DNA of 64,000 nucleotides. Source: Candidatus Cloacimonadota bacterium. Lineage in GTDB: Bacteria > Cloacimonadota > Cloacimonadia > Cloacimonadales > Cloacimonadaceae. The notes beneath the pieces were generated by a model. The model searched no databases. It was not told the DNA's origin and was given only the letters and a program-made list of their open reading frames with translations. Location of the stretch: positions 27,814 to 91,813 of the forward strand of contig JAKQWO010000036.1 of assembly GCA_029561955.1 (NCBI GenBank), read 5' to 3'. Shown here in pieces: positions 1-64,000 of the stretch (position 1 is its first letter; every line of letters starts with the position of its first letter). The translations under genes were made by a program, and so were the position numbers.

Positions 1-3000
1 CATTTCGCTTCTTTATCGCAACTCGTTTCGATAATGAAATCAGAAGTTATCTTAAATGTATCTGGACTGGGTGTCTCAGGGGTGCTTACCTCATCATCTG
101 AATCGCCATCTGCTCCCGATTTCATATCATAACCAGCAGAATGAACTATAAATAGTTTTTCCAAAGCGTTGGATACTGCATTTTTTAGAGCTTCTGATAA
201 TTCTTTTTTCTGTGGTTGATTCTCCCAAAAACTCACGATAGCATTGATAGTATTTTTGGCCAAGTCATCAGCATATAGTTCATCGGTAACTATCTTGTCA
301 AAGGTGGGGATATCATCCTCATTTTTGGTACTAGTTTTATTCATGATATATGGCACTGCATATCTGTTGTAAACAGCTTCGAGATATCGCCTCTTTCCTG
401 AGCCATCTTGCTCCGAACCGGATGTATTAAGGTATACTCTAATCTGATTCGGCAAGTCTTTCTTTACGCGACGCATCCACCCTATTCTAAGCTTGTTAAC
501 TAACTTAGCTTCATATTTATTAAAGCTGCTGACAATTGGAGAAGTACTTTCTAACACCAATATCCTCTTGGCTACAGGATCTTTTTCAGCTTTTGTCGGA
601 TACTCGCTTATGATCCCATACATCCTATCAGAAACTATGATGGTACGCAAGGGTAGTTTCTCGAGTATCTCTAATATATCTGTGCACTTTTGGCTGCGAT
701 CAGGCCCCTTATCTTTTTCCCCTAAATTGCTAAGAAAATAGCAGTAGATATTGGTAGTTAAATGCTCTATTGACGGAGAATGGTTACCAGGGCATTCTGG
801 TGAGTTGTCTACATCTTTATCATTGATGACAATGTATTCATAGACAAAATGCTGTTTATCGGTAAGGCTATCTTCAAAATAGATACCATCGCTTCCATAT
901 TCTTTTACCGCTTCTTTATCTACATTGAACCCAACAAACAGAGCAATCTTGGGTTTTTTGATGCAGAATTGGTAGCCAAGATACTCAATATCGGTCCCAA
1001 CTAATATGTTTGTTTTTTTATCATTTTCCATCTTTGACCCTAACTTTAACTTTACTGGAATAGCCTTAATAATGCCACTTCCGGTTTCCTTGTTAAAGAG
1101 AGTAGTCGATTCTTTATCGCTGTCAATCTCATCTTCGTAATCCGTTTCTTTAGCTACATCCATCATGTCTCGTTGCGCCAAGAAGCCAGCGCATATTTTC
1201 ATCTCAGCAAGCCCCCAATGATCCTGTTTTAGTGAACCGAATTCGTCCATAAAGCTCTTACAGAAAAATCCGTTAATTTTCTCGTCTAAGGTCTCGGATT
1301 TTGAGGTCTGGTCGTCTTCATTCTGGCCATCACCCGATTTAGCATCTTCAGGTATTACCACTTGAGAAACATTATCCCATACTTCCACCAAGTAATAGTC
1401 TTTCCTATCGTTGTCTGTAACTTGTAAGTTGATCTCTAGGTTATCATCAGGCTTTTTATCCGACTGCACCCAACTATGCTTTGCACTATTGCGTATGACG
1501 TTTTCTAGTATCGTATAAAAAGCGTGAAAGCCAATAATTCCCCCGGGGATACCGACTTGAAAATCGCGCTTGAATTCTGAGTCTATGATTTTGGAATCTT
1601 CATATACTTTATCATCTTTTTCTTTCCTATACCAGGCATTGAGTTTGATTTCAGACAATCTCTCACTTAATCCGTAGGATAATCCCTCTGCTTGTGCGAT
1701 GAATCTAAGCAGATTTTCCTGTTCGATAAAGCTCTTCCAAAGCTCCCGATAGAATAGCGTCCCATATGTCCATAAGGGAGTGGAACTGGCAATATAAGCC
1801 ACGAATTCCATTCGCCGTTGGATGTAGGAAAACAGCCTGTTATCCTCATCCTTATCCGTATAATTGCTGGTTACGGCAGAGAGTACATGGCTACCGATAT
1901 TGTGGCTGCCGTTACGATTGACGACGGCAGCTATTGCTGCGGTTGCTGACTTTTTAATCGCCTCTGCTTGATAATGCTTCTCTTCGTCAATCAAATAGAT
2001 GCGGTTCTTCAACAGCATTACTTCTCGTAGAGTGTCCCACCTAAAACGGGTGCTATTACCTCCCAATACTATGTATCCACCCACAGCTTCTTCTCTATAA
2101 GACTTCGCATTGTTGGAAGGCTCATCATTGTTGGAAGACTCCGCATTGTTGGAAGACTCCACATTGTTGGAAGACTTATCATTATTGGAAGACTTCGCAT
2201 CCTTTGCAGACGGGTTCTCTCGTAATTGCCATGTATCAATTGAAGGAATATGGTAAAAACAGTTGTCATCCCCGAACCATACAACACTGGCAAAAAGCGA
2301 GTAGAACGTAGAGTCATGTACCCCTTCGTCTAGTTCAGACAAGAGCGAAGCCCACGCGGTATTTCTTCTATAGATGGTCTTAAGATTGTCGACGAGGTTT
2401 ATAAACTTTTTTCGCAAATCTTTAACAGATTTTTGGACGGAGCTTTTCCAAGTTTCAAGCTCTTTTTTAAAGTCCTTTTTATCTTCATTTGACAGGGATG
2501 CTATCACTTCTTCTACTTCTTCGAGATCAAGTAGATAGTTGGTTTTATTCTCGGTGTCCGGTTCTAATTTTTGTATTTTTTCTTCAATCTTAGGCCAAAG
2601 AACATCAAATGATTCTCTTAACTTTTCACGGTTATCACGGGGGATAATAAACTTAACCTTTTCCAGCTTACCAGTTTGAAAAAATTTGATATCGACGTTA
2701 ACTGCATCTCCCAGACGAGTTTCAAGAATGATTTTATCGGGGAATGCTTTAAATAGAAAGCTTGAGATCTTTTTAACCCCCGTGTCGCTGTCGCTCTCAG
2801 ATTGTTTTTCCTGCAGCAAATCCGTAATTAAGGAGTAGCTGCAAAACACTTTCAGTGCTTGCATCTTCGTTCCTGACTCTTTGGTGCTGACAAGCATAGG
2901 TAAATCGTATCGATACTTTTTTTCCTTCACCGACCAGTATAGAGTTACGATGTACAGTGGGTCTTTGATAATCTGATTATCTACCAAAAACCTCGTATCT

Positions 3001-4205
3001 TGGATGATCAAATTGCGAATGTGATTTTTCCGGTCTTCCAGTTCTTTCCCTTCTGCCTGAGGATTTATCATCATTATGGTCTCTGGGAAATGAATATAGT
3101 TCTTCAGCAGTTCGTGTGACCTCTGTACAACTGACCAACCACTGAAACCACAATGACAAGGCTTATCCAAATGAGTTTTTTGATCATCGGCCATCTTGAA
3201 AACTTCAATATTCCAGATATGTCTTGTCTTAAACGTATTCGGCTCGTTTTTGAATATATCATTATGCAACTCCTCAATCCTATCCCTATATACTTTGATC
3301 ATATTATCTGCATTTTCATATTGGGGATATATGTTCACAATGCCATCAAAATGGCCCTTATCGGGGAAAGTCGAAAATTGTGGTGTGCTTTCAGACGCGG
3401 CCTTAATAGACTCAATCCACTTAGTGGGGGTTGTCTGTACCTCGAATGTTTGCGAGATATTCTCGCAATGTTCGAAACCCCTCTCGTGCAACAGATCCCG
3501 ATAAACGCTTATATTGGAAGCAGATGAATATTGCGTATACCGAAACCCAAATTCATCGCAAATCTCTTGGTATTGTATGATGAAGCGCAGCCAATTCACT
3601 CGCTGTTCATCGTCATTATTAAGCTCGCTATGAAGCTGAATATCATATCCCCACTTGTCGTAGGCATTACTCCAGGGGGCTATATCACCATGAGTTTCTG
3701 AAATGCAGATCAAATGCTTATCAGCAAGATATTGCTGTTGCAGAGTTTCCAGTAGTTTTATGGGTTCTTCAAGGAGGTGTAGAATAGAGAAACAAAACAC
3801 CGCATCGAATTTTTCACTATCTTTACTGGGACGCTCAGACGCAACATACTCCTCAACTCTCTTCTCTACAGGGGAAAAAGATACAGTCTCATCCTCGTAT
3901 TCTTCTAGATTGGCCCCGGCATTTTCCAGCATTGCTTTATCCGAATCTACTCCCACAATTTCGATTCTTTTAAAATCGTAGCCATCTTGATCCTCGTGAA
4001 GTTTCTTCACCAAGGCTACACCAAATAACCCTGAGCCAATGCCAAGGTCAAGTATACGAATCTTACTATCCTTCTTGGCTGAATCATTATACAGTTGATT
4101 CAGTTGACCCAGCAGTTTGGTAGCTGCGACTTGAAATCCTTCTGAGGGATTTTCTCCGTAGACTAACTTCTCGGATTCACTTGATATGTATTTTGCGCCA
4201 TCCAT
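1..4205 (-). CDS. Giant multidomain protein, 5' 1401 codons only (C-terminus lies beyond the window edge). N-terminal class I SAM-dependent methyltransferase fused to a histidine-kinase-like (GHKL) ATPase core.
   Basis: Absent from the ORF track because there is no stop inside the window. I checked by hand every in-frame triplet (plus-strand triplets starting at positions divisible by 3) from 4205 down to 3 and found no tta, cta or tca. ATG at 4205-4203 is preceded by GGAGTGAG. Translation begins MDGAKYISSESEKLVYGENPSEG. MTase motif I 'RILDLGIGSGLFG' (~4040-4078), then 'VGVDSD' and 'FDAVFCFSILHL'. H-box-like 'NGSHNIGSHVLSAV' (~1881-1922). N-box 'ILENVIRNSAKHS' (~1480-1518). G2-like 'HWGLAEMKICAGF' (~1190-1227). 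Confidence 0.8.
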   Translation of the reverse strand, partial: MDGAKYISSESEKLVYGENPSEGFQVAATKLLGQLNQLYNDSAKKDSKIRILDLGIGSGLFGVALVKKLHEDQDGYDFKRIEIVGVDSDKAMLENAGANLEEYEDETVSFSPVEKRVEEYVASERPSKDSEKFDAVFCFSILHLLEEPIKLLETLQQQYLADKHLICISETHGDIAPWSNAYDKWGYDIQLHSELNNDDEQRVNWLRFIIQYQEICDEFGFRYTQYSSASNISVYRDLLHERGFEHCENISQTFEVQTTPTKWIESIKAASESTPQFSTFPDKGHFDGIVNIYPQYENADNMIKVYRDRIEELHNDIFKNEPNTFKTRHIWNIEVFKMADDQKTHLDKPCHCGFSGWSVVQRSHELLKNYIHFPETIMMINPQAEGKELEDRKNHIRNLIIQDTRFLVDNQIIKDPLYIVTLYWSVKEKKYRYDLPMLVSTKESGTKMQALKVFCSYSLITDLLQEKQSESDSDTGVKKISSFLFKAFPDKIILETRLGDAVNVDIKFFQTGKLEKVKFIIPRDNREKLRESFDVLWPKIEEKIQKLEPDTENKTNYLLDLEEVEEVIASLSNEDKKDFKKELETWKSSVQKSVKDLRKKFINLVDNLKTIYRRNTAWASLLSELDEGVHDSTFYSLFASVVWFGDDNCFYHIPSIDTWQLRENPSAKDAKSSNNDKSSNNVESSNNAESSNNDEPSNNAKSYREEAVGGYIVLGGNSTRFRWDTLREVMLLKNRIYLIDEEKHYQAEAIKKSATAAIAAVVNRNGSHNIGSHVLSAVTSNYTDKDEDNRLFSYIQRRMEFVAYIASSTPLWTYGTLFYRELWKSFIEQENLLRFIAQAEGLSYGLSERLSEIKLNAWYRKEKDDKVYEDSKIIDSEFKRDFQVGIPGGIIGFHAFYTILENVIRNSAKHSWVQSDKKPDDNLEINLQVTDNDRKDYYLVEVWDNVSQVVIPEDAKSGDGQNEDDQTSKSETLDEKINGFFCKSFMDEFGSLKQDHWGLAEMKICAGFLAQRDMMDVAKETDYEDEIDSDKESTTLFNKETGSGIIKAIPVKLKLGSKMENDKKTNILVGTDIEYLGYQFCIKKPKIALFVGFNVDKEAVKEYGSDGIYFEDSLTDKQHFVYEYIVINDKDVDNSPECPGNHSPSIEHLTTNIYCYFLSNLGEKDKGPDRSQKCTDILEILEKLPLRTIIVSDRMYGIISEYPTKAEKDPVAKRILVLESTSPIVSSFNKYEAKLVNKLRIGWMRRVKKDLPNQIRVYLNTSGSEQDGSGKRRYLEAVYNRYAVPYIMNKTSTKNEDDIPTFDKIVTDELYADDLAKNTINAIVSFWENQPQKKELSEALKNAVSNALEKLFIVHSAGYDMKSGADGDSDDEVSTPETPSPDTFKITSDFIIETSCDKEAK
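2099..2198. repeat. In-frame 18-bp tandem repeat, five full units plus a partial one, inside the giant ORF
   Basis: Units at 2109-2126, 2127-2144, 2145-2162, 2163-2180 and 2181-2198, each of the form att[ga]ttggaag[ag]ct plus 4 variable nt. On the coding strand they encode AKSSNN DKSSNN VESSNN AESSNN DEPSNN. Confidence 0.9.
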
Positions 4206-4212
4206 AATATTC

Positions 4213-4416
4213 TCACTCCAATTCCCCAACCTTGATGTCATACTCAAGTGTTTTGCCAAAAAACTTTGATACACCTGTAAACAAAGCTTCTTTGTGCACT
4301 TTGTACTTGTTGATTAACTCTGCTTCCTCTTGAGTGAGCTCAACCTGAGCTCTGAGCTCAAATGAGATACCGCCCAAAAGGCCTTTCGACTGATCGCGAG
4401 TGATCGTTAAGATCAT
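4213..4416 (-). CDS. Hypothetical 67-aa protein
   Basis: ORF track. Stop lies 7 nt upstream of the giant ORF start and start lies 12 nt after the preceding gene. I recognise no motif. Confidence 0.55.
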   Translation of the reverse strand: MILTITRDQSKGLLGGISFELRAQVELTQEEAELINKYKVHKEALFTGVSKFFGKTLEYDIKVGELE

Positions 4417-4428
4417 TTCCTTTCTCCT

Positions 4429-4650
4429 TTACGAATATACGACAACTCTGCCGCTTAAATATCCTTTATGCACCCTGGAACCGCTGACAAAGACCTCTCC
4501 CTCGCCGGGGTCAGCATTCAGGTGCACTTCGCCATTGCTATTTGTGTATCCCTCCAATCCACCGCGCAGCAGCCCGGAAAAGGAGACATACACCTTCCTG
4601 CCACTCAGGGGCTTCCCTGTCGATTTTGAATACACTTGCACGGTAATCAT
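4429..4650 (-). CDS. Hypothetical small beta-rich protein (73 aa from ATG 4650; a GTG at 4662 would give 77 aa)
   Basis: ORF track 4429..4662. The internal ATG at 4650 is preceded by GTGAGG. 'ITVQVYSKSTGKPLSGRKVYV...GYTNSNGEVHL' resembles a carboxypeptidase-regulatory-like beta-sandwich (weak, by eye). Confidence 0.5.
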   Translation of the reverse strand: MITVQVYSKSTGKPLSGRKVYVSFSGLLRGGLEGYTNSNGEVHLNADPGEGEVFVSGSRVHKGYLSGRVVVYS

Positions 4651-4658
4651 TTTTAACC

Positions 4659-5195
4659 TCACTTTATCCTTATTGGTTCTGTTTTGTAAACGCCGGCTGA
4701 AGAACCGGTGAGATAGACGTCATTGACATATATTTGCTCGATCATGTAATCTTCCAGGCTGCTAAAGAAATCCAGGCCAAGAAATTGGATGAATTGGACG
4801 ATGGTGCCCGACAGTCCGGATTTATAGACCACCAATCTCACCCGCATCCATTTGTTCCAGGGGATTTGCGTGCCGGTCTGGGCAACGTTTTCCCCTTTCT
4901 TGATAAAGCTGTCTGCATAGTAAATAAAGGCGCTGTTTGACCTATCCCTGATGTCCACACCCACATTGGCGCCGGGGCCGTTGATGATCCAAATGGCCGA
5001 ACCTTGGATGGTATTTGGGATAAAAAACATCTCTGTATTGCCCATGATATTGGGGTCTGGCCCCAGATGAGTCACTCCATCCCTATTGTTGTCCATGAGT
5101 GTGATGCGGGCTGGATCCTCAGAGCAAGACACGGTAAAAAGCATAAGCAAAACCACCAAAACTGGTGCGAATTTGGAAATCTTCTTAAGCATCAT
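4659..5195 (-). CDS. Putative lipoprotein, 178 aa
   Basis: Signal peptide plus lipobox-like 'LFTVSC'. AGGAG lies 4 nt upstream of the ATG. The stop overlaps the next gene's alternative GTG (gtga). Confidence 0.65.
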   Translation of the reverse strand: MMLKKISKFAPVLVVLLMLFTVSCSEDPARITLMDNNRDGVTHLGPDPNIMGNTEMFFIPNTIQGSAIWIINGPGANVGVDIRDRSNSAFIYYADSFIKKGENVAQTGTQIPWNKWMRVRLVVYKSGLSGTIVQFIQFLGLDFFSSLEDYMIEQIYVNDVYLTGSSAGVYKTEPIRIK

Positions 5196-5337
5196 GCTAC
5201 TCCTTTTTGGTATTATTGAGCTGAAAAATGGACGTTTCTCTGGATTAAATATCTAAGCGGAGCCGTAAACCAGCATCCTGCCATGGTCTTTAAATCTTTA
5301 TATTTCATTACTCACCCCTTGCAATCATATGGGGCGC

Positions 5338-5365
5338 ATACTAACTGAAGGGCTTTTCTTGTCAA
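5338..5365 (-). promoter_or_regulatory. Sigma70-like promoter candidate for the 5195->1 operon
   Basis: On the minus strand: TTGACA (5365-5360), 16-nt spacer, TAGTAT (5343-5338), about 140 nt upstream of the ATG at 5195. Confidence 0.4.
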
Positions 5366-5454
5366 TAACAATGTTTTGATTTGCCTATTTTGAGGGTTTA
5401 ATGTCTTGGGTTTGGGTTTTGTCCGGCTCTGCGAGAGATTTGTGGTTTTTTCTT

Positions 5455-5810
5455 GCTCAAACTCCTACTAAAATAGTAGGCATTCCCAAGTGACGACCGA
5501 CACCGGAAAAAGTAGGGCTTTCTGAAAAATTTGACCTACGCACGGGGAAAAGTTACAGGAAACGGCCCATTTTGACCCTCCTCAAAGCCGCTGTTTATGC
5601 GGCGTCCCTGCCCCGCCCCTGCTCGGCTCCTCCTCCATCGAGCAGGAACGGCATAGGATACCAAGAGGTTACGAGTTTGGGCGGAGTAGGCGCTCAGAAA
5701 GAGGTGAACCTTTTCAAAAAGGCAAATGTCTCGAAAACATCTGGTTTTTGCAAGGAAATTAAGGCCCCAAAATGCACACTTTTTCAACAAACGTGAACCG
5801 GCTTCACTGA
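5455..5810 (+). repeat. Dispersed ~350-bp intergenic repeat, family A, copy 1
   Basis: Aligns by eye over its whole length with 31771-32125 (reverse complement) and 55795-56140. It opens with the hairpin CCTACTA-AAA-TAGTAGG (5464-5480). Confidence 0.85.
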
Positions 5811-5927
5811 CTGGATTTTCCCACGGATGAACACGTATTTTCACGGATGTGTGAGGAAAGGAATTGACCAGTATCAATTGTGAGCGTTCTGGTGAAGCAT
5901 CTCGACCTAAATCATCAATCTGTCGCT

Positions 5928-5955
5928 TTGTTTTTCACAATTTTCAGCGTATTAT
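5928..5955 (+). promoter_or_regulatory. Promoter candidate for the 5990-7453 cassette
   Basis: TTGTTT (5928-5933), 16-nt spacer, TATTAT (5950-5955), 35 nt upstream of the ATG at 5990. Confidence 0.3.
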
Positions 5956-5989
5956 ATATAGCAGAGAAAGCAAGATTCAGGAGTAGAAT

Positions 5990-6853
5990 ATGACCTCGTT
6001 CAGCAACTCAGTTACCACATCTCAAAATATTGATGCGGTTGTAGCCAGCAGCCTGAAAACAAGCATCAATCGCTTTCGCGAGAGGCCTTTGTTGTTTTTT
6101 ACCGAAGCAGATATCCAAACCTATCTGCACAAAGACCTGATAAGCCGTAATACGCAACACATGACTCTCGATGAGGGAAGGATTTCCCTGATCCACCGTG
6201 AGTACCCCACAAATTTCAGATACGAAAAATCCCGGCTTCTTGAGGGGTATTCAGATAAAGATTTGATTGAGACCGATCTTACGAATCAGTCCATTAAGAG
6301 TAGAGGACATTTTGACCTGGTAGTATTGAATCCCAAGTTCCTCGCAAAAATGACCAAAAAGTATGGTGTAATAAACGAGATGATCGCGGAAATCATCAAT
6401 AAAAACGTGAATAGGGCAATTGGCAGATTTAAAGAACCCAATAGTGAGCACGATAAGGAAATTCTATATGCGATTGAGATCAAATATCTGCATATGTTCA
6501 ACTGCAATAGTGCCTCCATGTTGGATCAGATACAGATGGACAACGAAAAGCTCAGCATTGCTCTGAGGCGCACCGATAGCTTTATCAAGCCGATCAACAT
6601 TGTATTCAGCTCTTCAAATTCGCCGAATAACGTAAAGTCGTACATGACACATGGGGAGCTTGTTCGCCGTTCAACCGAGAAAGTGTACCGGATCAAGAGT
6701 GGCATCTTGAACATCTATGTGGAAGCGTATCATGATGATGAGAATAAGAAATACACAAACAAAAAAGATGGTGGGCTGATAGCCTATTGCAAAGACCCTC
6801 AGCCATGGGCGATTACTCTGTGTGAAAAACTTATGATTAAACTAAATAGTTAG
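5990..6853 (+). CDS. Hypothetical protein with a PD-(D/E)xK nuclease-like motif set, 287 aa
   Basis: ORF track. Motifs 'FTEADIQTYLHKDL', 'GHFDLVVLNP' (D109) and 'YAIEIKYL' (E163-x-K165). AT-rich. Confidence 0.6.
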   Translation: MTSFSNSVTTSQNIDAVVASSLKTSINRFRERPLLFFTEADIQTYLHKDLISRNTQHMTLDEGRISLIHREYPTNFRYEKSRLLEGYSDKDLIETDLTNQSIKSRGHFDLVVLNPKFLAKMTKKYGVINEMIAEIINKNVNRAIGRFKEPNSEHDKEILYAIEIKYLHMFNCNSASMLDQIQMDNEKLSIALRRTDSFIKPINIVFSSSNSPNNVKSYMTHGELVRRSTEKVYRIKSGILNIYVEAYHDDENKKYTNKKDGGLIAYCKDPQPWAITLCEKLMIKLNS

Positions 6854-6868
6854 ATAAAAGGAGATTAC

Positions 6869-7453
6869 ATGCACAGTCCACACCAATTATCCGTATCAAA
6901 TGATGTATTTGATAAAGCCGTTAAAGCGACAGCCATTGTGAAGAAACAACGAATACGCTCTGTTCAGGAAAGGCTTCATGATCTCACTTCCTTAAAACTT
7001 GTGCCAAAACAGTGGAACAAAGGCTCAAGCAGTGGTGCTCAAAATGATGATCGGGAAAAGATAAAACCCATTCCGGTCAAGATCATTGAGTTTAAAGTGG
7101 CAGATATCATGAGAGCCATGCGCTGCGACAATGAGTTTGAATTTTGGGGACGAGTTCTCTCAGTCCTCCACAGGGATACCTTCGAGTGTCATGAGGATTT
7201 GTTTATAACTGAAAACAGAGGGATGGTATTAGAGCAACTGGAGAGGATAGAAGAGAGAATCATCAGAATAGATTATTCAAAAGAGATCCCCGCTATTGAT
7301 GATGTACTCGGAGTCTTTTTCCCCTGTAGTAGGAAGGATTTCACCCCAATCTTAGAGCCATGGATAGAGCTCTATCCTCAAGTGATAGCCTACTTCTCGT
7401 TTGTTCTGGGTGTTTCTGCACAAAATTTGGCAACCGTTACGGGCGGTCGCTGA
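6869..7453 (+). CDS. Hypothetical protein, 194 aa, partner of the preceding gene
   Basis: ORF track. Lies 15 nt downstream of the previous stop with AAGGAG upstream. No recognisable motif. Confidence 0.55.
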   Translation: MHSPHQLSVSNDVFDKAVKATAIVKKQRIRSVQERLHDLTSLKLVPKQWNKGSSSGAQNDDREKIKPIPVKIIEFKVADIMRAMRCDNEFEFWGRVLSVLHRDTFECHEDLFITENRGMVLEQLERIEERIIRIDYSKEIPAIDDVLGVFFPCSRKDFTPILEPWIELYPQVIAYFSFVLGVSAQNLATVTGGR

Positions 7454-7756
7454 ACCGCCGCTCTAAGGCAGCGGATGTGTTCCATCGGCACTCGGACGAG
7501 TGTCGTTAAGGTCGGTGTGGCGAGTGCACATCGACGTGGTGAGCTGCGCTGGTGATGGGGCTGAAAGAGTTTGTGGTGTAGATGACTGTGGTTTTTTGGG
7601 ATAGGTCGAAGCAGGCTGGGCCTGCTAGCGGCGGTATGGCAACCGCCGGCTACCTTGGGTCGGTGCGGCTGACGCCGGTACCTTCGGTGCGCGGCGAGCG
7701 ACCGTACAGGGGTATTTTATGACGGGATGTTTTTGGGGAGAGTGAACCTGGTTGGT

Positions 7757-9625
7757 CTACTTCTCCATCGGCACGACAATGCCTTTGATGATAATGTTTT
7801 GGAAGAAGATAAACACAGCCAAGGTGGGGATGGCGGCGATCACCAAGGCGGCATAACCAACGCTGCTGCTGGCTCTTTGCATCAGGTTGTAGATGTGCAC
7901 CATCAGCGTCCACATGGATTGATCCTGGCAGACGATGAAGGCGAAGAGGAAGTTGCGGTAGGCGGCATTAAAGGCACCTAAGGCGATCACGGCTAATATG
8001 GGTTTGGAGAGCTGGAGCGTGAATTGCCAAAAGAGGCGGAATTCTCCGGCACCGTCTAACATTGCACTTTCGTAGATTTCTTTGGGCAGGCTGTCGAAGA
8101 AGCCTTTGAGCAAAAAGATGAAGTAGCCATCCGCAGCAGCGGGCAGCACCAGAGCCCAGAAGGTGTTGAGCAGATTGAGCTTCTTGAGCATGAGGAAGTT
8201 GGGGATGGCCATCACCATCGCGGGGAAGGCCATGGTGAGCATGAAGAGCATGATGATCTGGTAGCTGAAGCGTGGTTTGAAGCGGGAAAGCGCATAAGCG
8301 GCCAGAGGGTTGACCGTGATGGCAAACAGGATGGAAAGCAGCACATATACAAGCGTATTGCGCAGGGAGTGAGCGTCGCTGAGCATCTGTTCCAGAGCCA
8401 TTTTATAGTTGCGGGTGATGAATTCCCAACGGATGCTGCCCTTGCGATCTTTGAAGCTGTAATAGTCCATCTCCTTGCTGGGGAAGCTGATCTCTTGCCA
8501 GTCTTGCAGGCTCATGCCCCAGGCAAGGTTGAGGGAGTCGAGGCTGCCATATTTGCGTCTCAGGAAGTTACGGAAATCCTGGGCCAGGTTTTTGATCCTG
8601 ATCTGATGGGGCAGGGCTTTGTTTTGGATGAAGTGCACCAAGTCTTCCACCAAGGCACCGCTATCCGGCAGTTGGGATGGGATCTGCACCTGGTCAAAGG
8701 AGGTGTAGGAGCTGCCGTAGGTCTGGTTGAGGGCGGCGATGGTCTCATATTTCTGCTGTAGTCCGGCTCGGAAGGGGGCGAGGGCGTCCTCGGAGATGTC
8801 CAAGTGATGCACGTTGATGGCGTTTTTGGCGGTGTGGAGCCAGGCTTCCCTCAGTGGATGTCCTGCGGGCGGACAGCTCTCGGGCAATTTGAGCTGGTCA
8901 AAAGAGCTGTAAGAACTTCCCAAAAGCCGGTTAAGTTTGTTCAGATCGCCGTTTACCATGGGGATGACTTCGCTATTGACGAAGAAGCCATCAGGGTTGA
9001 TGAAGAGCTTTTGCTGCAGCGGACGGGATTCTTTGAACTGGCGGAAGCGTCCCAGATAGCCTTCAGTGGAGCTGGTGAAGATGCGCCCCATGATCTCCTT
9101 TTCTTCCACGCTGATCTCTTCCCAACTGACTGCGCCGGTGCCGTATTTGCGGTTGAATTCGACTAACGAGTTGTCGTTTTCCTCACGCAGGATTTTGCGG
9201 TATTGACGCTGCGCCAAGGGATAGACGCCACGGCCATAGTGTTCGGCCACGTAATAGTGGTAGACGCCGTATTCGGCCTTGGTGATAAACTCTTGCCAAT
9301 CCTGGTAGATAGCGGGGTTGGCGTCCTGAGGTAAGGTCACTTCGGCAAAGGAAATCCAGGATCCGGGGTAGTTGTCCATCAAGCGGCTGCTTTCCTCGTT
9401 GTAACGGCTTTCCAGATACTTTTTGTAGAGGGCTTCATCGCTGTAGAGGTAGGCCGGAATGAGCTCCATGCGGGTGCTGTCCACGGCACTTTTGATGGAG
9501 GAGGAGAGCATCAGCACAAAGGGGTAGATCATGGTGATGGAGCCAAGGATCAGCAGCAGATGGATGCAGAGGTTGAGGATGCGGGTTTTGGGGTCTTTGC
9601 GTGCTACTTTGCCGATGATGCTCAT
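7757..9625 (-). CDS. Carbohydrate-type ABC transporter permease (MalG-like) with a ~390-aa extracytoplasmic insertion
   Basis: C-terminal EAA loop 'EIYESAMLDGAGEFRLFWQFTLQLSKP'. One N-terminal TM segment, then a long soluble segment, then further TM segments. Confidence 0.8.
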   Translation of the reverse strand: MSIIGKVARKDPKTRILNLCIHLLLILGSITMIYPFVLMLSSSIKSAVDSTRMELIPAYLYSDEALYKKYLESRYNEESSRLMDNYPGSWISFAEVTLPQDANPAIYQDWQEFITKAEYGVYHYYVAEHYGRGVYPLAQRQYRKILREENDNSLVEFNRKYGTGAVSWEEISVEEKEIMGRIFTSSTEGYLGRFRQFKESRPLQQKLFINPDGFFVNSEVIPMVNGDLNKLNRLLGSSYSSFDQLKLPESCPPAGHPLREAWLHTAKNAINVHHLDISEDALAPFRAGLQQKYETIAALNQTYGSSYTSFDQVQIPSQLPDSGALVEDLVHFIQNKALPHQIRIKNLAQDFRNFLRRKYGSLDSLNLAWGMSLQDWQEISFPSKEMDYYSFKDRKGSIRWEFITRNYKMALEQMLSDAHSLRNTLVYVLLSILFAITVNPLAAYALSRFKPRFSYQIIMLFMLTMAFPAMVMAIPNFLMLKKLNLLNTFWALVLPAAADGYFIFLLKGFFDSLPKEIYESAMLDGAGEFRLFWQFTLQLSKPILAVIALGAFNAAYRNFLFAFIVCQDQSMWTLMVHIYNLMQRASSSVGYAALVIAAIPTLAVFIFFQNIIIKGIVVPMEK

Positions 9626-12060
9626 TGGTCGTCTCCGCTTGCCACTCTGGACTCCATGCGGGAGATGTGTTTGATCTGCATGACGGTAAAGCCCATCAGC
9701 ATCAGGCTGAGCAGCCAGGCCATGGTGGTGGCAAGGCCAAATTTGAGGTAGAGGTAGGCCTTCTCAAAGATGAGCAGGTCTGCCACGCGGGTGGCTTCGT
9801 TGGGGCCGCCGAAGGTCATCACCAAGATGAAGTCGCTGGATTGGGCGGCGATGATGAAGGCGGCGATGAGTTGGATGATGATCAGGGCTTTGAGGCTGGG
9901 GAAAACGATGTGCCGCAGTTTGGCAAAGAAGCCGGCACCATCGATGTCTGCCGCTTCGTAAAGTTCGTTGGGGATGTTCTTTAGGGCTGCCAGGTAGATA
10001 AGGGAACCGGGGCCAATGCCTGCCCAGATACCGGGTAAAACCACGCAAAGCATGGCCAGCTTTTCGTCTTGAATCCACTGGCTTTTGGGGAGACCCAAGG
10101 CCATCAGGATTTGGTTGAGTGCACCTGCATCGCCGGGGTTGTAAAGCAGCTTCCATAGGTAGATTACGATCACGCCACTGATCACGGCGGGCAGGTAAAA
10201 GATCACGCGGTAGATGAGTTTGCCGTGGGAAACTTCCTGCAACATGATGGCCAGGACGATGGAAGGCCAAAAGCCGAGGCCGATGGATAAAGCCATGAAA
10301 TACAAGGTTCTGCCTACGCTGGCCCACCAGGTGGCGTCGAAGAGGACTTCGGCCAGATTGCCAAAACCAACCCAGGGGCTGTGGCCTACGAGCTTGTAGT
10401 CCTGTGCGGCCATCACGGAGCCGGAGATCAGCGGCACGTATTTCCACATGAAGATACTGATCACGGCGGGAGCTAAGAGGATGACGATCCAGAAGGTGCG
10501 GCGGGAGCTTTTGCTGTGGGTGATGCGGTGTTCGGGAGTGAGGATTTTCCATACTTTCCAGAGGGTGAAGCCAAAGGCAAAGAGGATGAGGGCGGCGATC
10601 ACAGCGGCTAAACGCTCTCGCTTGATCTTCTCTGCCTTGGGCAGGATGCCGATCATCTCTTTATTTGTGCGGTCTTGGGCAGCTTGCAGGATTTTGAGGA
10701 TGTTGGCTCTGCGGATCTGGGGATCGGTGCCCAATTTGCCGCTGCGATCCAGCTTGATCAGCTCCTCCAGGGGGTAGGTCATGAATTCGTAGACCTTCTG
10801 ACAGTTGTCGCCAAAGGGTTCGGGTTTGCCCTCGTTCATGGCGGTTTGGAAGGTCTCCAGCCAGCCTGCGGGGGAGTGGCGCAGCAGCTCATCGTAGCCG
10901 TAACGCTTGAGGAAGACAGGGTTTTGCACGCGGCCGTAGCCGTTTTCCACCATCACCTTGAGGCGGATCTTGCGGGCTTCCTCGCTATCGTAAAACTTGA
11001 TGTATTCCCAGGCGGCCTGACGAACTTCGGCGGCGTTCCTATCGCCCAAACCGGCGTTGTTGCTGATGCCCGCGCCGCTGAAGATGCCCATCATGCGGCA
11101 GTTGATCTCGCTGCCACCCTTGCCGGCGGGGCCTTGGGGAGCAGGAGCAAAGCCGTAGAGGTTGGGGTCGTAGCGTCCGCCCATGTTTTGCTGGGAGAGG
11201 TAGTCCATGCGCATGGCGATCTTACCTTCCGTCCAGTAGTAGCCCCAGTCGCCATCCCGCATGGAATAGCCCTCTTGGGGGCGGCCATGCTTGTCTGTCC
11301 AGGGGGTGTTGAGGATTTTGAGGTAGTATTCTGCGGCGTCCACGCCTGCTTCGGAGGCGAAAGCGGCTTTCCACTGCTGGGCTGCTTCATCCCAGACAAC
11401 CGCATCGCCGCCAGCAGCCCAGAGCAAGGGTAGCCAATCGTAGGCGGCTTGAGGGCCGGAGGCCAAAACGGTGCCATAGTAGTTGGTGGCGGGATCGCTG
11501 AGCTGGGCGGCATATTGCATGAATTCATCCCAGTCTTTTGGGGAGCGGTTGGGGTCTAAACCTGCCTTCTTGAAGACATCCTTGCGATACATGAGCACGC
11601 GCACCAAGGTCTCGTAAGGCAAAATCCAAATCTTCTCCTCATCTTTGCCCTTCTGCTTGCGCTTGATTACCTGCCAGACAGGCTTTTCCACTCGGAGCTT
11701 GAGCAGTTCGGAGTCCTCCTTGGCGATGAATTCGTCCAGAGGGTAAAGGAAGTTGTTTTGGATGTAAGTGTCGCTTTGGCGGAAGTTTACATAGAGGATG
11801 TCGGGTGCCACACCGCCGGCGATGGCCATGAGAGGAGCGGCGTCTAAATCCATCTTGTCGATCTTGATACCGGAAAAGGCGCGCAGCTCGATGTGGGGAA
11901 ACTTCTTTTTGAAAGCTTGCACCACGGCGGCATTTGCTTTGGAAGCAGCATCCGTGGCACGTGGGTCTGGCAGCTCAAAGACTTTGAGCACCACCGCTGA
12001 AAGCTGGGCGAGTGTGCTCAGCAGCAGGATGATAAACCAGATTCTACAAGCTTTCTGCAT
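9622..12060 (-). CDS. Fusion of an extracellular solute-binding protein and a MalF-like ABC permease, 812 aa
   Basis: Signal anchor, ~470-aa family-1 SBP-like region, then TM segments with EAA loop 'ELYEAADIDGAGFFAKLRHIVFPSLK'. 4-nt overlap with the downstream permease. Confidence 0.75.
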   Translation of the reverse strand: MQKACRIWFIILLLSTLAQLSAVVLKVFELPDPRATDAASKANAAVVQAFKKKFPHIELRAFSGIKIDKMDLDAAPLMAIAGGVAPDILYVNFRQSDTYIQNNFLYPLDEFIAKEDSELLKLRVEKPVWQVIKRKQKGKDEEKIWILPYETLVRVLMYRKDVFKKAGLDPNRSPKDWDEFMQYAAQLSDPATNYYGTVLASGPQAAYDWLPLLWAAGGDAVVWDEAAQQWKAAFASEAGVDAAEYYLKILNTPWTDKHGRPQEGYSMRDGDWGYYWTEGKIAMRMDYLSQQNMGGRYDPNLYGFAPAPQGPAGKGGSEINCRMMGIFSGAGISNNAGLGDRNAAEVRQAAWEYIKFYDSEEARKIRLKVMVENGYGRVQNPVFLKRYGYDELLRHSPAGWLETFQTAMNEGKPEPFGDNCQKVYEFMTYPLEELIKLDRSGKLGTDPQIRRANILKILQAAQDRTNKEMIGILPKAEKIKRERLAAVIAALILFAFGFTLWKVWKILTPEHRITHSKSSRRTFWIVILLAPAVISIFMWKYVPLISGSVMAAQDYKLVGHSPWVGFGNLAEVLFDATWWASVGRTLYFMALSIGLGFWPSIVLAIMLQEVSHGKLIYRVIFYLPAVISGVIVIYLWKLLYNPGDAGALNQILMALGLPKSQWIQDEKLAMLCVVLPGIWAGIGPGSLIYLAALKNIPNELYEAADIDGAGFFAKLRHIVFPSLKALIIIQLIAAFIIAAQSSDFILVMTFGGPNEATRVADLLIFEKAYLYLKFGLATTMAWLLSLMLMGFTVMQIKHISRMESRVASGDDQ

Positions 12061-12073
12061 GGGTGTTTTCTAC

Positions 12074-13384
12074 TTAGGGGTACATTCCGAGGATGATCTC
12101 TTGAGCGGGTGTTTGCTGAGGAGCGATCTTGTAGGCGGCAGCGATGGCTGAGGCGGCTGCCTGGCCTGCTTTCTCGTCGTTGCTCAAGACGGTGCCGATC
12201 ACTTCGCCTGTTTGCACTTCGTCGCCGATCTTGCGCTCTAAATAAGCTCCGGCACAGGGATCGAGGCTGTCGGTCACTTTCATGCGTCCGGCCTTTATTC
12301 TCACCAGAGCGTAGCCGATGGCGCGGGAGTCGATCTGCGCTATCCAGCCGGAAGAGGGGGCTTTGACGGGGATTTCATACTTGGCGGTTCCTAAGAGGGA
12401 GTAGTCATCAAGAACCTTGGGGTTGCCGTTTTGGGCGATGATGATCTCTTCAAACTTGGCCAAGGCTTTGCCGTTTGCCGCTACTTCATTGATGGCGGTA
12501 ACCGCTTGGCTTTCATCCGTATACATGCCCGCCAAGAGCAGCATCTGGCTGACTAACTTGGTGGTGATGGCGTAGGTGTCCGGCAGGTAATTGCCTTTGA
12601 GGTATTCGATTGCCTCGGCTGTCTCGATGGCGTTTCCTACCGCTCTGCCCAGGGGTGTATTCATGTTGGTGAAGACTACCTGCACCTTCTGGCCAAAGCT
12701 GCGTCCGGTTTCAACCAGGCTCTGGGCGAGCTCTTGGGCACGCTTGAGATTGGGCATAAAGGCGCCGCTGCCTACTTTGAGGTCGATCACCAGATACTTT
12801 GCGCCTTCAGCGATCTTCTTGCTCATGATGGAGGCGGTGATCAGGCCGGGGTTTTCCACGGTGGCGGTCACGTCACGCAGTGCGTAAATCTTCTTATCGG
12901 CAGGAACTAAGGCATCGGATTGTCCCACAAGGGCATAGCCGTGCTTCATCACGAGATCGTAGAGCTCTTGCATCTCGTAGGCGGTTTGGAAGCCGGGGAT
13001 GGTCTCCAGTTTGTCCAAAGTGCCGCCGGTGTGACCCAAGCCACGTCCGGAAATCATCGGCACATACAGTCCCAGAGCGGCGGCAATGGGAGCCAACATG
13101 ATGCTGATTTTGTCGCCCACGCCTCCGGTGGAGTGTTTGTCCGCTACGGGCAGGGCGGGATCGAATTGCAGGCTTTCGCCGCTTTCTATATAGCTTCTGG
13201 TGAAGGCTTTGGTTTCTTCTATGTTCAGTCCTTGAAAGAAGCAGCTCATGAGCAGGGCGCTCATCTGGTAATCGGCGATGCTGCCATCCAGAAAGCCTTT
13301 GATGAAGAAGCTGACTTCGTTTTCATCCAGGGAGTAGCCGTCTCTTTTCTTGAGAATCAGCTCTACGGGATTGTATTTAGCCAT
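12074..13384 (-). CDS. deoA: Thymidine / pyrimidine-nucleoside phosphorylase
   Basis: 'DKHSTGGVGDK' and 'MSALLMSCFFQGL'. I placed the start at ATG 13384 (MAKYNPVE), preceded by AAGGAG, rather than the ORF-track start at 13429. Confidence 0.85.
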   Translation of the reverse strand: MAKYNPVELILKKRDGYSLDENEVSFFIKGFLDGSIADYQMSALLMSCFFQGLNIEETKAFTRSYIESGESLQFDPALPVADKHSTGGVGDKISIMLAPIAAALGLYVPMISGRGLGHTGGTLDKLETIPGFQTAYEMQELYDLVMKHGYALVGQSDALVPADKKIYALRDVTATVENPGLITASIMSKKIAEGAKYLVIDLKVGSGAFMPNLKRAQELAQSLVETGRSFGQKVQVVFTNMNTPLGRAVGNAIETAEAIEYLKGNYLPDTYAITTKLVSQMLLLAGMYTDESQAVTAINEVAANGKALAKFEEIIIAQNGNPKVLDDYSLLGTAKYEIPVKAPSSGWIAQIDSRAIGYALVRIKAGRMKVTDSLDPCAGAYLERKIGDEVQTGEVIGTVLSNDEKAGQAAASAIAAAYKIAPQQTPAQEIILGMYP

Positions 13385-13394
13385 TGATATCTCC

Positions 13395-14366
13395 TTAATT
13401 GGCAATGAGTTTCTCGCGGATGTGAGCACTGAACATATCCATTACCCACACCACTAATGCGATCAGCCACATGATGAGCCCTACATTCCGCCAAGCCAAA
13501 AGCTGTTGTTCCTGATACAGAGCCAGTCCGATACCGCCGCCACCCACAAAGCCGACGATGGTAGCCATGCGGATATTGATGTCCCAGCGGTAGATGGTGA
13601 AAGCCAGGTAGGGAGCCAGTATCTGAGGTGTTACACCATAGCGCCAGACCTGCAGTGTCGAGGCTCCGGTAGCGCGGATGGCTTCCACAGGACCGGGATC
13701 GATGTTCTCGATCTGTTCGCTGTAAAGCTTTACCAGCGATGCGATACTGTGAATCCAAAGCGCCAACATGCCGGCAAAAGGCCCGATGCCCACCCACACG
13801 CAGAAGATGATCGCCCACACGATGGCTTCGATGGAGCGGAACACGGTGGAAATGGTGCGGATGATCACATAGACGATGCGTCCCGGGATGGAACCATACA
13901 TGAGGTTTTTGGCGGCTAAAAAGCTGAGCACAAAGGAGAAAGGCAGCGCAAACACGGTAGCCAGCAGCGCCAGGTAGATGGTCTCGATCAAAGCACCAAG
14001 CATGGGCACCAACTGCTTGAAATTGGGATTGAAGATGCCTTTGATGATGCCCTGGGTGTTGGCTGCTTGCGTGATGAAGGCGATGGGCTTGACATCCACG
14101 ATGATCCAGCCCATCACAAAGCTGATAGCCAAAGCCAGCACCATCTCATAGATCCAAAGCTTGGATTTGCCCTCAGTTTCTCCCAATATCTTGGCGGCAA
14201 GGTTGTTTTTGAACAAAGTGAAAATGCCGGCCAAGAGCAAAGGCGTCAACAGGATAACAGCCGCGGGCACATGACGCTCAGCCAAGCGCCAGAGCAGCCA
14301 GCTCACGCAGGCCAGGTTGTAGAGCCAGAGGCAATACTCAACGGATAAAATCTTAAACTTCTTCAT
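13395..14366 (-). CDS. PhnE-like ABC transporter permease
   Basis: 'PVEAIRATGASTLQVWRYGVTPQILAPYLAF' plus a multi-TM profile. Confidence 0.7.
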   Translation of the reverse strand: MKKFKILSVEYCLWLYNLACVSWLLWRLAERHVPAAVILLTPLLLAGIFTLFKNNLAAKILGETEGKSKLWIYEMVLALAISFVMGWIIVDVKPIAFITQAANTQGIIKGIFNPNFKQLVPMLGALIETIYLALLATVFALPFSFVLSFLAAKNLMYGSIPGRIVYVIIRTISTVFRSIEAIVWAIIFCVWVGIGPFAGMLALWIHSIASLVKLYSEQIENIDPGPVEAIRATGASTLQVWRYGVTPQILAPYLAFTIYRWDINIRMATIVGFVGGGGIGLALYQEQQLLAWRNVGLIMWLIALVVWVMDMFSAHIREKLIAN

Positions 14367-14419
14367 GGGTGTGATAAGACAGAGCGCTGCTAAAATGTCA
14401 AGCGATTAGTGATCGTGCT

Positions 14420-15355
14420 TTAGCTATCCTCTTGTGGTGGCTCAAGTTCTACATCTTGAGGCAGGGGCAGATCGGGCAGTTGTTTCATGCGTTTACGCTT
14501 TATGATGTAGGCGATGAGCAGCACTAAGGGCAACAGCGAAAAGATGAGGGAATTGACGCCGATAAAGAGGTATTTCCAGGCCTTTTGTTTCAGGTAATCC
14601 TGATAATGGCGGTTGAAATCAAAGAGGGTGGTATGGAAACTGTAGTTAAACGCAGCGATGAAGGGCGTCTTTTGGCCTGCTTTATAGGTGCTGGAGGTGA
14701 TATGCCAGAAGGTCTTCCAGCCCTCCGGATAGTTTTCTTGGAGGTAAGTGACGGCAAAGAGGCTTGAGAGATAGTAGCTCTGCCACTGGGCGGGACTTTC
14801 GGGGTATTGATAGCCCATTCTGAAGAGGTCTGCCAGAGTGCCAAAGAAGCAATCCCGCGTGAAATTGACATAGCTTTCGAGGCTGAGCTGATTGGCAAAG
14901 AGGCAGGCCATTCCTTCATGAAACCAAAGTGTAGCGCCATCAAAGAGCTGATCCAGATACCAGTGAGTGTATTCATGGATAAGCACCTTGATGTAGTTGC
15001 CCTTGAGGCTCTCCAAAGGCTTTACCCAGACTCTTTTCTCGTAGCTGCTATAGAAGGCATCGCTAAACTCTACGATCCCCTGATGCTCCTGTGTGAGCAG
15101 CTTGTAAGCCTGATCATCGCCCACGATATAGATATCCGGCCCACCATCGACGTAGACACCGGTCTGCATCTGTATCTCATCGATGCCCTCGTCCAGCTCC
15201 TGTCTCAGCCGGAGCGTGGATTCGGCTGTCCTTCCGCTGCCGTAGATGCTCACATAGCGGCTTTTGGCGATGAGGCTGTATTCACCATTCAGACAAACAG
15301 CCAGCAGCAGAAAGAGCGAGAGTGCAAAGACAAATCTAACTTGAAAGCACCTCAT
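14420..15355 (-). CDS. Putative membrane-anchored zinc metallopeptidase (HExxH)
   Basis: 'VLIHEYTHWYL', N-terminal signal sequence and a C-terminal TM segment. Start moved to ATG 15355 because the track ORF (to 15580) overlaps the S4 gene. Confidence 0.55.
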   Translation of the reverse strand: MRCFQVRFVFALSLFLLLAVCLNGEYSLIAKSRYVSIYGSGRTAESTLRLRQELDEGIDEIQMQTGVYVDGGPDIYIVGDDQAYKLLTQEHQGIVEFSDAFYSSYEKRVWVKPLESLKGNYIKVLIHEYTHWYLDQLFDGATLWFHEGMACLFANQLSLESYVNFTRDCFFGTLADLFRMGYQYPESPAQWQSYYLSSLFAVTYLQENYPEGWKTFWHITSSTYKAGQKTPFIAAFNYSFHTTLFDFNRHYQDYLKQKAWKYLFIGVNSLIFSLLPLVLLIAYIIKRKRMKQLPDLPLPQDVELEPPQEDS

Positions 15356-15384
15356 ACACTCATTTCCCTCGCCGCAGTCCTGAT

Positions 15385-15645
15385 CTAAGCTATAGGCTCT
15401 CGACTCTGCAGGATGTAGAAGTTTGCCGCATCCTTTTTGGCGACGTTGCCTTCGGGGATCTTGAGGATCTTGATCTGATGGACGTGCGAATAGAGCGTGA
15501 GCTCGATCTGGTCTTCCTCTTTGACGATTGCTGAAGCCTTGGCTGGTTTGCCGTTGAGCTTGACCAAGCCCTTGTCGCAAGCAGTCTTGGCGATGCTGCG
15601 TGTCTTGGTGAGGCAGAGCTTATTCAAAAGCAGGTCGATTCGCAC
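15385..15645 (-). CDS. S4-domain RNA-binding protein (Hsp15-like)
   Basis: 'MRIDLLLNKLCLTKTRSIAKTACDKGLVKLNGKPAKAS' shows the S4 pattern. Confidence 0.7.
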   Translation of the reverse strand: MRIDLLLNKLCLTKTRSIAKTACDKGLVKLNGKPAKASAIVKEEDQIELTLYSHVHQIKILKIPEGNVAKKDAANFYILQSREPIA

Positions 15646-15656
15646 GTCTTCCTCTC

Positions 15657-16856
15657 TTAGCTCAGCAGGCGCATCGTCTCCAGAGCGATCATCAGCTCTT
15701 CGTTTGTGGGAACTTTCAGCACGCTCACCCTGCTCTCAGCGCTATTGAGCACCTCGATATTTCCAGTAAAGCGGGCATTCTTTTCCTGATCCAGACTGAT
15801 TCCCAGCGCATCCATATTCTCACAAACCTGAGCTCGCATGATGGGCATATTCTCACCCGCACCACCGGTAAAGACCAGCACATCCAGTCCGTTCATGGCG
15901 GCAAAGTAGGCGCCGATATACTTTTTGATGCGGTAGCAATAGACGTCATGAGCGGTGATCGCAGTTTGATTTTTGTCTTTGAGGATGGCGTCCTCGATCA
16001 CGCGCATATCGTTGGAAAGCTGAGAAAGGCCCAGCATGCCGCTCTTTTTGTTCATGATTCGGTTGACCTCATCCACATCCAAACCGAGGTTTTTCTGCAT
16101 GAGGATCACGATGCCGGGATCAAGATCGCCACAGCGCGTGCCCATCATCAAACCTTCCAGCGGCGTCATACCCATTGAGGTATCGATGCTGCGTCCCTTG
16201 TCGATTGCGGTCACTGAAGCGCCGTTTCCCAAGTGACAGGTGATGATCTTAAGCTCATTTATATCACGTCCCAGATACTCCGCTGCCTTCATGCTCACAT
16301 ACTTGTGCGAAGTGCCATGGAAGCCGTAGCGGCGTATCTTATGTTCTGTATAAAACTCCAAAGGCAGGGGATAGAGATAAGCCTGTGGAGGCATGGTTTG
16401 ATGGAAAGCGTTATCGAACACACCACACTGAGGCACCTCTGGAATGCTGGCCAAGACAGCCTCAATCCCTTTGATATTGGCTGGATTGTGCAAAGGCGCA
16501 AAGGGGATGCAATCCTGCAAAACCTGCTTCACATGCGGCGTGATCACCACAGCATCGCTATAATGCTCACCTGCATGCACCAATCTATGTCCCACCGCAT
16601 CTATCTCTTTGAGGCTGCCAATCACGCCATGCTCGCTATCTTGAAGCGCATTCAGGACAAGCTCCAAGCCACGCTCGTGATTATTGATCACCATTTCCTG
16701 TTTTTTCTTGGTATAAGCAGGGCTCTTATAGGTGAAAAGGGCAATATCCTCTCCGATACGTTCGACAATGCCATCCGCCAAAACGGACTCATCTTTCATA
16801 TTAAACAATTGATACTTGATGGAAGAACTTCCGCAGTTCAACACCAGAATGTTCAT
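15657..16856 (-). CDS. ackA: Acetate kinase
   Basis: 'MNILVLNCGSSSIKYQLF' and 'RYGFHGTSH'. Confidence 0.95.
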   Translation of the reverse strand: MNILVLNCGSSSIKYQLFNMKDESVLADGIVERIGEDIALFTYKSPAYTKKKQEMVINNHERGLELVLNALQDSEHGVIGSLKEIDAVGHRLVHAGEHYSDAVVITPHVKQVLQDCIPFAPLHNPANIKGIEAVLASIPEVPQCGVFDNAFHQTMPPQAYLYPLPLEFYTEHKIRRYGFHGTSHKYVSMKAAEYLGRDINELKIITCHLGNGASVTAIDKGRSIDTSMGMTPLEGLMMGTRCGDLDPGIVILMQKNLGLDVDEVNRIMNKKSGMLGLSQLSNDMRVIEDAILKDKNQTAITAHDVYCYRIKKYIGAYFAAMNGLDVLVFTGGAGENMPIMRAQVCENMDALGISLDQEKNARFTGNIEVLNSAESRVSVLKVPTNEELMIALETMRLLS

Positions 16857-16880
16857 TTATAGTTCCTCTCTTTTATCTAT

Positions 16881-16928
16881 GCTGCCCGCGTGGAGATTGC
16901 CTCCCGTGGGCAGCTTTTTTGGTTTTTT
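16881..16928 (+). terminator. Plus-strand intrinsic-terminator-like hairpin with no plus-strand gene upstream
   Basis: GCTGCCCGCG (16881-16890) pairs with CGTGGGCAGC (16905-16914) with one G-U pair. It is followed by TTTTTTGGTTTTTT. Confidence 0.45.
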
Positions 16929-16969
16929 AAAATCACGGCCTTTTGAAAAGCAGGGATTGAAAATCAGGA

Positions 16970-17046
16970 TGGTGGGTGATACTGGACTCGAACCAGTGAC
17001 CTCTACGATGTGAACGTAGCGCTCTAACCAACTGAGCTAATCACCC
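16970..17046 (-). tRNA. tRNA-Val (anticodon CAC), CCA encoded
   Basis: Reverse complement GGGTGATTAGCTCAGTTGGTTAGAGCGCTACGTTCACATCGTAGAGGTCACTGGTTCGAGTCCAGTATCACCCACCA folds as a cloverleaf. Anticodon loop is TTCACAT. Confidence 0.9.
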
Positions 17047-17058
17047 AATAAATAAGGA

Positions 17059-17136
<78 letters not shown>

Positions 17137-17243
17137 ACGTGTGATCAAGCTTTTTAAACTTATGGGATTTGTCAATATAATTCTTAAAATTGCCGTGAAA
17201 TGTGGCTTGAAAAGCGGAGCAGAAAGTCGATTATCCAACTCGA

Positions 17244-18119
17244 CTAAGACTGCCACTCGCCCCTGATCGCCTCCGCCAAAATCGCATGCCTCACACCCTT
17301 TTCACAAGCGGAAAAGCTGTCTAAATGCAGAATCTCCATCACTTCCATGATCAACAGCCCACCGGCGATGATGATGTCCGCTCTGCCGGGGTCCAAGCCC
17401 TGAATCTTTTTCCGCTCTGACAAAGGCTTTGCCTTGAGAAAATCGAAAAGCCCCAGCAGTTCCTCTTTGTTCAGAGTGATTTTCCCGCTGATGCTGGCCA
17501 GGTTTCTCGCTGTGCCGCCGATGACGATGAGGGCTGAGCTCTCCACACCTCTGATGTTTTGCTCTAACAACCCACGGATGTAGCTTCTCATCGCTTCAAG
17601 CGAGCTTTCAGAAGGTGGATCGTTGTCGATAAACCTATCCGTGAGCAGCACCGCACCCAAAGGTAGACTGCAGTTGTATCCCGGCTCATCTGAACCAAAT
17701 GCCAATTCCGCCGAACCGCCTCCCACATCCAAGACAGCTTTAGCACCAGCCATCACACTCTCTGCACTGGCAGCTTTGAAGGCCAGACAAGCCTCCTGCT
17801 CACTGGACAGCACGCCCATTCGCAGACCGGTTTCCTCTCTCACCCTCCCCCTAAAAGCCTCAGCATTATTCGCCATGCGCAAGGTCATCGCTCCCACGCA
17901 GATAATCTCCTGTGGCTCAAAAGGCCTGACCTCCGCCAAAGTTCGCTTAATCTGCTCAATCGCCTGAGTCGCCACCTGATCCGAGATGCCGCCCGTGGTA
18001 TGCAGATCCGAACCCAACCTCAAAGGCAGCGCTCCATCCAAAACTATGCCCTCATCCGAACCCACCACATATTTGTAGGTATTGGTGCCCAGCTCCAAGA
18101 CAGCGACCATCTTACTCAT
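17244..18119 (-). CDS. Ppx/GppA-family phosphatase
   Basis: 'VAVLELGTNTYKYVV' and 'LDVGGGSAEL'. Start set at ATG 18119, which forms an ATGA overlap with the upstream chrA stop. Confidence 0.8.
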   Translation of the reverse strand: MSKMVAVLELGTNTYKYVVGSDEGIVLDGALPLRLGSDLHTTGGISDQVATQAIEQIKRTLAEVRPFEPQEIICVGAMTLRMANNAEAFRGRVREETGLRMGVLSSEQEACLAFKAASAESVMAGAKAVLDVGGGSAELAFGSDEPGYNCSLPLGAVLLTDRFIDNDPPSESSLEAMRSYIRGLLEQNIRGVESSALIVIGGTARNLASISGKITLNKEELLGLFDFLKAKPLSERKKIQGLDPGRADIIIAGGLLIMEVMEILHLDSFSACEKGVRHAILAEAIRGEWQS

Positions 18120-18628
18120 CCGAACACCATGCCAAAAGCAGCTACACCTAACAGCATATAGATGGGATTCACCTTCCAACGCCAGATGATCAGGAAACAG
18201 ACCACAAACACCCCCACGGAAAACAGATCAGGGAAAGCGCTTTTGCCGATCAAGACCATGGCCGCTGCGATCAGCCCCACACTGAGCAGCCTCAGGCTTT
18301 TAAAAAGATTCTTAAACCACTCTTTTTGCTGCAGTTTGATGTAGGTGTGCGTGAGGATCAACATCAGGCACAGAGGCGCCAAAATCACGCCGAAGGTGCA
18401 GAGCACCGACCCCAAGATGCCATGAGTCTTAAAACCGATAAAGGTAGCCGCATTGATGGCGATCGGCCCCGGCGTCATCTGCGAAATAGCCACGACATCG
18501 GTAAACTCGCTCGCCGTCAGCCAGCCATGCTTGACTACGATCTCCTGCTGCAACATCGCCAAGATTGCATATCCGCCTCCAAAGCTAAACAACCCCACTT
18601 TTACAAAGGTGAGAAACATGGTTAGCAT
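18116..18628 (-). CDS. chrA: Chromate transporter family protein (half-size)
   Basis: 'FSFGGGYAILAMLQQEIV' plus multiple TM segments. Confidence 0.8.
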   Translation of the reverse strand: MLTMFLTFVKVGLFSFGGGYAILAMLQQEIVVKHGWLTASEFTDVVAISQMTPGPIAINAATFIGFKTHGILGSVLCTFGVILAPLCLMLILTHTYIKLQQKEWFKNLFKSLRLLSVGLIAAAMVLIGKSAFPDLFSVGVFVVCFLIIWRWKVNPIYMLLGVAAFGMVFG

Positions 18629-19173
18629 CAGTTCTTCCCTCGCTTCTCTTTAATCTGGCTGATGATCAGCGTCAAAGCGATGCAGATGATGATCACATAC
18701 ATGGGACTGATACCGATAAAAGCGACTGAAACCAACGCCAAGAGCGGAATCCAGAAATTGCGCCAGTTCAAGCCCACTTTCTGACTGATCTGGATCAAAG
18801 GCCAGGCGATCAGCGAAACTACCGCTGGCTCCAAAGCATGAAAAGCCTTGCGTACCAAGGGTTCCTGAGCATAACGTGTGAACAAACTGGCGATGATAAT
18901 GATGCTGGTAAAAGAGGGCAAAACCGAACCCAGCACAGAAACCAGCATGCCGGGAATGCCTTTGATGCGGTAGCCCACGTAGATACTCATGTTGATGGCG
19001 ATGGGCCCGGGCGAACTCTGCGCCGCAGCCACGCCATCAAGAAAATCCATATCTGTAAGCCACTTATGCTTTTCCACCACCTCACGTCTCATAATCGGGA
19101 TCATGGCGATGCCACCACCCAGGGTAAAAGCTCCTATCTTTAGGAAGCTGATAAACAACTGCCACAAAATCAT
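18628..19173 (-). CDS. chrA: Chromate transporter family protein (half-size)
   Basis: 'FTLGGGIAMIPIMRREVV' plus multiple TM segments. 1-nt overlap with its partner. Confidence 0.8.
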   Translation of the reverse strand: MILWQLFISFLKIGAFTLGGGIAMIPIMRREVVEKHKWLTDMDFLDGVAAAQSSPGPIAINMSIYVGYRIKGIPGMLVSVLGSVLPSFTSIIIIASLFTRYAQEPLVRKAFHALEPAVVSLIAWPLIQISQKVGLNWRNFWIPLLALVSVAFIGISPMYVIIICIALTLIISQIKEKRGKN

Positions 19174-19176
19174 ATG

Positions 19177-20241
19177 TTATATATCCTTATGTTGTTTGAC
19201 CAATTCCATCAGCGCCTCTACCAAATGCTCTTCCGCCACCTTTTTGATGATCTCGCCTTTGGCAAAGAGCAAGCCCTCGCCATCTCCGCCCGCAATGCCA
19301 AAATCCGCTTCCCTCGCCTCACCGGGGCCATTCACCGCACAGCCCATCACGGCCACGGTGAGATTCTTGTCCCGATAGGGAGCCAGCGCTTTTTCCACCT
19401 TGTCCACCAGCTCAAACAGCCGGATCTTGGTACGTCCGCAGGTGGGACAAGAGATGATATTCAAGCCCTGACGCAACTGCAAACCCTTGAGTATCTCTTG
19501 CGCCACCTTCACTTCCTGCACCGGGTCTGCCGAAAGCGAAACCCGCAACGTATCTCCAATCCCTTCATACAACAAGAGCGCCAGAGCCATGGAGCTCTTG
19601 ACGGTGCCAGAGAAGAGCGTGCCCGCCTCCGTGATGCCCAAATGCAAGGGGTAATCAACCTCAGAGGACAACAGCCTGTAAGACTCCACCATCAGTGGCA
19701 GATGCGAGGCTTTTACGGAGATTTTGATATTGCGGTAATCCAGCTCTTCCAGGATGCGCACGTGCCGCAAAGCCGCTTCCACCATGGAAAAAGCACACAC
19801 TCCATGCTCGGCAAGCAAATCCTGAGGCAGCGAGCCACTATTGACGCCGATGCGGATGGGAATATCCTGCTTGGCTGCGGCTTTCACCACCGCTTCCACA
19901 TTTTCCCGGCCGCCGATATTGCCGGGATTCAATCTCAGCCCATCCACATGGTTGTCCAAAGCGGCCAAAGCCAGCTTATAATCAAAATGAATGTCTGCCA
20001 CGATGGGCATGGACGTGCGTTCTTTGTAGATGCTCAGTGCTTTGGCGTCTTCGAGATTGGTGACGCTGAGCCGCACGATCTCACAGCCGGCCAGCTCCAA
20101 GTCCTTGAGCTGAGCCAGACAGGCTTTCACGTTCGAAGTGGGCACGCTGAGCATGCTCTGGATGGAAATGGGCGCACCACCACCGATGAGCAGCTTGCCC
20201 AGCTTGATTTGGCGGGTAGGTTTACGATTTTGAGTATTCAT
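19177..20241 (-). CDS. ispG: 4-hydroxy-3-methylbut-2-en-1-yl diphosphate synthase
   Basis: 'IKLGKLLIGGGAPISIQSM', 'CPTCGRT' and 'VMGCAVNGPGEA'. Confidence 0.95.
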   Translation of the reverse strand: MNTQNRKPTRQIKLGKLLIGGGAPISIQSMLSVPTSNVKACLAQLKDLELAGCEIVRLSVTNLEDAKALSIYKERTSMPIVADIHFDYKLALAALDNHVDGLRLNPGNIGGRENVEAVVKAAAKQDIPIRIGVNSGSLPQDLLAEHGVCAFSMVEAALRHVRILEELDYRNIKISVKASHLPLMVESYRLLSSEVDYPLHLGITEAGTLFSGTVKSSMALALLLYEGIGDTLRVSLSADPVQEVKVAQEILKGLQLRQGLNIISCPTCGRTKIRLFELVDKVEKALAPYRDKNLTVAVMGCAVNGPGEAREADFGIAGGDGEGLLFAKGEIIKKVAEEHLVEALMELVKQHKDI

Positions 20242-20306
20242 GTGCTCAAAAAGAATGAAAGGGGCTAATTTGTCAACATTGACGTTTTGTTTTCCGCGAA
20301 GAGGGC

Positions 20307-20497
20307 GGCGACTGCGTCGCCCAGTTGTTAGTTGCTAGTTGTTAGTTGTTAGCGGCTTCGCTGGTTTCGGGGATGCGCGTGCTTTTTGCTGAGATCCGTA
20401 CAGCTCTGAGGCTCCTTGTTTTTCCCACGAATTACACGAATTAACACGAATTGTATGATGAGAAAGTCCACAGATGCACACGGATTTTCACGGATGA
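20307..20497 (+). repeat. Left arm of a 191-bp inverted repeat
   Basis: It is the reverse complement of 24832-25022 with about 13 mismatches in my hand alignment. Contains the palindrome GGCGAC-TGC-GTCGCC, four heptads, and CACGGAT twice at the inner end. Confidence 0.9.
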
Positions 20498-20629
20498 CGA
20501 TGTTGGCGTAGGGTCGGTCGCCGGACCGACCAAGTTCAGAGGGATATAAACGTGCTGACGGCGTGTGTACGGGCGCTCGCTGAAGCGCCGCTTCCCAAGT
20601 CGTCAGTTGCCAGTCGTCAGTCGTCAGTC

Positions 20630-20768
20630 GCTGCGCTGGAGGTGTAGATACGGGTGTTTTTTGCTGGGATACGGATGGTTTTTGGGTGGGTGCGGATGGT
20701 TTTGTAGAGGGAGCGGATGGTTTTGGGGATGGTCGGTCCGGCGACCGACCCTACAGGAGCGCCCGTAC
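20630..20768 (+). repeat. R-family unit R1 (139 bp)
   Basis: GCTGCGCTGG..., three CGGATGG iterons starting at 20672, 20693 and 20714, then the palindrome GGTCGGTC-CGGC-GACCGACC and CTACAGGAGCGCCCGTAC. Confidence 0.9.
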
Positions 20769-20927
20769 GTGGCGAGTGCCGGTTACGTCTTCCTTGCTTA
20801 GCCGAGCGGTGATGCCGTGGCGATACTCGGGTTTTTCCCGAGTGGCTCCGAGTAATCACCGGGCGGCTAAGTAAGGGCGGGGGCAGCTTCGCTTCAGTTG
20901 TGAGTTGCGAGTAGTGAGTTGTGAGCC

Positions 20928-21048
20928 GCTGCGCTGGTTGTGTAAATACAGGTGTTTTTTGTAGAGGGGGTGCGGATGGTTTTGTAGAGGGAGCAGATGG
21001 TTTTGGGGATGGTCGGTCCGGCGACCGACCCTACAGGAGCGCCCGTAC
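20928..21048 (+). repeat. R-family unit R2 (121 bp)
   Basis: Same architecture as R1. Iterons start at 20973 and 20994, and the same palindrome is present. Confidence 0.9.
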
Positions 21049-21196
21049 ACCCCTCATCCGTGTAATTTGTGGCAAAACTCTCTAACTACGGTCTCAGTCA
21101 CCACTAAAAACACATCCATCTACATCGCTTGCGCAGCGACTGACGACTGACGACTGGCTACTGACGACTGGCGACGAAGTCGACCCTCATCCGTAT

Positions 21197-21234
21197 AAAA
21201 ACCAAAAACCCGCACATCCATACAGACATGCGGG
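21197..21234 (-). terminator. Intrinsic terminator candidate of the 1038-aa gene
   Basis: Minus strand: CCCGCA, 14-nt loop, TGCGGG, followed by TTTTTGGTTTTT. Lies 24 nt past the stop at 21258. Confidence 0.5.
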
Positions 21235-21257
21235 TCAGCATCATCTCTTTAGGAGTT

Positions 21258-24200
21258 TTAAGGTTTTTTCAAGGCTTTCTTAAGGTCACTGTTGTCAACG
21301 TAAACCACCCTGAAGAAGCGTCTGGCTTCTGTTGCGGGTATAGTATAACTATAGGTTTCAGATTCAGCTATGGGTTCAGGACCAAAGTTGTAAGGGTCTT
21401 CTGAAGCATAGATCATATATAGGCCGGGAGGGACGTCGGGGATAGGTTCCCAGGTTAGCACGATATCCGAGCCGGAGAGAGTTATTTGCACCACAGGTGC
21501 AGGGAGCAAGGTAACCACCTTGTCCGGACCGTATACATCATCGATCAGCAGATTGCCCTGCCCTGCGGAAATTGCTTGAATGACCAGATAGATATGCTGG
21601 CCGATATATGCTGACAAATCAAAGGAGTGTAACATATAATACTGGGCGTCAGCCTGTACATTGACAGCTAGGGTGTCGACAGTAGTCATGGAATGAACAC
21701 TTCCGGTGAAGACCAACACATTGAACATCGCTTCACGTTGAGTGCCGTAACTGCGTCCATAAAAGCTGAAGGTGTGGTTTAAATCTGATGGAGCCAGCTT
21801 GGGAGTGATCAGCCAGTCGTTATTGCCTACGGTGACAGCGTCAATCTGGGCATGCGCAACCCCGGTGTTTGACCATGTCTCGGAGCGGAACCAGGTGTTG
21901 CCGCCGCCTTCATTGATCAAAGTCCAGCCATAGGGCGGGAATGCATACCCTTCAAAGCTCTCAAAGAGCGCATTTGCACCCAAGGCTCTACCCTCCAGAG
22001 CTGCGTCATAGTTAATCCCATTATGAACCATACGCAAGGCAGCGGTATGTGCACCCTCTGTAGTGGGACAGTAACGCACCGGGATGATGCCGGTTTGGCG
22101 ATAAGTGAGAGCAAAAGGAAGATTGACAGGATCAAATTCAAACATCGCTGCATCATCTCCAATGATACTGATGTCGGCAGCACTCAAGTTCAGAGTTCCC
22201 ATACCATAATTGAACACAGTTAGATCCTGATACTCTGAGGCGGTATTGATTTGTAAGGTGCCGAGGTTCAGAGGGGTGGGGAAATAGGAAAGTATGGGCC
22301 CTGGAGGCGTTCGAGTCACCCAGAAGCTGTCGATGCTGAGATAGTGGGCATTGGCGATAATACCGTGAATGCCAATCCAATATATGCCATCGGCAGCAGG
22401 AGTGAAGCTGCCATAAATAAACTGATACCCACTGTTGACGACTCCGGTTTGGTCGACGATGATATTGTTCATGGCGTCAGGGGTTCCATCTGTTCCATAG
22501 TAGAAACCCACACTGGCATTTGATGCATTGAGTCCATCCTGTCTCGCCCATACTTCAACGGTGTAGGATTGTCCCGCCTGCAAAGAGAAGGGCCTCATCA
22601 ACCAAGCATTGCCGGTAGACCTCAAGATGGCATTGAAAGCTCCATTACGAGGGATGCAATTGAAGGATGTTTGGCTGGAATTGGCCATCCAATAATTAAC
22701 CGTACTACCTTCTGTATACTGCGTCCATTCCCGCACCGGAGTACCATCCGTTTGCCAATATTCAAATTCTTCACAGTAGGGTATGGAATAGATCACCGGA
22801 TCATAACATTCACCACTCACCACCAAATTTGCATTGTCAGTTTCAGCAGTTATGTTGAAGTTTGCCGAATGATTTCCGACAGCCGTGGGAGAATACACGA
22901 CACTCAAATACCAGCTTTGCCCAAATTCCAAAGCCATCGGGAAGTTGCGAGGTTCGTCCAATTCAAAGAATCCATCAGACCAGGGGCTGATACCCGTGAG
23001 GTTGAGTGTTCCACCTCCAGTGTTGATAACTCTGAAATTCATGCTTTCTACGCCATTGATCGGAATACGCCCAAAGTCCAAAGACGAAGGGTTGACCAAA
23101 AGTTCTGGCTCATCTGCTATTCCTATCATGATATTGGGACGGTTATAGCTACGAGTTCCTGTATTGACGGTATTCCAGGCAACAGAATCGCTACAGTAAT
23201 ACATGGCTCTATATTCGGAAGTGGTAGTGTAGTAGGTGCTGGCGTTTTGCGTGGCTGCTCCCTGCATGCTAAAGCTGGTTTGGATCACAATGTTGGAGGT
23301 TCCATCCCAGTAGAAGGGTGTAGCAAGCTGGTGGGTGTTCCATCCCTGTGTGGGAGTGATTCTTCTCCACAGTAATACACTGGTGAGATCGGTAAAGAAG
23401 TTGTTATCTGTAAATTCCGTGGCGTCAGTAGTTCCCATCCAAATGCTATAGAAGGGCAGGCTGCCACAGCCATTGGGGTTTGCCACATTGAATTTAATGG
23501 AACAGATCATCCCGGGTTGCACTCCTGCCGCAGTTAACTCGCTGGCTGTCACTATGTATTGTTCGCGGGCATTCCGCCGGTAGCCACCATATACAGCCGG
23601 ATATGAATGAGAATCATTGTATGTGGTTCCTCCGCCTATAGTCGCCCAACTGTCAGGGTGAAAGGTAACGAGAAAGTCGACTGACTGATTTTCGGTGCCT
23701 TGATAGTTGTAGCTCGCGGGTTTCCAAATAATATCGCCCAAAACCAGGCTATAAACACCACAGATTTCTTGAGTCTGACCTGTAAAGGTGTAGGGAGTGA
23801 CTTTGCCGGTGTCTTCACCATTCTTGTAAATGGCGGCACCGGGAATGTTTGAGTTTACAGTGAAGGAATAGGCGGCAACTGGAGCAGGAGGCACGATGAG
23901 CCAATTTGCCGAGCCGGTGTAGACAATCGCACTATGATCATAGGTCACCTCAATGGTCTTTTCTACATACTCATAATTAGGATAGGGGTGCACGCCACTA
24001 TGGATACCTGTATCATGGGTATGCCAGATCATGATCTTGAGGTGTTCGCCTAGAAACCACTGGTAGGGCCAAAGACTTTGATTGAACAGGGCTAAAACCA
24101 TATAACCATCACTTTCATTACCAACTTTACAAATCCTCATACTACTTGGAGGTGCACCTAAATCTGTGCCTCTTAACTCATTTGTTTCTACGTGAAGCAC

Positions 24201-24374
24201 CCTCATTATGTAGTGCTCACTGTCAGTATTACCTGTGTTGGTGACATAATCCACGATATCCATGGGACATTCAGGATCCAACTGCAGTCTTTGAATCACC
24301 CAACGAGACGGAGCCTGGGCAAAAGCCATGACTGCCAGCATTAGGAATACGAGTGTTAAAACAATCGTCTTCAT
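21258..24374 (-). CDS. Large secreted/surface protein, 1038 aa
   Basis: Signal peptide 'MKTIVLTLVFLMLAVMAFAQA', Ig-like beta-rich segments and a C-terminal FN3-like module. Shares an internal domain with the C25-PAD protein. Confidence 0.8.
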   Translation of the reverse strand: MKTIVLTLVFLMLAVMAFAQAPSRWVIQRLQLDPECPMDIVDYVTNTGNTDSEHYIMRVLHVETNELRGTDLGAPPSSMRICKVGNESDGYMVLALFNQSLWPYQWFLGEHLKIMIWHTHDTGIHSGVHPYPNYEYVEKTIEVTYDHSAIVYTGSANWLIVPPAPVAAYSFTVNSNIPGAAIYKNGEDTGKVTPYTFTGQTQEICGVYSLVLGDIIWKPASYNYQGTENQSVDFLVTFHPDSWATIGGGTTYNDSHSYPAVYGGYRRNAREQYIVTASELTAAGVQPGMICSIKFNVANPNGCGSLPFYSIWMGTTDATEFTDNNFFTDLTSVLLWRRITPTQGWNTHQLATPFYWDGTSNIVIQTSFSMQGAATQNASTYYTTTSEYRAMYYCSDSVAWNTVNTGTRSYNRPNIMIGIADEPELLVNPSSLDFGRIPINGVESMNFRVINTGGGTLNLTGISPWSDGFFELDEPRNFPMALEFGQSWYLSVVYSPTAVGNHSANFNITAETDNANLVVSGECYDPVIYSIPYCEEFEYWQTDGTPVREWTQYTEGSTVNYWMANSSQTSFNCIPRNGAFNAILRSTGNAWLMRPFSLQAGQSYTVEVWARQDGLNASNASVGFYYGTDGTPDAMNNIIVDQTGVVNSGYQFIYGSFTPAADGIYWIGIHGIIANAHYLSIDSFWVTRTPPGPILSYFPTPLNLGTLQINTASEYQDLTVFNYGMGTLNLSAADISIIGDDAAMFEFDPVNLPFALTYRQTGIIPVRYCPTTEGAHTAALRMVHNGINYDAALEGRALGANALFESFEGYAFPPYGWTLINEGGGNTWFRSETWSNTGVAHAQIDAVTVGNNDWLITPKLAPSDLNHTFSFYGRSYGTQREAMFNVLVFTGSVHSMTTVDTLAVNVQADAQYYMLHSFDLSAYIGQHIYLVIQAISAGQGNLLIDDVYGPDKVVTLLPAPVVQITLSGSDIVLTWEPIPDVPPGLYMIYASEDPYNFGPEPIAESETYSYTIPATEARRFFRVVYVDNSDLKKALKKP

Positions 24375-24483
24375 TGTGTTTCTCCTTTATAAATACAGTA
24401 TTGTGCGATAATTACCTGGTCATGATCCTATGTCCCTGCCAAGTGTACGAAAGCGGCAGAGGTCTACTTTGAGCTATGGGTAC

Positions 24484-24511
24484 AATATAATTGGGGTTTA
24501 AAAGTTGTCAA
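24484..24511 (-). promoter_or_regulatory. Sigma70-like promoter candidate of the 1038-aa gene
   Basis: Minus strand: TTGACA (24511-24506), 16-nt spacer, TATATT (24489-24484). Confidence 0.4.
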
Positions 24512-24706
24512 GATATATTTACCTACAAGTAGCACAAAATTACGTGAGTTATAATCTGACTGACGTTTGATGGCTGGAGAAGCAGATTATTCAGATATCA
24601 TCTGCCAGCCACCTTAATCGATCGGAACCGCATGCGTCCCTCTTTCGTGAACATTCGTTTCTCTGGTCGGTGCGGCTTTGCATTCGCAAGTCGTCAGTCG
24701 CCAGTC

Positions 24707-24826
24707 GCTGCGCTGGAGGTGTAAATACAGGTGATTTTTGGTGAGGGGTGCGGATGGTTTTGTAGAAGGAGCGGATGGTTTTGGGGATGGTCGGTCCGGC
24801 GACCGACCCTACAGGAGTACCCGTAC
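24707..24826 (+). repeat. R-family unit R3 (120 bp)
   Basis: Same architecture as R1 and R2. Iterons start at 24751 and 24772. The palindrome lies within 24789-24808. Confidence 0.9.
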
Positions 24827-24831
24827 ATCCC

Positions 24832-25022
24832 TCATCCGTGAAAATCTGTGTGCATCTGTGGACTCTCTCATCATACAATTCGTGTTAATTCGTGTAATTC
24901 GTGGGAAAAACAAGGAGCCTCAGAGCTATACGGATCTCGGCAAAAAGCACGCGCATCCAAGAAACCAGCGAAGCCGCTCACAACTCACAACTCACTACTC
25001 ACAACTGGGCGACACAGTCGCC
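24832..25022 (-). repeat. Right arm of the 191-bp inverted repeat
   Basis: Reverse complement of 20307-20497. Ends with GGCGAC-ACA-GTCGCC at 25008-25022. Confidence 0.9.
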
Positions 25023-25139
25023 CCCCATTCGTGGAAAAAACCCCTTCCATCCGTCTTGATTTACCTTGATGACCCGAAATTCCCGACTACCCTAAATCGG
25101 CTACTAGCCTCATTTTTAAGCTTTTCTTGAACTTTTCAC

Positions 25140-25166
25140 TTGACATAAAAGCTAACTTTATATCAT
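25140..25166 (+). promoter_or_regulatory. Weak promoter candidate for the HU/IHF gene
   Basis: TTGACA (25140-25145), 15-nt spacer, TATCAT (25161-25166). The spacer is short. Confidence 0.25.
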
Positions 25167-25233
25167 TGAATACTTTGATACCCGAATCGGAAAAACCAAC
25201 TAAAGATAAATGATTAAATCTAAGGAGATAACA

Positions 25234-25524
25234 ATGACAAAAGCAGATTTGGTAAAAAAAGTCGCGGAGGACACTGGCTACATTCGTAAGGATGTCGCCC
25301 TGATGATTGATGCCTTCTTGCAAGCAGTAAAGGACACCTTGGCCGAGGGTCACCACATCGAGATCCGTGGGTTTGGCACCTTTAAACTCAAAACACGTAA
25401 AGCCCGCATGGGTCGTAATCCCAAGACCAACGTCAAAGTACCGGTCGAAGCTCGCACCGTTCCCACCTTCAAGTTTTCACGTGAAATCAAGGACTTGGTG
25501 ACGGACATCGAGATTTCGGAATAA
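25234..25524 (+). CDS. HU/IHF-family DNA-binding protein
   Basis: 'IEIRGFGTFKLKTRKARMGRNPKTNVKVPVEARTVPTFKFS'. Start placed at ATG 25234, after AAGGAG. Confidence 0.9.
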   Translation: MTKADLVKKVAEDTGYIRKDVALMIDAFLQAVKDTLAEGHHIEIRGFGTFKLKTRKARMGRNPKTNVKVPVEARTVPTFKFSREIKDLVTDIEISE

Positions 25525-25536
25525 GGATCACCTCAA

Positions 25537-25626
25537 ATGCCTTGCGGAAAGAAACGTAAAAGACACAAAATTGCCACCCACAAGCGTAAAAAACGCCTTC
25601 GCAAAAACCGTCACAAGAAGAAATAA
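25537..25626 (+). CDS. 29-aa Lys/Arg-rich peptide, bS22 / mS38 (AURKAIP1-COX24)-like
   Basis: My own translation: MPCGKKRKRHKIATHKRKKRLRKNRHKKK followed by a stop. Too short for the ORF track. A terminator follows immediately. Confidence 0.6.
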   Translation: MPCGKKRKRHKIATHKRKKRLRKNRHKKK

Positions 25627-25639
25627 CGAATCCTTATGG

Positions 25640-25666
25640 AGCCCGCCTTTTGGTGGGCTTTTTTAT
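25640..25666 (+). terminator. Intrinsic terminator after the HU / small-peptide genes
   Basis: AGCCCGCC, TTTT loop, GGTGGGCT, followed by TTTTTTA. Confidence 0.75.
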
Positions 25667-25776
25667 TGGCCAGACTGCGCAGGATAAAGTCCGGCTCTCA
25701 CAATCCTATTGACAGTTTCGTGAGCTGGGAATTGCATGACCTCCAAATATCAGAACACAATGAAAGGGTAAAAGTA

Positions 25777-28700
25777 ATGAAATACTTAGATCGGATTTGG
25801 CTTAGCTTGTTGCTGCTGTTTCCTTTGCTTTTGATGGCGGGAAGTTTGCAACTGGGCTCTGGAGAAACGCTCGTAAACGTGCTGGAAAGCAGTGCGGAGC
25901 AGACTATATTACATTTTCAGATTGGCAGCTTCGAGAGTGAATCTGTCGAGATTGATAACGAAACTTGGCAGCACCTGATCCTGGAGAAAGAGGGTGTATT
26001 GCAGCTTGAAGGCTATCCCGCTTTGCCGGTGGTCAATCGCAGCATCATCATTGACGGCAGAGCACAGATGCATCTGGAGCTCTATGACGTAATTTATGAA
26101 GACCTGCAGCTCAAGGTGGCGCCCTCCAAGGGTGTGATCCCGCGCAATATTGACCCCAAGACGGTTCCTTACCGGTTTGCTGATGTCTATGAGAAGGACG
26201 AGTTTTATCCCCGCGAGATTGCCACACTCTCCGAGCCGTATATTTTGAGGGATTATCGTGGAATCACGGTCAATGCCACGCCCTTTGCCTACAATCCGGT
26301 GAGCCAGACGCTGCGCATTTTCAAGAGCTTTAAGCTGCGCATTTATGCCGAAGGCGAGAGTCAGGTGAACACGCTGGACGCCTCCCGCAGCAGCTTTAGC
26401 CGTGACTTTGAGCAGGTTTACGCTCAGCACTTTATCAACTGGCCTTCACATCGCTATACGCCTGTGAATGATAGCTTTGGCAAGCTGTTGGTGATCTGCC
26501 ACTCCAGCTTTATGGACGCTATCCAGCCCTATGTAAACTGGAAAAAGCAAAAGGGCATCGAGACTGAATTGATCAACTTTTCCACCATCGGCAGCACTGC
26601 CGCACAACTTCAATCCTACATCCAAAACCGCTATAATGCAGACAATTCCATCGCCTATGTGCAGATTGTTGGAGACGCACCCCAGATTCCCACCCTCACT
26701 CACCAAAGTGGCGGATCAGACCCCACTTTCTCGTTGGTTGCAGGTAGCGACAACTATCCGGACATCTTTATCGGACGCTTCAGTGCTCAGTCGGTGGCGG
26801 ATGTCAATGCGCAAGTAAACAAAACCATCGCCTACGAAAGGGACGCAACGACTGCCGACAACTGGCTTTCCCGCGCCATGGGCATCGCCTCAAGTGAGGG
26901 AAGTAGCAGCGCAGACAACGGCGAAACAGACATCCAGCACATGAACGTGATCAGAACTAAGCTGCTCAACTACGGCTACACCAGCGTGGATCAGGTTTAC
27001 GATCCGAATGCCTCTGCTTCGACCGTTACCAACAACGTCAATGCCGGACGTGGCTTGATCAACTATGTGGGGCACGGGGGAGACACCTCTTGGGTCACCA
27101 CCGGTTTTAACAACACCAATGCTTCCAACCTCACCAACGGCACCAAAACGCCCGTGATCATGGACGTGGCCTGCGTAAACGGCAACTTCGTTGCCAAAAC
27201 CTGCTTTGCTGAGGCTTGGCAGAGAAATGCCAACGGCGGCTCGGTGACCATATATGCCTCATCCATCAATCAGTCCTGGGCCTCTCCCATGCGGGCTCAA
27301 GATGAGTTTAACGACCTCTTGGTGGGCGAGCAGAAGTTCACCGCAGGCGGGCTTTACTACAACGCTTCCTGCAAGATGATGGACGTCTATGGGACTGATG
27401 GCGTGAATATGTTCAAGACTTGGCACATCTTTGGAGACGCTGCTCTCTTGGTGCGCAGCAAGACTCCTACTGCCATGAACGTAACCCACCCCAACAGCAT
27501 AGTTCAGGGCACCACTTCGCTGACGGTCAATACCGGAGTTGCCAATGCTTTAGTGGCTTTGACCAACAATAACAACATCCTCGGGCGAGGCTACACCAAC
27601 TCCGCCGGTACCGTCACTCTCTCTTTGAGTGGAATGCCGGAAGGCTCAGCCACTTACACCCTTACAGTCACGGCGCATAATCGAGTCACTTACATCGCTA
27701 CCGTTACCCAAGTTCCACCTTCCGGGCCTTGGATTGATGTGGAAGAGGCCACTTGGCAGGATAACAACAACGATGAGCCGGAATTTGGCGAAAGCGGAGC
27801 CTTGAGCCTGAAGCTGAAGAATTCGGGTTCAGAACCTTCTGCTGCGCTCACTCTTACCCTGTCCTGCAGCACCACCGGCGTGACGCTCACCAACAACACG
27901 CATCAGACGGATGCTATCGCAGCGGGTGTGACTGTGGACATCCATTCCGCTTTTGGCATTCAACTGGCAGATAACCTCTTGGATGGCACGGAGTTGAACT
28001 TCAGCCTGAGCATCACCTCAGGCACCCAAAGCTGGACTCATGAATTTGTCTTGATCGCCAAAGCACCAGCCTTAGCCTTGGGAGACATTCTGGTGAACGA
28101 CAGCACAGGCAACAACAGTGGCACCCTTGATCCCGGCGAAAACGTCAACCTCATCATCACGATACTCAACAACGGCGCAGCAGCCAGTCCTGCGGGAAGC
28201 GTCAGCCTCAGCTCACCCACCACCGGGATCACCATTGGCACCTCCAGCATTGATATCCAGAGCATCGCTGCGGGAGCGTCAATCCAGGTATCTTTCCCCG
28301 TCAGCGTCAGCGCCAGTATGCCTCAAGGCAGCTCTGCCAGTTTTGACGTCATGGCCATCACCGGTGCCTATTATGTCGCCCAAACCTTCCTCTTGCAGGT
28401 GGGTGATCCCATCGCGGTGACCATCGGCAACGGCACGGATACACAATCATATCCGCTGAATAGGTATTACAGTTACAGCGCGCACGAAGCCATCTACTTG
28501 AGTTCTGAGATTGGCATGGCCGGCAGGATAGAAAAGATCGCTTTCTACAAGAGCAGTGGGAGTGATACGAATCCAATTGAGGCAGTTCAGATCTACATGA
28601 AACACACTTCCAGCAGCACCCAGGACAATGGAACTTACAGCACAGCAGGTTACACTCTGGTGTTTAGCGGCAGCTATCCAAACCATAGCACCAGCGGCTG

Positions 28701-30726
28701 GATGGAAGTGCCGCTCAGCTCTCAATTTGAATACAACGGCACATCAAACCTGAGTATCCTGATCGTGAAAGGCTATCAATACTGGACAAGTGCCTATCCG
28801 AGATGGACTTATACATCTGCCAGCACCTATAGAGTCAGGCGGGCTCAAAATGACTATGGTGCTCCCACAAATCTTTCAAGGAGCTACGACCTCCCCAACA
28901 TCCGCCTCAAGATTTACCCTCAGATGAGCGGGCCTGCCATTTCCTCCAATCCTACTTCCATTTCTGCTACCGTGCATGAGGATGAAAGCGGCAGCAGCAC
29001 ACTTATCCTGAGCAATAGCGGTGACTTGCCGCTTACCTGGAACACCAATGCCTCCTTCGCCACTTGGGGCAACGTGAGCCCTACCAGCGGAACCATCCCC
29101 ACAGGTGGCTCTGTGACGCTCACTGTGAGCTATAATGCCGCATCTTTGAGCGTGGGAACGCATCATGCCTCCATCCAGATCAATTCCGATGCTACCAATC
29201 AAAACCCCTACAACATCCCCGTTTCCTTGCAGGTTTTGGCCTCACCTTATCCTCCCAGCCCGCGTTTAGTGGCCGAATGGGAGCCCGCCAAGGGAGTTTT
29301 GGTGCGCTATCCTTTAGGCTTGCCCTACAATCTATTAGCCGATATTTCACAGCACGGAAAGCTATATGTGATCGTGAGTTCATCGGATCAAAGCAGTTGT
29401 CACAGCAACCTGAGCAGCAATGGCGTCAATATGAGCAACGTGATCTACATAAATGCCAGCACAAACAGCGTCTGGGTAAGGGATTACGCCCCCTGGTTTG
29501 TCTTCGATGATCAGCGTGAGCTGCGCGTGGTGGATTTTAAATACAACCGCCCCAGACCCAGTGATAATAACGTTCCCAGCGTGATTGCCGATGCCTTGGG
29601 CTATGAGTATCACTACCTGCCTCTGGTAGCCACAGGTGGAAATATGATGACGGACGGCCAGGGCAAGATGATGTCTACCACTTTGGTGCTGGAAGAGAAT
29701 GACGGAAACCCCAACACCGGCGGTGGACAGGTGACGGAATACACCTACACTCAAGCTGAGATTGAGACCTTGGTGGAGGACTATCTGGGCGTGAGCGAAT
29801 ATCAGTTTTATCAAGACCCAAATGGCACCTACATCGATCATATTGACTGCTGGGCCAAGCTTTTGGACGTGGATAAAGTGATGATCCGCAGCGTGCCGCC
29901 ATCGCATGCTCAATACTCCGCCATCGAAGCCTCGGTAGCCGAGTGGCAGAGCAAAACTTCCTCCTACGGAACGCCTTACCGCATCTACCGTGTCAATACG
30001 CCCAACGATGAGCCCTATTCCAATAGCCTCATCTTCAACAATTACATCTATGTGCCGCTGATGGGGAACGCCAACGACGCTGCCGCTCTGCAAGCCTATC
30101 GTGACGCCATGCCCGGCTACACGGTGAACGGATACACCTATTCCGCTTTTCAGGGCACCGATGCGCTGCACTGCCGCACCAATACTATCTTTGACGAGGG
30201 CATGATCCAGATCATCCACACTCCCGTGACTACCGCCATGGCAAGCTCGCCCTTGGAGATCAATTTCAGCCTCTCTCATGTGGATGCCATAGACTTGAAT
30301 GGCTCCTACGTGGCCTATAAATCCGCCACTGATGCCACTTGGCAATATGCCACCCTCAGCTCACTGGGAAACGATGACTGGACAGCGGAGGTCATTGCAC
30401 CCGCCTTTGGAGAAGAGATGCAGTATTATATCTACGTGCAGGACAGCAGCGGCCGTCAAAGCCAGATGCCGCTCTGCGGGCCGAGCGATCCCTTCAGCTT
30501 CGTTATCGATCAGGCTTTGCCAGTCGCACCGATTGTGAATATTCAGATCGTCTCTGAGGCCGCTTATCTGAGCTGGGAAGCTGTTCCCGGGGCTGCATAC
30601 TACAAGGTCTATAAGGCCAGCTATCCTTATGGGGAGTATGAGTTTATCGGTCAGACAATTGATACTTCCTTCGACATCACACCTCTGGCAGATAAAGCCT
30701 TTTTCAAGGTGGTAAGCGGCTTTTGA
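25777..30726 (+). CDS. Secreted multidomain protein, 1649 aa. Gingipain-type C25 cysteine protease plus Ig-like repeats plus a Porphyromonas-type peptidyl-arginine/agmatine deiminase-fold domain plus a FN3-like C-terminus.
   Basis: Start moved to ATG 25777 (MKYLDRIWLSLLLLFPLLLMAG) because the track ORF begins inside the terminator. C25 catalytic His in 'INYVGHGG' (~27063) and Cys in 'MDVACVNGNF' (~27163). Deiminase motifs 'VWVRDYAPWF', 'ATGGNMMTDGQG', 'IDHIDCWAKLL' and 'TDALHCRTN' lie between ~29260 and 30240. Confidence 0.85.
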   Translation: MKYLDRIWLSLLLLFPLLLMAGSLQLGSGETLVNVLESSAEQTILHFQIGSFESESVEIDNETWQHLILEKEGVLQLEGYPALPVVNRSIIIDGRAQMHLELYDVIYEDLQLKVAPSKGVIPRNIDPKTVPYRFADVYEKDEFYPREIATLSEPYILRDYRGITVNATPFAYNPVSQTLRIFKSFKLRIYAEGESQVNTLDASRSSFSRDFEQVYAQHFINWPSHRYTPVNDSFGKLLVICHSSFMDAIQPYVNWKKQKGIETELINFSTIGSTAAQLQSYIQNRYNADNSIAYVQIVGDAPQIPTLTHQSGGSDPTFSLVAGSDNYPDIFIGRFSAQSVADVNAQVNKTIAYERDATTADNWLSRAMGIASSEGSSSADNGETDIQHMNVIRTKLLNYGYTSVDQVYDPNASASTVTNNVNAGRGLINYVGHGGDTSWVTTGFNNTNASNLTNGTKTPVIMDVACVNGNFVAKTCFAEAWQRNANGGSVTIYASSINQSWASPMRAQDEFNDLLVGEQKFTAGGLYYNASCKMMDVYGTDGVNMFKTWHIFGDAALLVRSKTPTAMNVTHPNSIVQGTTSLTVNTGVANALVALTNNNNILGRGYTNSAGTVTLSLSGMPEGSATYTLTVTAHNRVTYIATVTQVPPSGPWIDVEEATWQDNNNDEPEFGESGALSLKLKNSGSEPSAALTLTLSCSTTGVTLTNNTHQTDAIAAGVTVDIHSAFGIQLADNLLDGTELNFSLSITSGTQSWTHEFVLIAKAPALALGDILVNDSTGNNSGTLDPGENVNLIITILNNGAAASPAGSVSLSSPTTGITIGTSSIDIQSIAAGASIQVSFPVSVSASMPQGSSASFDVMAITGAYYVAQTFLLQVGDPIAVTIGNGTDTQSYPLNRYYSYSAHEAIYLSSEIGMAGRIEKIAFYKSSGSDTNPIEAVQIYMKHTSSSTQDNGTYSTAGYTLVFSGSYPNHSTSGWMEVPLSSQFEYNGTSNLSILIVKGYQYWTSAYPRWTYTSASTYRVRRAQNDYGAPTNLSRSYDLPNIRLKIYPQMSGPAISSNPTSISATVHEDESGSSTLILSNSGDLPLTWNTNASFATWGNVSPTSGTIPTGGSVTLTVSYNAASLSVGTHHASIQINSDATNQNPYNIPVSLQVLASPYPPSPRLVAEWEPAKGVLVRYPLGLPYNLLADISQHGKLYVIVSSSDQSSCHSNLSSNGVNMSNVIYINASTNSVWVRDYAPWFVFDDQRELRVVDFKYNRPRPSDNNVPSVIADALGYEYHYLPLVATGGNMMTDGQGKMMSTTLVLEENDGNPNTGGGQVTEYTYTQAEIETLVEDYLGVSEYQFYQDPNGTYIDHIDCWAKLLDVDKVMIRSVPPSHAQYSAIEASVAEWQSKTSSYGTPYRIYRVNTPNDEPYSNSLIFNNYIYVPLMGNANDAAALQAYRDAMPGYTVNGYTYSAFQGTDALHCRTNTIFDEGMIQIIHTPVTTAMASSPLEINFSLSHVDAIDLNGSYVAYKSATDATWQYATLSSLGNDDWTAEVIAPAFGEEMQYYIYVQDSSGRQSQMPLCGPSDPFSFVIDQALPVAPIVNIQIVSEAAYLSWEAVPGAAYYKVYKASYPYGEYEFIGQTIDTSFDITPLADKAFFKVVSGF

Positions 30727-31631
30727 AGCATAAACCCGTACCTAAAGCGCTGACCTACTTCAAGGCCATTTTAGCCACGTTTTTCTGGGCTATCACCTTC
30801 ATCTGGGTCAAGATAGCCCTTGAGGTTTATCGACCTTATGAAATCGTGATTTTACGGCTGGTGCTTGCCGCGGGTCTGCTCTTCACGATCATGCTTTTTA
30901 CCGGGCATTGGGAAAAGCCCAAGCCAAAGGATATGCTGCGGCTGATGTTTGTGGCTTTCTGTGAGCCTTTCATCTACTTTATCGGCGAGACAAACGGCCT
31001 GATGTATGTGTCGTCCACTTTGGGAGCCTTGGTGATTTCCACCATCCCCTTGGTCACGGCCTTTATGGCTTGGCTGCTGCTCAAGGAAAACATCTCTACC
31101 TGGCTTTTTGCCGGACTTTTTGTCTCCTTTGCGGGAGTGGTGATCATGGCCATGTCTTCCACCGACCTTAGCGGCACGCTCAAAGGCATGCTCTATCTGA
31201 GCTTAGCTGTCATCGGCGGCACCTTCTTTGGCATCACCATCAAGCCACTCACGCATCGCTACAGTGCGCTCACCATCGTGGGTTGGCAAAACCTCTGGGG
31301 CCTTATCTACTTCATCCCCGTGTTTTTATACTTTGATGGTGCCCATTTCTTTGGCATGCAACACCAGCTCAAGCCCCTGCTGGCAATCGTGAGCATGAGC
31401 CTCTGCGGCAGCGTGGGTGCTTTCATGCTCTACACCGGCGTGATCAGAGAAATGGGCGTGATCAAATCCAACCTCTTCACCAATCTGATCCCAGTCTATA
31501 CCGTGATTTTGGCCTATCTCATCCTGGGAGACAAGCTGAACCTGCGCTCCGCTTCGGGGCTATTGATCACGCTTATCGGCATAGTGATCTCGCAGATTCC
31601 GGATATCAGGAAGCTGAGGAAGACAATGTGA
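30723..31631 (+). CDS. DMT/EamA-family transporter
   Basis: About ten predicted TM segments in an EamA-like arrangement. TTG start overlaps the preceding stop. Confidence 0.7.
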   Translation: MKHKPVPKALTYFKAILATFFWAITFIWVKIALEVYRPYEIVILRLVLAAGLLFTIMLFTGHWEKPKPKDMLRLMFVAFCEPFIYFIGETNGLMYVSSTLGALVISTIPLVTAFMAWLLLKENISTWLFAGLFVSFAGVVIMAMSSTDLSGTLKGMLYLSLAVIGGTFFGITIKPLTHRYSALTIVGWQNLWGLIYFIPVFLYFDGAHFFGMQHQLKPLLAIVSMSLCGSVGAFMLYTGVIREMGVIKSNLFTNLIPVYTVILAYLILGDKLNLRSASGLLITLIGIVISQIPDIRKLRKTM

Positions 31632-31770
31632 TGTTGATGCGATTCGTAGACCTCTCCTTAATTGGATAGGAAATCCCTGAAACATAGTCTCCATCTACAC
31701 TTGGGAGTCAAACTACAACCTGCAACCAACAACTGGGCGACGCAGCCGGCCCTGTTCGTGGAAAAATTCA

Positions 31771-32125
31771 GATGGCGAAGCCGGCTCACGTTTGTTGAAA
31801 AAAGTGTGCATTTTTGGGGCTTAATTTCCTTGCAAAAACCAGATATTTTCGAGACATTTGCCTTTTTGAAAAGGTTCACCCCTTTCCGAGCGCCTACTCC
31901 GCCCAAACTCGTAACCTGCTGCAATCCTATGCCATTCCTGCTCCACGGAGCAGGGGGCTAACAGGGGCGGGGCTGGGAAGCCGCATAAACAGCGGCTTTG
32001 AGGGGGGTCAAAAATGGCCGTTTCCTGTAACTTTTTCCCGTGCGGAGGTCAAATTTTTCAGAAAGAGCTGCTTTTTCAGGTGCCGGAGCTCGGAAAGAAA
32101 CTCCTACTATTTTGGTAGGTGTTTG
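31771..32125 (-). repeat. Family A dispersed repeat, copy 2 (inverted relative to copy 1)
   Basis: Its reverse complement aligns with 5455-5810. Hairpin CCTACTA-TTT-TGGTAGG at 32103-32119. Confidence 0.85.
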
Positions 32126-32199
32126 ACCGTCGCTCTCTGATGACAAAATATAAACTCGCAAGCACGGAAGCATTTTCTCCACCAAACCGCACTTTGTCC

Positions 32200-32229
32200 T
32201 TGACAGCTACCTCAGCCTTAAAATACTTA
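32200..32229 (+). promoter_or_regulatory. Promoter candidate of the five-gene island
   Basis: TTGACA (32200-32205), 17 or 18 nt of spacer, ATACTTA (32223-32229), about 80 nt upstream of the ATG at 32310. Confidence 0.4.
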
Positions 32230-32309
32230 CACCAAGTGAGAAAATGGACATAAGGAGTATCTAACTATATGGAAAGCGTGCAGCTTGCCTTGACGGAAAG
32301 GAGTATAAG

Positions 32310-33440
32310 ATGTTAAAAAGATTGTATGTAAACAACTACAGGTGCTTGGTCAATTTCGAGATTGGGTTTGACGCCATGACATTGCTTTTAGGCAGGAATG
32401 GCAGCGGGAAAACGAGCATCTTGGATATTCTTCACAGCATCAGAAGATTGATAACTGGCAGCGATAGAGTAGGTGAAGTCATCTCACTGGACGACATGAC
32501 AGTTTGGTTAGATTCCAAAAAGCAGACATTCGAGCTGTCAGTTGAGGGTAATGGTGGATTGTATGATTACAAGCTTGTGCTTGAGTACAATGAGAAACAA
32601 AAGGGACTGCAAATAGATTCCGAATCCCTACGATGTAATGGTATTCCGTTGTTTGATTTTTTGAAAGGGGAAGTTGATGTATATATTGATGACCGTTCCG
32701 GATTGCATTACCCTGTTGATCCGTCCTGGTCTGCACTTACCATCACAACTGACGTTAATAGAAGTGGTAGAATCGAGTGGTTCAGAAAATGGTTTGAGAA
32801 GCTATTTGTCCTGAGCATTCAGCCCCAGAATATGAGTGCTACAAGTAAATCCGAATCAGTTGGGTTGAACCTCTATGGGACGGATTTTGTTTCTTGGTAC
32901 AGGTTTATCTCCCAAGAATATCAGGACATGATCCCAGTGTTATTTAAAAACCTCAGGGATTCTATACCCGGCTTTGCTTCCTTCAGGCTGGAAACCATTG
33001 GTGACAGCAAAAAGCTGAAAGTGGGTTTTGAAAGTGAAGATAACCCCCAGAAAATACAATTCTTCGATTTTGATCGTATCTCGGATGGTGAAAGAGCACT
33101 AATCGTCTTGTATACGCTGATAATTGGATTAAAAGATCTGGGCATAACTTTGGTACTTGATGAGCCGGTTAATTTTGTTGCTTTGTCTGAGATCCAACCT
33201 TGGCTGATGGAACTCAATGATGCTTGTGGTGTTAGAGATCTACAAGATCACAGCCGTGGTATTGCCCAGACTATTATTGCCAGCCATCATCCTGAACTGA
33301 TGGACTACTTTGGGATAGATGATTGCAGGTTCCTTGATCGAGAGCCACTGGGGCCAACGCGGGTAAAACTACCATCAGCCGAGCTTGATGGCAGTTTAAG
33401 CCTCTCTGAGGTCATCGCACGGGGGTGGGAGCATGAGTAA
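32310..33440 (+). CDS. ABC-type (AAA_15/AAA_21-like, RloA-like) ATPase, 376 aa
   Basis: Walker A 'GRNGSGKTS', signature-like 'ISDGERALIVLY', Walker B 'LVLDEP' and H-loop 'IASHHP'. Confidence 0.8.
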   Translation: MLKRLYVNNYRCLVNFEIGFDAMTLLLGRNGSGKTSILDILHSIRRLITGSDRVGEVISLDDMTVWLDSKKQTFELSVEGNGGLYDYKLVLEYNEKQKGLQIDSESLRCNGIPLFDFLKGEVDVYIDDRSGLHYPVDPSWSALTITTDVNRSGRIEWFRKWFEKLFVLSIQPQNMSATSKSESVGLNLYGTDFVSWYRFISQEYQDMIPVLFKNLRDSIPGFASFRLETIGDSKKLKVGFESEDNPQKIQFFDFDRISDGERALIVLYTLIIGLKDLGITLVLDEPVNFVALSEIQPWLMELNDACGVRDLQDHSRGIAQTIIASHHPELMDYFGIDDCRFLDREPLGPTRVKLPSAELDGSLSLSEVIARGWEHE

Positions 33441-33975
33441 AAGAAGGAAAGCAACGCTCATTGTTGTCTGCGAGGATAAGCGTCAAAAGACCTTCGCATA
33501 CAGATTTTTGCTTGGCATGGGATGGGAGAGACATCAGATACACTTTAGCAAAATGTCATCAGGAAGTGGATCGGGGGCAAAAAGGGTAATAGAAACGTAT
33601 CCCCTAGAGCTGAAGATTTATAGGAGCAGACACGTTACTTGTGCCCTTGTGGTGATTATTGATGGAGATGAGCGAGGAGTTGAGGCAAGGATGCGGCAAC
33701 TTAACCAAGAATGCGGGAATTTTGGAATCCCGTGCAGGCAAAAGGAAGAAAAGGTTGCTTTCATTGTACCAACATACAGCATTGAAACTTGGATCAGGTT
33801 TTTGCAAGGATACCCGGTGAATGAAGAATTAAACTATAAGGAGAAAGTACACGATGATGAATGCAAGCCGTCTGCAGACAGGCTAGTTGAATATTGCAAG
33901 TCAACAGTTTTACCCAATAATGCGCCATCCGCCTTACGTTTGGCGTGTGATGAATACCGGGAGAGGATAAGGTGA
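33433..33975 (+). CDS. Small Toprim-like protein (RloB/DUF4276-like), 180 aa
   Basis: 8-nt overlap with the ATPase gene. 'ATLIVVCEDKRQKTFAYRF' (strand plus acidic pair) and 'ALVVIIDGDERG' (DxD) fit the Toprim E...DxD pattern. Confidence 0.55.
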   Translation: MSKRRKATLIVVCEDKRQKTFAYRFLLGMGWERHQIHFSKMSSGSGSGAKRVIETYPLELKIYRSRHVTCALVVIIDGDERGVEARMRQLNQECGNFGIPCRQKEEKVAFIVPTYSIETWIRFLQGYPVNEELNYKEKVHDDECKPSADRLVEYCKSTVLPNNAPSALRLACDEYRERIR

Positions 33976-34090
33976 GTGTGGCTGCTATTCTTATGCACTG
34001 TCCCAAGTGTTTGTATACTGGAAGGGTTATTATGTTGGCTGGTCCAGTGGAAGATAGAAAAGAGCTGATAATGAAGATAAGGAGAAAACA

Positions 34091-34834
34091 ATGGATCCAA
34101 TAAGTGCAGCAGTCGTCATCAAAGAGGCTGCAGAAAAGACGGCTTTAGCAGTCAAAGAAACATTAAAGTTGGCGGAATTAGCAAAAGAAGGCATTAAACG
34201 TCTCAAGATAAGAGAATTGTTCAAAAGTAAAGAGCTGAGTCCCAATGCCTTAGAACTTGCCAAAGAAAACTATAAACACCTGCACAAAAAGATAAGTGAG
34301 GCTAAAGAAAATGCTGAACTTCGTGCTCCAACGATTAACCAATTGATGGATGAATCCAATAACCTAAAGGGTCAAATGGGAGAGTTCCATGCCGATCAAT
34401 ATTTTAGCAGATTCGGAGAAGTTAAAAGACAATTGTCTGTCACAACAGAAAGGGGACAATTTAGGGTGGATTTCGATGTTAGGTTGAAAAAAAACATGCC
34501 CATAAAGTCTTTCACTATGAAGGACGGAATCTTAAAGTCGAGGCGTGAAGTAATACGAGCTGGCGAGAGGATGGGCGTAGAAATCAAGAATGGCCCCACT
34601 GAATTATACCAAAACCCTGAACATGTTATCAATCAAGCCCTGGCAGCCAAAGAGTTGACGGGGAATGGCTGTATTGGAATAAGCAAAACAGTATCGGAAG
34701 CCATATGTGAAAATCCTGAATCATATGAGAAGTTTTTTAATATGGCCGCAGAAAATGATATCAGAATTATAGAGACACACCCTACAATAGATCAACAAAT
34801 ATCCGAAATAATTAGCCTGTTTAAGGAGGACTGA
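34091..34834 (+). CDS. Coiled-coil protein with a PD-(D/E)xK nuclease-like core, 247 aa
   Basis: AAGGAG precedes the ATG. The first ~90 aa are helical and K/E-rich. Then 'GEFHADQYF' (E98), 'FRVDFDV' (D127/D129) and 'GVEIKNG' (E164-x-K166). Confidence 0.5.
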   Translation: MDPISAAVVIKEAAEKTALAVKETLKLAELAKEGIKRLKIRELFKSKELSPNALELAKENYKHLHKKISEAKENAELRAPTINQLMDESNNLKGQMGEFHADQYFSRFGEVKRQLSVTTERGQFRVDFDVRLKKNMPIKSFTMKDGILKSRREVIRAGERMGVEIKNGPTELYQNPEHVINQALAAKELTGNGCIGISKTVSEAICENPESYEKFFNMAAENDIRIIETHPTIDQQISEIISLFKED

Positions 34835-35253
34835 TGCCACACATATACACAATTTCATCTGACGAGAGGTTACTAACGCTATACAATGGATTCGACATGG
34901 CTGCAGGAAATGCATTTGAAGGAGATGAAAGACAGAGATTCAAAGCCATTCTATCTGCCCGGGAGTATAGGAGTCGGCTATTGGAGCGGCTAAAAGAACT
35001 TGATGGGTCGGATAAGCCCAGGATAATAGACCCCAAAATTATTGACAACAAAGCTAACGATCAAACGCTAATAGGAAGATTTGCAGCACTCCTGCTTGGC
35101 AAAACGGACCTTGGTGAATTCATTTTGCACAACCAAGATAAGGTGGGTGAGGAGCTGAGAAGCTTGCTGAGTGATATAGAGCGAAAAACCAAAGCCGATC
35201 AATATGTGTTGTTTTGGCTTGTGAGTGAGGAGGATCAAGATGGCATTATATAA
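34834..35253 (+). CDS. Hypothetical protein, 139 aa
   Basis: Its ATG overlaps the previous stop by 1 nt (TGATG). No motif recognised. Confidence 0.5.
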   Translation: MPHIYTISSDERLLTLYNGFDMAAGNAFEGDERQRFKAILSAREYRSRLLERLKELDGSDKPRIIDPKIIDNKANDQTLIGRFAALLLGKTDLGEFILHNQDKVGEELRSLLSDIERKTKADQYVLFWLVSEEDQDGII

Positions 35254-38200
35254 GCTAAAAAGTATTAGATATTCTAACAAAATGGAGAAGATGCGAGTTC
35301 AAAATGGAAGGTCAGACGTTGTATTAGAGCTTAATAGTGGCTTCATGAACTTCCGACAGTTGCTAAAACTTGTTTCAGAACAACCAAGCTCTGACGAAGG
35401 CATCAGATTTGTTTTTCGAATCGAGTATATCAACCAGCTATTATCATATTATGTCAAAACACCCTCATTTAATGGTGATGTTTTAGATAGCTCAGGCAGT
35501 GTCTGGGAGAGGGTAGATGAATTTAATTGCGGACTGAATAAGCATGAGAAACTTTGTGGATCTTATCACATCAACGTAGCCAATGGGGCTACTACCAACC
35601 CGATAGACGATTTTGTGTCAAACAATAGAGATATGGATTTCGCTATTGAGATGGAGTTTTTCATATGCTTTTGGCCTGTTTCAAACTTTATTCTGTCAGA
35701 ACTAAGCCGGTTTATTCGTAAATTATCGGGTGAGAAACAGGAGAGTTCTAACCAGAGTGTATTGTTAGTGGGATGGTCTCAGACTGAGGTCTCTGTCGAC
35801 AAAGAGTCGCTGTTCAACTATCTTTACGACTTATACTATATCATGAATCAATCCTTTCCTCATTTCTTACGACCAGCTATCACATTTTACGCTAAGAATG
35901 AGGATGATTTGGGGCGTTTAAGGGCGTCACTATATACGGGAAGTGAAAAAATCGGTGTGAACACCAATATCCGGTATCTATTCGAAGACCGTCCTTGGGA
36001 GCTTGATGATAAACTAAGTATCCTAAATTACGACGCGCAATTGGAAATGCCAAAGCGGGTAAATAAATTATCTGATAACTTCTTTAAATACAACCAGTTG
36101 TTTAGATGTATCACAAACGTAAACTTCGTCAGTGCGCTTTTTGCTTTTCCTCAAACTAAGATACCAGGCATTAGCTACATTGAAGAGATCGATTATGGAA
36201 CCATAGATGATGCAGCGAAGCTCTCGAGTGAATATCGCTTGGGAACATTGTTTCATAACTACCAAACGCGTCTGCCTGTAACCATTGATCCAGATGATTT
36301 GGTGAAACATACGCTTGTTACAGGTGTTACAGGCAGTGGTAAAACTACTACGATCAAATCGTTACTTATGACTTTGTATGAAGACAAGAAGCCCTTTTTG
36401 ATTCTTGAGCCAGCTAAGACCGAGTATAAAGATTTAAATATAGGGGGACTTAGACGCTATATATTGGGAATTGAGACAGAAAAATGTTTGAAGATAAACC
36501 CCTTCGAGTTTCCCTATAAAAAGGGTGCGAACGGATTTCACCTCCAGACTCATTTGGATCTCTTAAAGTCAATATTCATCGCAGCGTTTCCCATGTATGG
36601 TCCCATGCCCTACGTTTTGGAAACCGCATTCTACTATATCTACCAATGGCATGGTTGGGATTTCAAGTCGGGGCACAATATCTACTGGGATGATGCTTCT
36701 GTCGATAATTCTGAGCTGTTTCCCACTCTGGACGATCTCTACAATGCTATAGATCATATCGTGAGCATTCAAGGATACTCAATTGACTTTCAAAACGATC
36801 TCACCGCAGCCCTAAAGGTAAGAGTGGGAAGTCTAAAGAGTGGTGCCAAGGGTGTCATGCTAAACACCAAGCACGGGACTGGTATAGGCGAACTGCTAAG
36901 TTGTCCCACGGTAGTTGAACTGGAACGGATAGGTGACGCTCAAGAAAAGGTCTTTATCATGGGGCTCCTTTTGGTTAGTATTTATGAATACTACATAGCC
37001 AAAGGTGCTGAATCTGAGGCAAAGTTGAGGCATTTGCTCGTTATTGAAGAAGCTCACAGATTGTTAGAGAACGTGCAACAGATCAATAACGATGAAATTG
37101 CGGACATGAAGGGCAAGGCAATCGAGACTTTTAACCACATCCTGTCCGAGATCAGGGCGTATGGGCAGGGTATCATGGTGGCAGATCAGATACCCACAAA
37201 AATCAGTCCGGATGTAGTCAAGAACACAAACCTCAAGATTATTCACCGCCTGTTTTCTCTTGATGATCGTAATGCAGTTGGAGATGCTATAGGCCTCGAT
37301 TTTAAGCAGAAGAAAGGGCTCATTAACTTGGAAGTTGGAGAGGCAATCGTGTTCCATGCCAAACTGCAGGAGGCCGTTAAAGTAAAGATTGACTCAAGAG
37401 GAAAAGAGAAGGGGAGCTTGTCCCAGAAGGTTGAACCTAAAGAGCTGAATGCCTTGGATGTAGTGATTAGCACTACTGCTATCCACTCAGAAACCAAAAA
37501 GGTGTTCCACACAGCGTTGGTATTTGATTGGAGCTATGCCAAATTGAGAGAGAAGCTGGAAAGAGTCCTTCGAAGATTCTCCATTGAACCAGATGAAGGG
37601 CTTATTGGGGAGTTGGTTTCTAACTTGGTAGAGTGGTTTGCCATCAGGCTTAGAAACAACAAATTAGTCCCTTATTCATTACCCAAAGAAAATGAGATAA
37701 AGGCTCTTGCCAAGAGTCCAGGGGATGCGATCAAAGGTCTTAGGGCTTTTATCAATATGAACTCCCATATGGTACAATTTCCCACCACATTGGAGACAAT
37801 CTCAGTTGATGCTTTGGATTATTTCATCTACGTTTATACAGAGGATCGCAAAGCAGTGGCTAAGATTATCACTGCTATCATGAATGCTCGCGTTGAGAAA
37901 TTCAGATATTACGATGAGGAAACACAGAGTATTATCATTTCAGAAGGTAGTGCAGAAAAGTACTTCTGCACTGATGATTTATCCGAAGACGAGATTATGG
38001 ATTTATGCCAGTGTATAGTCTATTTCTGTTCATACCCGCATACTGGTTTTGAGTATTACTTCGATCCATACGGCTCGCCAGTTTCAGACGATGAGTATAT
38101 GGAATACCTTGTATCATCTGATGAGAATAAGCCTGCCAATATATCGGTGATAACTCCTCCAATAGACCGCAATACTAAGGAACTTTTGGAATCTATTGCA

Positions 38201-38335
38201 GGTGGTTTGAAAGAATTTGGGCAAAAACAAGCGGGTGATCCAAATATTAAAGGATTGCTGCGCTTGCCGATAGTGTTAATGCTGATAAACAGTCTGTTTA
38301 TTATCATGGGAGTACTCTATTTGATATTCCGTTAG
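35240..38335 (+). CDS. HerA/FtsK-superfamily P-loop ATPase with a ~350-aa unknown N-terminal region and a C-terminal transmembrane anchor, 1031 aa
   Basis: Start at ATG 35240, after GGAGGA (the track start at 35225 is also possible). Walker A 'LVTGVTGSGKTTT', Walker B 'LLVIEEAHRLL', 'IMVADQIPTKISPDVVKNTNLKIIHRL'. The last 25 aa, 'LLRLPIVLMLINSLFIIMGVLYLIF', are hydrophobic. Confidence 0.8.
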   Translation: MALYKLKSIRYSNKMEKMRVQNGRSDVVLELNSGFMNFRQLLKLVSEQPSSDEGIRFVFRIEYINQLLSYYVKTPSFNGDVLDSSGSVWERVDEFNCGLNKHEKLCGSYHINVANGATTNPIDDFVSNNRDMDFAIEMEFFICFWPVSNFILSELSRFIRKLSGEKQESSNQSVLLVGWSQTEVSVDKESLFNYLYDLYYIMNQSFPHFLRPAITFYAKNEDDLGRLRASLYTGSEKIGVNTNIRYLFEDRPWELDDKLSILNYDAQLEMPKRVNKLSDNFFKYNQLFRCITNVNFVSALFAFPQTKIPGISYIEEIDYGTIDDAAKLSSEYRLGTLFHNYQTRLPVTIDPDDLVKHTLVTGVTGSGKTTTIKSLLMTLYEDKKPFLILEPAKTEYKDLNIGGLRRYILGIETEKCLKINPFEFPYKKGANGFHLQTHLDLLKSIFIAAFPMYGPMPYVLETAFYYIYQWHGWDFKSGHNIYWDDASVDNSELFPTLDDLYNAIDHIVSIQGYSIDFQNDLTAALKVRVGSLKSGAKGVMLNTKHGTGIGELLSCPTVVELERIGDAQEKVFIMGLLLVSIYEYYIAKGAESEAKLRHLLVIEEAHRLLENVQQINNDEIADMKGKAIETFNHILSEIRAYGQGIMVADQIPTKISPDVVKNTNLKIIHRLFSLDDRNAVGDAIGLDFKQKKGLINLEVGEAIVFHAKLQEAVKVKIDSRGKEKGSLSQKVEPKELNALDVVISTTAIHSETKKVFHTALVFDWSYAKLREKLERVLRRFSIEPDEGLIGELVSNLVEWFAIRLRNNKLVPYSLPKENEIKALAKSPGDAIKGLRAFINMNSHMVQFPTTLETISVDALDYFIYVYTEDRKAVAKIITAIMNARVEKFRYYDEETQSIIISEGSAEKYFCTDDLSEDEIMDLCQCIVYFCSYPHTGFEYYFDPYGSPVSDDEYMEYLVSSDENKPANISVITPPIDRNTKELLESIAGGLKEFGQKQAGDPNIKGLLRLPIVLMLINSLFIIMGVLYLIFR

Positions 38336-38388
38336 TGATCAATCATAATGACTGCAGTATAGAATTGACTGTGATTTCACAAAGATAA

Positions 38389-38428
38389 GCTGCAGCCGGT
38401 TTATGACTGGCTGCAGCGGTTCTGTTTG
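38389..38428 (+). terminator. Terminator candidate after the island
   Basis: GCTGCAGCC (38389-38397) pairs with GGCTGCAGC (38409-38417), followed by GGTTCTGTTTGG. Confidence 0.4.
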
Positions 38429-38595
38429 GTGAGGAATTCTGTTGTAGAGCCCATCGCCGGATATTACACTTTGGCAAGGAAAGTATCAAATTTTGCAGCT
38501 TTGCGCAGGTGTATGTAGGTCGAGCAGTTACGAGATTCGAAAAAACGGTTTTTCTTCGTCTGGGCAACATCGTCAGAGTATATTATGAAGGGACA

Positions 38596-38715
38596 GGCCA
38601 GCAAGCTGGCCAGTTGTGAGTTGTGAGTTGTGAGTTGTGAGTGCTGGCGCATTTACATAGATGCGAGTGCGTTAGGTGGAGTTGGCCAATTGTGAGTCGT
38701 GGTTGTGAATGCTTC
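38596..38715 (+). repeat. Palindrome plus heptad microsatellite module (degenerate R-family start)
   Basis: GGCCAGC-AA-GCTGGCC (38596-38611), then four copies of AGTTGTG (38612-38639), then a GCTGG...-type sequence. Confidence 0.8.
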
Positions 38716-38898
38716 GTAACCAGAAAGGGAAAACCAAACAATAAAAACACGATTGCAGTTAGCGATTCCGCAAAAACTCACATTCTCATAGCCTTTTCTG
38801 AAGATGAGACTTGACAAATGGAGCCTATCGTGCATTCTGGCTCGTCTAAGTTAATTATGACTTAAACTCATTAAAATAGCACCCTCAAGAGGAAAGAC

Positions 38899-40761
38899 AT
38901 GCAAAAGAAGAGACTTTTATTTGCGGCAGTGATCTTGCTGTTTCTGAGCACTTTGCTGATGGGGCAGAGTGTGAAATTTGCCATTTCGCCGGCCAAATTG
39001 GAGCCGGGCGACAAGGGCGTCATCACGGCTACTTTGAGCATTCCGGATGGAAAGCATCAGAGCCATGATCCAAGCGACCCTGCTTACTTTTATTTGGAGG
39101 CTTCACATCCTTCGCTGAGTTTTGGAAAAGTTATCTATCCCAAAGGTTACAAGGTGGTGAGTGCAACCCAATGGGACTATCACAAATCGGTAAAGCTCAC
39201 CCTGCCCTTTACGGTAAAGAAAGATGCGCCAGCCGGCAAAGTCAATATCGAAGCGACCCTGGCCTATAACCTCTGTTTTGATGATGGCATGTGTGAACCG
39301 CCGGACGAAGCCGTGGGAAAAGTGGCACTGGAGATTCTTGCCGCGGCAAATACAGAGCCGGGTACAGAAAAGCCGATCGCAGCCGCAGGAGCGGAAGCTG
39401 AGGAAACCGAAGCAGTTGAGCAGGCTGAACAATCGGAAGCTGAGGCTTTACCCAGCGAGGGCGATCAGCCCAAAGAAAAGGAAGAGAGTTCCATGGGCAC
39501 CATCCTCAAGTATATGCTCTTTGCGCTGTTGGGAGGTTTGATCCTCAATATCACACCTTGTGTATTGCCCATCCTGCCCATCCGCGTGATGGCGATCGTC
39601 AATCAAGCTCACCAAGACAGGGGTAAGGTGCTCTTACACACCTTGGTTTACAGCTTGGGTGTGCTGCTGTCTTTTGCCATTTTGGCGGGTATTTTCATCG
39701 GTTTGCGCAGCGCAGGTGAGACGCAGGGTTGGGGCTTCCAAAACCAAAACCCGATGTTCAATGTGATCCTGCTGAGCGTTGTTTTTGCCTTTGCGCTCTC
39801 GCTTTTGGGCGTCTTTGTGCTTACCGTTCCGGGGATGAACACCGCCTCCAAGGCCACATCCAAGGGCGGTTACAGTGGTTCGTTCTTTGGTGGCATCTTT
39901 GCCTTTGTGATGGCGATTTCCTGCACAGGGCCTTTTTTGGGTGCAGCCTTACCCTTTGCTTTCAAGCTTTCCTCGCCGCTGCTGATGCTGTTTTTCCTGC
40001 TGATCGGTCTCGGCTTTGCCCTGCCCTTCATCCTGATCGGTATCTTTCCCGGTGCTCTCAAGATCATCCCCAAACCGGGTGAATGGATGAACATCTTCAA
40101 GGAAGTGATGGGATTTGTGCTTTTGTATCTGGTTTACACCATGCTCAAAACCACGCTTGCGCTCACCAGCGGTGCCTATCTGCTCAATGTGGTCTTTTAC
40201 CTGATCGTGCTGGGCTTTGCGCTCTGGATGTATGGACGCTTTGTGAGAGCAGAAAACTCCACCGCCACCCAATGGGTCTTCAGCATCCTCGCCTTGGTCG
40301 TGATCGTGGCAGGTGGCCTGATGTTCTTGCCCATCAAAGCGGAACACCTACAGGCGGAAGTGGTGATGCAGGCGGACGCCAGCGGCATGATTCCCGCTCC
40401 GCATGCACCGGAAGGTTGGTATGTATTCAGTCCGGAAGTGCATGAGAAGCTGATGTCGGAAAACAAACCGGTGTTTCTGGATATCGGTGCAGACTGGTGT
40501 AAAAACTGCATGACCAACGAGAAAACGGTGCTTTTCACGGATAATATGATGCAGGAATTTAAGGCGGCGGGAGTAACGTTATTGAGAGGGGATTTCACGC
40601 GGAGCGATCCGGTGCTGCTCAAGTGGATTCAGGATCACGACCGCATGGGAGTTCCTTTCAACGCTCTTTATATTCCCGGCAAAGAGCCCATCCTCTTTCC
40701 GGAGCTGATCAGCCACAAGATGGTCAAAGAAGCTCTGGATCAGATACCTAAAGGAGAATAA
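38899..40761 (+). CDS. dsbD: Thiol:disulfide interchange protein DsbD-like
   Basis: Signal peptide, N-terminal soluble domain, TM core with 'TPCVLPILP', and a C-terminal thioredoxin-like 'WCKNC'. Confidence 0.8.
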   Translation: MQKKRLLFAAVILLFLSTLLMGQSVKFAISPAKLEPGDKGVITATLSIPDGKHQSHDPSDPAYFYLEASHPSLSFGKVIYPKGYKVVSATQWDYHKSVKLTLPFTVKKDAPAGKVNIEATLAYNLCFDDGMCEPPDEAVGKVALEILAAANTEPGTEKPIAAAGAEAEETEAVEQAEQSEAEALPSEGDQPKEKEESSMGTILKYMLFALLGGLILNITPCVLPILPIRVMAIVNQAHQDRGKVLLHTLVYSLGVLLSFAILAGIFIGLRSAGETQGWGFQNQNPMFNVILLSVVFAFALSLLGVFVLTVPGMNTASKATSKGGYSGSFFGGIFAFVMAISCTGPFLGAALPFAFKLSSPLLMLFFLLIGLGFALPFILIGIFPGALKIIPKPGEWMNIFKEVMGFVLLYLVYTMLKTTLALTSGAYLLNVVFYLIVLGFALWMYGRFVRAENSTATQWVFSILALVVIVAGGLMFLPIKAEHLQAEVVMQADASGMIPAPHAPEGWYVFSPEVHEKLMSENKPVFLDIGADWCKNCMTNEKTVLFTDNMMQEFKAAGVTLLRGDFTRSDPVLLKWIQDHDRMGVPFNALYIPGKEPILFPELISHKMVKEALDQIPKGE

Positions 40762-41874
40762 ATGAAGTTTAGATGTCTCGCCCTACTGCTGATCGCCTTG
40801 CTTGCCTTAGGTGCATGTGATCGGTTCGAGCACGATTTTACCGCTGTGGAAGCGGAAGACTTCCAGGCATTGGTGTTTACGCCGCTGCAAAATGCGTTGG
40901 CGGGCGGAGCTGCTTCGCTGGATCAGGCAATGAGCTATTTCAGCGATGATTACGTTCACAACGGCATCATCAAGAGCGAACGTGAGGCCTGGCTGGCAAC
41001 CATCTTCGCTCAGGATCCGGATGCCAAAAGCACAGTCACGGTTCTGAACCTGCAGCAGACTTCTGCCACTACGGCAAATGTGAACTGGAAGCTGCTGATC
41101 ACCAGCTCGACAAAAGAGGTTTTGGCGGATAGCACCTTCGTGGGTGATACGCTGCAAAAACAAGCCGATAAATGGCTGATCAGAGGCAACCGGGTTGGCT
41201 GCATCGTGCCCAATCCCAAGCAGATAGCCGTGGTGGAATTCTTTACCTTCTTGAGCTGCACAAACTGTCCACCTGTAGAAGCCAAGCTGCATGAGCTGCA
41301 ACTGGCATATCCCGGCCAGCTCATCTATCTGGAACATCATATCACTCCGCCTTTGATGGTGAACGGCGATCCGACCTATTCATACTACAGCCCGGGAACG
41401 GTGCCGGTGACCATCTTCGGTGGCGAAGTGAAGCAGTCCGGCTCATCCCCAGAAATACTGGCGGCTTTCGATCCCTTGGTGCAGCAGCTTTTGGATGTGG
41501 ATAGGCCGATGGTTTATTCGGATCTAAGCTATAGCCAAGACGCACAGACTTTCTCTGGCAGTATCAAGCTGACTCCACAACTTCCCGACTTTGATCAGAG
41601 TGATTTACATCTGAATGTGGTGCTGATCGAGAAGACTTCAAGCTCCCAAAACACACAGGGAGTCAATCTCCACAACGTGGTGCGCGGGAAGAGCGTCATC
41701 GACATCAGCTCATCTGACCTGAACAATGGCATAGATTTCAGCGTCACTTGCGTAGATGCTGAGGTGCCGGAAGACCTTTCCTTAGTGATCTTTGCGCAGA
41801 AGCGTCCTGCCACTTTTGCCAACAATGCCACCATCCTGAGCGGCATGGAAATAGAACTTAACGTAGCGAAATAA
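40762..41874 (+). CDS. Lipoprotein with a thioredoxin-like CxxC
   Basis: Lipobox 'LALGAC' and 'FLSCTNCPPVEAKL'. The ATG directly abuts the dsbD stop. Confidence 0.6.
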   Translation: MKFRCLALLLIALLALGACDRFEHDFTAVEAEDFQALVFTPLQNALAGGAASLDQAMSYFSDDYVHNGIIKSEREAWLATIFAQDPDAKSTVTVLNLQQTSATTANVNWKLLITSSTKEVLADSTFVGDTLQKQADKWLIRGNRVGCIVPNPKQIAVVEFFTFLSCTNCPPVEAKLHELQLAYPGQLIYLEHHITPPLMVNGDPTYSYYSPGTVPVTIFGGEVKQSGSSPEILAAFDPLVQQLLDVDRPMVYSDLSYSQDAQTFSGSIKLTPQLPDFDQSDLHLNVVLIEKTSSSQNTQGVNLHNVVRGKSVIDISSSDLNNGIDFSVTCVDAEVPEDLSLVIFAQKRPATFANNATILSGMEIELNVAK

Positions 41875-41886
41875 AGGAGATTTGTA

Positions 41887-42408
41887 ATGAAACGTATACT
41901 TATCATTTTGGGCATCATGCTGGTTGCCGCCTTTGTTTGGGCAGACCAGATGCCGGACTTTCGTCTTCCTGATATGAACGACAAGAACGTGAGCTTGGAA
42001 TCCCTCTTGGAAAAGGGGCCGGTGTTGATCGACTTTTGGGCCGACTACTGCAAGCCCTGCAAAGAGGCCATGCCTCATCTCAACACCCTGGCTGAGAAGT
42101 ATGAAGACCTCACCGTGGTGCTGATTTCCATCGATAAAGCCAAGGATCAGCAGCGTGCCAAGAGCTATCTCAAAAAGAATAACTTCAAGTTTGTCACCCT
42201 CTTTGACGTAGATCAGACCCTGGCCAAAAAGCTGAATGTGAGCATCCCGCCTCACACCTTCTTTGTGAATACCGAAGGCGAGATCGTCTACTCGCACAAA
42301 GGCTTTGATCCCACTCTGGTAGAAGTCTATGAAGAGCAGGTGCAGTTGCTTTTGGACATCAAAGCGGAAGATTCCTTAGAAGCAGAGATTCCGGAAGAGG
42401 TGGAATAA
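41887..42408 (+). CDS. TlpA/ResA-family thiol-disulfide oxidoreductase
   Basis: 'VLIDFWADYCKPCKEAMP'. Confidence 0.85.
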   Translation: MKRILIILGIMLVAAFVWADQMPDFRLPDMNDKNVSLESLLEKGPVLIDFWADYCKPCKEAMPHLNTLAEKYEDLTVVLISIDKAKDQQRAKSYLKKNNFKFVTLFDVDQTLAKKLNVSIPPHTFFVNTEGEIVYSHKGFDPTLVEVYEEQVQLLLDIKAEDSLEAEIPEEVE

Positions 42409-42411
42409 AGT

Positions 42412-43884
42412 ATGAGGCAAATACTGGTAATCTGGCTGCTCTTGTGCGCCGGGCTCTTGATGGCTCAGACGACCCTGCAGGTCAATGGCCTCAATGAAGC
42501 GCAATTGGTGTATAGAGATGTGCCGGATTCTCTGAGGATGTATTTTAAGGATAGCTTTTCCTTCAACTTGGCCTACAAAGGCTTTGGCTTTGGGATGAAG
42601 TTTATCACCGAGCTGCCCAAGTATCGAAGCAGCCAGAGCGATCTGCTGGACGAACTGGAGGCCAAAGAGCTGAAAGTGGGCTTTGATGAACTCTATGTGA
42701 GCTATGAGAATGGGCCTTGGATGGTCAAGAGTGGAACGCTGTATGAGACCTTTGGCAGCGGGATGGTCTTCCGCAGTTATGAAGACAAGGAATTTGATCA
42801 AGATCACCGCATCAAGGGTTTTCAGCTCAAGTATGACGACCTCTTCAGGCTTAAAGCCATCTATGGTGGTATCAGCAGTCCTAACGATGCCAACGCTTTA
42901 GACCTCAGCTATGGAGTCGATCTTGAGTATCCCGGCAGCTTTTACAAGGTGGCTGCGGGAGCGGTGGGTTTCCGCAATAAGACTGCCTTTGGCTATGATC
43001 AGAGTGAGGTCTACTTCGCTCGCCTGGGCTTCAATTACGAGAGCTTCAGTCTCTGGAGTGAGGCGGCGATGCGTGAGCTCTATCACCGTGGCAGTGCAGC
43101 ACTTAAGCCCGTGAGCGGCAAGGCTTTCATCGCCGGTGCGGACTATTCGCTGGGTCCCGTGTTAATGGGTGCAGCGTTTAAAGACTACGACCAGTTTCAA
43201 TATAGGCAGCAGGACGTCTTTTTGGCCAACTATCACGGCGAGACCCTGGCGGATAGCCAAGCTTCCGCTCTGGATGAACAGGGCGTGCAAGGCTGGATCG
43301 GCTGGGATATTTCCGACAACTGGAGTGTGGAAGCAAACTATGCCGAAGCATGGACCAGCGACGATCTGAGGAAGATGAACGACCTCTTTGCTGCGGTGGA
43401 ATACAGTGGTGATGCCCTGAATGCCGGCTTTGAGTGGTCTCACGTTGAGAAGACGGGTAGCGAACCAGGCGGCGTGGGGAAGCTCAGTCACTATTGGCAA
43501 AAGGAAGTCACACCCGCTCTGCATCTGGGTTTTGATGTGTGTTCCAAGCCCTTGAGCCTGAAGACGGAATTCAAGCTGGTGGATAAGGAAAACATCAACA
43601 CCAACTACGAGACGGTTTCGCATTATGAGCCCAGGATTCAAGCGGATCTGGCTCTGGGTAAGGTGTCGCTTTCTGTCGCATCCGGTAGCAACTGGAAGGA
43701 CTTCGGTTCGCTGATGGATAGCCGCTATTGGGCCAATGCGGAAGCCAAGATCGGGCTTTTTGATCACAGCGATCTGATCGTCTTTGCCGGGAGTGAAGCC
43801 GGTGGCAAGGTGTGCCGCAACGGCATGTGCCGCTTTGTAGCTCCCTTCTCTGGTCTGCGCGTGGAGCTCAGCACCAGATTCTAA
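42412..43884 (+). CDS. Putative outer-membrane beta-barrel protein
   Basis: Signal peptide, alternating beta pattern, and a C-terminal 'VELSTRF' ending in Phe. Confidence 0.55.
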   Translation: MRQILVIWLLLCAGLLMAQTTLQVNGLNEAQLVYRDVPDSLRMYFKDSFSFNLAYKGFGFGMKFITELPKYRSSQSDLLDELEAKELKVGFDELYVSYENGPWMVKSGTLYETFGSGMVFRSYEDKEFDQDHRIKGFQLKYDDLFRLKAIYGGISSPNDANALDLSYGVDLEYPGSFYKVAAGAVGFRNKTAFGYDQSEVYFARLGFNYESFSLWSEAAMRELYHRGSAALKPVSGKAFIAGADYSLGPVLMGAAFKDYDQFQYRQQDVFLANYHGETLADSQASALDEQGVQGWIGWDISDNWSVEANYAEAWTSDDLRKMNDLFAAVEYSGDALNAGFEWSHVEKTGSEPGGVGKLSHYWQKEVTPALHLGFDVCSKPLSLKTEFKLVDKENINTNYETVSHYEPRIQADLALGKVSLSVASGSNWKDFGSLMDSRYWANAEAKIGLFDHSDLIVFAGSEAGGKVCRNGMCRFVAPFSGLRVELSTRF

Positions 43885-43903
43885 ACACTTTTAAGGAGTA
43901 ATC

Positions 43904-45250
43904 ATGAAACACGTATTTACTATTCTACTGTTGATCAGCATCTCGCTGGCTTTTGCCCAGCCGGAATACTATCCCCTCACCTCGATTGCGGAGACCTTTT
44001 CCACAAACTGGTGTACGGGATGTCAGGAGATGTATGCGGGCATCAATGTGCTGCATGATCAGATGCACGCCGGTGAATTTATCTCCACACGGCTCTACAC
44101 GGAATCCGGCCCGCTGAGCAATGACGATGTGCAGGCACGCTTTGATCACTATGGCGTGGTGGGTTTCCCTACCGTGATCTTCAACGGCAAAGCCAGAGTT
44201 GATGGTGCAAACGATGAAACGCACAACGGGCAAGATTATCTGAATGCTATGAAGCCCTATCGCTTTGCCATTTCGCCCTTGAAGATGCAGATAACAGCAT
44301 TTAACAGGCAGACGGGCGCCATCTCGGTGAATGTGCAGATGGTGTCTTCCACCTTCAACCTGCAAAATGCCAACCTGATACTCTATCTTTTGGAAGATGA
44401 CGTCACGGATATTGAAACCCATGTGACGAGGCAGGTTATTCAGCATCCGATCACACTTTCCGGAGCGGGAAATAGCACTCAGGTGGATAAGACCTTCACC
44501 ATCAGTGCAGATTATGACACGACCAAGCTCTGGGCGGCAGCATTTGTCCAATTGGCTGACGATAACATCGTGCAAACGGCGCATACGCTGGCACTGCCTG
44601 AACATCATATCCGCGCTGCTTTCAATTGGGATGCCACTGTCGTTTCTCCCTTGGGAGAGGCTTCTTATCTATCGCAGCCCTTCTGGGTCTTCAATCTGGG
44701 TGTCGAAGAGAGCATCAATACCCGGATAGTGGTGGATGAAGGGCCGGACAACTGGTATTTCAACTACTGCGATGAAGATGATAACTGCTATCCTGGCAGC
44801 ATTCCCATGCCACACACTCTCGTTGCTGGCGAAATCAAAGGTTTTCATCTCAACATCATGCTCTCGGGCAGTGGTATTGCCAGATTCCGCTTTGTGATCT
44901 CTTCAGACTCTTTGGGTGAGTATAGCATTCCCTTTGTGCTCGTAACCGACGATTTGGACAGCGATGATCACGTGATCCCAAACTACAGCCTCAACCTCAA
45001 GGCAAACTACCCCAACCCTTTCTCTGCCAATACCTCCATCGTGGTGGAGGCACAGAAGACAGCCGGAGATGTGGTCGTGGACATCTATAACATCAAAGGG
45101 CAAAAGGTGGATAGCTTGGAGCTGAGGCAGCTTAGTGATGGCAGCAATGAGATGGTGTGGAGCCCTTCCAAAGACCTTCCCGCGGGAGTGTATCTGCAGA
45201 AGATACGTGGCACAAACCTGCCCGCCAGAAGGATGATGTATATTAAGTAG
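43904..45250 (+). CDS. Secreted protein with a CxxC (WCTGCQ) and a T9SS type-A C-terminal sorting domain
   Basis: The C-terminus 'NYPNPFSANTSIVVEA...VVDIYNIKGQKV...GVYLQKIRG' matches the Por/T9SS CTD pattern. Confidence 0.75.
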   Translation: MKHVFTILLLISISLAFAQPEYYPLTSIAETFSTNWCTGCQEMYAGINVLHDQMHAGEFISTRLYTESGPLSNDDVQARFDHYGVVGFPTVIFNGKARVDGANDETHNGQDYLNAMKPYRFAISPLKMQITAFNRQTGAISVNVQMVSSTFNLQNANLILYLLEDDVTDIETHVTRQVIQHPITLSGAGNSTQVDKTFTISADYDTTKLWAAAFVQLADDNIVQTAHTLALPEHHIRAAFNWDATVVSPLGEASYLSQPFWVFNLGVEESINTRIVVDEGPDNWYFNYCDEDDNCYPGSIPMPHTLVAGEIKGFHLNIMLSGSGIARFRFVISSDSLGEYSIPFVLVTDDLDSDDHVIPNYSLNLKANYPNPFSANTSIVVEAQKTAGDVVVDIYNIKGQKVDSLELRQLSDGSNEMVWSPSKDLPAGVYLQKIRGTNLPARRMMYIK

Positions 45251-45370
45251 ATTCAAATCATAGATCGAGTAGAGAGTCAGCCGGCTTTGAGGAGCCTGTG
45301 GCTCTCTGCTTGTTTTTCACCTGCGGTTCAGCGCAGGTCTGATCAATCCAATACACGATGAGGATGGAGT

Positions 45371-46609
45371 ATGAAGTTTCTGCATAGCTCAGATTGGCAT
45401 CTGGGTATCAAATTGTATGGCCGCACTCGTTATGAGGAACAAGAGGCCTTTTTATCCTGGTTGATAGACACCGTCAACACCCATGAGATTGAGCTCCTGC
45501 TGGTTTCAGGAGACATTTTTGACAGCAGCATGCCCGCCAATAAAGCGCAGGAACTTTACTACGGCTTTTTGGGGAGGTTGGCAAAAACTACCTGCAAACA
45601 TGCGGTCATCATCGCCGGCAATCACGATTCTTCCAGCTTGCTGGGTGCACCTGCCGAGTTGTTTAAGATGATGGATATCCATGTGGTTGGGCAGATAGGC
45701 GAGCAGCCAGAGGATTCTCTGATTTACCTCAGGGACAAGGCCGGTAAACTGCAGGCTATCGTGTGTGCAGTTCCATATTTGCGAGAGCGTGAGCTCAGGC
45801 AGGTGGACGCCGGCGAAAGCCTCAGCGACAAAGAGGAAAAGCTGCAGCAGGGCATCAAAAGCCGCTATCAGGACGTCATTGAAGCTGCATATAACGAAAA
45901 AGAATACAGCCCAGAGATACCCATTGTGGTGATGGGGCATTTGTATATGCAGGAAAGCTATCTAAACGAATCAAATGCGGTGCGGGAGTTGTATTTGGGT
46001 TCCATTATCCGCTCCAGCGTGGACATCTTTGCTGAGAGGCTCTCCTACGTGGCTCTGGGGCACTTGCATCGCTGTCAAAAGGTGGGTGGCAAAGATCAGA
46101 TCCGCTATAGCGGCAGTCCCATCCCTCTGAGCTTTGCTGAAGCAGAATATCCACACAAGGTGCTGATCGGGCATTTAAGAGAGGCTTCAGGCGTCCAAGA
46201 CTTGGAGGTTCCGCAAAGCTATATTATGAAAAGCATTGCAGGTGATGAAGAGCAGATTGTTGCGGTGATGAAGGAGCTGATAGAGCAAGATCAGATTTGC
46301 CTCATTGAGGTAGAATATCGGGGCACCGGTAGCGGCAGCTTGCTCAGAGACGAGGTGAATGAACTGCTCAAGGGTAGCCGGGTGGAGCTGTTGCGCTTTC
46401 AAAACCGTCAATACGTGGAAACTACCCTCCGCATGAATGAGGATTACGCCGATCTCGCCACCCTTGATCCAAAGCAGGTTTTTGAGAAGCGTTTGGAAAA
46501 GATGGCAAGCGATGAGCCTGAGTTTGATGAGGCAGAGATCAAAACTTTGTGGGCTTGCTATCATCAGATCCTGCAAGAGCTTCAAGAGTCTTATTCCAAT
46601 GCTGAATGA
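45371..46609 (+). CDS. sbcD: Exonuclease SbcCD, nuclease subunit D
   Basis: 'MKFLHSSDWHLG', 'VSGDIFD' and 'IAGNHD'. Confidence 0.9.
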   Translation: MKFLHSSDWHLGIKLYGRTRYEEQEAFLSWLIDTVNTHEIELLLVSGDIFDSSMPANKAQELYYGFLGRLAKTTCKHAVIIAGNHDSSSLLGAPAELFKMMDIHVVGQIGEQPEDSLIYLRDKAGKLQAIVCAVPYLRERELRQVDAGESLSDKEEKLQQGIKSRYQDVIEAAYNEKEYSPEIPIVVMGHLYMQESYLNESNAVRELYLGSIIRSSVDIFAERLSYVALGHLHRCQKVGGKDQIRYSGSPIPLSFAEAEYPHKVLIGHLREASGVQDLEVPQSYIMKSIAGDEEQIVAVMKELIEQDQICLIEVEYRGTGSGSLLRDEVNELLKGSRVELLRFQNRQYVETTLRMNEDYADLATLDPKQVFEKRLEKMASDEPEFDEAEIKTLWACYHQILQELQESYSNAE

Positions 46610-46618
46610 GGTGAAGAA

Positions 46619-49600
46619 ATGAAGATACTCAAGGTCACATTTGAAAACATCAATTCCCTCAAGGGAAGACACCAGATAGATTTTACCCATCCAGACTACG
46701 CCGCTAACAACATCTTTGCCATCACAGGCCCCACAGGCTCCGGCAAAAGCACCATTCTGGACGCCATCTGCTTGGCACTTTATGGCAAAACACCACGTCA
46801 GAATATGATCAGCAAAACCACCAACGAGATCATGAGCAAAGGCACAGGTGAATGCTTCAGCGAGCTGGAGTTTGCGGTTGATGATATCAGATACTTGTGC
46901 CGCTGGAGCCAAATCAGAGCACGTGGCAAGCAGGACGGAAATCTGCAAGCTCCCAGACACGAGGTCTCTCAGCTTACTGATGACAAACCCGAGGGCGATA
47001 TCATAGCAAGCGGCATCACCAAGGTCAAGGACTGCGTTGAGGAGATCACCAATCTGGACTTTGATCGCTTTACCCGCTCTATCCTCTTGGCACAAGGTGA
47101 ATTTGATGCCTTTCTCAATGCCAACAGCTCTCAGAAGGGCGAGATTTTGGAGCAGATCACCGGCACGCAGGTTTATGGTGAGATTTCGAAGGCGGTATAT
47201 GAGGAAAGCTCAGAGAGGAAAAAGGCTCTGGATCTGGCTAAAGTGAGGTTGGAAGGTATCACCTTTTTGGATGCTGAACAGCGGGAAAACATTGAAGCAG
47301 AGCTTGAGGCTTACAAACAGGAAGCTGATAAACTCAACGAGGAGCGCCAAATCCTGCGTGAAATCCAAGCGAAGAAGCAGAAAGTGATCGACCTTCAAGG
47401 ACAGCTTGATAGCCTGAAGCAAGCTCAAACTGAGCTGGAAAAGAAGGTCTCGGATTTTGCGCCTCGTAAGCGTGCCTATGAGAGTGCTGAGAAAGCACGT
47501 AACTTCAAGGGAGAATATGATCTATTGCAAAGGGATAACCAAGCTCAGGAAAAGCTCTTCCAAAAGATTCGGGCCGGGCAAGACGAGCAGCAGCTCATCC
47601 AAGAGCGACTCGACAAGGCAGAAAAAGACTATCAAGAAGCCTCTGCCAAGCTCAAAGATGCAGAGGGCAAAGACCACAGCATGAAAGAGAGTTTTAACGC
47701 TGCCAGAGAGCTGGATATCAAGATCGAAAACAAAGCAGAAGCGTATGCCAAATCCCTCAAGGAGCTAAAAGATCAAACGGATCAAAACAAGGAGCTGCAA
47801 GAGACGATAGCAAAGCTTGAAAAAGAGATCAAGAAGTTTGAGGAAAACAAGGCAGATAAGCTTAGATATAAGGAAGAACACGTAGCAGATGCCGCATTGG
47901 TGGACTCTTTGAAGGCTCTCGTCAGCATGATGGACAGGCTGCAGGAAGAGCAGGCAAAACTTAGGCAACTTCAGGATGAACTGAAACAACTGGATTGTGA
48001 AGCTTTGGAAAAGGAGTTGCAGAAGCTGGAGAAGGGCTCAAATAAGCTGAAAGAAGGGCTGAATGCAAACGATAAGGAATTGAAGCTCTTGGATGAGGAT
48101 ATAAACAAGCTCTTAGGCGGCAAAAGCAGGGAAGGCATTCAGGATGAAAGTGAGAGGCTGAGCCAGGAAATCAAAGACCTGAGTCCTCTGTTAGAGCATT
48201 TAAAGCAGAAGGAGAATAAGCTGCAGCAGCGGCAAAAGCTCCAATCCGAGCTTGAATCGGCAGCTAAGACCTTGTTAAATCTCAAAGCTGAGGTTAAGAC
48301 TCTGGAGCCCCAGGTGAGTCGAATGCAAGAGGAGCTTGTGCAGCAAAAGCTGATCAGGAGCCTCGATGATCACCGTAAGGAGCTGCAGGAAAACCAGCCC
48401 TGCCCTCTCTGCGGTTCCACGCATCATCCTTATATTCAAGACCTGCCTGCCATCAAAGAAGACAACCTGTCCTCGCTGCAAGAGGCGCTTCAGCAGCAGC
48501 AGAAGGAGCTGGAAACCAAGCGTGAAAGCATTACCAAAACCCAAACTGAGTCCGACCTCAAGCAGCAATCTTTAAGCGAGCTGATAGACGAGCTAAACAA
48601 GCTTGATGAGTCTATCATCAAGCTCCGTCCGGAGACTGATCAAGCTCTGGAATCTGAGACGATCAAAGCAGAGCTGGATCAAAAGGAGGAGGCTCAGAAA
48701 GGCTTGCAAAAACTGATCAAGGAATTGGATCAATTGCAATCCCAAAAGGATAAAAAGGCCGCTCAAAGGGATAAGCTCATGGGTGAGATTATTGAGCAAA
48801 ACAAAGAGCTGAGCAGAACCAACATCGAGTTTACAGCGCTCACGAACGAAAAAAGAGGGCTGATGAAGCAGATCGGTAGCCAAAAGACAACCATCGAACA
48901 ACAAAGAGACGGCCTAAATCAGCAATTGCAGCCTTTTAGTCTCCAGATAACGGCAGATACTCTGACGCAGGAGCTGAAAGAAACGCTCACCGCTTCCAAA
49001 AAGGCCTGGCTGGCAAATGAAGAAAACTTGCGCATGGTGAAAGAAGAGCTAATCATCCGCGAGAAAGAGCACGCTAACAAGACGGAAAGCCTGAAAGAAC
49101 AGCAAGATAAGCTTGCCACATCCGAAAAGCAGACCAAGAGCCTTGAACAAGAGAAAGCTGAGCTGAAGAAGCAAAGAACTCAGGTCTTGGATGCTATAGA
49201 CGTAGAGAAAGCCGAGCAGAAATGGAACACTGAGCTTGTAAAGCGCAGAAGAGAGGAAAGCGAGGGCAAACAAACTCTGGAAAAGAGCAAATCCGAGCTA
49301 CAAAACAGCCAAAAACAATTGGAGCATATGCAAAAAGAACACAGCCAGCAAGCGCAGGAATTGCAGGCAGCAAATGATCAGTTCCAAAGCAGAATCCAGG
49401 CTCAGGGCTTTGATGACCTGCCTGGTTTCACTCAAGCCTTGCTGGGTGATGCTGAATTTGCCCAGCTCAAAGGCGATATCGAGCAGTTGACAGAGGAAAA
49501 GCAGCGTCTGGAGGGGATTCTGGAGCAAACGACCAAGGACATTAAGCAAGCTCAGGCGCAGGATCAAGACCCCAGAGAGATGATCACGATCAAGGAAGTC

Positions 49601-50251
49601 TTGGCAGAGCTGGAAAACAGACTGAGTGAAGCCTCCAGAAAGCAGGGAGAGTGCGATAGCAAGCTCAAGATGGACAAAGACCAGCATATGAGATTTGCGA
49701 CCCAGGAAAAGGAGATTTCCGAGCTTGAGCAACAGTACAAGCCCTGGGAAAGGCTGAATCACCTGATCGGCTCTGCAGGCGGCAAGAAGTTTCGCACCTT
49801 TGCTCAGGGTATCACTTTCGACCTGCTGATCCATTACGCAAACAAGCATCTGAGCAAGCTCAACCATCGTTATCAACTGAAGCACAGGCAAGACATCCCC
49901 TTGGAGCTGGATGTGATCGACCTGTTTCAGGCAGATCAGGTGCGCAGCATCAACAACCTCTCCGGCGGCGAAAGCTTCCTGGTGAGCCTCGCCTTGGCCT
50001 TGGGTCTTTCCTCAATGTCCAGCCAAAACATCAAGATAGGCAGCCTCTTTTTGGATGAAGGCTTTGGCTCGTTGGATGAAGACAGCCTCGAGCTCGCTAT
50101 CTCCACCTTGTCCGAGCTGAAGCGGGATGAAGAAAAGCTGATCGGAGTTATCTCCCACGTGCCCGCCATCCGTGAAAGAATCACCTGCCAAATCACCGTG
50201 ACCAGCATGCCCGGAGGCGTGAGCAAACTGGAAGGGCCTGGGGTAAATTAG
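46619..50251 (+). CDS. sbcC: Exonuclease SbcCD, ATPase subunit C
   Basis: Walker A 'GPTGSGKST', long coiled coil, zinc hook 'CPLCGS', 'LSGGESFLVSLALAL' and 'LFLDEGFGSLD'. Confidence 0.9.
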   Translation: MKILKVTFENINSLKGRHQIDFTHPDYAANNIFAITGPTGSGKSTILDAICLALYGKTPRQNMISKTTNEIMSKGTGECFSELEFAVDDIRYLCRWSQIRARGKQDGNLQAPRHEVSQLTDDKPEGDIIASGITKVKDCVEEITNLDFDRFTRSILLAQGEFDAFLNANSSQKGEILEQITGTQVYGEISKAVYEESSERKKALDLAKVRLEGITFLDAEQRENIEAELEAYKQEADKLNEERQILREIQAKKQKVIDLQGQLDSLKQAQTELEKKVSDFAPRKRAYESAEKARNFKGEYDLLQRDNQAQEKLFQKIRAGQDEQQLIQERLDKAEKDYQEASAKLKDAEGKDHSMKESFNAARELDIKIENKAEAYAKSLKELKDQTDQNKELQETIAKLEKEIKKFEENKADKLRYKEEHVADAALVDSLKALVSMMDRLQEEQAKLRQLQDELKQLDCEALEKELQKLEKGSNKLKEGLNANDKELKLLDEDINKLLGGKSREGIQDESERLSQEIKDLSPLLEHLKQKENKLQQRQKLQSELESAAKTLLNLKAEVKTLEPQVSRMQEELVQQKLIRSLDDHRKELQENQPCPLCGSTHHPYIQDLPAIKEDNLSSLQEALQQQQKELETKRESITKTQTESDLKQQSLSELIDELNKLDESIIKLRPETDQALESETIKAELDQKEEAQKGLQKLIKELDQLQSQKDKKAAQRDKLMGEIIEQNKELSRTNIEFTALTNEKRGLMKQIGSQKTTIEQQRDGLNQQLQPFSLQITADTLTQELKETLTASKKAWLANEENLRMVKEELIIREKEHANKTESLKEQQDKLATSEKQTKSLEQEKAELKKQRTQVLDAIDVEKAEQKWNTELVKRRREESEGKQTLEKSKSELQNSQKQLEHMQKEHSQQAQELQAANDQFQSRIQAQGFDDLPGFTQALLGDAEFAQLKGDIEQLTEEKQRLEGILEQTTKDIKQAQAQDQDPREMITIKEVLAELENRLSEASRKQGECDSKLKMDKDQHMRFATQEKEISELEQQYKPWERLNHLIGSAGGKKFRTFAQGITFDLLIHYANKHLSKLNHRYQLKHRQDIPLELDVIDLFQADQVRSINNLSGGESFLVSLALALGLSSMSSQNIKIGSLFLDEGFGSLDEDSLELAISTLSELKRDEEKLIGVISHVPAIRERITCQITVTSMPGGVSKLEGPGVN

Positions 50252-50277
50252 GCCATAAGCCTTATATAGACACAAAA

Positions 50278-50309
50278 ATAGCCAACTTCCGCAGATGGAG
50301 GTTGGCTAT
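50278..50309. terminator. Hairpin between the convergent sbcC and rnfB genes (bidirectional terminator candidate)
   Basis: ATAGCCAAC (50278-50286) pairs with GTTGGCTAT (50301-50309). AAAAA lies upstream and TTTCT downstream. Confidence 0.6.
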
Positions 50310-50328
50310 TTCTATATGTAGGTGTTAT

Positions 50329-51357
50329 TTACACCATTGTTATCGCTTTCTTGGGGCATCTGCCGAGGCAGAGTTCACAACCTACGCAGAGTTCAGTATT
50401 CACCGTGTGTGTTTGCTTCAATTCACCACTGATAGCCTTGACGGGGCATTGCTTGGTGCAGAGCGTGCAGCCTATGCAAAGATCGGCTGAGATTTGGGCT
50501 TTTTTGCGCCTTCCAGCCAGGGGATCAAAGATAGCTTTGGTAGGGCAAGCCGTAGCACAGATGCCGCAATTGATGCACTTTTCATCGTCTATACGGGCGA
50601 GGTTGTCTATGATGGTGATAGCTCCAGCAGGGCATTTCTTGGCGCAGATGCCGCAACCGATGCAGGAATGCTGGCTACCACAGGCTGCCTTTGCATCTGG
50701 ACCTTTGGCTTTGGAAGAGCAGTTGATCTGCACATTTTGGTCGATGGGATGCAGCGATATCAGCTTACGCGGGCAGGCTGCCACGCAGGCTCCGCAGCCG
50801 GTGCACTTTTCGATATCTATGTGACGCATGCCGTCTTCATCCACGTGGATTGCTTCAAATAAGCAGGCATTTACGCAGTCATTGAATCCCACGCAGCCCC
50901 ATTCACAGGCATTCGGTCCACCGGCCAAATTCACGGCGGATTTGCAACTGAACACACCCTGGTATTGGTATCTCCAGTTGGTGGTTTTAAGACCGCCCGA
51001 GCTGCAGTGGATGAAGGCGACGTTTTTCTGGACTTCGGTGACTTCCTGTCCCATGATTTTGGCGATCTGGGCTACTACGTCAGCACCGCCGGGAGAGCAT
51101 TTGTTGATTGCTTCGCCTTTATTGACGATGGCATCAGCATAGCCAGAGCAGCCGGGATTGCCGCAGCCACCGCAGTTTGCACCTGGCAAGATTTCGTTGA
51201 TCTCTTCCACGCGGGGATCGACTTCTACGGCGAAGACCTTGGAAGCGATGGCCAAAAGCACGCCAAATACGAGACCTAAAATACCGATAATGAAGGTTGG
51301 GATGCCGATTTGGGCGGCAAGAGAAGCTTCGGCAAGAGTGACAAAAACTATATTCAT
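50329..51357 (-). CDS. rnfB: Rnf complex subunit B (polyferredoxin type)
   Basis: N-terminal TM segment and several CxxCxxCxxxCP clusters. Confidence 0.85.
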   Translation of the reverse strand: MNIVFVTLAEASLAAQIGIPTFIIGILGLVFGVLLAIASKVFAVEVDPRVEEINEILPGANCGGCGNPGCSGYADAIVNKGEAINKCSPGGADVVAQIAKIMGQEVTEVQKNVAFIHCSSGGLKTTNWRYQYQGVFSCKSAVNLAGGPNACEWGCVGFNDCVNACLFEAIHVDEDGMRHIDIEKCTGCGACVAACPRKLISLHPIDQNVQINCSSKAKGPDAKAACGSQHSCIGCGICAKKCPAGAITIIDNLARIDDEKCINCGICATACPTKAIFDPLAGRRKKAQISADLCIGCTLCTKQCPVKAISGELKQTHTVNTELCVGCELCLGRCPKKAITMV

Positions 51358-51368
51358 GGTTTACATCC

Positions 51369-51971
51369 TTAGAGTTTGAATCCCATAAAGCCGTAGAAGG
51401 CCAGAGCCATGATGCCGGCCAAGATCAGAGCTATGGGCATGCCTCTCATATACTTGGGTAGAGTCACCAACCCCAGACGTTGACGTATTCCCGCCATGGC
51501 TAAAAGCACTACGGTAAAGCCAACACCGCTGAAGAAGCCGTTGAGCGTGCTATCCAGAAAGTTGTAGGGAGTCACGCCATCAGAACGCACGGCTGTGGTA
51601 TTGAGGATGGCCACACCCAGCACGGCGCAGTTGGTGGTGATCAGAGGCAGGTAGACGCCTAATGATTTATAGAGTGCGGGCGCATTTTTCTGGATCACCA
51701 TCTCCACAAATTGCACCAAAGCGGCGATGGTGAGGATGAAGGCAATGGTCTGCAAATAGGCATAAGGACCTAAGAGATAGACGTTTATCAGGTAGGTGAT
51801 GCTGGCGGTAAGCGTCATCACAAAGATCACTGCCATACCCATGCCAAAGGCGGAATCTATTTTGGTGGAAACGCCCAGGAAGGGGCAGAGACCCAAGAAG
51901 CGCGAGAGCAGGAAGTTTTGGATGAAGATAGCCGACATGGCTATCACAAATATTTCACCGATATAAGTCAT
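51369..51971 (-). CDS. rnfA: Rnf complex subunit A
   Basis: Six-TM RnfA/NqrE-like sequence at the expected operon position. Confidence 0.85.
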   Translation of the reverse strand: MTYIGEIFVIAMSAIFIQNFLLSRFLGLCPFLGVSTKIDSAFGMGMAVIFVMTLTASITYLINVYLLGPYAYLQTIAFILTIAALVQFVEMVIQKNAPALYKSLGVYLPLITTNCAVLGVAILNTTAVRSDGVTPYNFLDSTLNGFFSGVGFTVVLLAMAGIRQRLGLVTLPKYMRGMPIALILAGIMALAFYGFMGFKL

Positions 51972-52561
51972 GATCTTTTCTCCTTAAGCCGGTTCATCAA
52001 AGCCATCAAAAAGCCCAAAGTAAAGAAGGCTCCGGGTGCCAGGATGGCCACTAACATTGGCTCGTAGCTGTTGGGCATTACCCGGATTCCCAACCAGGTG
52101 CCGCTACCCAAGATCTCTCTGATGGTAGCAACTATCGTGAGCGACAGTGTAGCGCCCATGCCCATTCCCAAACCATCCGCCAGGGAGTAAAGCACGTTGT
52201 TTTTGCTGGCAAAGGCTTCAGCACGGCCCAAGATGACGCAGTTGACCACGATCAGCGGGATGAAGATGCCCAAAGCCTTGTGCAGAGGAGGCAAGAAGGC
52301 AGCCATGGTCATATCCACCACACTCACGAAGGCAGCGATCACCACGATAAAGATGGGGATGCGGATGCTGGAAGGCACGATATCCTTGATCAGCGAGATG
52401 ATGATATTGGAGCAGATCACGACGAAGGTCACCGCCGCTCCCATACCCAGCGCATTGATCACAGAAGTGGAAACAGCCAGGGTGGGACAGGTTCCCAGCA
52501 CCAGCACAAACATGGGATTTTCTTTGATCAATCCCTTGACTATCTCATAAAAGAATCTCAC
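51968..52561 (-). CDS. rnfE: Rnf complex subunit E
   Basis: RnfE/NqrD-like sequence with 4-nt overlaps on both sides. Confidence 0.85.
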   Translation of the reverse strand: MRFFYEIVKGLIKENPMFVLVLGTCPTLAVSTSVINALGMGAAVTFVVICSNIIISLIKDIVPSSIRIPIFIVVIAAFVSVVDMTMAAFLPPLHKALGIFIPLIVVNCVILGRAEAFASKNNVLYSLADGLGMGMGATLSLTIVATIREILGSGTWLGIRVMPNSYEPMLVAILAPGAFFTLGFLMALMNRLKEKRS

Positions 52562-53112
52562 TCTGCCACCTCCTGTTTCTTGGCCAGATCAGCCTTGATG
52601 GCTTGGATTTCTTCACTGAGTGAAGCGGCGATGGCTCTGGAGGTGATGGTTGCGCCGGTGATGCTCTTGATATCGCCTCCATCTTTTTTAACCGCCAGTT
52701 TATCAGGTGTTTTGCCTTTGAATTGTGCAGTGAAGCTATCGGTTACACAGTTTGCGCCCAAGCCGGGAGTCTCACCTTGATCTATGATCTTGATGCCGAT
52801 GACCCGAAATTCCGGATCCAAGCCGGCCATAGTCTTGATGATGCTGCTATATCCTTTCTTTTGGGCTGTAAAGGTATATCCTTTCAGCTCTTTAGTCTCT
52901 TTATCCCTGGCGATAAAGTAGCTGAAGTCATCACGTAGGACCACCTCTTCAAAGTCGCAACCCGGAATCAGCTTTTCTCTGCTTTCGATAGATTCTTCCG
53001 CTTTAAGAGCTGCGATTTTGGGTTCGGTAACGCTGTTTACATAGGCCAGGACGCCGGTGGCAATTGCGCAGATGGCCAAGAGAATGCCGCCAAGTTTGAG
53101 GTAGTATTTCAT
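52558..53112 (-). CDS. rnfG: Rnf complex subunit G
   Basis: FMN-binding motif 'ITGATITSRA' and one TM segment. Confidence 0.85.
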   Translation of the reverse strand: MKYYLKLGGILLAICAIATGVLAYVNSVTEPKIAALKAEESIESREKLIPGCDFEEVVLRDDFSYFIARDKETKELKGYTFTAQKKGYSSIIKTMAGLDPEFRVIGIKIIDQGETPGLGANCVTDSFTAQFKGKTPDKLAVKKDGGDIKSITGATITSRAIAASLSEEIQAIKADLAKKQEVAE

Positions 53113-54209
53113 TTTTTCACCTTCCCGAAAGCTTTTGGCATGGTAACCATGTCGATTAGGGGTGTAAAGACGTTCATCAGCAGGATGGAATAGCTCACAC
53201 CTTCCGGGTAGCCGCCCATCATCCTGATCACCACGGTGAGGACACCACAGCCGATACCGAAGATGATGCGTCCCTTCTTGGTGAGCGGCGTGGTGGTGTA
53301 ATCTGTAGCCATGAAAAAAGCGCCCAGGATCAAGCCACCGCTAAAGAGGTGGAAGATGGGCAGGGAGAAAGAGGTGCCGCTGCCGGGAATGCCTCCAAAG
53401 ATGAAGGTGAGCACGGCCACGGTAGCTAAATAGAACAGAGGGATGCGCCATTCAATGATATTCTTCCACAACAGCCAAGCCGCACCCAAGAGCAGCGCAA
53501 ACACGCTCACTTCGCCGATGCAGCCTGCTACATTACCCCAAAAGAGGTTCTGCAGCGTGCTGCCATCCGTGAGGCTCATGAAGATCTTATTGGCAATATC
53601 CGTATTCAGGGCGGGGCTCTGGGTGAATGTGCTCACAAAGCTGGTGTCCCTGAGTGTGTGTGCGATATTGAGGGGAGTGGCCGAAGTGACAAAGGCATGT
53701 GCTTTGGGGGCTATGGTTTGGAGTTCAGAAATGAGGCTGGGATTTGTGATGGCGTTCATGGAGCCGAAGCGCGTCGCTTGCCAGCCTCCGGTCATCAAAG
53801 TAGGCCAGGAAGCGAGCAGGAAAGCACGTCCCAAGAGTGCGGGGTTGACAGGGTTATTTCCCAAACCGCCAAACACCTGTTTACCAATTGCGATGGCAAA
53901 AGCGGCACCCATGACGGGCATCCACCAAGGGGCAGCCACGTTGAGATTGAAAGCCAACAGCAGCCCGGTCAAAAATGCGCTGCCATCGGAGATGCGGATG
54001 GGGACTTTGCGCAGATATTGGATCAGTGCTTCGGTGCAGACGGCTGTGAAAGCACCCAAAAGCGAGAGAAACAGAGCTCTGAAACCCCAGTAATATACGG
54101 AGGCTATCAAAGCCGGAACCAAGGCCAGCACTACATTCCACATCACGTTGGGGATGGTTGTGGCATCATGGATGTGCGGTGCCGGTGAGACTAAAACTTT
54201 ATCTTTCAT
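53109..54209 (-). CDS. rnfD: Rnf complex subunit D
   Basis: 'VSPAPHIHD', a multi-TM profile and 'TDYTTTP'. Start chosen at ATG 54209 (AAGGA 8 nt upstream). 54218 and 54248 are alternatives. Confidence 0.85.
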   Translation of the reverse strand: MKDKVLVSPAPHIHDATTIPNVMWNVVLALVPALIASVYYWGFRALFLSLLGAFTAVCTEALIQYLRKVPIRISDGSAFLTGLLLAFNLNVAAPWWMPVMGAAFAIAIGKQVFGGLGNNPVNPALLGRAFLLASWPTLMTGGWQATRFGSMNAITNPSLISELQTIAPKAHAFVTSATPLNIAHTLRDTSFVSTFTQSPALNTDIANKIFMSLTDGSTLQNLFWGNVAGCIGEVSVFALLLGAAWLLWKNIIEWRIPLFYLATVAVLTFIFGGIPGSGTSFSLPIFHLFSGGLILGAFFMATDYTTTPLTKKGRIIFGIGCGVLTVVIRMMGGYPEGVSYSILLMNVFTPLIDMVTMPKAFGKVKK

Positions 54210-54220
54210 ATCAGGCATCC

Positions 54221-55543
54221 TTATTTCTTGCGTTGAGCTTCTGCCCAACTGAGCTTGCCGGTGTCAATCCATTGCACCAAGCGGATGTGAGCCGGGCAGA
54301 CATAGGCGCAACTGCCGCATTTGATACAGTCATTTAGCCCCATCTTCACGGCGTTGTCCAAGTCGCCTACCTTTACATGAGCCACGATCAGTGAGGGCAT
54401 CAGGTCCATGGGGCAGACGTCTATACATCTGGCGCAACGCAGACAATCCCGCTCCTCGATGTCGGACGCTTCCTTTTTATCCAAGATCACCAAGCCGGAA
54501 GAGCCTTTACCCACAGATGCTTCCAGAGAAGGAATGGCAAAGCCCATCATCGGCCCGCCACAGATGTATTTACCCGGCTCTTGATTGAGTCCACCGCAGG
54601 CATCTACCAACTCTTGGAAGGGAGTTCCGATGCGGGCACGCAGGTTTTTGGGTGTCTTTACCACGCTGCCGGTAACGGTGATGATACGCTCCACCAAAGG
54701 CTTTTGATAGCGGATGGCTTCATAGATGGCAAAAGCGGTGCCTACGTTTTGCACCACCACTCCCACCGCGGAGGGAAGCCCGCCGGCATTGGGAACTTTG
54801 CGCTTGGTAGCTGCATAAATAAGCTGCTTTTCCGCTCCCTGAGGATAACGCAATTGCAGTGGAACCACGCTGAGTGCGGTTTCTTTGGCGCAGAGTTTGC
54901 TCATCAGGTCGATGGCATCCGGTTTGTTGGCTTCAATACCGATCATCCCTTGCCTGGCGCCCACCATTTTCATGATCAGCTTGAGTCCTTGAACGATGCA
55001 TTCGCCTTTTTCCAGCATCAAACGATGATCACTGGTGAGATAGGGTTCGCATTCCACGCCGTTCAAAATCACGGTATCAATGGGCTTATCCGCTGGGGGT
55101 GAAAGCTTTACAAAGGTGGGGAAACCGGCGCCACCCATGCCACAAATGCCGGCATTGTTGACGCGCTGTTTCATTTCTTCTACGGATAAATCCATGTAGT
55201 TTGGATCATCGGCAAATTCCAGCCAGGCGTCATTGCCATCAGAGGTGATTTGGATCGCTTGGCTGATGCCGCCTGTGGGATGCGTAAACCTTTCAATCTT
55301 GGTGACTTTGCCGCTGATGGAAGCATGCTGAGGGATGGAAACGAAGCCTGTGGCTTCGGCAATCAATTGACCAACCTTGACCTCATCGCCCACGGAAACT
55401 ACGGGCTTGGAAGGAGCACCAATGTGTTGGGACATGTGGATAACCACTTGGGTCGGGACTGCCATGTCCTCGATAGGGAGGGCTGCAGATCTGTGCTTGT
55501 TGTCCGGTGGGTGAACACCGCCAGCAAAAGTCTTTAACCTCAT
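54221..55543 (-). CDS. rnfC: Rnf complex subunit C
   Basis: 'MRLKTFAGGVHPPDNK', 'CIRCARCIDVCP' and 'CIKCGSCAYVCP'. Start moved to ATG 55543, after AGGAG. Confidence 0.9.
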   Translation of the reverse strand: MRLKTFAGGVHPPDNKHRSAALPIEDMAVPTQVVIHMSQHIGAPSKPVVSVGDEVKVGQLIAEATGFVSIPQHASISGKVTKIERFTHPTGGISQAIQITSDGNDAWLEFADDPNYMDLSVEEMKQRVNNAGICGMGGAGFPTFVKLSPPADKPIDTVILNGVECEPYLTSDHRLMLEKGECIVQGLKLIMKMVGARQGMIGIEANKPDAIDLMSKLCAKETALSVVPLQLRYPQGAEKQLIYAATKRKVPNAGGLPSAVGVVVQNVGTAFAIYEAIRYQKPLVERIITVTGSVVKTPKNLRARIGTPFQELVDACGGLNQEPGKYICGGPMMGFAIPSLEASVGKGSSGLVILDKKEASDIEERDCLRCARCIDVCPMDLMPSLIVAHVKVGDLDNAVKMGLNDCIKCGSCAYVCPAHIRLVQWIDTGKLSWAEAQRKK

Positions 55544-55794
55544 TAAAACTCCTGTGAACTCACCAAATAGTAAGGCGGGTTTGTTAATTTGGTGCCACTT
55601 TCTACGAAGCGCAGAATAAGGCAAGACTTTTTTAGCGGTAGGGAGTAAAATGTTCATATACTCCTGAGAGAACGGCTCGATTTGCCGCTTACGAAGTATG
55701 GGCGCTCGCCGCAGCGACCGGCAAGTGCATCTTGCTTCAAAAAGGAAGGCTCAAGTTCAATTAGGGTGGATGGAAGCAAAGAAACAAGAAACGT

Positions 55795-56140
55795 TCAAAC
55801 ACCTACTATTTTAGTAGGAGTTCATTTCCGCGCACGGGTGTCGGGAAAAAGCAGGTCTTTCTGAAATATTTGCCTGTCTGGCAGGAAAAAGTAACAGGAA
55901 ACGGCCGTTTTTGACCCCCCTTAAAGCCACTGTTTATGCGGCGTCCCTGCCCCGCCCCTGCTCGGCTCCTCCTCCATCGAGCAGGAATGGCATAGGATAG
56001 CAATAGGTTACACGTTTGGGCGGAGGAGGCGCTTAGTAACCGGTGAACCTTTTCAAAAAGTCAAATGTTTCGATATATTCTCGGCTTTTTAGTGGTGATT
56101 AAGACCCAAAATGGACGTTATTTCAGCCCTAAAAAGCGGG
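55795..56140 (+). repeat. Family A dispersed repeat, copy 3
   Basis: Hairpin CCTACTA-TTT-TAGTAGG (55802-55818), followed by sequence collinear with 5455-5810. The 3' third is more diverged. Confidence 0.8.
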
Positions 56141-56216
56141 GGAGAGGAGCTGATTTTTCGAAAGGTAAGGCCTGACTTGGTTTGGGGGCAGTTTTGCAAA
56201 AAAAAGAATATATCCT

Positions 56217-56245
56217 TTGACAAAAAAGCCCCCAAAATCATACTG
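56217..56245 (+). promoter_or_regulatory. Promoter candidate for dnaE
   Basis: TTGACA (56217-56222), 17-nt spacer, ATACTG (56240-56245). Confidence 0.3.
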
Positions 56246-56272
56246 CCATTATGATCAATCTGGAGTGTTACA

Positions 56273-59200
56273 ATGTCCTTTGTCCATTTGCATAACCATA
56301 CGCAATACAGCCTTTTGGATGGAGCTTGCCGTGTCGACCGCATGGTGAGCCTGGCCAAAGAATACCATATGCCGGCGGTAGCCATCACGGATCACGGCAA
56401 TCTTTTTGGTGTGATCGACTTTTACAAGACAGCTAAGAAAGCAGGGATCAAGCCCATTATCGGCATCGAGGCCTACATTATCAACGGCGAGCTGGGCACA
56501 GAGCAAAGCAAGCAGGAGCCGCGCTATCACCTAGTGCTCTTGGCCAAAAACCTGCAGGGCTACAAAAATCTGATGAAACTCTCGTCCATATCCTACACCG
56601 AGGGTTTTTACTACAAGCCACGCATCAACAAAGAGTTATTAAAAAAGTATAGCGAGGGCTTGATCTGCCTGAGCGCCTGCGTGAAGGGTGAAATCCCCAC
56701 TCTATTGAGCAATGGTAGAAAGCAGCAGGCTATGGAGGCGGTGCAGTGGCATTTGGAGGTCTTTGGCGAGGACTATTATCTGGAGATTCAGGATCACGGT
56801 CTGGAGGTGGAAGAAGAGGTGATGCCGCAGGTGATCGAGTTGGCAAAGGAAATGGATGTGCCTCTGGTGCTCACCAACGACTGTCATTATCTGCATCAGG
56901 ATGACCATGAGGGGCATGACATCCTGCTCTGCATCCAAACTCAAAAAACATTCAACGATCCCAACCGCATGCGCTACAACACCAAAGAACTCTATTTTAA
57001 GAATGCGGACGAGATGAGAAAGCTCTTTGCCGCATATCCCGAAGCGTATGAAAACACGCTGCGCATCGCAGAAAAGATAGATTTGGAGCTCAAGTATGAC
57101 CACTTCCTGCTGCCGGAGATTGAAACACCAGCAGAATATCCGGATATGGGAGCTTATTTGAGGGCGCTTTGCGAAGAAGCAGCCAAGATAAAGTATCCAA
57201 ATATGACGCCCGAGATCAGGGAACGCATTGACTTTGAGCTGGATGTGATCCACAGAACCGGCTTTGATGGCTATTTCCTGGTGGTGCAGGATCTGATCAA
57301 TAACGCCATCAAGCAGGGTGTTCCGGTGGGGCCGGGGCGTGGTTCAGCGGCCGGGAGTATAGTTTCCTATCTGTTGGGCATCACTTTGGTGGATCCGATC
57401 AAATATGGTCTGCTTTTTGAAAGATTCCTCAATCCGGATCGTATCGGCATGCCGGATATAGATATAGACTTTTGTGCGCAGGGACGCGGGAAGGTGATCG
57501 ACTACGTGGTGCAGAAATATGGACGTAACAGCGTGACGCAGATCATCACTTTTGGAACCTTGGGTGCGAAGACCGTGATCAAAGACGTGGCGCGGGTGCT
57601 GGGGATTCCTGCCACTGAGGCCAACGAAATCACCAAGCTGATACCGGGGATGAATAAGGGTTTGGAGGATGTGTATAAAACCGAGCCAGACTTTGCCAAG
57701 CTCATCAATAGCAAACCTAACTATCAGACCATCTTCAAGCATGGCGTGGTGCTGGAAGGTTTGATCCGCCACACCGGTATCCATGCTGCGGGTGTGGTGA
57801 TTGCGCCGGGTGATCTGACGGATTATGTGCCCTTGGCGACGAATGGGCAAAAAGATGCCGAAGCATGTGTTGTGGTGCAATATGAGGGCAAATGGCTGGA
57901 TGAGCTGAAGCTGCTGAAGATGGACATATTGGGGTTGAAGACGCTCACTCTGATCAAGGCAACTGTCGATCTGGTAAAGAAATACCACAACGTGGATATA
58001 GATGTAGACAAGCTCGAACTCGATGATCCTGAAGTGTATAAGTTGATGAGTGCAGGCGAGACGGATGGGGTGTTTCAATTTGAATCCCAGGGGATGCGCA
58101 AGTATCTCATGGAGCTCAAACCCAACGCTTTTGAAGACCTGATTGCCATGGTGGCGCTGTTCCGCCCGGGCCCGATGAGATTCATCGGTAGCTTCATTGC
58201 TCGCAAACACGGCAAAGAGAAGGTGGAATATGACCATCCCATCATGGCCAAAACCTTGGAAGAGACCTATGGCGTGACGGTGTATCAAGAGCAGGTGATG
58301 CGTATTTCCAGAGAGATGGGCGGCTTTACCAGAGGTGAAGCGGATACGCTGCGTAAAGCGATGGGCAAAAAAGATGCGCGTTTGATGGAGAAATTTGAGA
58401 GCAAGTTCAAGGAGGGAGCGCAGTCCAAGGGCGTGAGCGAAAGGATTGCGGGCAAGATCTGGGAAGATTGGAAGCAATTTGCGCAATATGCCTTCAACAA
58501 GAGTCACGCCACCTGCTATGCCCTGGTAGCCTATCAAACCGCTTGGCTGAAAGCGCATTATCCGGTGGAGTTTATGGCAGCACTGCTTTCTTTGGAAGAC
58601 AATCCGGACAAAATCCCAGCTCAGATAGCCGTGTGCAGAGATATGGGAATCAACATCATTCCTCCCAATATCAACCGCAGTTTGAGCGAATTCAGCGTGC
58701 ACGGCAAAGAGGTGCTTTTTGGCCTCCGAGCCATCAAAAACTTGGGTGAAGCGGCGATGCGCTGCATCATCGAAGAGCGGGAGAAGAACGGTGCTTTCAC
58801 CAGTCTCTTCAATTTCTGTAAGCGCTTGGATAGCATTGCGGTGAATAAGACGGTATTGGAAAGCCTGATCGCCAGCGGAGCGATGGACGAGCTGGAAGGC
58901 AGCCGGGCGCAGAAATGGGAGAGCATAGAATCCGCACTCGCCTTCAGCTCGGGCGAACAAAGAGAGAGGCGCAAAGGGCAGATCAGCCTCTTTGACATCA
59001 TTAGCGACGATGATGAGCAGGAATTTGAGCCGCCGCTACCTGAGATCAAGGAATGGGAGTTTATTCCCGGCTTGATGAAGGAAAAGGAGGTGCTGGGATT
59101 CTATATGAGTGCGCATCCTTTGGATCACTACGAGCATCTGATCAGGTGTTACACCACCAACTGCGTGGATATAAATGAAGATACCACCAGTCCAAATACA

Positions 59201-59728
59201 GATTTCGTGCTCTCTGGTGTGGTGACACAGGTCAGTAAAAAGAGAGACAACAAGGGCAATCAATTTGCCTTTGTGCAGTTTGAAGACCTCACAGGCCGCT
59301 TTGAGGTGCCTCTTTTCAACCGTTTTTATCAGGAGTATTACGATCTCATCTCCAACAATCTGGTCTTGGGTATCGTGGGGAGTCTTTCCACCTACAATAA
59401 CGGCATGGATGAAATGATCAAGATGGTGAGGATCAACCCCAAAAAGATTTTCCCGATTGAAGAACTGCCCAAGATTGTGAGCGGCGAACTGAACCTGATC
59501 ATGCCCAAGGAAAAGCTGAGCCAGAAATTTGTCGATCAGGTGAAGAGATGTATGGATAGATCGAAAGGCAATTTTGGCATCAGGATGCGGTTTGTGAATG
59601 AAGATGATGAGTTTACGCTGCATTCTGAGCGCAGGTTTTTCCCGGATGATGAGTTTTTGGGATGGTTGGATAAACAAAAGATTGAGTATTATGTTATTGT
59701 GGGAGTAAACAATGAAAGCAACAGTTAG
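56273..59728 (+). CDS. dnaE: DNA polymerase III alpha subunit
   Basis: PHP motif 'FVHLHNHTQYSLLDG', 'PDIDIDF', and a length of 1151 aa. Confidence 0.95.
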   Translation: MSFVHLHNHTQYSLLDGACRVDRMVSLAKEYHMPAVAITDHGNLFGVIDFYKTAKKAGIKPIIGIEAYIINGELGTEQSKQEPRYHLVLLAKNLQGYKNLMKLSSISYTEGFYYKPRINKELLKKYSEGLICLSACVKGEIPTLLSNGRKQQAMEAVQWHLEVFGEDYYLEIQDHGLEVEEEVMPQVIELAKEMDVPLVLTNDCHYLHQDDHEGHDILLCIQTQKTFNDPNRMRYNTKELYFKNADEMRKLFAAYPEAYENTLRIAEKIDLELKYDHFLLPEIETPAEYPDMGAYLRALCEEAAKIKYPNMTPEIRERIDFELDVIHRTGFDGYFLVVQDLINNAIKQGVPVGPGRGSAAGSIVSYLLGITLVDPIKYGLLFERFLNPDRIGMPDIDIDFCAQGRGKVIDYVVQKYGRNSVTQIITFGTLGAKTVIKDVARVLGIPATEANEITKLIPGMNKGLEDVYKTEPDFAKLINSKPNYQTIFKHGVVLEGLIRHTGIHAAGVVIAPGDLTDYVPLATNGQKDAEACVVVQYEGKWLDELKLLKMDILGLKTLTLIKATVDLVKKYHNVDIDVDKLELDDPEVYKLMSAGETDGVFQFESQGMRKYLMELKPNAFEDLIAMVALFRPGPMRFIGSFIARKHGKEKVEYDHPIMAKTLEETYGVTVYQEQVMRISREMGGFTRGEADTLRKAMGKKDARLMEKFESKFKEGAQSKGVSERIAGKIWEDWKQFAQYAFNKSHATCYALVAYQTAWLKAHYPVEFMAALLSLEDNPDKIPAQIAVCRDMGINIIPPNINRSLSEFSVHGKEVLFGLRAIKNLGEAAMRCIIEEREKNGAFTSLFNFCKRLDSIAVNKTVLESLIASGAMDELEGSRAQKWESIESALAFSSGEQRERRKGQISLFDIISDDDEQEFEPPLPEIKEWEFIPGLMKEKEVLGFYMSAHPLDHYEHLIRCYTTNCVDINEDTTSPNTDFVLSGVVTQVSKKRDNKGNQFAFVQFEDLTGRFEVPLFNRFYQEYYDLISNNLVLGIVGSLSTYNNGMDEMIKMVRINPKKIFPIEELPKIVSGELNLIMPKEKLSQKFVDQVKRCMDRSKGNFGIRMRFVNEDDEFTLHSERRFFPDDEFLGWLDKQKIEYYVIVGVNNESNS

Positions 59729-60827
59729 TGTCCTATGCTTAGTGCTTCTCTGTAGCCTGTTTTGGGCGCAGGAAGTGGTGTTTGAGTATTATCAGTCTGG
59801 CACCGATATCTGGGTGCTCATTCCCTATAGTTCCCTATCTTTTAAGGAGGGTGCTGATCAAGCGGACTACCAGCTCGCCGTGGAGATCGAGGGAGTCAAC
59901 AAGAAGAAGGAAAAGGCTTCTTTTGCGTCCCAGTTGCAGGTTCCCAAAAGGGATTGGCTGCAGGATAGCGCCATTCCTGTGAAGTTTACCGCCACTTTGA
60001 GTAAGGGTGATTACAAGCTCCACTTGCAGTTGCGTAGTCTGGATTTGGGTGAGACAATCAAGCTGAGCAGGAATTTCAAACTGGATAAATATACGCCGAT
60101 TGGGCAGGCATGGCTGCTGGCAGAAAGGGAAGGACAGAGCTTTTTGCCGGGTGAGATGTGGGTTTTGGATCAAGAGCTCAGCAGTTGCGTGATTTTGCAG
60201 AAGTACACGCGTGAGGTGGATAGCCTGAGAGTCGAGATCGGGGAGAGAGCTTGGGTCTATTATGATCTTGAGAATGAGATCGAAATAGATATGATGGAAT
60301 TGGTGCCACTGCCCGCACCGATAGGCATTACCGTAAACTCAAAGAGCGTCCAGCACAAAATGAAGCCTTTTATCTACAGTCCCTGGTTTGCCTACAACTT
60401 GCGCTATGATCACCAGGATCAGGTTCAGCAGATTCGCTATATCGCCACCGAAAATCACTATCAGCACCTTAAAGACCTCGGAGATGATGAGATAGAGCAG
60501 GGAATAGAGATTTTCTGGCTAAGCATGGATCCCAGTCCGGGGACGGTGCACAACGAAGCCAGAGAGGAGTTTTGTAATCGGGTGATCATCGCCGACGAAA
60601 GATATAGCCCTCATAAAAAGATGAAGGGTTGGCGGTCTGATCGTGGTAGAATATACATCAAGTTTGGCGAGCCGGACTTTATAAGTCACCCGGATCCCAT
60701 ACCTGAGGATGGCTATCCCACCACGGTGTGGACATATGTCAATGAAAAGAAGGAGTTTATCTTTGTGGACTACAGCGGCTACGGCCAGTTTACACTACAG
60801 AATAAAAATGAAGAATACGATTTTTAA
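59712..60827 (+). CDS. GWxTD domain protein
   Basis: Signal peptide and 'KGWRSDRGRIYIKFGEPD'. Overlaps the dnaE 3' end by 17 nt. Confidence 0.75.
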   Translation: MKATVSVLCLVLLCSLFWAQEVVFEYYQSGTDIWVLIPYSSLSFKEGADQADYQLAVEIEGVNKKKEKASFASQLQVPKRDWLQDSAIPVKFTATLSKGDYKLHLQLRSLDLGETIKLSRNFKLDKYTPIGQAWLLAEREGQSFLPGEMWVLDQELSSCVILQKYTREVDSLRVEIGERAWVYYDLENEIEIDMMELVPLPAPIGITVNSKSVQHKMKPFIYSPWFAYNLRYDHQDQVQQIRYIATENHYQHLKDLGDDEIEQGIEIFWLSMDPSPGTVHNEAREEFCNRVIIADERYSPHKKMKGWRSDRGRIYIKFGEPDFISHPDPIPEDGYPTTVWTYVNEKKEFIFVDYSGYGQFTLQNKNEEYDF

Positions 60828-62139
60828 ATGCCTGTTACTGAGCGCTCTGCTACTGCTGAGCGTGATGCTGCAGGCTCAAAACAAACTGAATATGTCGGTG
60901 CATGAACTACGGTTCAAAGATGCATCAGGCCAAACTTTGCTGCATATAGACTACCAGATTCCCTATCGCAATCTGGTCTTTGTGGCGCAAGGGGCGAGTC
61001 ATTTTGCCACGGTGGATGTGAGTGTCAGCATCTCCCAAGGAGATTCCCTGGTGGTGATCAAAGACCTTTTGGACAATGTGGGCATCACCAACAAGAGCGA
61101 TGCCACTTCCGATAAATCACACATCAACAGGGTCAGCTTTCTCTTGGATGAATCCGTCAAAAGGCTCTATTTCAAGGCGGAAGACCTCAATTCCGGCAGT
61201 GTCTTTACCTGGCCTATAGATGGGCGAGCTTTGGGGCAAGATGAGCTGCTGAGCGATGTGCAATTGTGCTCCATAGTGACGCCGGACAGCACCTCTACGA
61301 GCAAGTTTCGCAAGGGGAACCTGTTGTATAAGAGCGAGCCGTCGCTGATCTTTGATAAGGTGAGTCTGGACAATGTGCATCTCTACCTGGAAACCTATAT
61401 CCCTGAGCACCTTCAGGGTACAGGCTTGATGAATCTCTACATTGAAAAGGACAGCCTCATCGTTAAGGACGACTATTTTGACATCCAGATTGATGCACCG
61501 CAGAAAGCACTGCATCTGCAAATCCCTACCCGGAAGCTGGAAGCGGGGTTTTATCAGGGAATCTTGAGCTTGCAGATTGGGGATAGCTTTCAGGAAAAGG
61601 AGTTTGACTTTTTCATCACAGAAAAGGGAGAGCGGGTCTACTCCTTGATGGCAAATCCGGATGAAGAGCTGCAACTTTTGAAATACTTCACCGCTGGGGC
61701 TACACCGCTGGATTGGAGCCGCTATGACGAAGCCACCAAAAAGCGCTATCTTTCCAGCATTTGGAAACACTTGGGATCAAGCGCCGGACTGAGCACAGAG
61801 GCGATTCTGTCCATCGTGGAAGAGCGGGTAGACCATGCCAATGCCAATTTTAGACACTTTAAAGATGGCTGGCAAACCGATATGGGACGAATCTATATCC
61901 GCAATGGTGCAGCAGACGACGTGGAAAAGGATAGCATCCAAGAAATTACGCGCTATGTGAGTAAAGATTATCAGATCTGGAAATACAGGGGCAAGATCAA
62001 GGCGGTTTATGTGTTTATGGATTTGCAGATGAACGGTAATTATCAGTTGATCTACGTGCGTGGCGACGACTTGGAGAGCAGCCGACCGGATTATCTCCGC
62101 TATTTGGGTGAAGATTTTGATATGTCCAAGCTGGATTGA
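60808..62139 (+). CDS. GWxTD domain protein (paralogue)
   Basis: Start at ATG 60808 (MKNTIFKCLLLSALLLLSVMLQAQ) and 'DGWQTDMGRIYIRNG'. Confidence 0.75.
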   Translation: MKNTIFKCLLLSALLLLSVMLQAQNKLNMSVHELRFKDASGQTLLHIDYQIPYRNLVFVAQGASHFATVDVSVSISQGDSLVVIKDLLDNVGITNKSDATSDKSHINRVSFLLDESVKRLYFKAEDLNSGSVFTWPIDGRALGQDELLSDVQLCSIVTPDSTSTSKFRKGNLLYKSEPSLIFDKVSLDNVHLYLETYIPEHLQGTGLMNLYIEKDSLIVKDDYFDIQIDAPQKALHLQIPTRKLEAGFYQGILSLQIGDSFQEKEFDFFITEKGERVYSLMANPDEELQLLKYFTAGATPLDWSRYDEATKKRYLSSIWKHLGSSAGLSTEAILSIVEERVDHANANFRHFKDGWQTDMGRIYIRNGAADDVEKDSIQEITRYVSKDYQIWKYRGKIKAVYVFMDLQMNGNYQLIYVRGDDLESSRPDYLRYLGEDFDMSKLD

Positions 62140-62158
62140 GTGAAGGAATTTGACGTTG

Positions 62159-62557
62159 TTAACGAGTTTTATTGTACTCAAAAACAGGGTGAAAAGCATC
62201 AGGGAAATGCTTGATGCTAAAGGTGTTAGTGCGCTTGTCTTCAAAGACCAGGATGATGTCGAAGCGAGATTCATGCTTGACAAAATTCGGGCTCTGATTA
62301 ATGTATCCCAATGCTGCTTGCGTAATGTGATATCTCTTGCGACGAGTTATTGTTTGCAATGCAGCGTCTATAGAGTGAAATCGACGCGTCTTCACTTCAA
62401 CGAAGACGAGATGTGTGTCGTTGTGAACGATTATGTCAATTTCCCCGTTTTTGGTTCGGAAATTTTTACAAAGCAGCTTATAGCCTTTGCTAATAAGGTA
62501 TTTAGCTGCGAGTTCTTCGCCCAAACGAGAGAGTTGATATAGTGAATTTGTATCCAT
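62159..62557 (-). CDS. yraN: YraN-family (UPF0102) endonuclease-like protein
   Basis: 'LGEELAAKYLISKGYKLLCKNFRTKNGEIDIIVHNDTHLVFVEVKTRR'. Confidence 0.85.
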   Translation of the reverse strand: MDTNSLYQLSRLGEELAAKYLISKGYKLLCKNFRTKNGEIDIIVHNDTHLVFVEVKTRRFHSIDAALQTITRRKRYHITQAALGYINQSPNFVKHESRFDIILVFEDKRTNTFSIKHFPDAFHPVFEYNKTR

Positions 62558-62656
62558 GGATCAAGAAAATGCTTGACGTAAATCCCGTCAATTATAATTT
62601 GAGTCCAGTAACTACTAAACCAAAAAACTAACAATCACCGAAAGGTGGAGGGAAGT

Positions 62657-63742
62657 ATGAGAAAAGTATTATTTAGTGCACTTGTAATGACGTTTCTGGC
62701 AGGGGTGCTGCTCGCGGCTCCTTTCCAGACGTTAGGCCTGCTACGCACGCCTGATGCGTACGTTTTGCCTAATAAGGCAGCAGAGATTTTATTAGTCGGC
62801 TATTACAGAAACGTGACAGGGCCATCGACGGCTGACACGGATAAGTGGCACAAGTTTGTCCCTTATGGCATGCTTGGTGTAGGGATTTTTGACAGTGCTG
62901 AGGTCGGTCTTTTTGTCGGAGATAGCGTTTATTACCTAAATGCCAAGGTCAAGCTGGTTGAAGAAACTTTGCGTATGCCTCAGATCGCTATTGGAGTAGA
63001 CAACATTTTTTCTCCTGTGAATCGTCGTAGGGCCAATGATCCGCATCCCGGTTGGAGATTTGAGGATCATCCTGACAAAACAGACTATGAGTATTACTCC
63101 TTCTATGCAGTGACGTCCAAGCAAGTAGTCATAGGCAAGACGAACTGGATGTTCAACTTTGGTGGAGGCAATAGGCGTTTTTCAGGTCAGGTGCCACGCT
63201 CGAGGGTGCTCCAGTCATTGTTCGCTTCAATTGAGTTTTCGCCCATGAAGGACTTCTACATCCAGGGAGAATTTAGCGGACACGACTTCCAGGCAGGCTT
63301 GAAGTATACCTACAAAAACTGGGGTGTCAGACTTGGTGCCCAAGCTATTGAGGATATGTTCAAGGGCAAAGACAGCGACTATACAGGAAACCGTCGTGTT
63401 GCTCTGGGTATATCCTACCTCTTTGACAAATATGCCACCGCCAAACGTCGTCCCGACATTATGGAGCTTGCCAAAGGCGCTCAGGCAGCGGAAGAGCCTA
63501 TCGTAGTAGTGCAAGAGCCTGTAGTCACCACTCCAGGCACCACAGAGGAACCTGTCGGCGAAGTCAGCTTGGGAACAGGCAGTCAAGATATTGGTGTTCA
63601 AACTGGTGGTACCGGCTACAAGGAACTTTCCCCTGAGGTTAAAGACCTGTTGTCAGAATTGAGAGCCCTACGCGAAGAGAGGGAAAAAGCCCAAGAGGCT
63701 TTACGTGAACTGCGCGAATGGTTGAAAGGCCTCAAAGAATAG
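62657..63742 (+). CDS. Secreted hypothetical protein with a C-terminal coiled coil
   Basis: ATG 62657 follows GGTGGAGGGA. Signal peptide 'MRKVLFSALVMTFLAGVLLAAP'. The C-terminus is 'LSELRALREEREKAQEALRELREWLKGLKE'. Confidence 0.6.
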   Translation: MRKVLFSALVMTFLAGVLLAAPFQTLGLLRTPDAYVLPNKAAEILLVGYYRNVTGPSTADTDKWHKFVPYGMLGVGIFDSAEVGLFVGDSVYYLNAKVKLVEETLRMPQIAIGVDNIFSPVNRRRANDPHPGWRFEDHPDKTDYEYYSFYAVTSKQVVIGKTNWMFNFGGGNRRFSGQVPRSRVLQSLFASIEFSPMKDFYIQGEFSGHDFQAGLKYTYKNWGVRLGAQAIEDMFKGKDSDYTGNRRVALGISYLFDKYATAKRRPDIMELAKGAQAAEEPIVVVQEPVVTTPGTTEEPVGEVSLGTGSQDIGVQTGGTGYKELSPEVKDLLSELRALREEREKAQEALRELREWLKGLKE

Positions 63743-63828
63743 AACTAACCAGATAGTATTGCGTGACATGATTCATGTCAAAACCTAATTTGTGCCCACA
63801 GACTTCCCTTGATAAAAGAGAATCTACT

Positions 63829-63854
63829 CCAGGCGCGGGTTGCACTGCGCCTGG
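63829..63854 (+). terminator. Hairpin downstream of the 62657-63742 gene
   Basis: CCAGGCGC pairs with GCGCCTGG around a 10-nt loop. The T-run lies only ~17 nt downstream, so this is a weak terminator call. Confidence 0.3.
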
Positions 63855-63918
63855 GGTAGCGTTCTGTATTCGGATTTTTAACATTTTAAACTATGGACGA
63901 TAAGAAGTGAGCAGGGTT

Positions 63919-64000
63919 ATGAAAAAAACTACTTTATTTATACTGATTGCCGCTTTAATGCTTTCGGTGTCGAGCTTGGCTGCCGCAACGTCGGCCTTTG
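63919..64000 (+). CDS. 5' end of a secreted protein gene (partial)
   Basis: ATG 63919. 'MKKTTLFILIAALMLSVSSLAAATSAF' is signal-peptide-like. The ORF runs off the window. Confidence 0.5.
   Translation, partial: MKKTTLFILIAALMLSVSSLAAATSAF

Follow-up and report, generated by a model that had tools for sequence, protein, structure and literature searches.

The locus studied here raises the question of which kind of module is formed by an ABC-type ATPase and a small Toprim-like protein encoded side by side in a Candidatus Cloacimonadota genome, and whether it represents a split defence system of the OLD, PARIS or RloAB type, as an earlier note made from the DNA letters alone had proposed. The window, i.e. 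the whole stretch of 64,000 nucleotides that was analysed, carries on its forward strand gene A (32310..33440), an open reading frame for an AAA_21-family (Pfam) ABC-type ATPase of 376 aa (42.9 kDa, pI 4.9), and gene B (33433..33975), whose product of 180 aa (20.9 kDa, pI 9.1) is classified as a small Toprim-like protein by family-level comparison. The two frames overlap by 8 nt (ATGAGTAA, 33433..33440, forward strand) as previously noted, with the start of B lying within the end of A, and this arrangement implies that translation of the two genes is coupled. Direct reading of the sequence reveals a Shine-Dalgarno-like stretch, GGAAAGGAG (32295..32303, forward strand), 6 nt upstream of the start codon (ATG) of gene A. 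Further upstream, a consensus scan picked up a promoter-like TTGACA-N16-AATACT (32200..32227, forward strand; 10/12 matches), which is a pattern only, in a region no richer in it than shuffled sequence, and the search of Rfam on 31500-34200 returned no RNA families. The pair had also been described as opening an AT-rich island just downstream of a repeat ("family A"). This description was borne out: the GC content is 0.436 for the A-B pair and 0.418 for 32150-38340 as compared with 0.52 and 0.51 in the flanks, and a dispersed element of about 370 nt occurs in three copies with 82-87% identity, one of them being 31757-32130.

The assignment of protein A as an AAA_21 ABC-type ATPase with the full motif set is confirmed. 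It matches Pfam AAA_21 (PF13304) with 55.7 bits (cut-off 27; 1.1e-14), whereby aa 23-332 align to the entire profile (1-304 of 304), and all four motifs quoted before were located, namely the Walker A GRNGSGKTS (aa 28-36, including K34), the ABC signature SDGERALIVLY (aa 258-268; SDGER 258-262), the Walker B LVLDEP (aa 281-286) and the H-loop ASHHP (aa 324-328; SHHP 325-328). Over 71 homologues of A, the Walker A, SDG, DEP and SHHPE motifs are at least 95% conserved. The best matches among the PADLOC models are HEC-01A (1.2e-16; aa 2-337 on profile positions 9-337 of 399), AbiLi (1.4e-14) and mad3 (6.6e-12). The PADLOC match to AriA coincides in its coordinates with that of the generic AAA_21 model and behaves exactly like it, and the PADLOC matches to GajA are confined to the N-terminal P-loop region. 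The N-terminus of A also matches recF and Rad50 models (TIGR00611, 6.6e-8), the recF match covering aa 2-42 only with 32 bits versus the NCBIfam cut-off of 172.

Regarding protein B, its classification comes from the family. The protein of the window alone has zero matches in Pfam (neither DUF3226 nor DUF4276, the latter sought to E <= 1), NCBIfam and PHROG, and in PADLOC it yields marginal matches only, to PDC-M38B (0.003) and RT-Toprim (0.022), and none to HEC-01B. The B family comprises at least 1,670 clusters (50% identity), nearly all of about 180 aa and named "hypothetical protein" throughout; it occurs in at least 10 phyla, almost exclusively in uncultured bacteria, many of them sponge symbionts. 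Among 135 family members, Pfam matches were obtained to DUF3226 (39/135, best 1.8e-6), DUF4276 (22/135, best 6.8e-6), RloB (4/135) and OLD-like_TOPRIM (1/135), and PADLOC matches to HEC-01B (59/135, best 2.9e-8), mad4 (32/135) and AbiLii (4/135). DUF4435 is not found among the 25 Pfam families most commonly matched by these members and gives no match for the window's B; RecR has no Pfam or NCBIfam match to B or to any of the 135 members. The family consensus scores above the cut-off of DUF3226 (PF11536; 30.5 bits, cut-off 27; aa 9-112 on profile positions 3-100 of 208) and reaches 3.7e-7 against HEC-01B, both alignments being colinear and beginning at β1. The alignment to DUF3226 extends over the N-terminal half of the profile only. 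Against DUF4276 (PF14103) the consensus reaches 23.9 bits (E = 5.8e-5), below the gathering score of 30.2 bits, and judged by its profile scores B is a remote relative of DUF4276 and not a member. Direct comparisons of the B family using hhalign with one canonical DUF4276 protein (E = 0.28) and with a narrow DUF4276 alignment of 37 sequences (E = 0.18) were not significant. Searches of the PDB sequences with B-family profiles built from 10 and 135 sequences returned noise only; this test is without power, because a canonical DUF4276 profile likewise retrieves nothing.

Both quoted motifs of B are present, TLIVVCEDKRQKTFAYRF at aa 8-25 and VVIIDGDERG at aa 73-82. The residue numbers E14/D15 could be retained, whereas the DxD formerly given as D68/D70 corresponds to D77/D79 in ORF numbering. 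E14 and D77 are found in 135/135 family members and W120 is invariant as well, while D15 and D79 each occur in 132/135 and E118, which is part of an IETW motif after β4, in 126/135. Metal binding is putatively assigned to E14/D15 after β1, D77/D79 after β3 and E118 after β4. In addition, C13 adjoins the invariant E14, and the C-terminal two-helix domain carries C144, C155 and C172, which are conserved to 81-90%. Decay of the window's B was considered and rejected: 7 of 39 conserved columns deviate, the family median being 4 and the highest value 10, and the catalytic residues are intact. The structure model of B (pLDDT 94.6) predicts the order β-α-β-α-β-α-β-α, which is the element order of the Toprim core, and places the acidic residues at the ends of β1 (aa 9-13), β3 (aa 71-75) and β4. 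A Glu that closely follows β1 and a DxD that closely follows β3, as demanded for a Toprim domain, are found in B according to family conservation and the model. The Toprim fold as a whole is a three-layer α/β structure with the parallel sheet β2-β1-β3-β4 and similarity to solved Toprim domains. Foldseek searches, run with both B models against the PDB and for BFVD with the better one, yielded no matches at E <= 1e-3; the top PDB matches were generic flavodoxin-like folds, which were not significant, and the best BFVD matches were an RloB-like protein (probability 0.92, E 0.013) and the DnaG TOPRIM domain (E 0.069), neither of them reaching 1e-3. The PDB copy used for Foldseek predates the release of the MAD3-MAD4 structures, and because of this and the equally blank canonical DUF4276 profile the PDB nulls for B carry little weight. 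The Toprim-like character of the B family is supported by the family-level profile matches, the colinear consensus alignments, the near-invariant Glu and DxD and the predicted element order. Hence, the earlier view of B as a Toprim-like protein of the RloB/DUF4276 type is sustained at the family level, but not for the protein of the window taken alone.

The pairing of the two genes is strict. Of 80 genomes, which represent at least 10 phyla, 78 have a full-length A homologue directly upstream of B, and because of this conservation the association is more than chance. In all 78 related loci A and B are separate ORFs, with junctions between -14 and +114 nt, 74 of which overlap. A conserved third gene does not exist in these loci, the largest neighbour cluster being present in 5/78. 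Most pairs stand alone, and the immediate neighbours in most genomes are metabolic or housekeeping genes. In three lineages the pair is inserted between pglX and pglZ/brxL within BREX operons, and in Vicinamibacterales it adjoins a Dam methylase and at some loci also a PD-(D/E)xK nuclease. A defence-island setting is thus only partly supported: it applies to the pairs inside BREX operons, whereas the housekeeping neighbours of most pairs do not show an enrichment in defence islands. The overall distribution is patchy, with 115 matches in the genomes of 185,579 species, and within Cloacimonadota the pair has been inherited at one fixed chromosomal site. Among plasmids, tblastn with B found nothing, and A found two cyanobacterial relatives only. 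A distant sister pair is located on a cyanobacterial plasmid, and VapC-type toxin-antitoxin genes adjoin a related ATPase of Dolichospermum.

In the window, the pair itself is situated in a low-GC variable site, next to a HerA-nuclease trio. The HerA-like ATPase of the trio shows a partial PADLOC match to mad8 (1.1e-18) in the C-terminal ATPase half, and the other two proteins of the trio have zero PADLOC matches. A complete MADS, for which MAD6, MAD7 and MAD8 are mandatory together with the MAD2 methyltransferase, is not present, and the window's island contains no methyltransferase. A five-gene system made of the pair and the downstream trio was likewise rejected, because a homologue of the trio lies beside the pair in 0/80 loci and syntenic relatives retain the A-B pair without the trio.

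On comparison with named systems, A-B is best seen as a divergent representative of a candidate anti-phage class that is already known (HEC-01, MAD3-MAD4, AbiL), so it is not a new kind of system. Its nearest named kin are HEC-01 and MAD3-MAD4 and not PARIS, which had been suggested before; from that suggestion the shared ABC ATPase-Toprim logic survives. HEC-01 is a PADLOC candidate system consisting of the ABC ATPase HEC-01A and the TOPRIM/DUF4276 protein HEC-01B (Payne et al., bioRxiv 10.1101/2024.01.29.577857). Like A-B, it is composed of overlapping genes, the first for an ABC ATPase of about 370-400 aa and the second for a small Toprim-like protein of about 180-230 aa, and in both cases the pair is sometimes found inside larger methylation-based defence operons, which are BREX operons in the case of A-B. 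HEC-01 did not protect against any of the tested phages (bioRxiv 10.1101/2024.01.29.577857). The two differ in sequence: a canonical HEC-01A is only 18% identical to A, and the window's B matches no HEC-01B or DUF4276 profile. The genome L088 contains a canonical HEC-01-type pair and an A-B-type pair within 1.5 kb; its HEC-01A scores 5.7e-138 against the HEC-01A model as compared with 1.2e-16 for A. The A-B family shows the motifs C-E-D, D-[AG]-D and N-I-E-T-W, whereas the canonical HEC-01 pair has V-E-G-x-x-E, D-Y-Y and H-E-F-E-A. The canonical DUF4276 partner in L088 has 229 aa and MAD4 about 25 kDa (PMC13662399), hence B cannot be called unusually small for a Toprim partner, as had been thought.

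The Toprim superfamily includes DUF4276 and RloB, and DUF4276 has Mad4 among its homologues (PMC12065111). MAD3-MAD4, which belongs to MADS, a defence system of Pseudomonas aeruginosa (PMC13662399; bioRxiv 10.1101/2023.03.30.534895), is the only biochemically characterised relative of A-B. Its structure has been solved as a 2:2 ATPase-nuclease complex, which displays ATPase activity and Mg/Mn-dependent DNA nicking; active-site mutants show only a partial loss of cleavage, ATP hydrolysis is not linked to cleavage, and toxicity requires both proteins, neither being toxic alone (PMC13662399). It shares with A-B the split arrangement of an ABC/P-loop ATPase and a small Toprim-like protein whose C-terminal domain is helical, and the spacing of the acidic pocket of MAD4 (D12, D81/E83, E119/E121; PMC13662399) is very close to that of E14, D77/D79 and E118 in B. 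The sequence similarity is remote, and MAD3 has about 50 kDa versus 43 kDa for A. Moreover, MAD3-MAD4 has an accessory role in an operon of eight genes that includes a methylase, whereas A-B is autonomous without a conserved third gene. AbiL (AbiLi and AbiLii) from Lactococcus and RloA/RloB from Campylobacter resemble A-B as bicistronic combinations of an ABC/AAA_21 ATPase and a small RloB/Toprim-like protein, but RloB or AbiLii is reached by only 4/135 B-family members and neither by the window's B. For AbiL, abortive infection has been shown experimentally (Deng et al. 1999, cited in PMC13064643). In PARIS, OLD and GajA, an ABC ATPase generally controls a Toprim nuclease (PMC11464382), a logic which A-B has in common with them. 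In PARIS, AriB has about 35 kDa and belongs to DUF4435, and AriA is larger than the 376-aa A and carries a coiled-coil insertion; with DUF4435 absent from the matches of B and the AriA match of A being generic for AAA_21, A-B is not a PARIS system. OLD and GajA carry both domains as a fusion within a single polypeptide, and the two separate ORFs with their 8-nt overlap set A-B apart from class 1 OLD and Gabija GajA.

With moderate confidence, we regard A-B as a self-contained, translationally coupled, split OLD-like two-gene module, i.e. an A2B2-type ATPase-nuclease like MAD3-MAD4, which probably serves defence. Judging from the solved MAD3-MAD4 complex (PMC13662399), A would dimerise via its nucleotide-binding heads, and two copies of the basic B would dock on the acidic A dimer to give A2B2, whereby docking may stabilise B and make A competent for ATP hydrolysis. 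B would bind Mg2+ or Mn2+ through E14/D15, D77/D79 and E118 and cut nucleic acid. The complex would then work as a conflict module directed against phages or mobile elements, with A as sensor or regulator and B as effector. We infer the complex and its stoichiometry by analogy, as we do the nuclease activity with its substrate, the trigger and the defence phenotype.

It might be possible, though it seems unlikely, that the pair is a selfish addiction cassette similar to toxin-antitoxin systems, in which a toxic nuclease B is restrained by A and which is kept because its loss kills the cell. A compact, overlapping, bicistronic unit that is found on its own at scattered positions across many phyla would fit this picture, as would the plasmid-borne sister pair and the VapC-type genes beside the Dolichospermum ATPase. 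An addiction role has been proposed for PARIS, and its behaviour is described as resembling a type II TA system (PMC13064643). However, the need of MAD3-MAD4 toxicity for both proteins is the opposite of toxin-antitoxin logic (PMC13662399), the pair remains at its one fixed site within Cloacimonadota, and addiction would be compatible with a role in defence.

We consider it quite improbable that B, though Toprim-like in its α/β architecture, is no nuclease but a nucleotide- or metal-binding regulatory subunit or a phosphoesterase, with a Cys set pointing to redox or Zn chemistry and an output unlike that of OLD-type systems. The lack of a significant structural match to solved Toprim nucleases, the family of unknown function DUF3226 as strongest Pfam relative and the cysteines, C13 beside the invariant Glu and the conserved C144, C155 and C172, speak in favour of such a protein. 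Nevertheless, the structural nulls are of little weight given the older PDB copy and the blank DUF4276 profile, the family also matches DUF4276, RloB, OLD-like_TOPRIM, HEC-01B and mad4, and the E...DxD...E layout corresponds to the metal sites of MAD4, OLD and RNase M5 (PMC13662399, PMC12065111). The same cysteines lead to a further idea to which we likewise give little credence: A-B could be a distinct, unnamed branch of split ATPase-Toprim systems, in which C13, C144, C155 and C172 would make up a site for a metal or for redox chemistry and thereby provide an activation switch unlike that of MAD3-MAD4 or HEC-01, and which would serve as a portable plug-in to whichever effector set adjoins it, together with BREX, with a Dam methylase and PD-(D/E)xK nuclease, with an ATPase-PIN pair or with the HerA-nuclease trio.

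Finally, the Toprim domain of RecR is non-nucleolytic. A RecF/RecR-like housekeeping pair for repair or recombination mediation, in which a small SMC/RecF-type ABC ATPase would work with a small Toprim-fold partner whose role is to bind or clamp DNA and not to cut it, would find support in this precedent, in the RecF-like size of A and its N-terminal recF and Rad50 matches and in the housekeeping surroundings of most of the 78 pairs, but it is very unlikely in view of the missing RecR match (helix-hairpin-helix, C4 zinc finger and Toprim), a recF match that is not full-length and no other repair family being significant beyond the P-loop region, the patchy distribution, the low-GC variable site in the window, the BREX embedding in three lineages and the essentially invariant full set of acidic metal-binding residues, which points to catalysis.

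A-B enlarges the split ABC-ATPase and Toprim class of candidate immune modules by a large sequence family. It leaves the understanding of how such systems work unchanged, and its closest catalogued relative is without a demonstrated phenotype. The current Pfam, NCBIfam and PADLOC models miss the B family, hence censuses of defence systems in these phyla probably undercount it. Moreover, an assembly-dependent activation model has recently been proposed for MAD3-MAD4, for which A-B would be a convenient second test case because of its compact proteins (43 and 21 kDa) with a near-invariant acidic site.

The gene pair analysed here, an ABC-type ATPase gene followed by the gene of a small partner protein, is a divergent, previously unannotated member of the already known class of split ATPase-Toprim pairs to which HEC-01, MAD3-MAD4 and AbiL belong, and it has the same architecture. 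In the six-frame ORF list, gene A (32310..33440, + strand) encodes the ATPase of 376 aa and gene B (33433..33975, + strand) the partner of 180 aa, and the 8-nt overlap described in the earlier note is present there as ATGAGTAA, shared by both genes. A ribosome-binding site, AGGAG, could be read on the + strand 6 nt 5' of the gene A ATG, and a promoter-like TTGACA-N16-AATACT is situated upstream on the same strand (32200-32227). All peptides quoted previously were recovered, namely GRNGSGKTS (aa 28-36), SDGERALIVLY (258-268), LVLDEP (281-286) and ASHHP (324-328) in A as well as TLIVVCEDKRQKTFAYRF (aa 8-25) and VVIIDGDERG (aa 73-82) in B. The acidic pair behind the first strand of B was correctly numbered E14/D15, but the DxD motif given as D68/D70 is D77/D79 in the real ORF numbering.

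The two genes are almost always found together. When a single genome was scanned for each species, 115 relatives were found, and 80 loci were kept, all from MAGs and many of them from sponge symbionts; they belong to Cloacimonadota, Acidobacteriota (Thermoanaerobaculia, Vicinamibacterales, Holophagales), Gemmatimonadota, Planctomycetota, Rhodothermales, Binatia, Acidimicrobiia, Alpha- and Gammaproteobacteria, Latescibacterota, Myxococcota and Spirochaetia. A full-length A homologue (E <= 3.6e-36) is located directly upstream of B on the same strand at 78 of the 80 loci, with junctions of -14 to +114 nt that overlap in 74 cases, while the two remaining loci comprise one B at a contig edge and one truncated B. 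The A-B pair also occurs in all six metagenomic contexts examined. A conserved third gene was not found, the commonest neighbour family occurring in 5 of the 78 loci, and a gene close behind on the same strand follows only 9 of 77 pairs; therefore, the unit is the pair.

As claimed before, A has no transporter or nuclease domain, and a long coiled-coil domain is absent too. Its match to Pfam AAA_21 (1.1e-14, 55.7 bits, cut-off 27) extends along the whole protein, whereas AAA_15, AAA_23 and SMC_N cover the P-loop end only; likewise, matches to PDB sequences (Rad50, a Thermus OLD nuclease, EttA and PtuA) are restricted to the P-loop region. The best full-length PADLOC match is HEC-01A (1.2e-16, aa 2-337 against profile positions 9-337 of 399), followed by PDC-M25A (3.8e-15), AbiLi (1.4e-14) and mad3 (6.6e-12). 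The 'AriA' profile heading the PADLOC list is not specific, because its length and coordinates are identical to those of Pfam AAA_21. Over 71 A homologues, Walker A, the signature motif SDG, the Walker B motif DEP and the H-loop SHHPE are conserved to at least 95%. A is only 18% identical to one canonical HEC-01A, and 28% identical to sister ATPases on cyanobacterial plasmids of Kovacikia and Dolichospermum. On plasmid pA of the cultured strain Kovacikia minuta (L093, an unannotated record, 2950-4595), the ATPase overlaps by 4 nt the 164-aa ORF that follows it, which has no Pfam match and displays the E...DxD...E layout of B (ILVLPEDE...LLIDFDRE...SNPEEL). In the Dolichospermum plasmid (L092, 3995-5309) only a 51-aa ORF follows the ATPase, whose partner has probably been lost.

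As for gene B, the window's own protein has no match at E <= 1 in Pfam, NCBIfam or PHROGs and only marginal ones in PADLOC (PDC-M38B 0.003, RT-Toprim 0.022). A word-seeded search with B found only ten clusters, and an exhaustive HMM search with the alignment of those ten gave 1,670 clusters at 50% identity (E <= 1e-3), 330 of which reach E <= 1e-30. Nearly all members are 170-195 aa long, those with names are all called 'hypothetical protein', and none carries a precomputed Pfam domain. In an alignment of 135 sequences, E14, D77 and W120 are invariant (135/135), and D15, D79 and E131 (132 each), R64 (130), R86 (127) and E118 (126) are nearly so. Cysteines are also conserved, C13 next to the invariant Glu in 122 members, C172 in 120, C144 in 115, C155 in 110 and C94 in 85, with C94, C144, C155 and C172 all present in 69 of the 135. 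They could form a Zn, Fe-S or redox site; nothing similar has been described for MAD4 or HEC-01B.

The earlier note had regarded B as Toprim-like, of the RloB/DUF4276 type. This reading is well supported at the family level by profile matches, conserved residues and the structural model, but the window's own B matches no Pfam, NCBIfam or PHROG profile and Foldseek gave no support. When each of the 135 members was scanned singly against Pfam and PADLOC, DUF3226 was matched by 39 (best 1.8e-6), DUF4276 by 22 (6.8e-6), RloB by 4 and OLD-like_TOPRIM by 1, and no unrelated Pfam family by more than 2; in PADLOC, 59 matched HEC-01B (best 2.9e-8), 35 PDC-M38B, 32 mad4, 11 PDC-M31B and 4 AbiLii. The family consensus matches DUF3226 (30.5 bits, cut-off 27; aa 9-112, profile 3-100 of 208), DUF4276 (E = 5.8e-5; aa 12-179, profile 1-148 of 192), HEC-01B (E = 3.7e-7; aa 7-113, profile 2-102 of 204), which the window's B itself does not match, and mad4 (E = 0.0014; aa 6-115, profile 5-105 of 110), and all four alignments are colinear from the first strand on. 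The AlphaFold2 model built from the 135-sequence alignment is confident (pLDDT 94.6, pTM 0.90) and predicts β1 (9-13), α1, β2 (36-38), α2, β3 (71-75), α3, β4 (108-111), α4 and two C-terminal helices. E14/D15 lie behind β1, D77/D79 behind β3 and E118 behind β4, which is the Toprim arrangement of DUF4276, RloB, RNase M5 and OLD nucleases (PMC12065111). Foldseek found nothing at E <= 1e-3 for both B models, the top PDB matches being generic flavodoxin-like folds, mainly lumazine synthase (TM ~0.38); in a viral fold library, an RloB-like protein ranked first (E 0.013, probability 0.92) and the DnaG TOPRIM domain fifth (E 0.069). With hhalign, only β1-α1 of the family could be aligned to the canonical DUF4276 protein of a Latescibacterota locus (L088; E = 0.28) or to 37 of its close homologues (E = 0.18), and family searches of PDB sequences were empty. 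These null results carry little weight, because the DUF4276 alignment was narrow (64-92% identity), a canonical DUF4276 profile was equally blind in the PDB, and the Foldseek PDB copy (April 2026) predates the MAD3-MAD4 structures (October 2026). A Toprim-like nature of B and its kinship with DUF4276, DUF3226 and RloB are well supported for the family, though not proven by structure.

Among more specific assignments, DUF4276 membership fails, since B remains below Pfam's own threshold. A complete MADS system is ruled out by the lack of a methylase and of MAD6/7, OLD or GajA because the ATPase and Toprim-like parts are not fused, and PARIS because DUF4435 is missing. Nor is the pair of the RecF/RecR kind.

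The only biochemically characterised relative, MAD3-MAD4, is an ATP-hydrolysing 2:2 heterotetramer, which binds dsDNA and, with Mg2+ or Mn2+, nicks or linearises plasmids; alone, MAD4 is insoluble and MAD3 lacks ATPase activity, toxicity needs both proteins, and the acidic pocket of MAD4 consists of D12, D55, D81, E83, E119 and E121 (PMC13662399). By analogy, the acidic A (pI 4.9) and the basic B (pI 9.1) are proposed to assemble into an A2B2 complex; in it, E14/D15, D77/D79 and E118 of B would coordinate the metal for cleavage of nucleic acid, with A as the controlling subunit. The complex is inferred, and so are its substrate, its trigger and any phenotype. In tests, the catalogued analogue HEC-01 did not protect against the phages used (bioRxiv 10.1101/2024.01.29.577857). 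For AbiL, which is more distant, abortive infection is proven (PMC13064643).

In the window, the pair opens a low-GC stretch, as noted before (GC is 0.436 in the two genes and 0.418 across 32150-38340; the flanking DNA has 0.52 and 0.51). The repeat reported upstream is real as well: the copy at 31757-32130, inverted relative to the other two (5457-5825 and 55791-56125), belongs to a dispersed intergenic element of ~330-370 nt with 82-87% identity among copies, and no Rfam family was matched in the region at 31.7-32.1 kb. Compared with related, syntenic Cloacimonadota contigs, the pair (32276-33975) evolves faster than its housekeeping flanks at 30000-31650 and 38787-40500 (74-76% versus 82-85% nucleotide identity; 82% for the upstream EamA gene, 84.5% for the downstream DsbD cluster) yet keeps the same site. 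The segment 34.0-38.5 kb, harbouring genes for a nuclease, a small protein and a HerA-like ATPase, is absent from these contigs; in the closest relatives (L001, 4243-5157; also L002-L004) a 304-aa DUF5655 protein is encoded after B in its place. The pair thus persists at a site whose other contents vary. The trio forms a module of its own, and at none of the 80 loci does a homologue of it adjoin the pair. Its 1036-aa HerA-like ATPase (35225-38335) matches PADLOC 'mad8' (1.1e-18), so that a MAD3/MAD4-like pair stands beside a MAD8-like ATPase in an island without methylase; because the trio does not adjoin the pair anywhere else, the two probably share a hotspot here.

In other genomes, housekeeping genes (for example CoA-transferases, ALAD, FMN dehydrogenases, amidohydrolases, permeases) make up most of the 150 immediate neighbours. 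Scattered among the 146 neighbours at ±2 are PglZ, pAgo with SIR2-APAZ, PtuB, DarG, mad6, PD-T4-6, a type IIG restriction-modification enzyme, PDC-M07B and one canonical HEC-01A, an enrichment in defence genes that, counted without background control, is suggestive only. Three genomes from different lineages carry the pair inside a type 1 BREX operon, between the methylase PglX and PglZ/BrxL. They are one Cloacimonadota locus (L014, 97-14475), whose operon also holds a Septu-like ATPase+HNH pair (PtuB 6.7e-83) and a Schlafen/AlbA_2-HATPase_c_4 gene, and two Planctomycetota (L024, L030), where the pair likewise stands behind PglX. At five Vicinamibacterales loci (L020, L028, L054, L058, L087) the gene behind B encodes a D12-class (Dam-type) DNA methyltransferase, succeeded in three of them by a PD-(D/E)xK (PDDEXK_11) nuclease gene, and in L005 (8525-9880) the reading frames overlap; this layout looks as if a restriction-modification unit had been fused to the pair. 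Tandem A-B-A'-B' arrays occur in two phyla, where a second pair of ATPase and PIN-like protein (PDC-M07; the latter ~150 aa, PDC-M07B 3.9e-55) directly follows B in Thermoanaerobaculia (L019, 8536-10358) and Rhodothermales (L053, 8563-10320). Finally, the Latescibacterota locus L088 contains a pair of this family (6904-8507) and a canonical HEC-01 pair (9945-11758; HEC-01A 5.7e-138 and a DUF4276 protein with VEGETEE and HEFEA motifs) within 1.5 kb, the distance between them being 1.4 kb. Since both kinds coexist there, they are probably not redundant.

Follow-up and report, generated by a model that had tools for sequence, protein, structure and literature searches.

A rare three-gene cassette of a predicted nuclease, a small acidic protein, and a HerA-type ATPase with a candidate role in defense

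Three consecutive genes, here called A, B, and C, lie on the forward strand of the 64,000-nt stretch of a Candidatus Cloacimonadota contig that we analyzed (JAKQWO010000036.1; hereafter, the window). Their coordinates, and those of the features within them, are collected in Table 1. All three are real genes with homologs known elsewhere, and each start is preceded by a strong Shine-Dalgarno sequence (AAGGAG for A, AAGGAGG for B, and GAGGAGG for C). They are translationally coupled in the way originally predicted, with a 1-nt overlap (TGATG) at the A/B junction and a 14-nt overlap between B and C. An in-frame GTG upstream, at 35225, would lengthen C to 1036 aa; GAGGAGG sits 6 nt ahead of the ATG at 35240, and an identical database protein (P0001) uses this same ATG. 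Past C, a terminator-like hairpin, picked out by a consensus scan only, likely marks the end of the operon. The ATPase/180-aa pair upstream is a separate companion module, outside the trio.

Table 1. Features of the trio (window positions; residue numbers refer to the encoded protein)
Feature	Position	Strand	Details and basis
Gene A	34091..34834	+	247 aa; ORF, homologs, alignments, AF2 model
A nuclease domain (residues 92-235)	34364..34795	+	conservation, AF2, Foldseek, weak Pfam RmuC
A E98	34382-34384	+	predicted catalytic
A D127	34469-34471	+	predicted catalytic
A E164	34580-34582	+	predicted catalytic
A K166	34586-34588	+	predicted catalytic
A Q182	34634-34636	+	predicted catalytic
Gene B	34834..35253	+	139 aa; ORF
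Gene C	35240..38335	+	1031 aa from ATG; ORF
C N-terminal alpha/beta region (residues 1-330)	35240..36229	+	trio-specific HMM; pLDDT mostly 72-91
C ATPase core (residues 331-725)	36230..37414	+	invariant residues, PDB profile, fold matches
C Walker A LVTGVTGSGKTT (residues 359-370)	36314-36349	+	motif verified
C Walker B LLVIEEAHRLL (residues 599-609)	37034-37066	+	motif verified
C putative arginine finger R639	37154-37156	+	invariant
C sensor Gln Q650	within 37175-37198	+	invariant
C C-terminal all-helical domain (residues 738-940)	37451..38059	+	trio-specific HMM; pLDDT 81-93
C predicted flexible linker (residues 943-977)	38066..38170	+	pLDDT <50; joins globular part to membrane anchor
C tail anchor IKGLLRLPIVLMLINSLFIIMGVLYLIFR	38246..38332	+	Kyte-Doolittle scan; AF2 helix 1008-1030
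Terminator-like hairpin	38389..38417	+	13-bp stem, 8 G-C pairs, 54 nt past C stop

Does protein A have the makings of a nuclease? A conserved N-terminal peptide (M-x-E/D-P-I/V-S) is followed by an Ala/Glu/Lys-rich helical region and then the C-terminal nuclease domain, residues 1-90 being helical and of low confidence in the AF2 model. Across an alignment of 31 diverse homologs, four positions (E98, D127, K166, and Q182) never vary, and conservation at E164, G94, and G168 is 90% or higher; this conservation places the E98...D127...E164-x-K166 pattern, first noticed in the window protein alone, beyond chance. The modeled domain (pLDDT 84-95) has an alpha-beta-beta-beta-beta-beta-alpha-beta topology. 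Its best Foldseek matches are XisH (2inb/2okf) and AF1548 (1y88), at probabilities of 0.99-1.0, and Hef/XPF, Can2, and PspGI come next; the E-values are weak (8e-3 to 2e-2) despite these probabilities and the consistency of the top matches, which are PD-(D/E)xK proteins throughout. Pfam RmuC gives weak matches in 6 of 12 A members (best 1.3e-6). Invariant residues, predicted fold, and both kinds of match agree with the PD-(D/E)xK assignment proposed for the 247-aa protein in the original prediction: A carries an intact active site of this type, and nuclease activity is predicted.

Protein C belongs to the P-loop ATPases of the HerA/VirB4 clade and shows all the catalytic hallmarks of a ring-forming HerA/FtsK-superfamily NTPase. 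The HerA-like core recognized earlier is borne out by its Walker A, LLVIEEAHRLL, and MVADQIPT motifs, and K368/T369, E603/E604, R639, and Q650 are invariant among 26 homologs. C scores 42.6 bits against Pfam DUF87 (cut-off 23.2) and 1e-11 to 1e-18 against the PADLOC HerA models (HerA/mad8 at 1e-18). The best NCBIfam match is the DNA-translocating ATPase CedD (1e-26), with weak matches to VirB4. In the AF2 model (pLDDT 77.7 overall), the core holds a helical insertion at ~435-555, and Foldseek returns HerA, SIR2-HerA, DUF4297-HerA, TdpAB, and VirB4 at E ~1e-10. The core fold matches HerA 4d2i and VirB4 4ag5 (TMt 0.70), VirB4 ranking best by TM-score and TrwK by E-value; as modeled, the core is as near to VirB4 as to HerA. 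A PDB profile search with the trio-type ATPase recovered HerA chains only (SIR2-HerA and DUF4297-HerA included), and no VirB4, VirD4, or FtsK.

Residues 1-330 match no family in Pfam, PADLOC, or NCBIfam, which upholds the earlier view of an unrecognized N-terminal region, and may serve as a platform on which A and/or B dock. At the other end, LLRLPIVLMLINSLFIIMGVLYLIF is the sole TM-grade segment in C by the Kyte-Doolittle scan; it forms a single predicted helix, with just one residue left beyond the membrane. A tail anchor is conserved across the ~1000-aa clade of C proteins; it keeps its position, though not its sequence, in P0001-P0012, P0021-P0046, and L019. The tail described in the original prediction is thus present in the window protein and conserved in this clade, and is missing from a Paenibacillus clade. 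The tail-less Paenibacillus operons always carry N-terminally anchored small membrane proteins, and add an AAA+ ATPase. Because one clade lacks the anchor, membrane tethering may not be essential.

Protein B is small and acidic (pI 5.0), and matches nothing in Pfam, PADLOC, NCBIfam, PHROGs, or the PDB. D10 and W128 are its only well-conserved positions, the latter within a C-terminal YVLFW-x-x-x-EE-x-D motif, and its homologs, identified by position and HMM, are confined to trio loci. Since B has no recognizable fold or motif, its predicted role as an adaptor or inhibitor of A is a guess.

How widespread is the trio? Recurrence elsewhere had been set in advance as a test, and the cassette was found in ~11 separate loci spanning three phyla or more (i.e., in Cloacimonadota-like metagenomes, Paenibacillus, Terrisporobacter, and one Bacteroidota MAG). 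The A-B-C order is common to the window, L001, L002-4, L005-8, L009, L011, L051, L052, L053, and L058-59, while L019 holds a divergent form with phage-like neighbors. The B/C overlap is usually retained; identity in A falls to 15-25%, yet synteny and this overlap persist. HMMs of C residues 1-300 and 730-1000 each detected 14/14 ATPases from loci with A and B and 0/39 from other loci. The private N- and C-terminal domains of C—the 330-aa N-terminal one among them—are restricted to loci with both partners. The A family is very rare, and its 31 representatives in 1.84 billion proteins give limited statistical support. Overall, the trio is a rare conserved cassette that is co-inherited across phyla.

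In what genomic company does it travel? Three locus groups have the trio embedded in BREX: between PglX and PglZ/BrxL, with GmrSD (L002-4) or with an AAA_21 pair (L058-59), and directly 3' of BrxC-PglX in Terrisporobacter (L051). Genes embedded in BREX are mostly defensive, and many of the rare ones are still without a name (10.1101/2024.01.29.577857). Elsewhere it lies in defense islands, with other defense genes as neighbors: in the window and L005-7 the trio adjoins OLD/PARIS-like AAA_21 pairs and RloB, and in L001 it adjoins SNF2/NOV_C/JetD_C genes. The window trio lies in a low-GC island (0.40-0.44 vs. ~0.52 in the flanks); at one locus, its presence varies among close relatives, with variable neighbors.

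This context and embedding make a defense function most likely. We lean, somewhat beyond an even judgment, toward a self-contained module that combines a HerA-type ATPase and a nuclease against phages or other mobile DNA. C would form a hexamer whose six C-terminal tail anchors, each on a flexible linker of ~35 residues, tie it to the cytoplasmic membrane on its inner face. The conserved N-terminal peptide of A, together with its helical arm, may dock A onto C, with B keeping A inactive or positioning it. The trigger would be engagement of foreign DNA, most plausibly of linear molecules as they come in across the membrane; the motor would thread this DNA, and the ring-bound nuclease would cut it. 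Membrane location could then be part of self/non-self discrimination, as in SNIPE, a precedent for membrane-based discrimination (10.1101/2025.11.03.685801). HerA/FtsK "capture" systems offer further precedents (PMC10853773, PMC12839542). The pairing of a HerA-type ATPase with a nuclease is known defense in DUF4297-HerA (PMC11291478), and DUF4297 is reported to be a Cap4 homolog (10.1101/2024.10.24.620088). In DUF4297-HerA the nuclease is switched on by assembly on the HerA hexamer, and in HerA-NurA the motor supplies its nuclease with DNA; we propose parallels to both for the trio, whereas A, B, and the membrane tether are the trio's own.

Could the cassette instead act by suicide? In an abortive or toxin-antitoxin-like system, A would be a host-toxic, nonspecific DNase, B its stoichiometric inhibitor, and C a membrane sensor or switch that, on phage attack, removes B or oligomerizes A, so that host and phage DNA are both destroyed. 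The defense context would serve this reading as well, and the coupling and order of A and B (nuclease, then small acidic protein) are typical of nuclease/inhibitor pairs. A related ATPase gene on the E. coli plasmid pTW10590_133 is followed, in the record annotation, by an overlapping gene for an HNH/EndoVII nuclease and by one for a protein of the SMI1/KNR4 family, which supplies toxin-immunity proteins. DUF4297-HerA is itself reported to work by abortive infection (PMC11291478). However, B's net charge of -6 is unmatched by a basic nuclease domain (that of A has a pI of 6.0), and a cytoplasmic suicide nuclease needs no membrane tether. We regard an abortive mechanism as unlikely.

Export of a toxin in inter-bacterial antagonism seems less probable again. 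FtsK-like EssC drives type VII secretion, and C could be a comparable secretion ATPase, with A a nuclease toxin whose N-terminal helical region serves in trafficking and B the immunity protein. The gene order (toxin-like, immunity-like, ATPase), the conserved peptide and helical region ahead of A's enzymatic domain, the anchoring of C, the several small membrane proteins and AAA+ ATPase added in Paenibacillus, and the HNH/EndoVII-SMI1/KNR4 pair coupled to the E. coli plasmid relative would all suit such a role. Yet the same trio, with no envelope-specific partners, occurs in both diderm (Cloacimonadota-like and Bacteroidota) and monoderm (Paenibacillus and Terrisporobacter) lineages, and one tail helix per subunit provides no obvious channel. 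Nor is A polymorphic, as all 31 representatives are 203-272 aa long and share one catalytic domain, and recurrent embedding in BREX operons is not known for toxin-export loci.

We give slightly less credence still to DNA transfer, in which C, a VirB4/CedB-like DNA-transport or segregation ATPase, would be kept by an integrated selfish element to serve that element's transfer, uptake, or maintenance, and A would be a processing nuclease. The VirB4 and TrwK fold rankings, the CedD and VirB4 matches, and the phage-like neighbors of L019 point this way. The original prediction had allowed that the ATPase might group with conjugation or type IV secretion proteins: distant core-only relatives do adjoin MobC, relaxase, and T4SS coupling-protein genes (Rhodococcus plasmid pRoPD630_2) or lie near a relaxase (Trichocoleus), but the trio-type ATPase is not found among conjugation genes. 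None of the ~11 trio loci has a relaxase, coupling protein, VirB6/VirB8, pilin, or other T4SS gene, nor an integrase apart from a single fragment in L052. Moreover, the NCBIfam VirB4 and CedD scores all fall far under their cut-offs, the PDB profile search recovered no VirB4 chain, and a search of 72,556 plasmids and 50,697 phages gave no full-length match. Housekeeping repair by DNA-end resection, analogous to archaeal HerA-NurA, is scarcely credible: the HerA-type ATPase does adjoin a nuclease with weak RmuC similarity, and L009 lies just downstream of sbcCD, but the extremely sparse and patchy distribution, the low-GC island, the variable presence and neighbors among close relatives, the BREX embedding, the NCBIfam helicase_HerA score (30.6 vs. 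a cut-off of 970), and, by Foldseek, a fold in A that differs from the RNase H-like fold of NurA all argue against it.

We return, then, to defense by a motor-nuclease module. PADLOC-DB, NCBIfam, and PHROGs contain no match to A, Pfam gives it none above threshold, and B is likewise missing from these collections, in keeping with the initial suggestion of an undescribed system. Because this rare conserved cassette recurs inside known anti-phage loci, it is most likely an undescribed immune system, one whose HerA-plus-nuclease kind is already known and whose novelty lies in the partners A and B and the membrane tether.

Three genes stand close together on one strand of the window: A, which encodes a small nuclease-like protein; B, which encodes a small orphan protein; and C, which encodes a large HerA-like ATPase (together, the trio). 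The ORF list and the gene junctions bear out the original prediction of three coupled ORFs: A and B meet at TGATG, a 1-nt overlap, and B and C overlap by 14 nt. Strong Shine–Dalgarno sites are found at A and B. At C, GAGGAGG precedes the ATG at 35240, where an identical database protein (P0001) also begins; for these two reasons this ATG is the real start, rather than the alternative GTG at 35225, which would give a 1036-aa protein. The G+C content across 32–38 kb of the window is 0.40–0.44, against ~0.52 on both flanks, a pattern typical of an acquired island. The island has no bounding direct repeats or att-like sites in the window, and no tRNA or Rfam element lies near it.

Coordinates of the trio, of elements beside it, and of the extended operons of the Paenibacillus type
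Feature	Position	Strand	Description
A	window 34091-34834	same as B and C	247 aa; from the ORF list
B	window 34834-35253	same as A and C	139 aa; from the ORF list
C	window 35240 (ATG) to 38335	same as A and B	1031 aa; from the ORF list
AAA_21 pair upstream of the trio, ATPase	window 32310-33440		376-aa ABC/AAA_21-AAA_15 protein; PADLOC AriA 2e-18, HEC-01A 1e-16
AAA_21 pair upstream of the trio, partner	window 33433-33975		180 aa, no annotation; 8-nt overlap with the ATPase
Terminator-like hairpin	window 38389-38417		3' of C
Paenibacillus-type extended operon	L001:4612-11089		
Paenibacillus-type extended operon	L011:3719-10055		
Paenibacillus-type extended operon	L053:3694-10796		

What kind of ATPase is C? 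Pfam recognizes the DUF87/HerA central domain (PF01935) at residues 333–427, with 42.6 bits against a cut-off of 23.2, and the generic HerA and mad8 models of PADLOC match the core at 1e-11 to 1e-18. The top NCBIfam matches, CedD (1e-26) and HerA_antiphage (2e-12) among them, all fall far under their curated cut-offs. C does not reach the equivalogs helicase_HerA (30.6 versus 970), HerA_antiphage (46.6 versus 800), or HerA_antiphage_2 (28 versus 850), nor the VirB4-type models TIGR00929 (20.7 versus 643), NF045975 (31.6 versus 590), and NF045971 (11.8 versus 325), and the VirB4 models score below CedD and HerA_antiphage. The Walker A (GVTGSGKTT) and Walker B (LLVIEEAH) motifs are intact; these, together with the MVADQIPT motif and the terminal hydrophobic segment first quoted from the sequence, all lie at the expected residues. 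K368/T369 of Walker A, E603/E604 of Walker B, R639, and Q650 are invariant across 26 aligned homologues. By position, R639 and Q650 fit the roles of arginine finger and Gln sensor-1, the defining features of the HerA/FtsK clade, in which the arginine finger lies just upstream of core strand 4 and the Gln sensor-1 at the end of the strand (PMC10853773). Q650 sits in VADQIP, and the AF2 model of C places a strand at 644–648.

That model (pLDDT 77.7) comprises an alpha/beta N-terminal part of ~330 residues, a RecA-like core with a helical insertion at ~435–555, a well-predicted all-helical domain at 738–940, a disordered linker at 943–977, and a terminal helix at 1008–1030 that is the sole TM-grade hydrophobic segment. 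HerA proper is ~500–700 aa long and carries a HAS-barrel at its N terminus, immediately before the ATPase; in the AF2 model of C, a beta-hairpin (332–349) alone stands just before the P-loop, behind the alpha/beta region. Foldseek matched C both to HerA structures (4d2i, 8wiv, 8xav, and 9x1m; probability 1.0, E ~1e-10) and to VirB4 structures (E ~1e-10; 4ag5/4ag6 at TMt 0.68–0.70, with TrwK 8rtd_O top by E-value). The VirB4-like fold predicted for the ATPase domain is non-discriminating, as it is common to the whole superfamily. A PDB search with the sequence profile of the C family returned HerA chains only—best, Thermococcus HerA at 2.8e-12—and no VirB4 chain. Because the fold matches both groups and the profile HerA only, we place C in the HerA/VirB4 clade, nearer HerA in sequence; among the named HerA proteins it has no orthologue.

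A tblastn search of 50,697 records from phages and 72,556 from plasmids found matches to the ATPase core of C only, at no more than 47% coverage (weak ones in the phage genomes), and no trio-type copy. By structure, the best viral match to full-length C in BFVD is S5MSQ0 of Bacillus phage JL (913 aa, E 9e-16, ~1015 aligned columns), other top matches being gp156 and gp155 of Bacillus phage G; phrog_7035 (function not known) matches the core at 1e-18.

Is A a nuclease? Like A, RmuC (PF02646) has a helical or coiled-coil N terminus followed by a PD-(D/E)xK domain, but A is much shorter than the RmuC profile: its match, at 17.3 bits against a gathering score of 26, spans profile positions 27–113 of 291. 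Subthreshold RmuC matches recur in 6 of 12 relatives of A (best, 1.3e-6). A profile search of 1.84 billion representative proteins recovered 31 members of the A family (203–272 aa, full-length matches), in whose alignment E98, D127, K166, and Q182 do not vary and at least 90% of the sequences keep each of G94, E164, and G168. The E...D...ExK pattern originally picked out in the window protein is the one conserved here. AF2 models residues 92–235 confidently (pLDDT 84–95), placing E98 on helix 92–106, D127 on strand 122–132, E164-x-K166 on strand 160–166, and Q182 on helix 176–190, so that the E...D...(D/E)xK signature lies on an alpha-beta-beta-beta-alpha-beta core. The top Foldseek matches are all PD-(D/E)xK proteins: XisH (2inb/2okf, TMt 0.62–0.63) and AF1548 (1y88), followed by Hef/XPF, Can2, PspGI, and PaqCI, with E-values of only 8e-3 to 0.2 and probabilities of 0.99–1.0 for the top three. 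A PDB search with the A-family sequence profile gave chance-level matches only. Invariant residues and fold matches agree with the PD-(D/E)xK fold first proposed for the 247-aa protein, and by signature and modeled fold A is a predicted nuclease of this superfamily. Its N-terminal 90 residues are helical and modeled with low confidence. They open with an M-x-E/D-P-I/V-S peptide (window 34091–34114) that is kept in most of the 31 members, and the helical region after it is highly variable in the same alignment; the peptide may be a docking motif.

B, an acidic protein (pI 5.0), has D10 and W128 as its only conserved positions. It matches nothing in Pfam, PADLOC, NCBIfam, PHROGs, or the PDB; for its family, a Pfam scan returned scattered single-member noise and a PDB profile search chance-level matches. 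A matches nothing in NCBIfam or PHROGs, and neither A nor B has a match at E ≤ 0.1 in PADLOC-DB v2.0.0, including its HEC and PDC candidates. No system in that database has all its components matched, C matching the generic HerA and mad8 models over the core only. Any role for B is read from the position of its gene.

How widespread is the trio? Loci compiled from genomic-context look-ups and a genome scan show that it occurs elsewhere, as the original prediction required, in about 11 loci with the constant gene order A-B-C. Its carriers are the window and four relatives 80% identical to it at the same EamA/C25-peptidase locus (L005–8); loci L002–4, L009, L052, and L058–59; Terrisporobacter petrolearius (L051); Paenibacillus (L001 and L011); and a contig from a read archive (L053) whose accessory genes are 54–63% identical to those of L001. 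A Bacteroidota MAG (L019) carries a divergent form. The overlap of B with C is 13–23 nt long everywhere except in L009. Identity across trio loci falls to 15–25% for A and B and is 32–47% for C. Local HMMs of A and B match trio loci only, and HMMs of the N-terminal (1–300) and C-terminal (730–1000) regions of C match 14 of 14 loci with A and B and none of 39 other loci with a related ATPase core. This confinement is strong evidence, from sequence comparison, that these private domains of C would work with A and B.

Is the membrane anchor a stable property of C? All close relatives and the whole ~1000-aa clade (P0001–P0012, P0021–P0046, and L019) have the C-terminal anchor, whose position is fixed and whose sequence varies. 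It is missing in a clade of 905–937 aa that includes named Paenibacillus and Bacillus proteins. In place of the anchor, the extended operons of the Paenibacillus type have a conserved upstream block that encodes a classical AAA+ ATPase (323–363 aa), a 117-aa protein whose N terminus carries a TM helix, and a pair of ~130-aa paralogues, one with a TM helix; in L001, a 91-aa paralogue of the 117-aa protein follows downstream, a gene present only sometimes in this clade. The window has no homologue of these accessory genes. Tail anchor and TM-protein block complement each other, from which we infer that association with the membrane is important and can be provided either in cis or in trans.

How does the trio relate to known defense systems? 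In L002–4 it lies between PglX plus GmrSD and PglZ/BrxL; in L058–59 it is flanked by a PglX-like gene with an AAA_21/180-aa/HTH set and by PglZ/BrxL; and in L051 it directly follows BrxC-PglX. Elsewhere its neighbors are AAA_21 ATPase pairs of the OLD/PARIS-like type together with an RloB pair (window and L005–7), or SNF2, NOV_C, and JetD_C genes (L001). The trio is thus associated with or embedded in known defense systems, in a small sample that includes three BREX-embedded locus groups. Most genes that lie inside BREX, DISARM, RM, and Hma loci are defense genes, and many rare embedded cassettes are still unnamed (Payne et al., 10.1101/2024.01.29.577857). The trio, which is not among the PADLOC models of that study, fits such a rare unnamed cassette.

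Two groups of neighboring genes were considered as further components. The AAA_21 pair upstream of the trio accompanies it in the window, in L005–7, and in L058–59, there inside the BREX locus; we rejected it because it is absent from several trio loci (L001, L002, L009, L051, and L052) and because another gene pair separates it from the trio in L005–7. ORFs of 133, 131, and 113 aa upstream of the trio in L005–L008 are probably not missing components either, since they consist of low-complexity or repeat-derived sequence, do not recur at other trio loci, and lack a counterpart in the window. The 133- and 131-aa ORFs (L006:4537–5386, also L007 and L008), the second of which carries an internal duplication with MWGNRGGERDQDFGQASPQVEEIYPRITRINTNY twice, look like a repeat element rather than genes. 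In L009, sbcCD precedes the trio and a 156-aa MIT_C-domain protein (11389–11859) follows the ATPase. Compared with L005 and L006 (80% identity), the window has ~520 bp of extra noncoding DNA from the EamA gene to the AAA_21 promoter region (31640–32160), which holds only short, overlapping, implausible ORFs and has no Rfam or tRNA match. A 1696-aa secreted-looking protein is encoded at window 25636–30726; its 1649-aa homologue in L005 joins Peptidase_C25 (gingipain-like) and PAD_porph (peptidylarginine deiminase) in one polypeptide.

Which described systems does the trio resemble? The pairing of a HerA-family ATPase with an effector or nuclease in defense is already known. DUF4297-HerA (PMC11291478; 8xau, 8ziq, and 9c1n) likewise sets a HerA-family ATPase beside a nuclease gene, and C recovers its PDB chains by sequence profile (6e-9) and by fold. 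The two would be expected to share a logic in which an ATPase hexamer scaffolds and activates the nuclease. DUF4297-HerA, however, has two genes rather than three, with no counterpart of the orphan B; its HerA is soluble and ~570 aa long, whereas the N- and C-terminal domains of C are unrelated and C ends in a tail anchor; and DUF4297, reported to be a homologue of the Cap4 nuclease (10.1101/2024.10.24.620088), is separate from the much smaller, RmuC/XisH-like A family. SIR2-HerA (Nezha; 8wiv, 8sub, and 8j4u), which C matches by sequence (2e-9) and fold, also combines a HerA-type ring ATPase with an effector, but the effector is a SIR2 NADase, the genes are two, and there is no membrane anchor. 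HerA-NurA and TdpAB (4d2i, 9x1l, and 8wfd) join a motor to a nuclease, with DNA threaded through the ring, and the HerA-NurA motor passes DNA on to its nuclease. Unlike the trio, HerA-NurA is a housekeeping complex and TdpAB senses PT; NurA is not a PD-(D/E)xK protein, and the modeled A folds like XisH/AF1548, not NurA. No NurA, SIR2, or DUF4297 partner was found beside C.

Two further comparisons concern mechanism. The HerA/FtsK "capture" systems—DndH, ORC/Cdc6-REase-HerA, and BRC—are proposed to intercept invader DNA (PMC10853773, PMC12839542). They share with the trio the concept of a HerA/FtsK translocase joined to an active nuclease of restriction-endonuclease fold, as well as the Gln sensor-1 and Arg finger features of C, but they are built with REase, methylase, or helicase fusions or with ORC/Cdc6, STAND, or PglZ partners, and the two papers make no mention of DUF87, RmuC, or a tail-anchored form. 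SNIPE, a nuclease at the cytoplasmic membrane that cleaves the DNA of phages while their genome is being injected (10.1101/2025.11.03.685801), resembles the trio in proposed mechanism only, its proteins being unrelated and without an ATPase motor. No description of the C clade, family A, or orphan B turned up in the family libraries or literature searched; within that literature, the ~1000-aa clade with its private domains and tail anchor, family A, and B are not previously described, and they are rare.

The model with the best support makes the trio a predicted HerA-plus-nuclease defense module. On the analogy of known systems, C would assemble as a hexamer tethered to the membrane, on which A docks, with B gating or bridging A. 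In DUF4297-HerA, both enzymes become active once the nuclease has assembled on the HerA hexamer, and dsDNA is cleaved by the complex (PMC11291478). The tether of C would point to action on DNA entering at the membrane, the proposed basis on which the trio would tell self from nonself, and SNIPE illustrates that a membrane-bound nuclease can discriminate self from nonself by location (10.1101/2025.11.03.685801). The outcome would be either direct clearance or abortive infection.

The wider ATPase family of C, with at least 812 database matches, also serves other partner sets. One, the "type 2" cassette (L018, L020–L044, and L049; e.g., L035:3212–11683 and L043:2940–10969), combines a ~284-aa coiled-coil protein, a ~944-aa protein, an ATPase without tail anchor, a ~234-aa protein (25 loci), and a ~176-aa protein in Clostridia, Veillonella, Treponema, Photobacterium, Acinetobacter, Pseudoalteromonas, and Atlantibacter. 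Its partner proteins have no Pfam or PADLOC match, and we rejected them as distant homologues of A or B (hhalign probabilities <1%). On the Escherichia coli plasmid pTW10590_133 (L054; NZ_CP035852.1, 44388–59836), the operon runs from two dynamin-family genes through a hypothetical gene to a related 1084-aa ATPase and overlapping genes annotated as an HNH/EndoVII nuclease and an SMI1/KNR4 family protein. SMI1/KNR4 is a toxin-immunity family; this third partner set is a nuclease-plus-immunity analogy for A and B.

Could A and B be something other than parts of a motor-driven nuclease? The plasmid operon, where the related ATPase is followed by a nuclease and an SMI1/KNR4 protein, supports by analogy the reading of A as a nuclease and B as its inhibitor. 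The same set keeps alive a second alternative, that the trio exports A as a toxin. Trio-bearing lineages include diderms and monoderms, however, and the identical three-gene set in both speaks against export, as does its repeated embedding in BREX loci. Nor is A polymorphic: all 31 representatives have one nuclease domain within 203–272 aa, and none shows the polymorphic-toxin layout of a constant N-terminal trafficking region with variable toxin and immunity parts.

Two features hint at a role related to conjugation: the VirB4-like fold of C and its core-only relatives. VirB4/TrwK (4ag5 and 8rtd) gives the best structural superposition on the core of C (TMt 0.70) and, like C, combines membrane association with a large N-terminal domain in front of the ATPase. 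The core-only relatives, ~34–42% identical to C over the ATPase core, occur in Rhodococcus opacus pRoPD630_2 (L056), Trichocoleus (L010), and Planktothrix p1 (L057), where they have MobC, a relaxase, and a T4SS coupling-protein gene as neighbors or stand among numerous small ORFs, on a plasmid typed MPF_T; some of the wider family may be conjugation ATPases. The trio loci themselves lend this role no support: the conjugation or type IV secretion setting raised as an alternative in the original prediction was not found, there being no relaxase, coupling-protein, or mating-pair gene in about 11 trio loci and no T4SS genes near any trio, and the sequence profile of the C family finds no VirB4 chain in the PDB. 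A housekeeping role in DNA repair is contradicted by the rarity of the trio and its location in an island.

Defense by a HerA-plus-nuclease module can be taken further, to a reading that we regard as possible though rather unlikely: that the trio is a new type of immune machine, in which a hexameric motor, tail-anchored in the inner membrane, would capture entering DNA and feed it to a ring-bound PD-(D/E)xK nuclease gated by a small orphan subunit, self being told from nonself by location and DNA ends and not by sequence or modification. The trio would then be the first characterized member of a ~1000-aa HerA/VirB4-like family (at least 812 matches) that acts as a common engine for several partner sets, including the four- or five-gene "type 2" cassette and the HNH plus SMI1 version.

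What would the trio mean for the biology of these ATPases? Its direct ecological weight is probably small, given its rarity (31 A proteins in 1.84 billion) and its mostly uncultured anaerobic hosts. Its repeated insertion between PglX and PglZ in BREX loci supports guilt-by-embedding for rare systems that fall under the abundance cut-offs of earlier screens. If it is a defense system, the trio adds a membrane-tethered form to the HerA-plus-effector class, along with two protein families, A and B, that current annotation resources do not recognize. With it one could also ask by experiment if a DNA motor is able to perform restriction where DNA enters the cell, a mode so far demonstrated, to our knowledge, for the unrelated SNIPE nuclease only. 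Beyond this, the trio is a way into a widespread, uncharacterized family of ~1000-aa HerA/VirB4-like ATPases with at least three partner sets.
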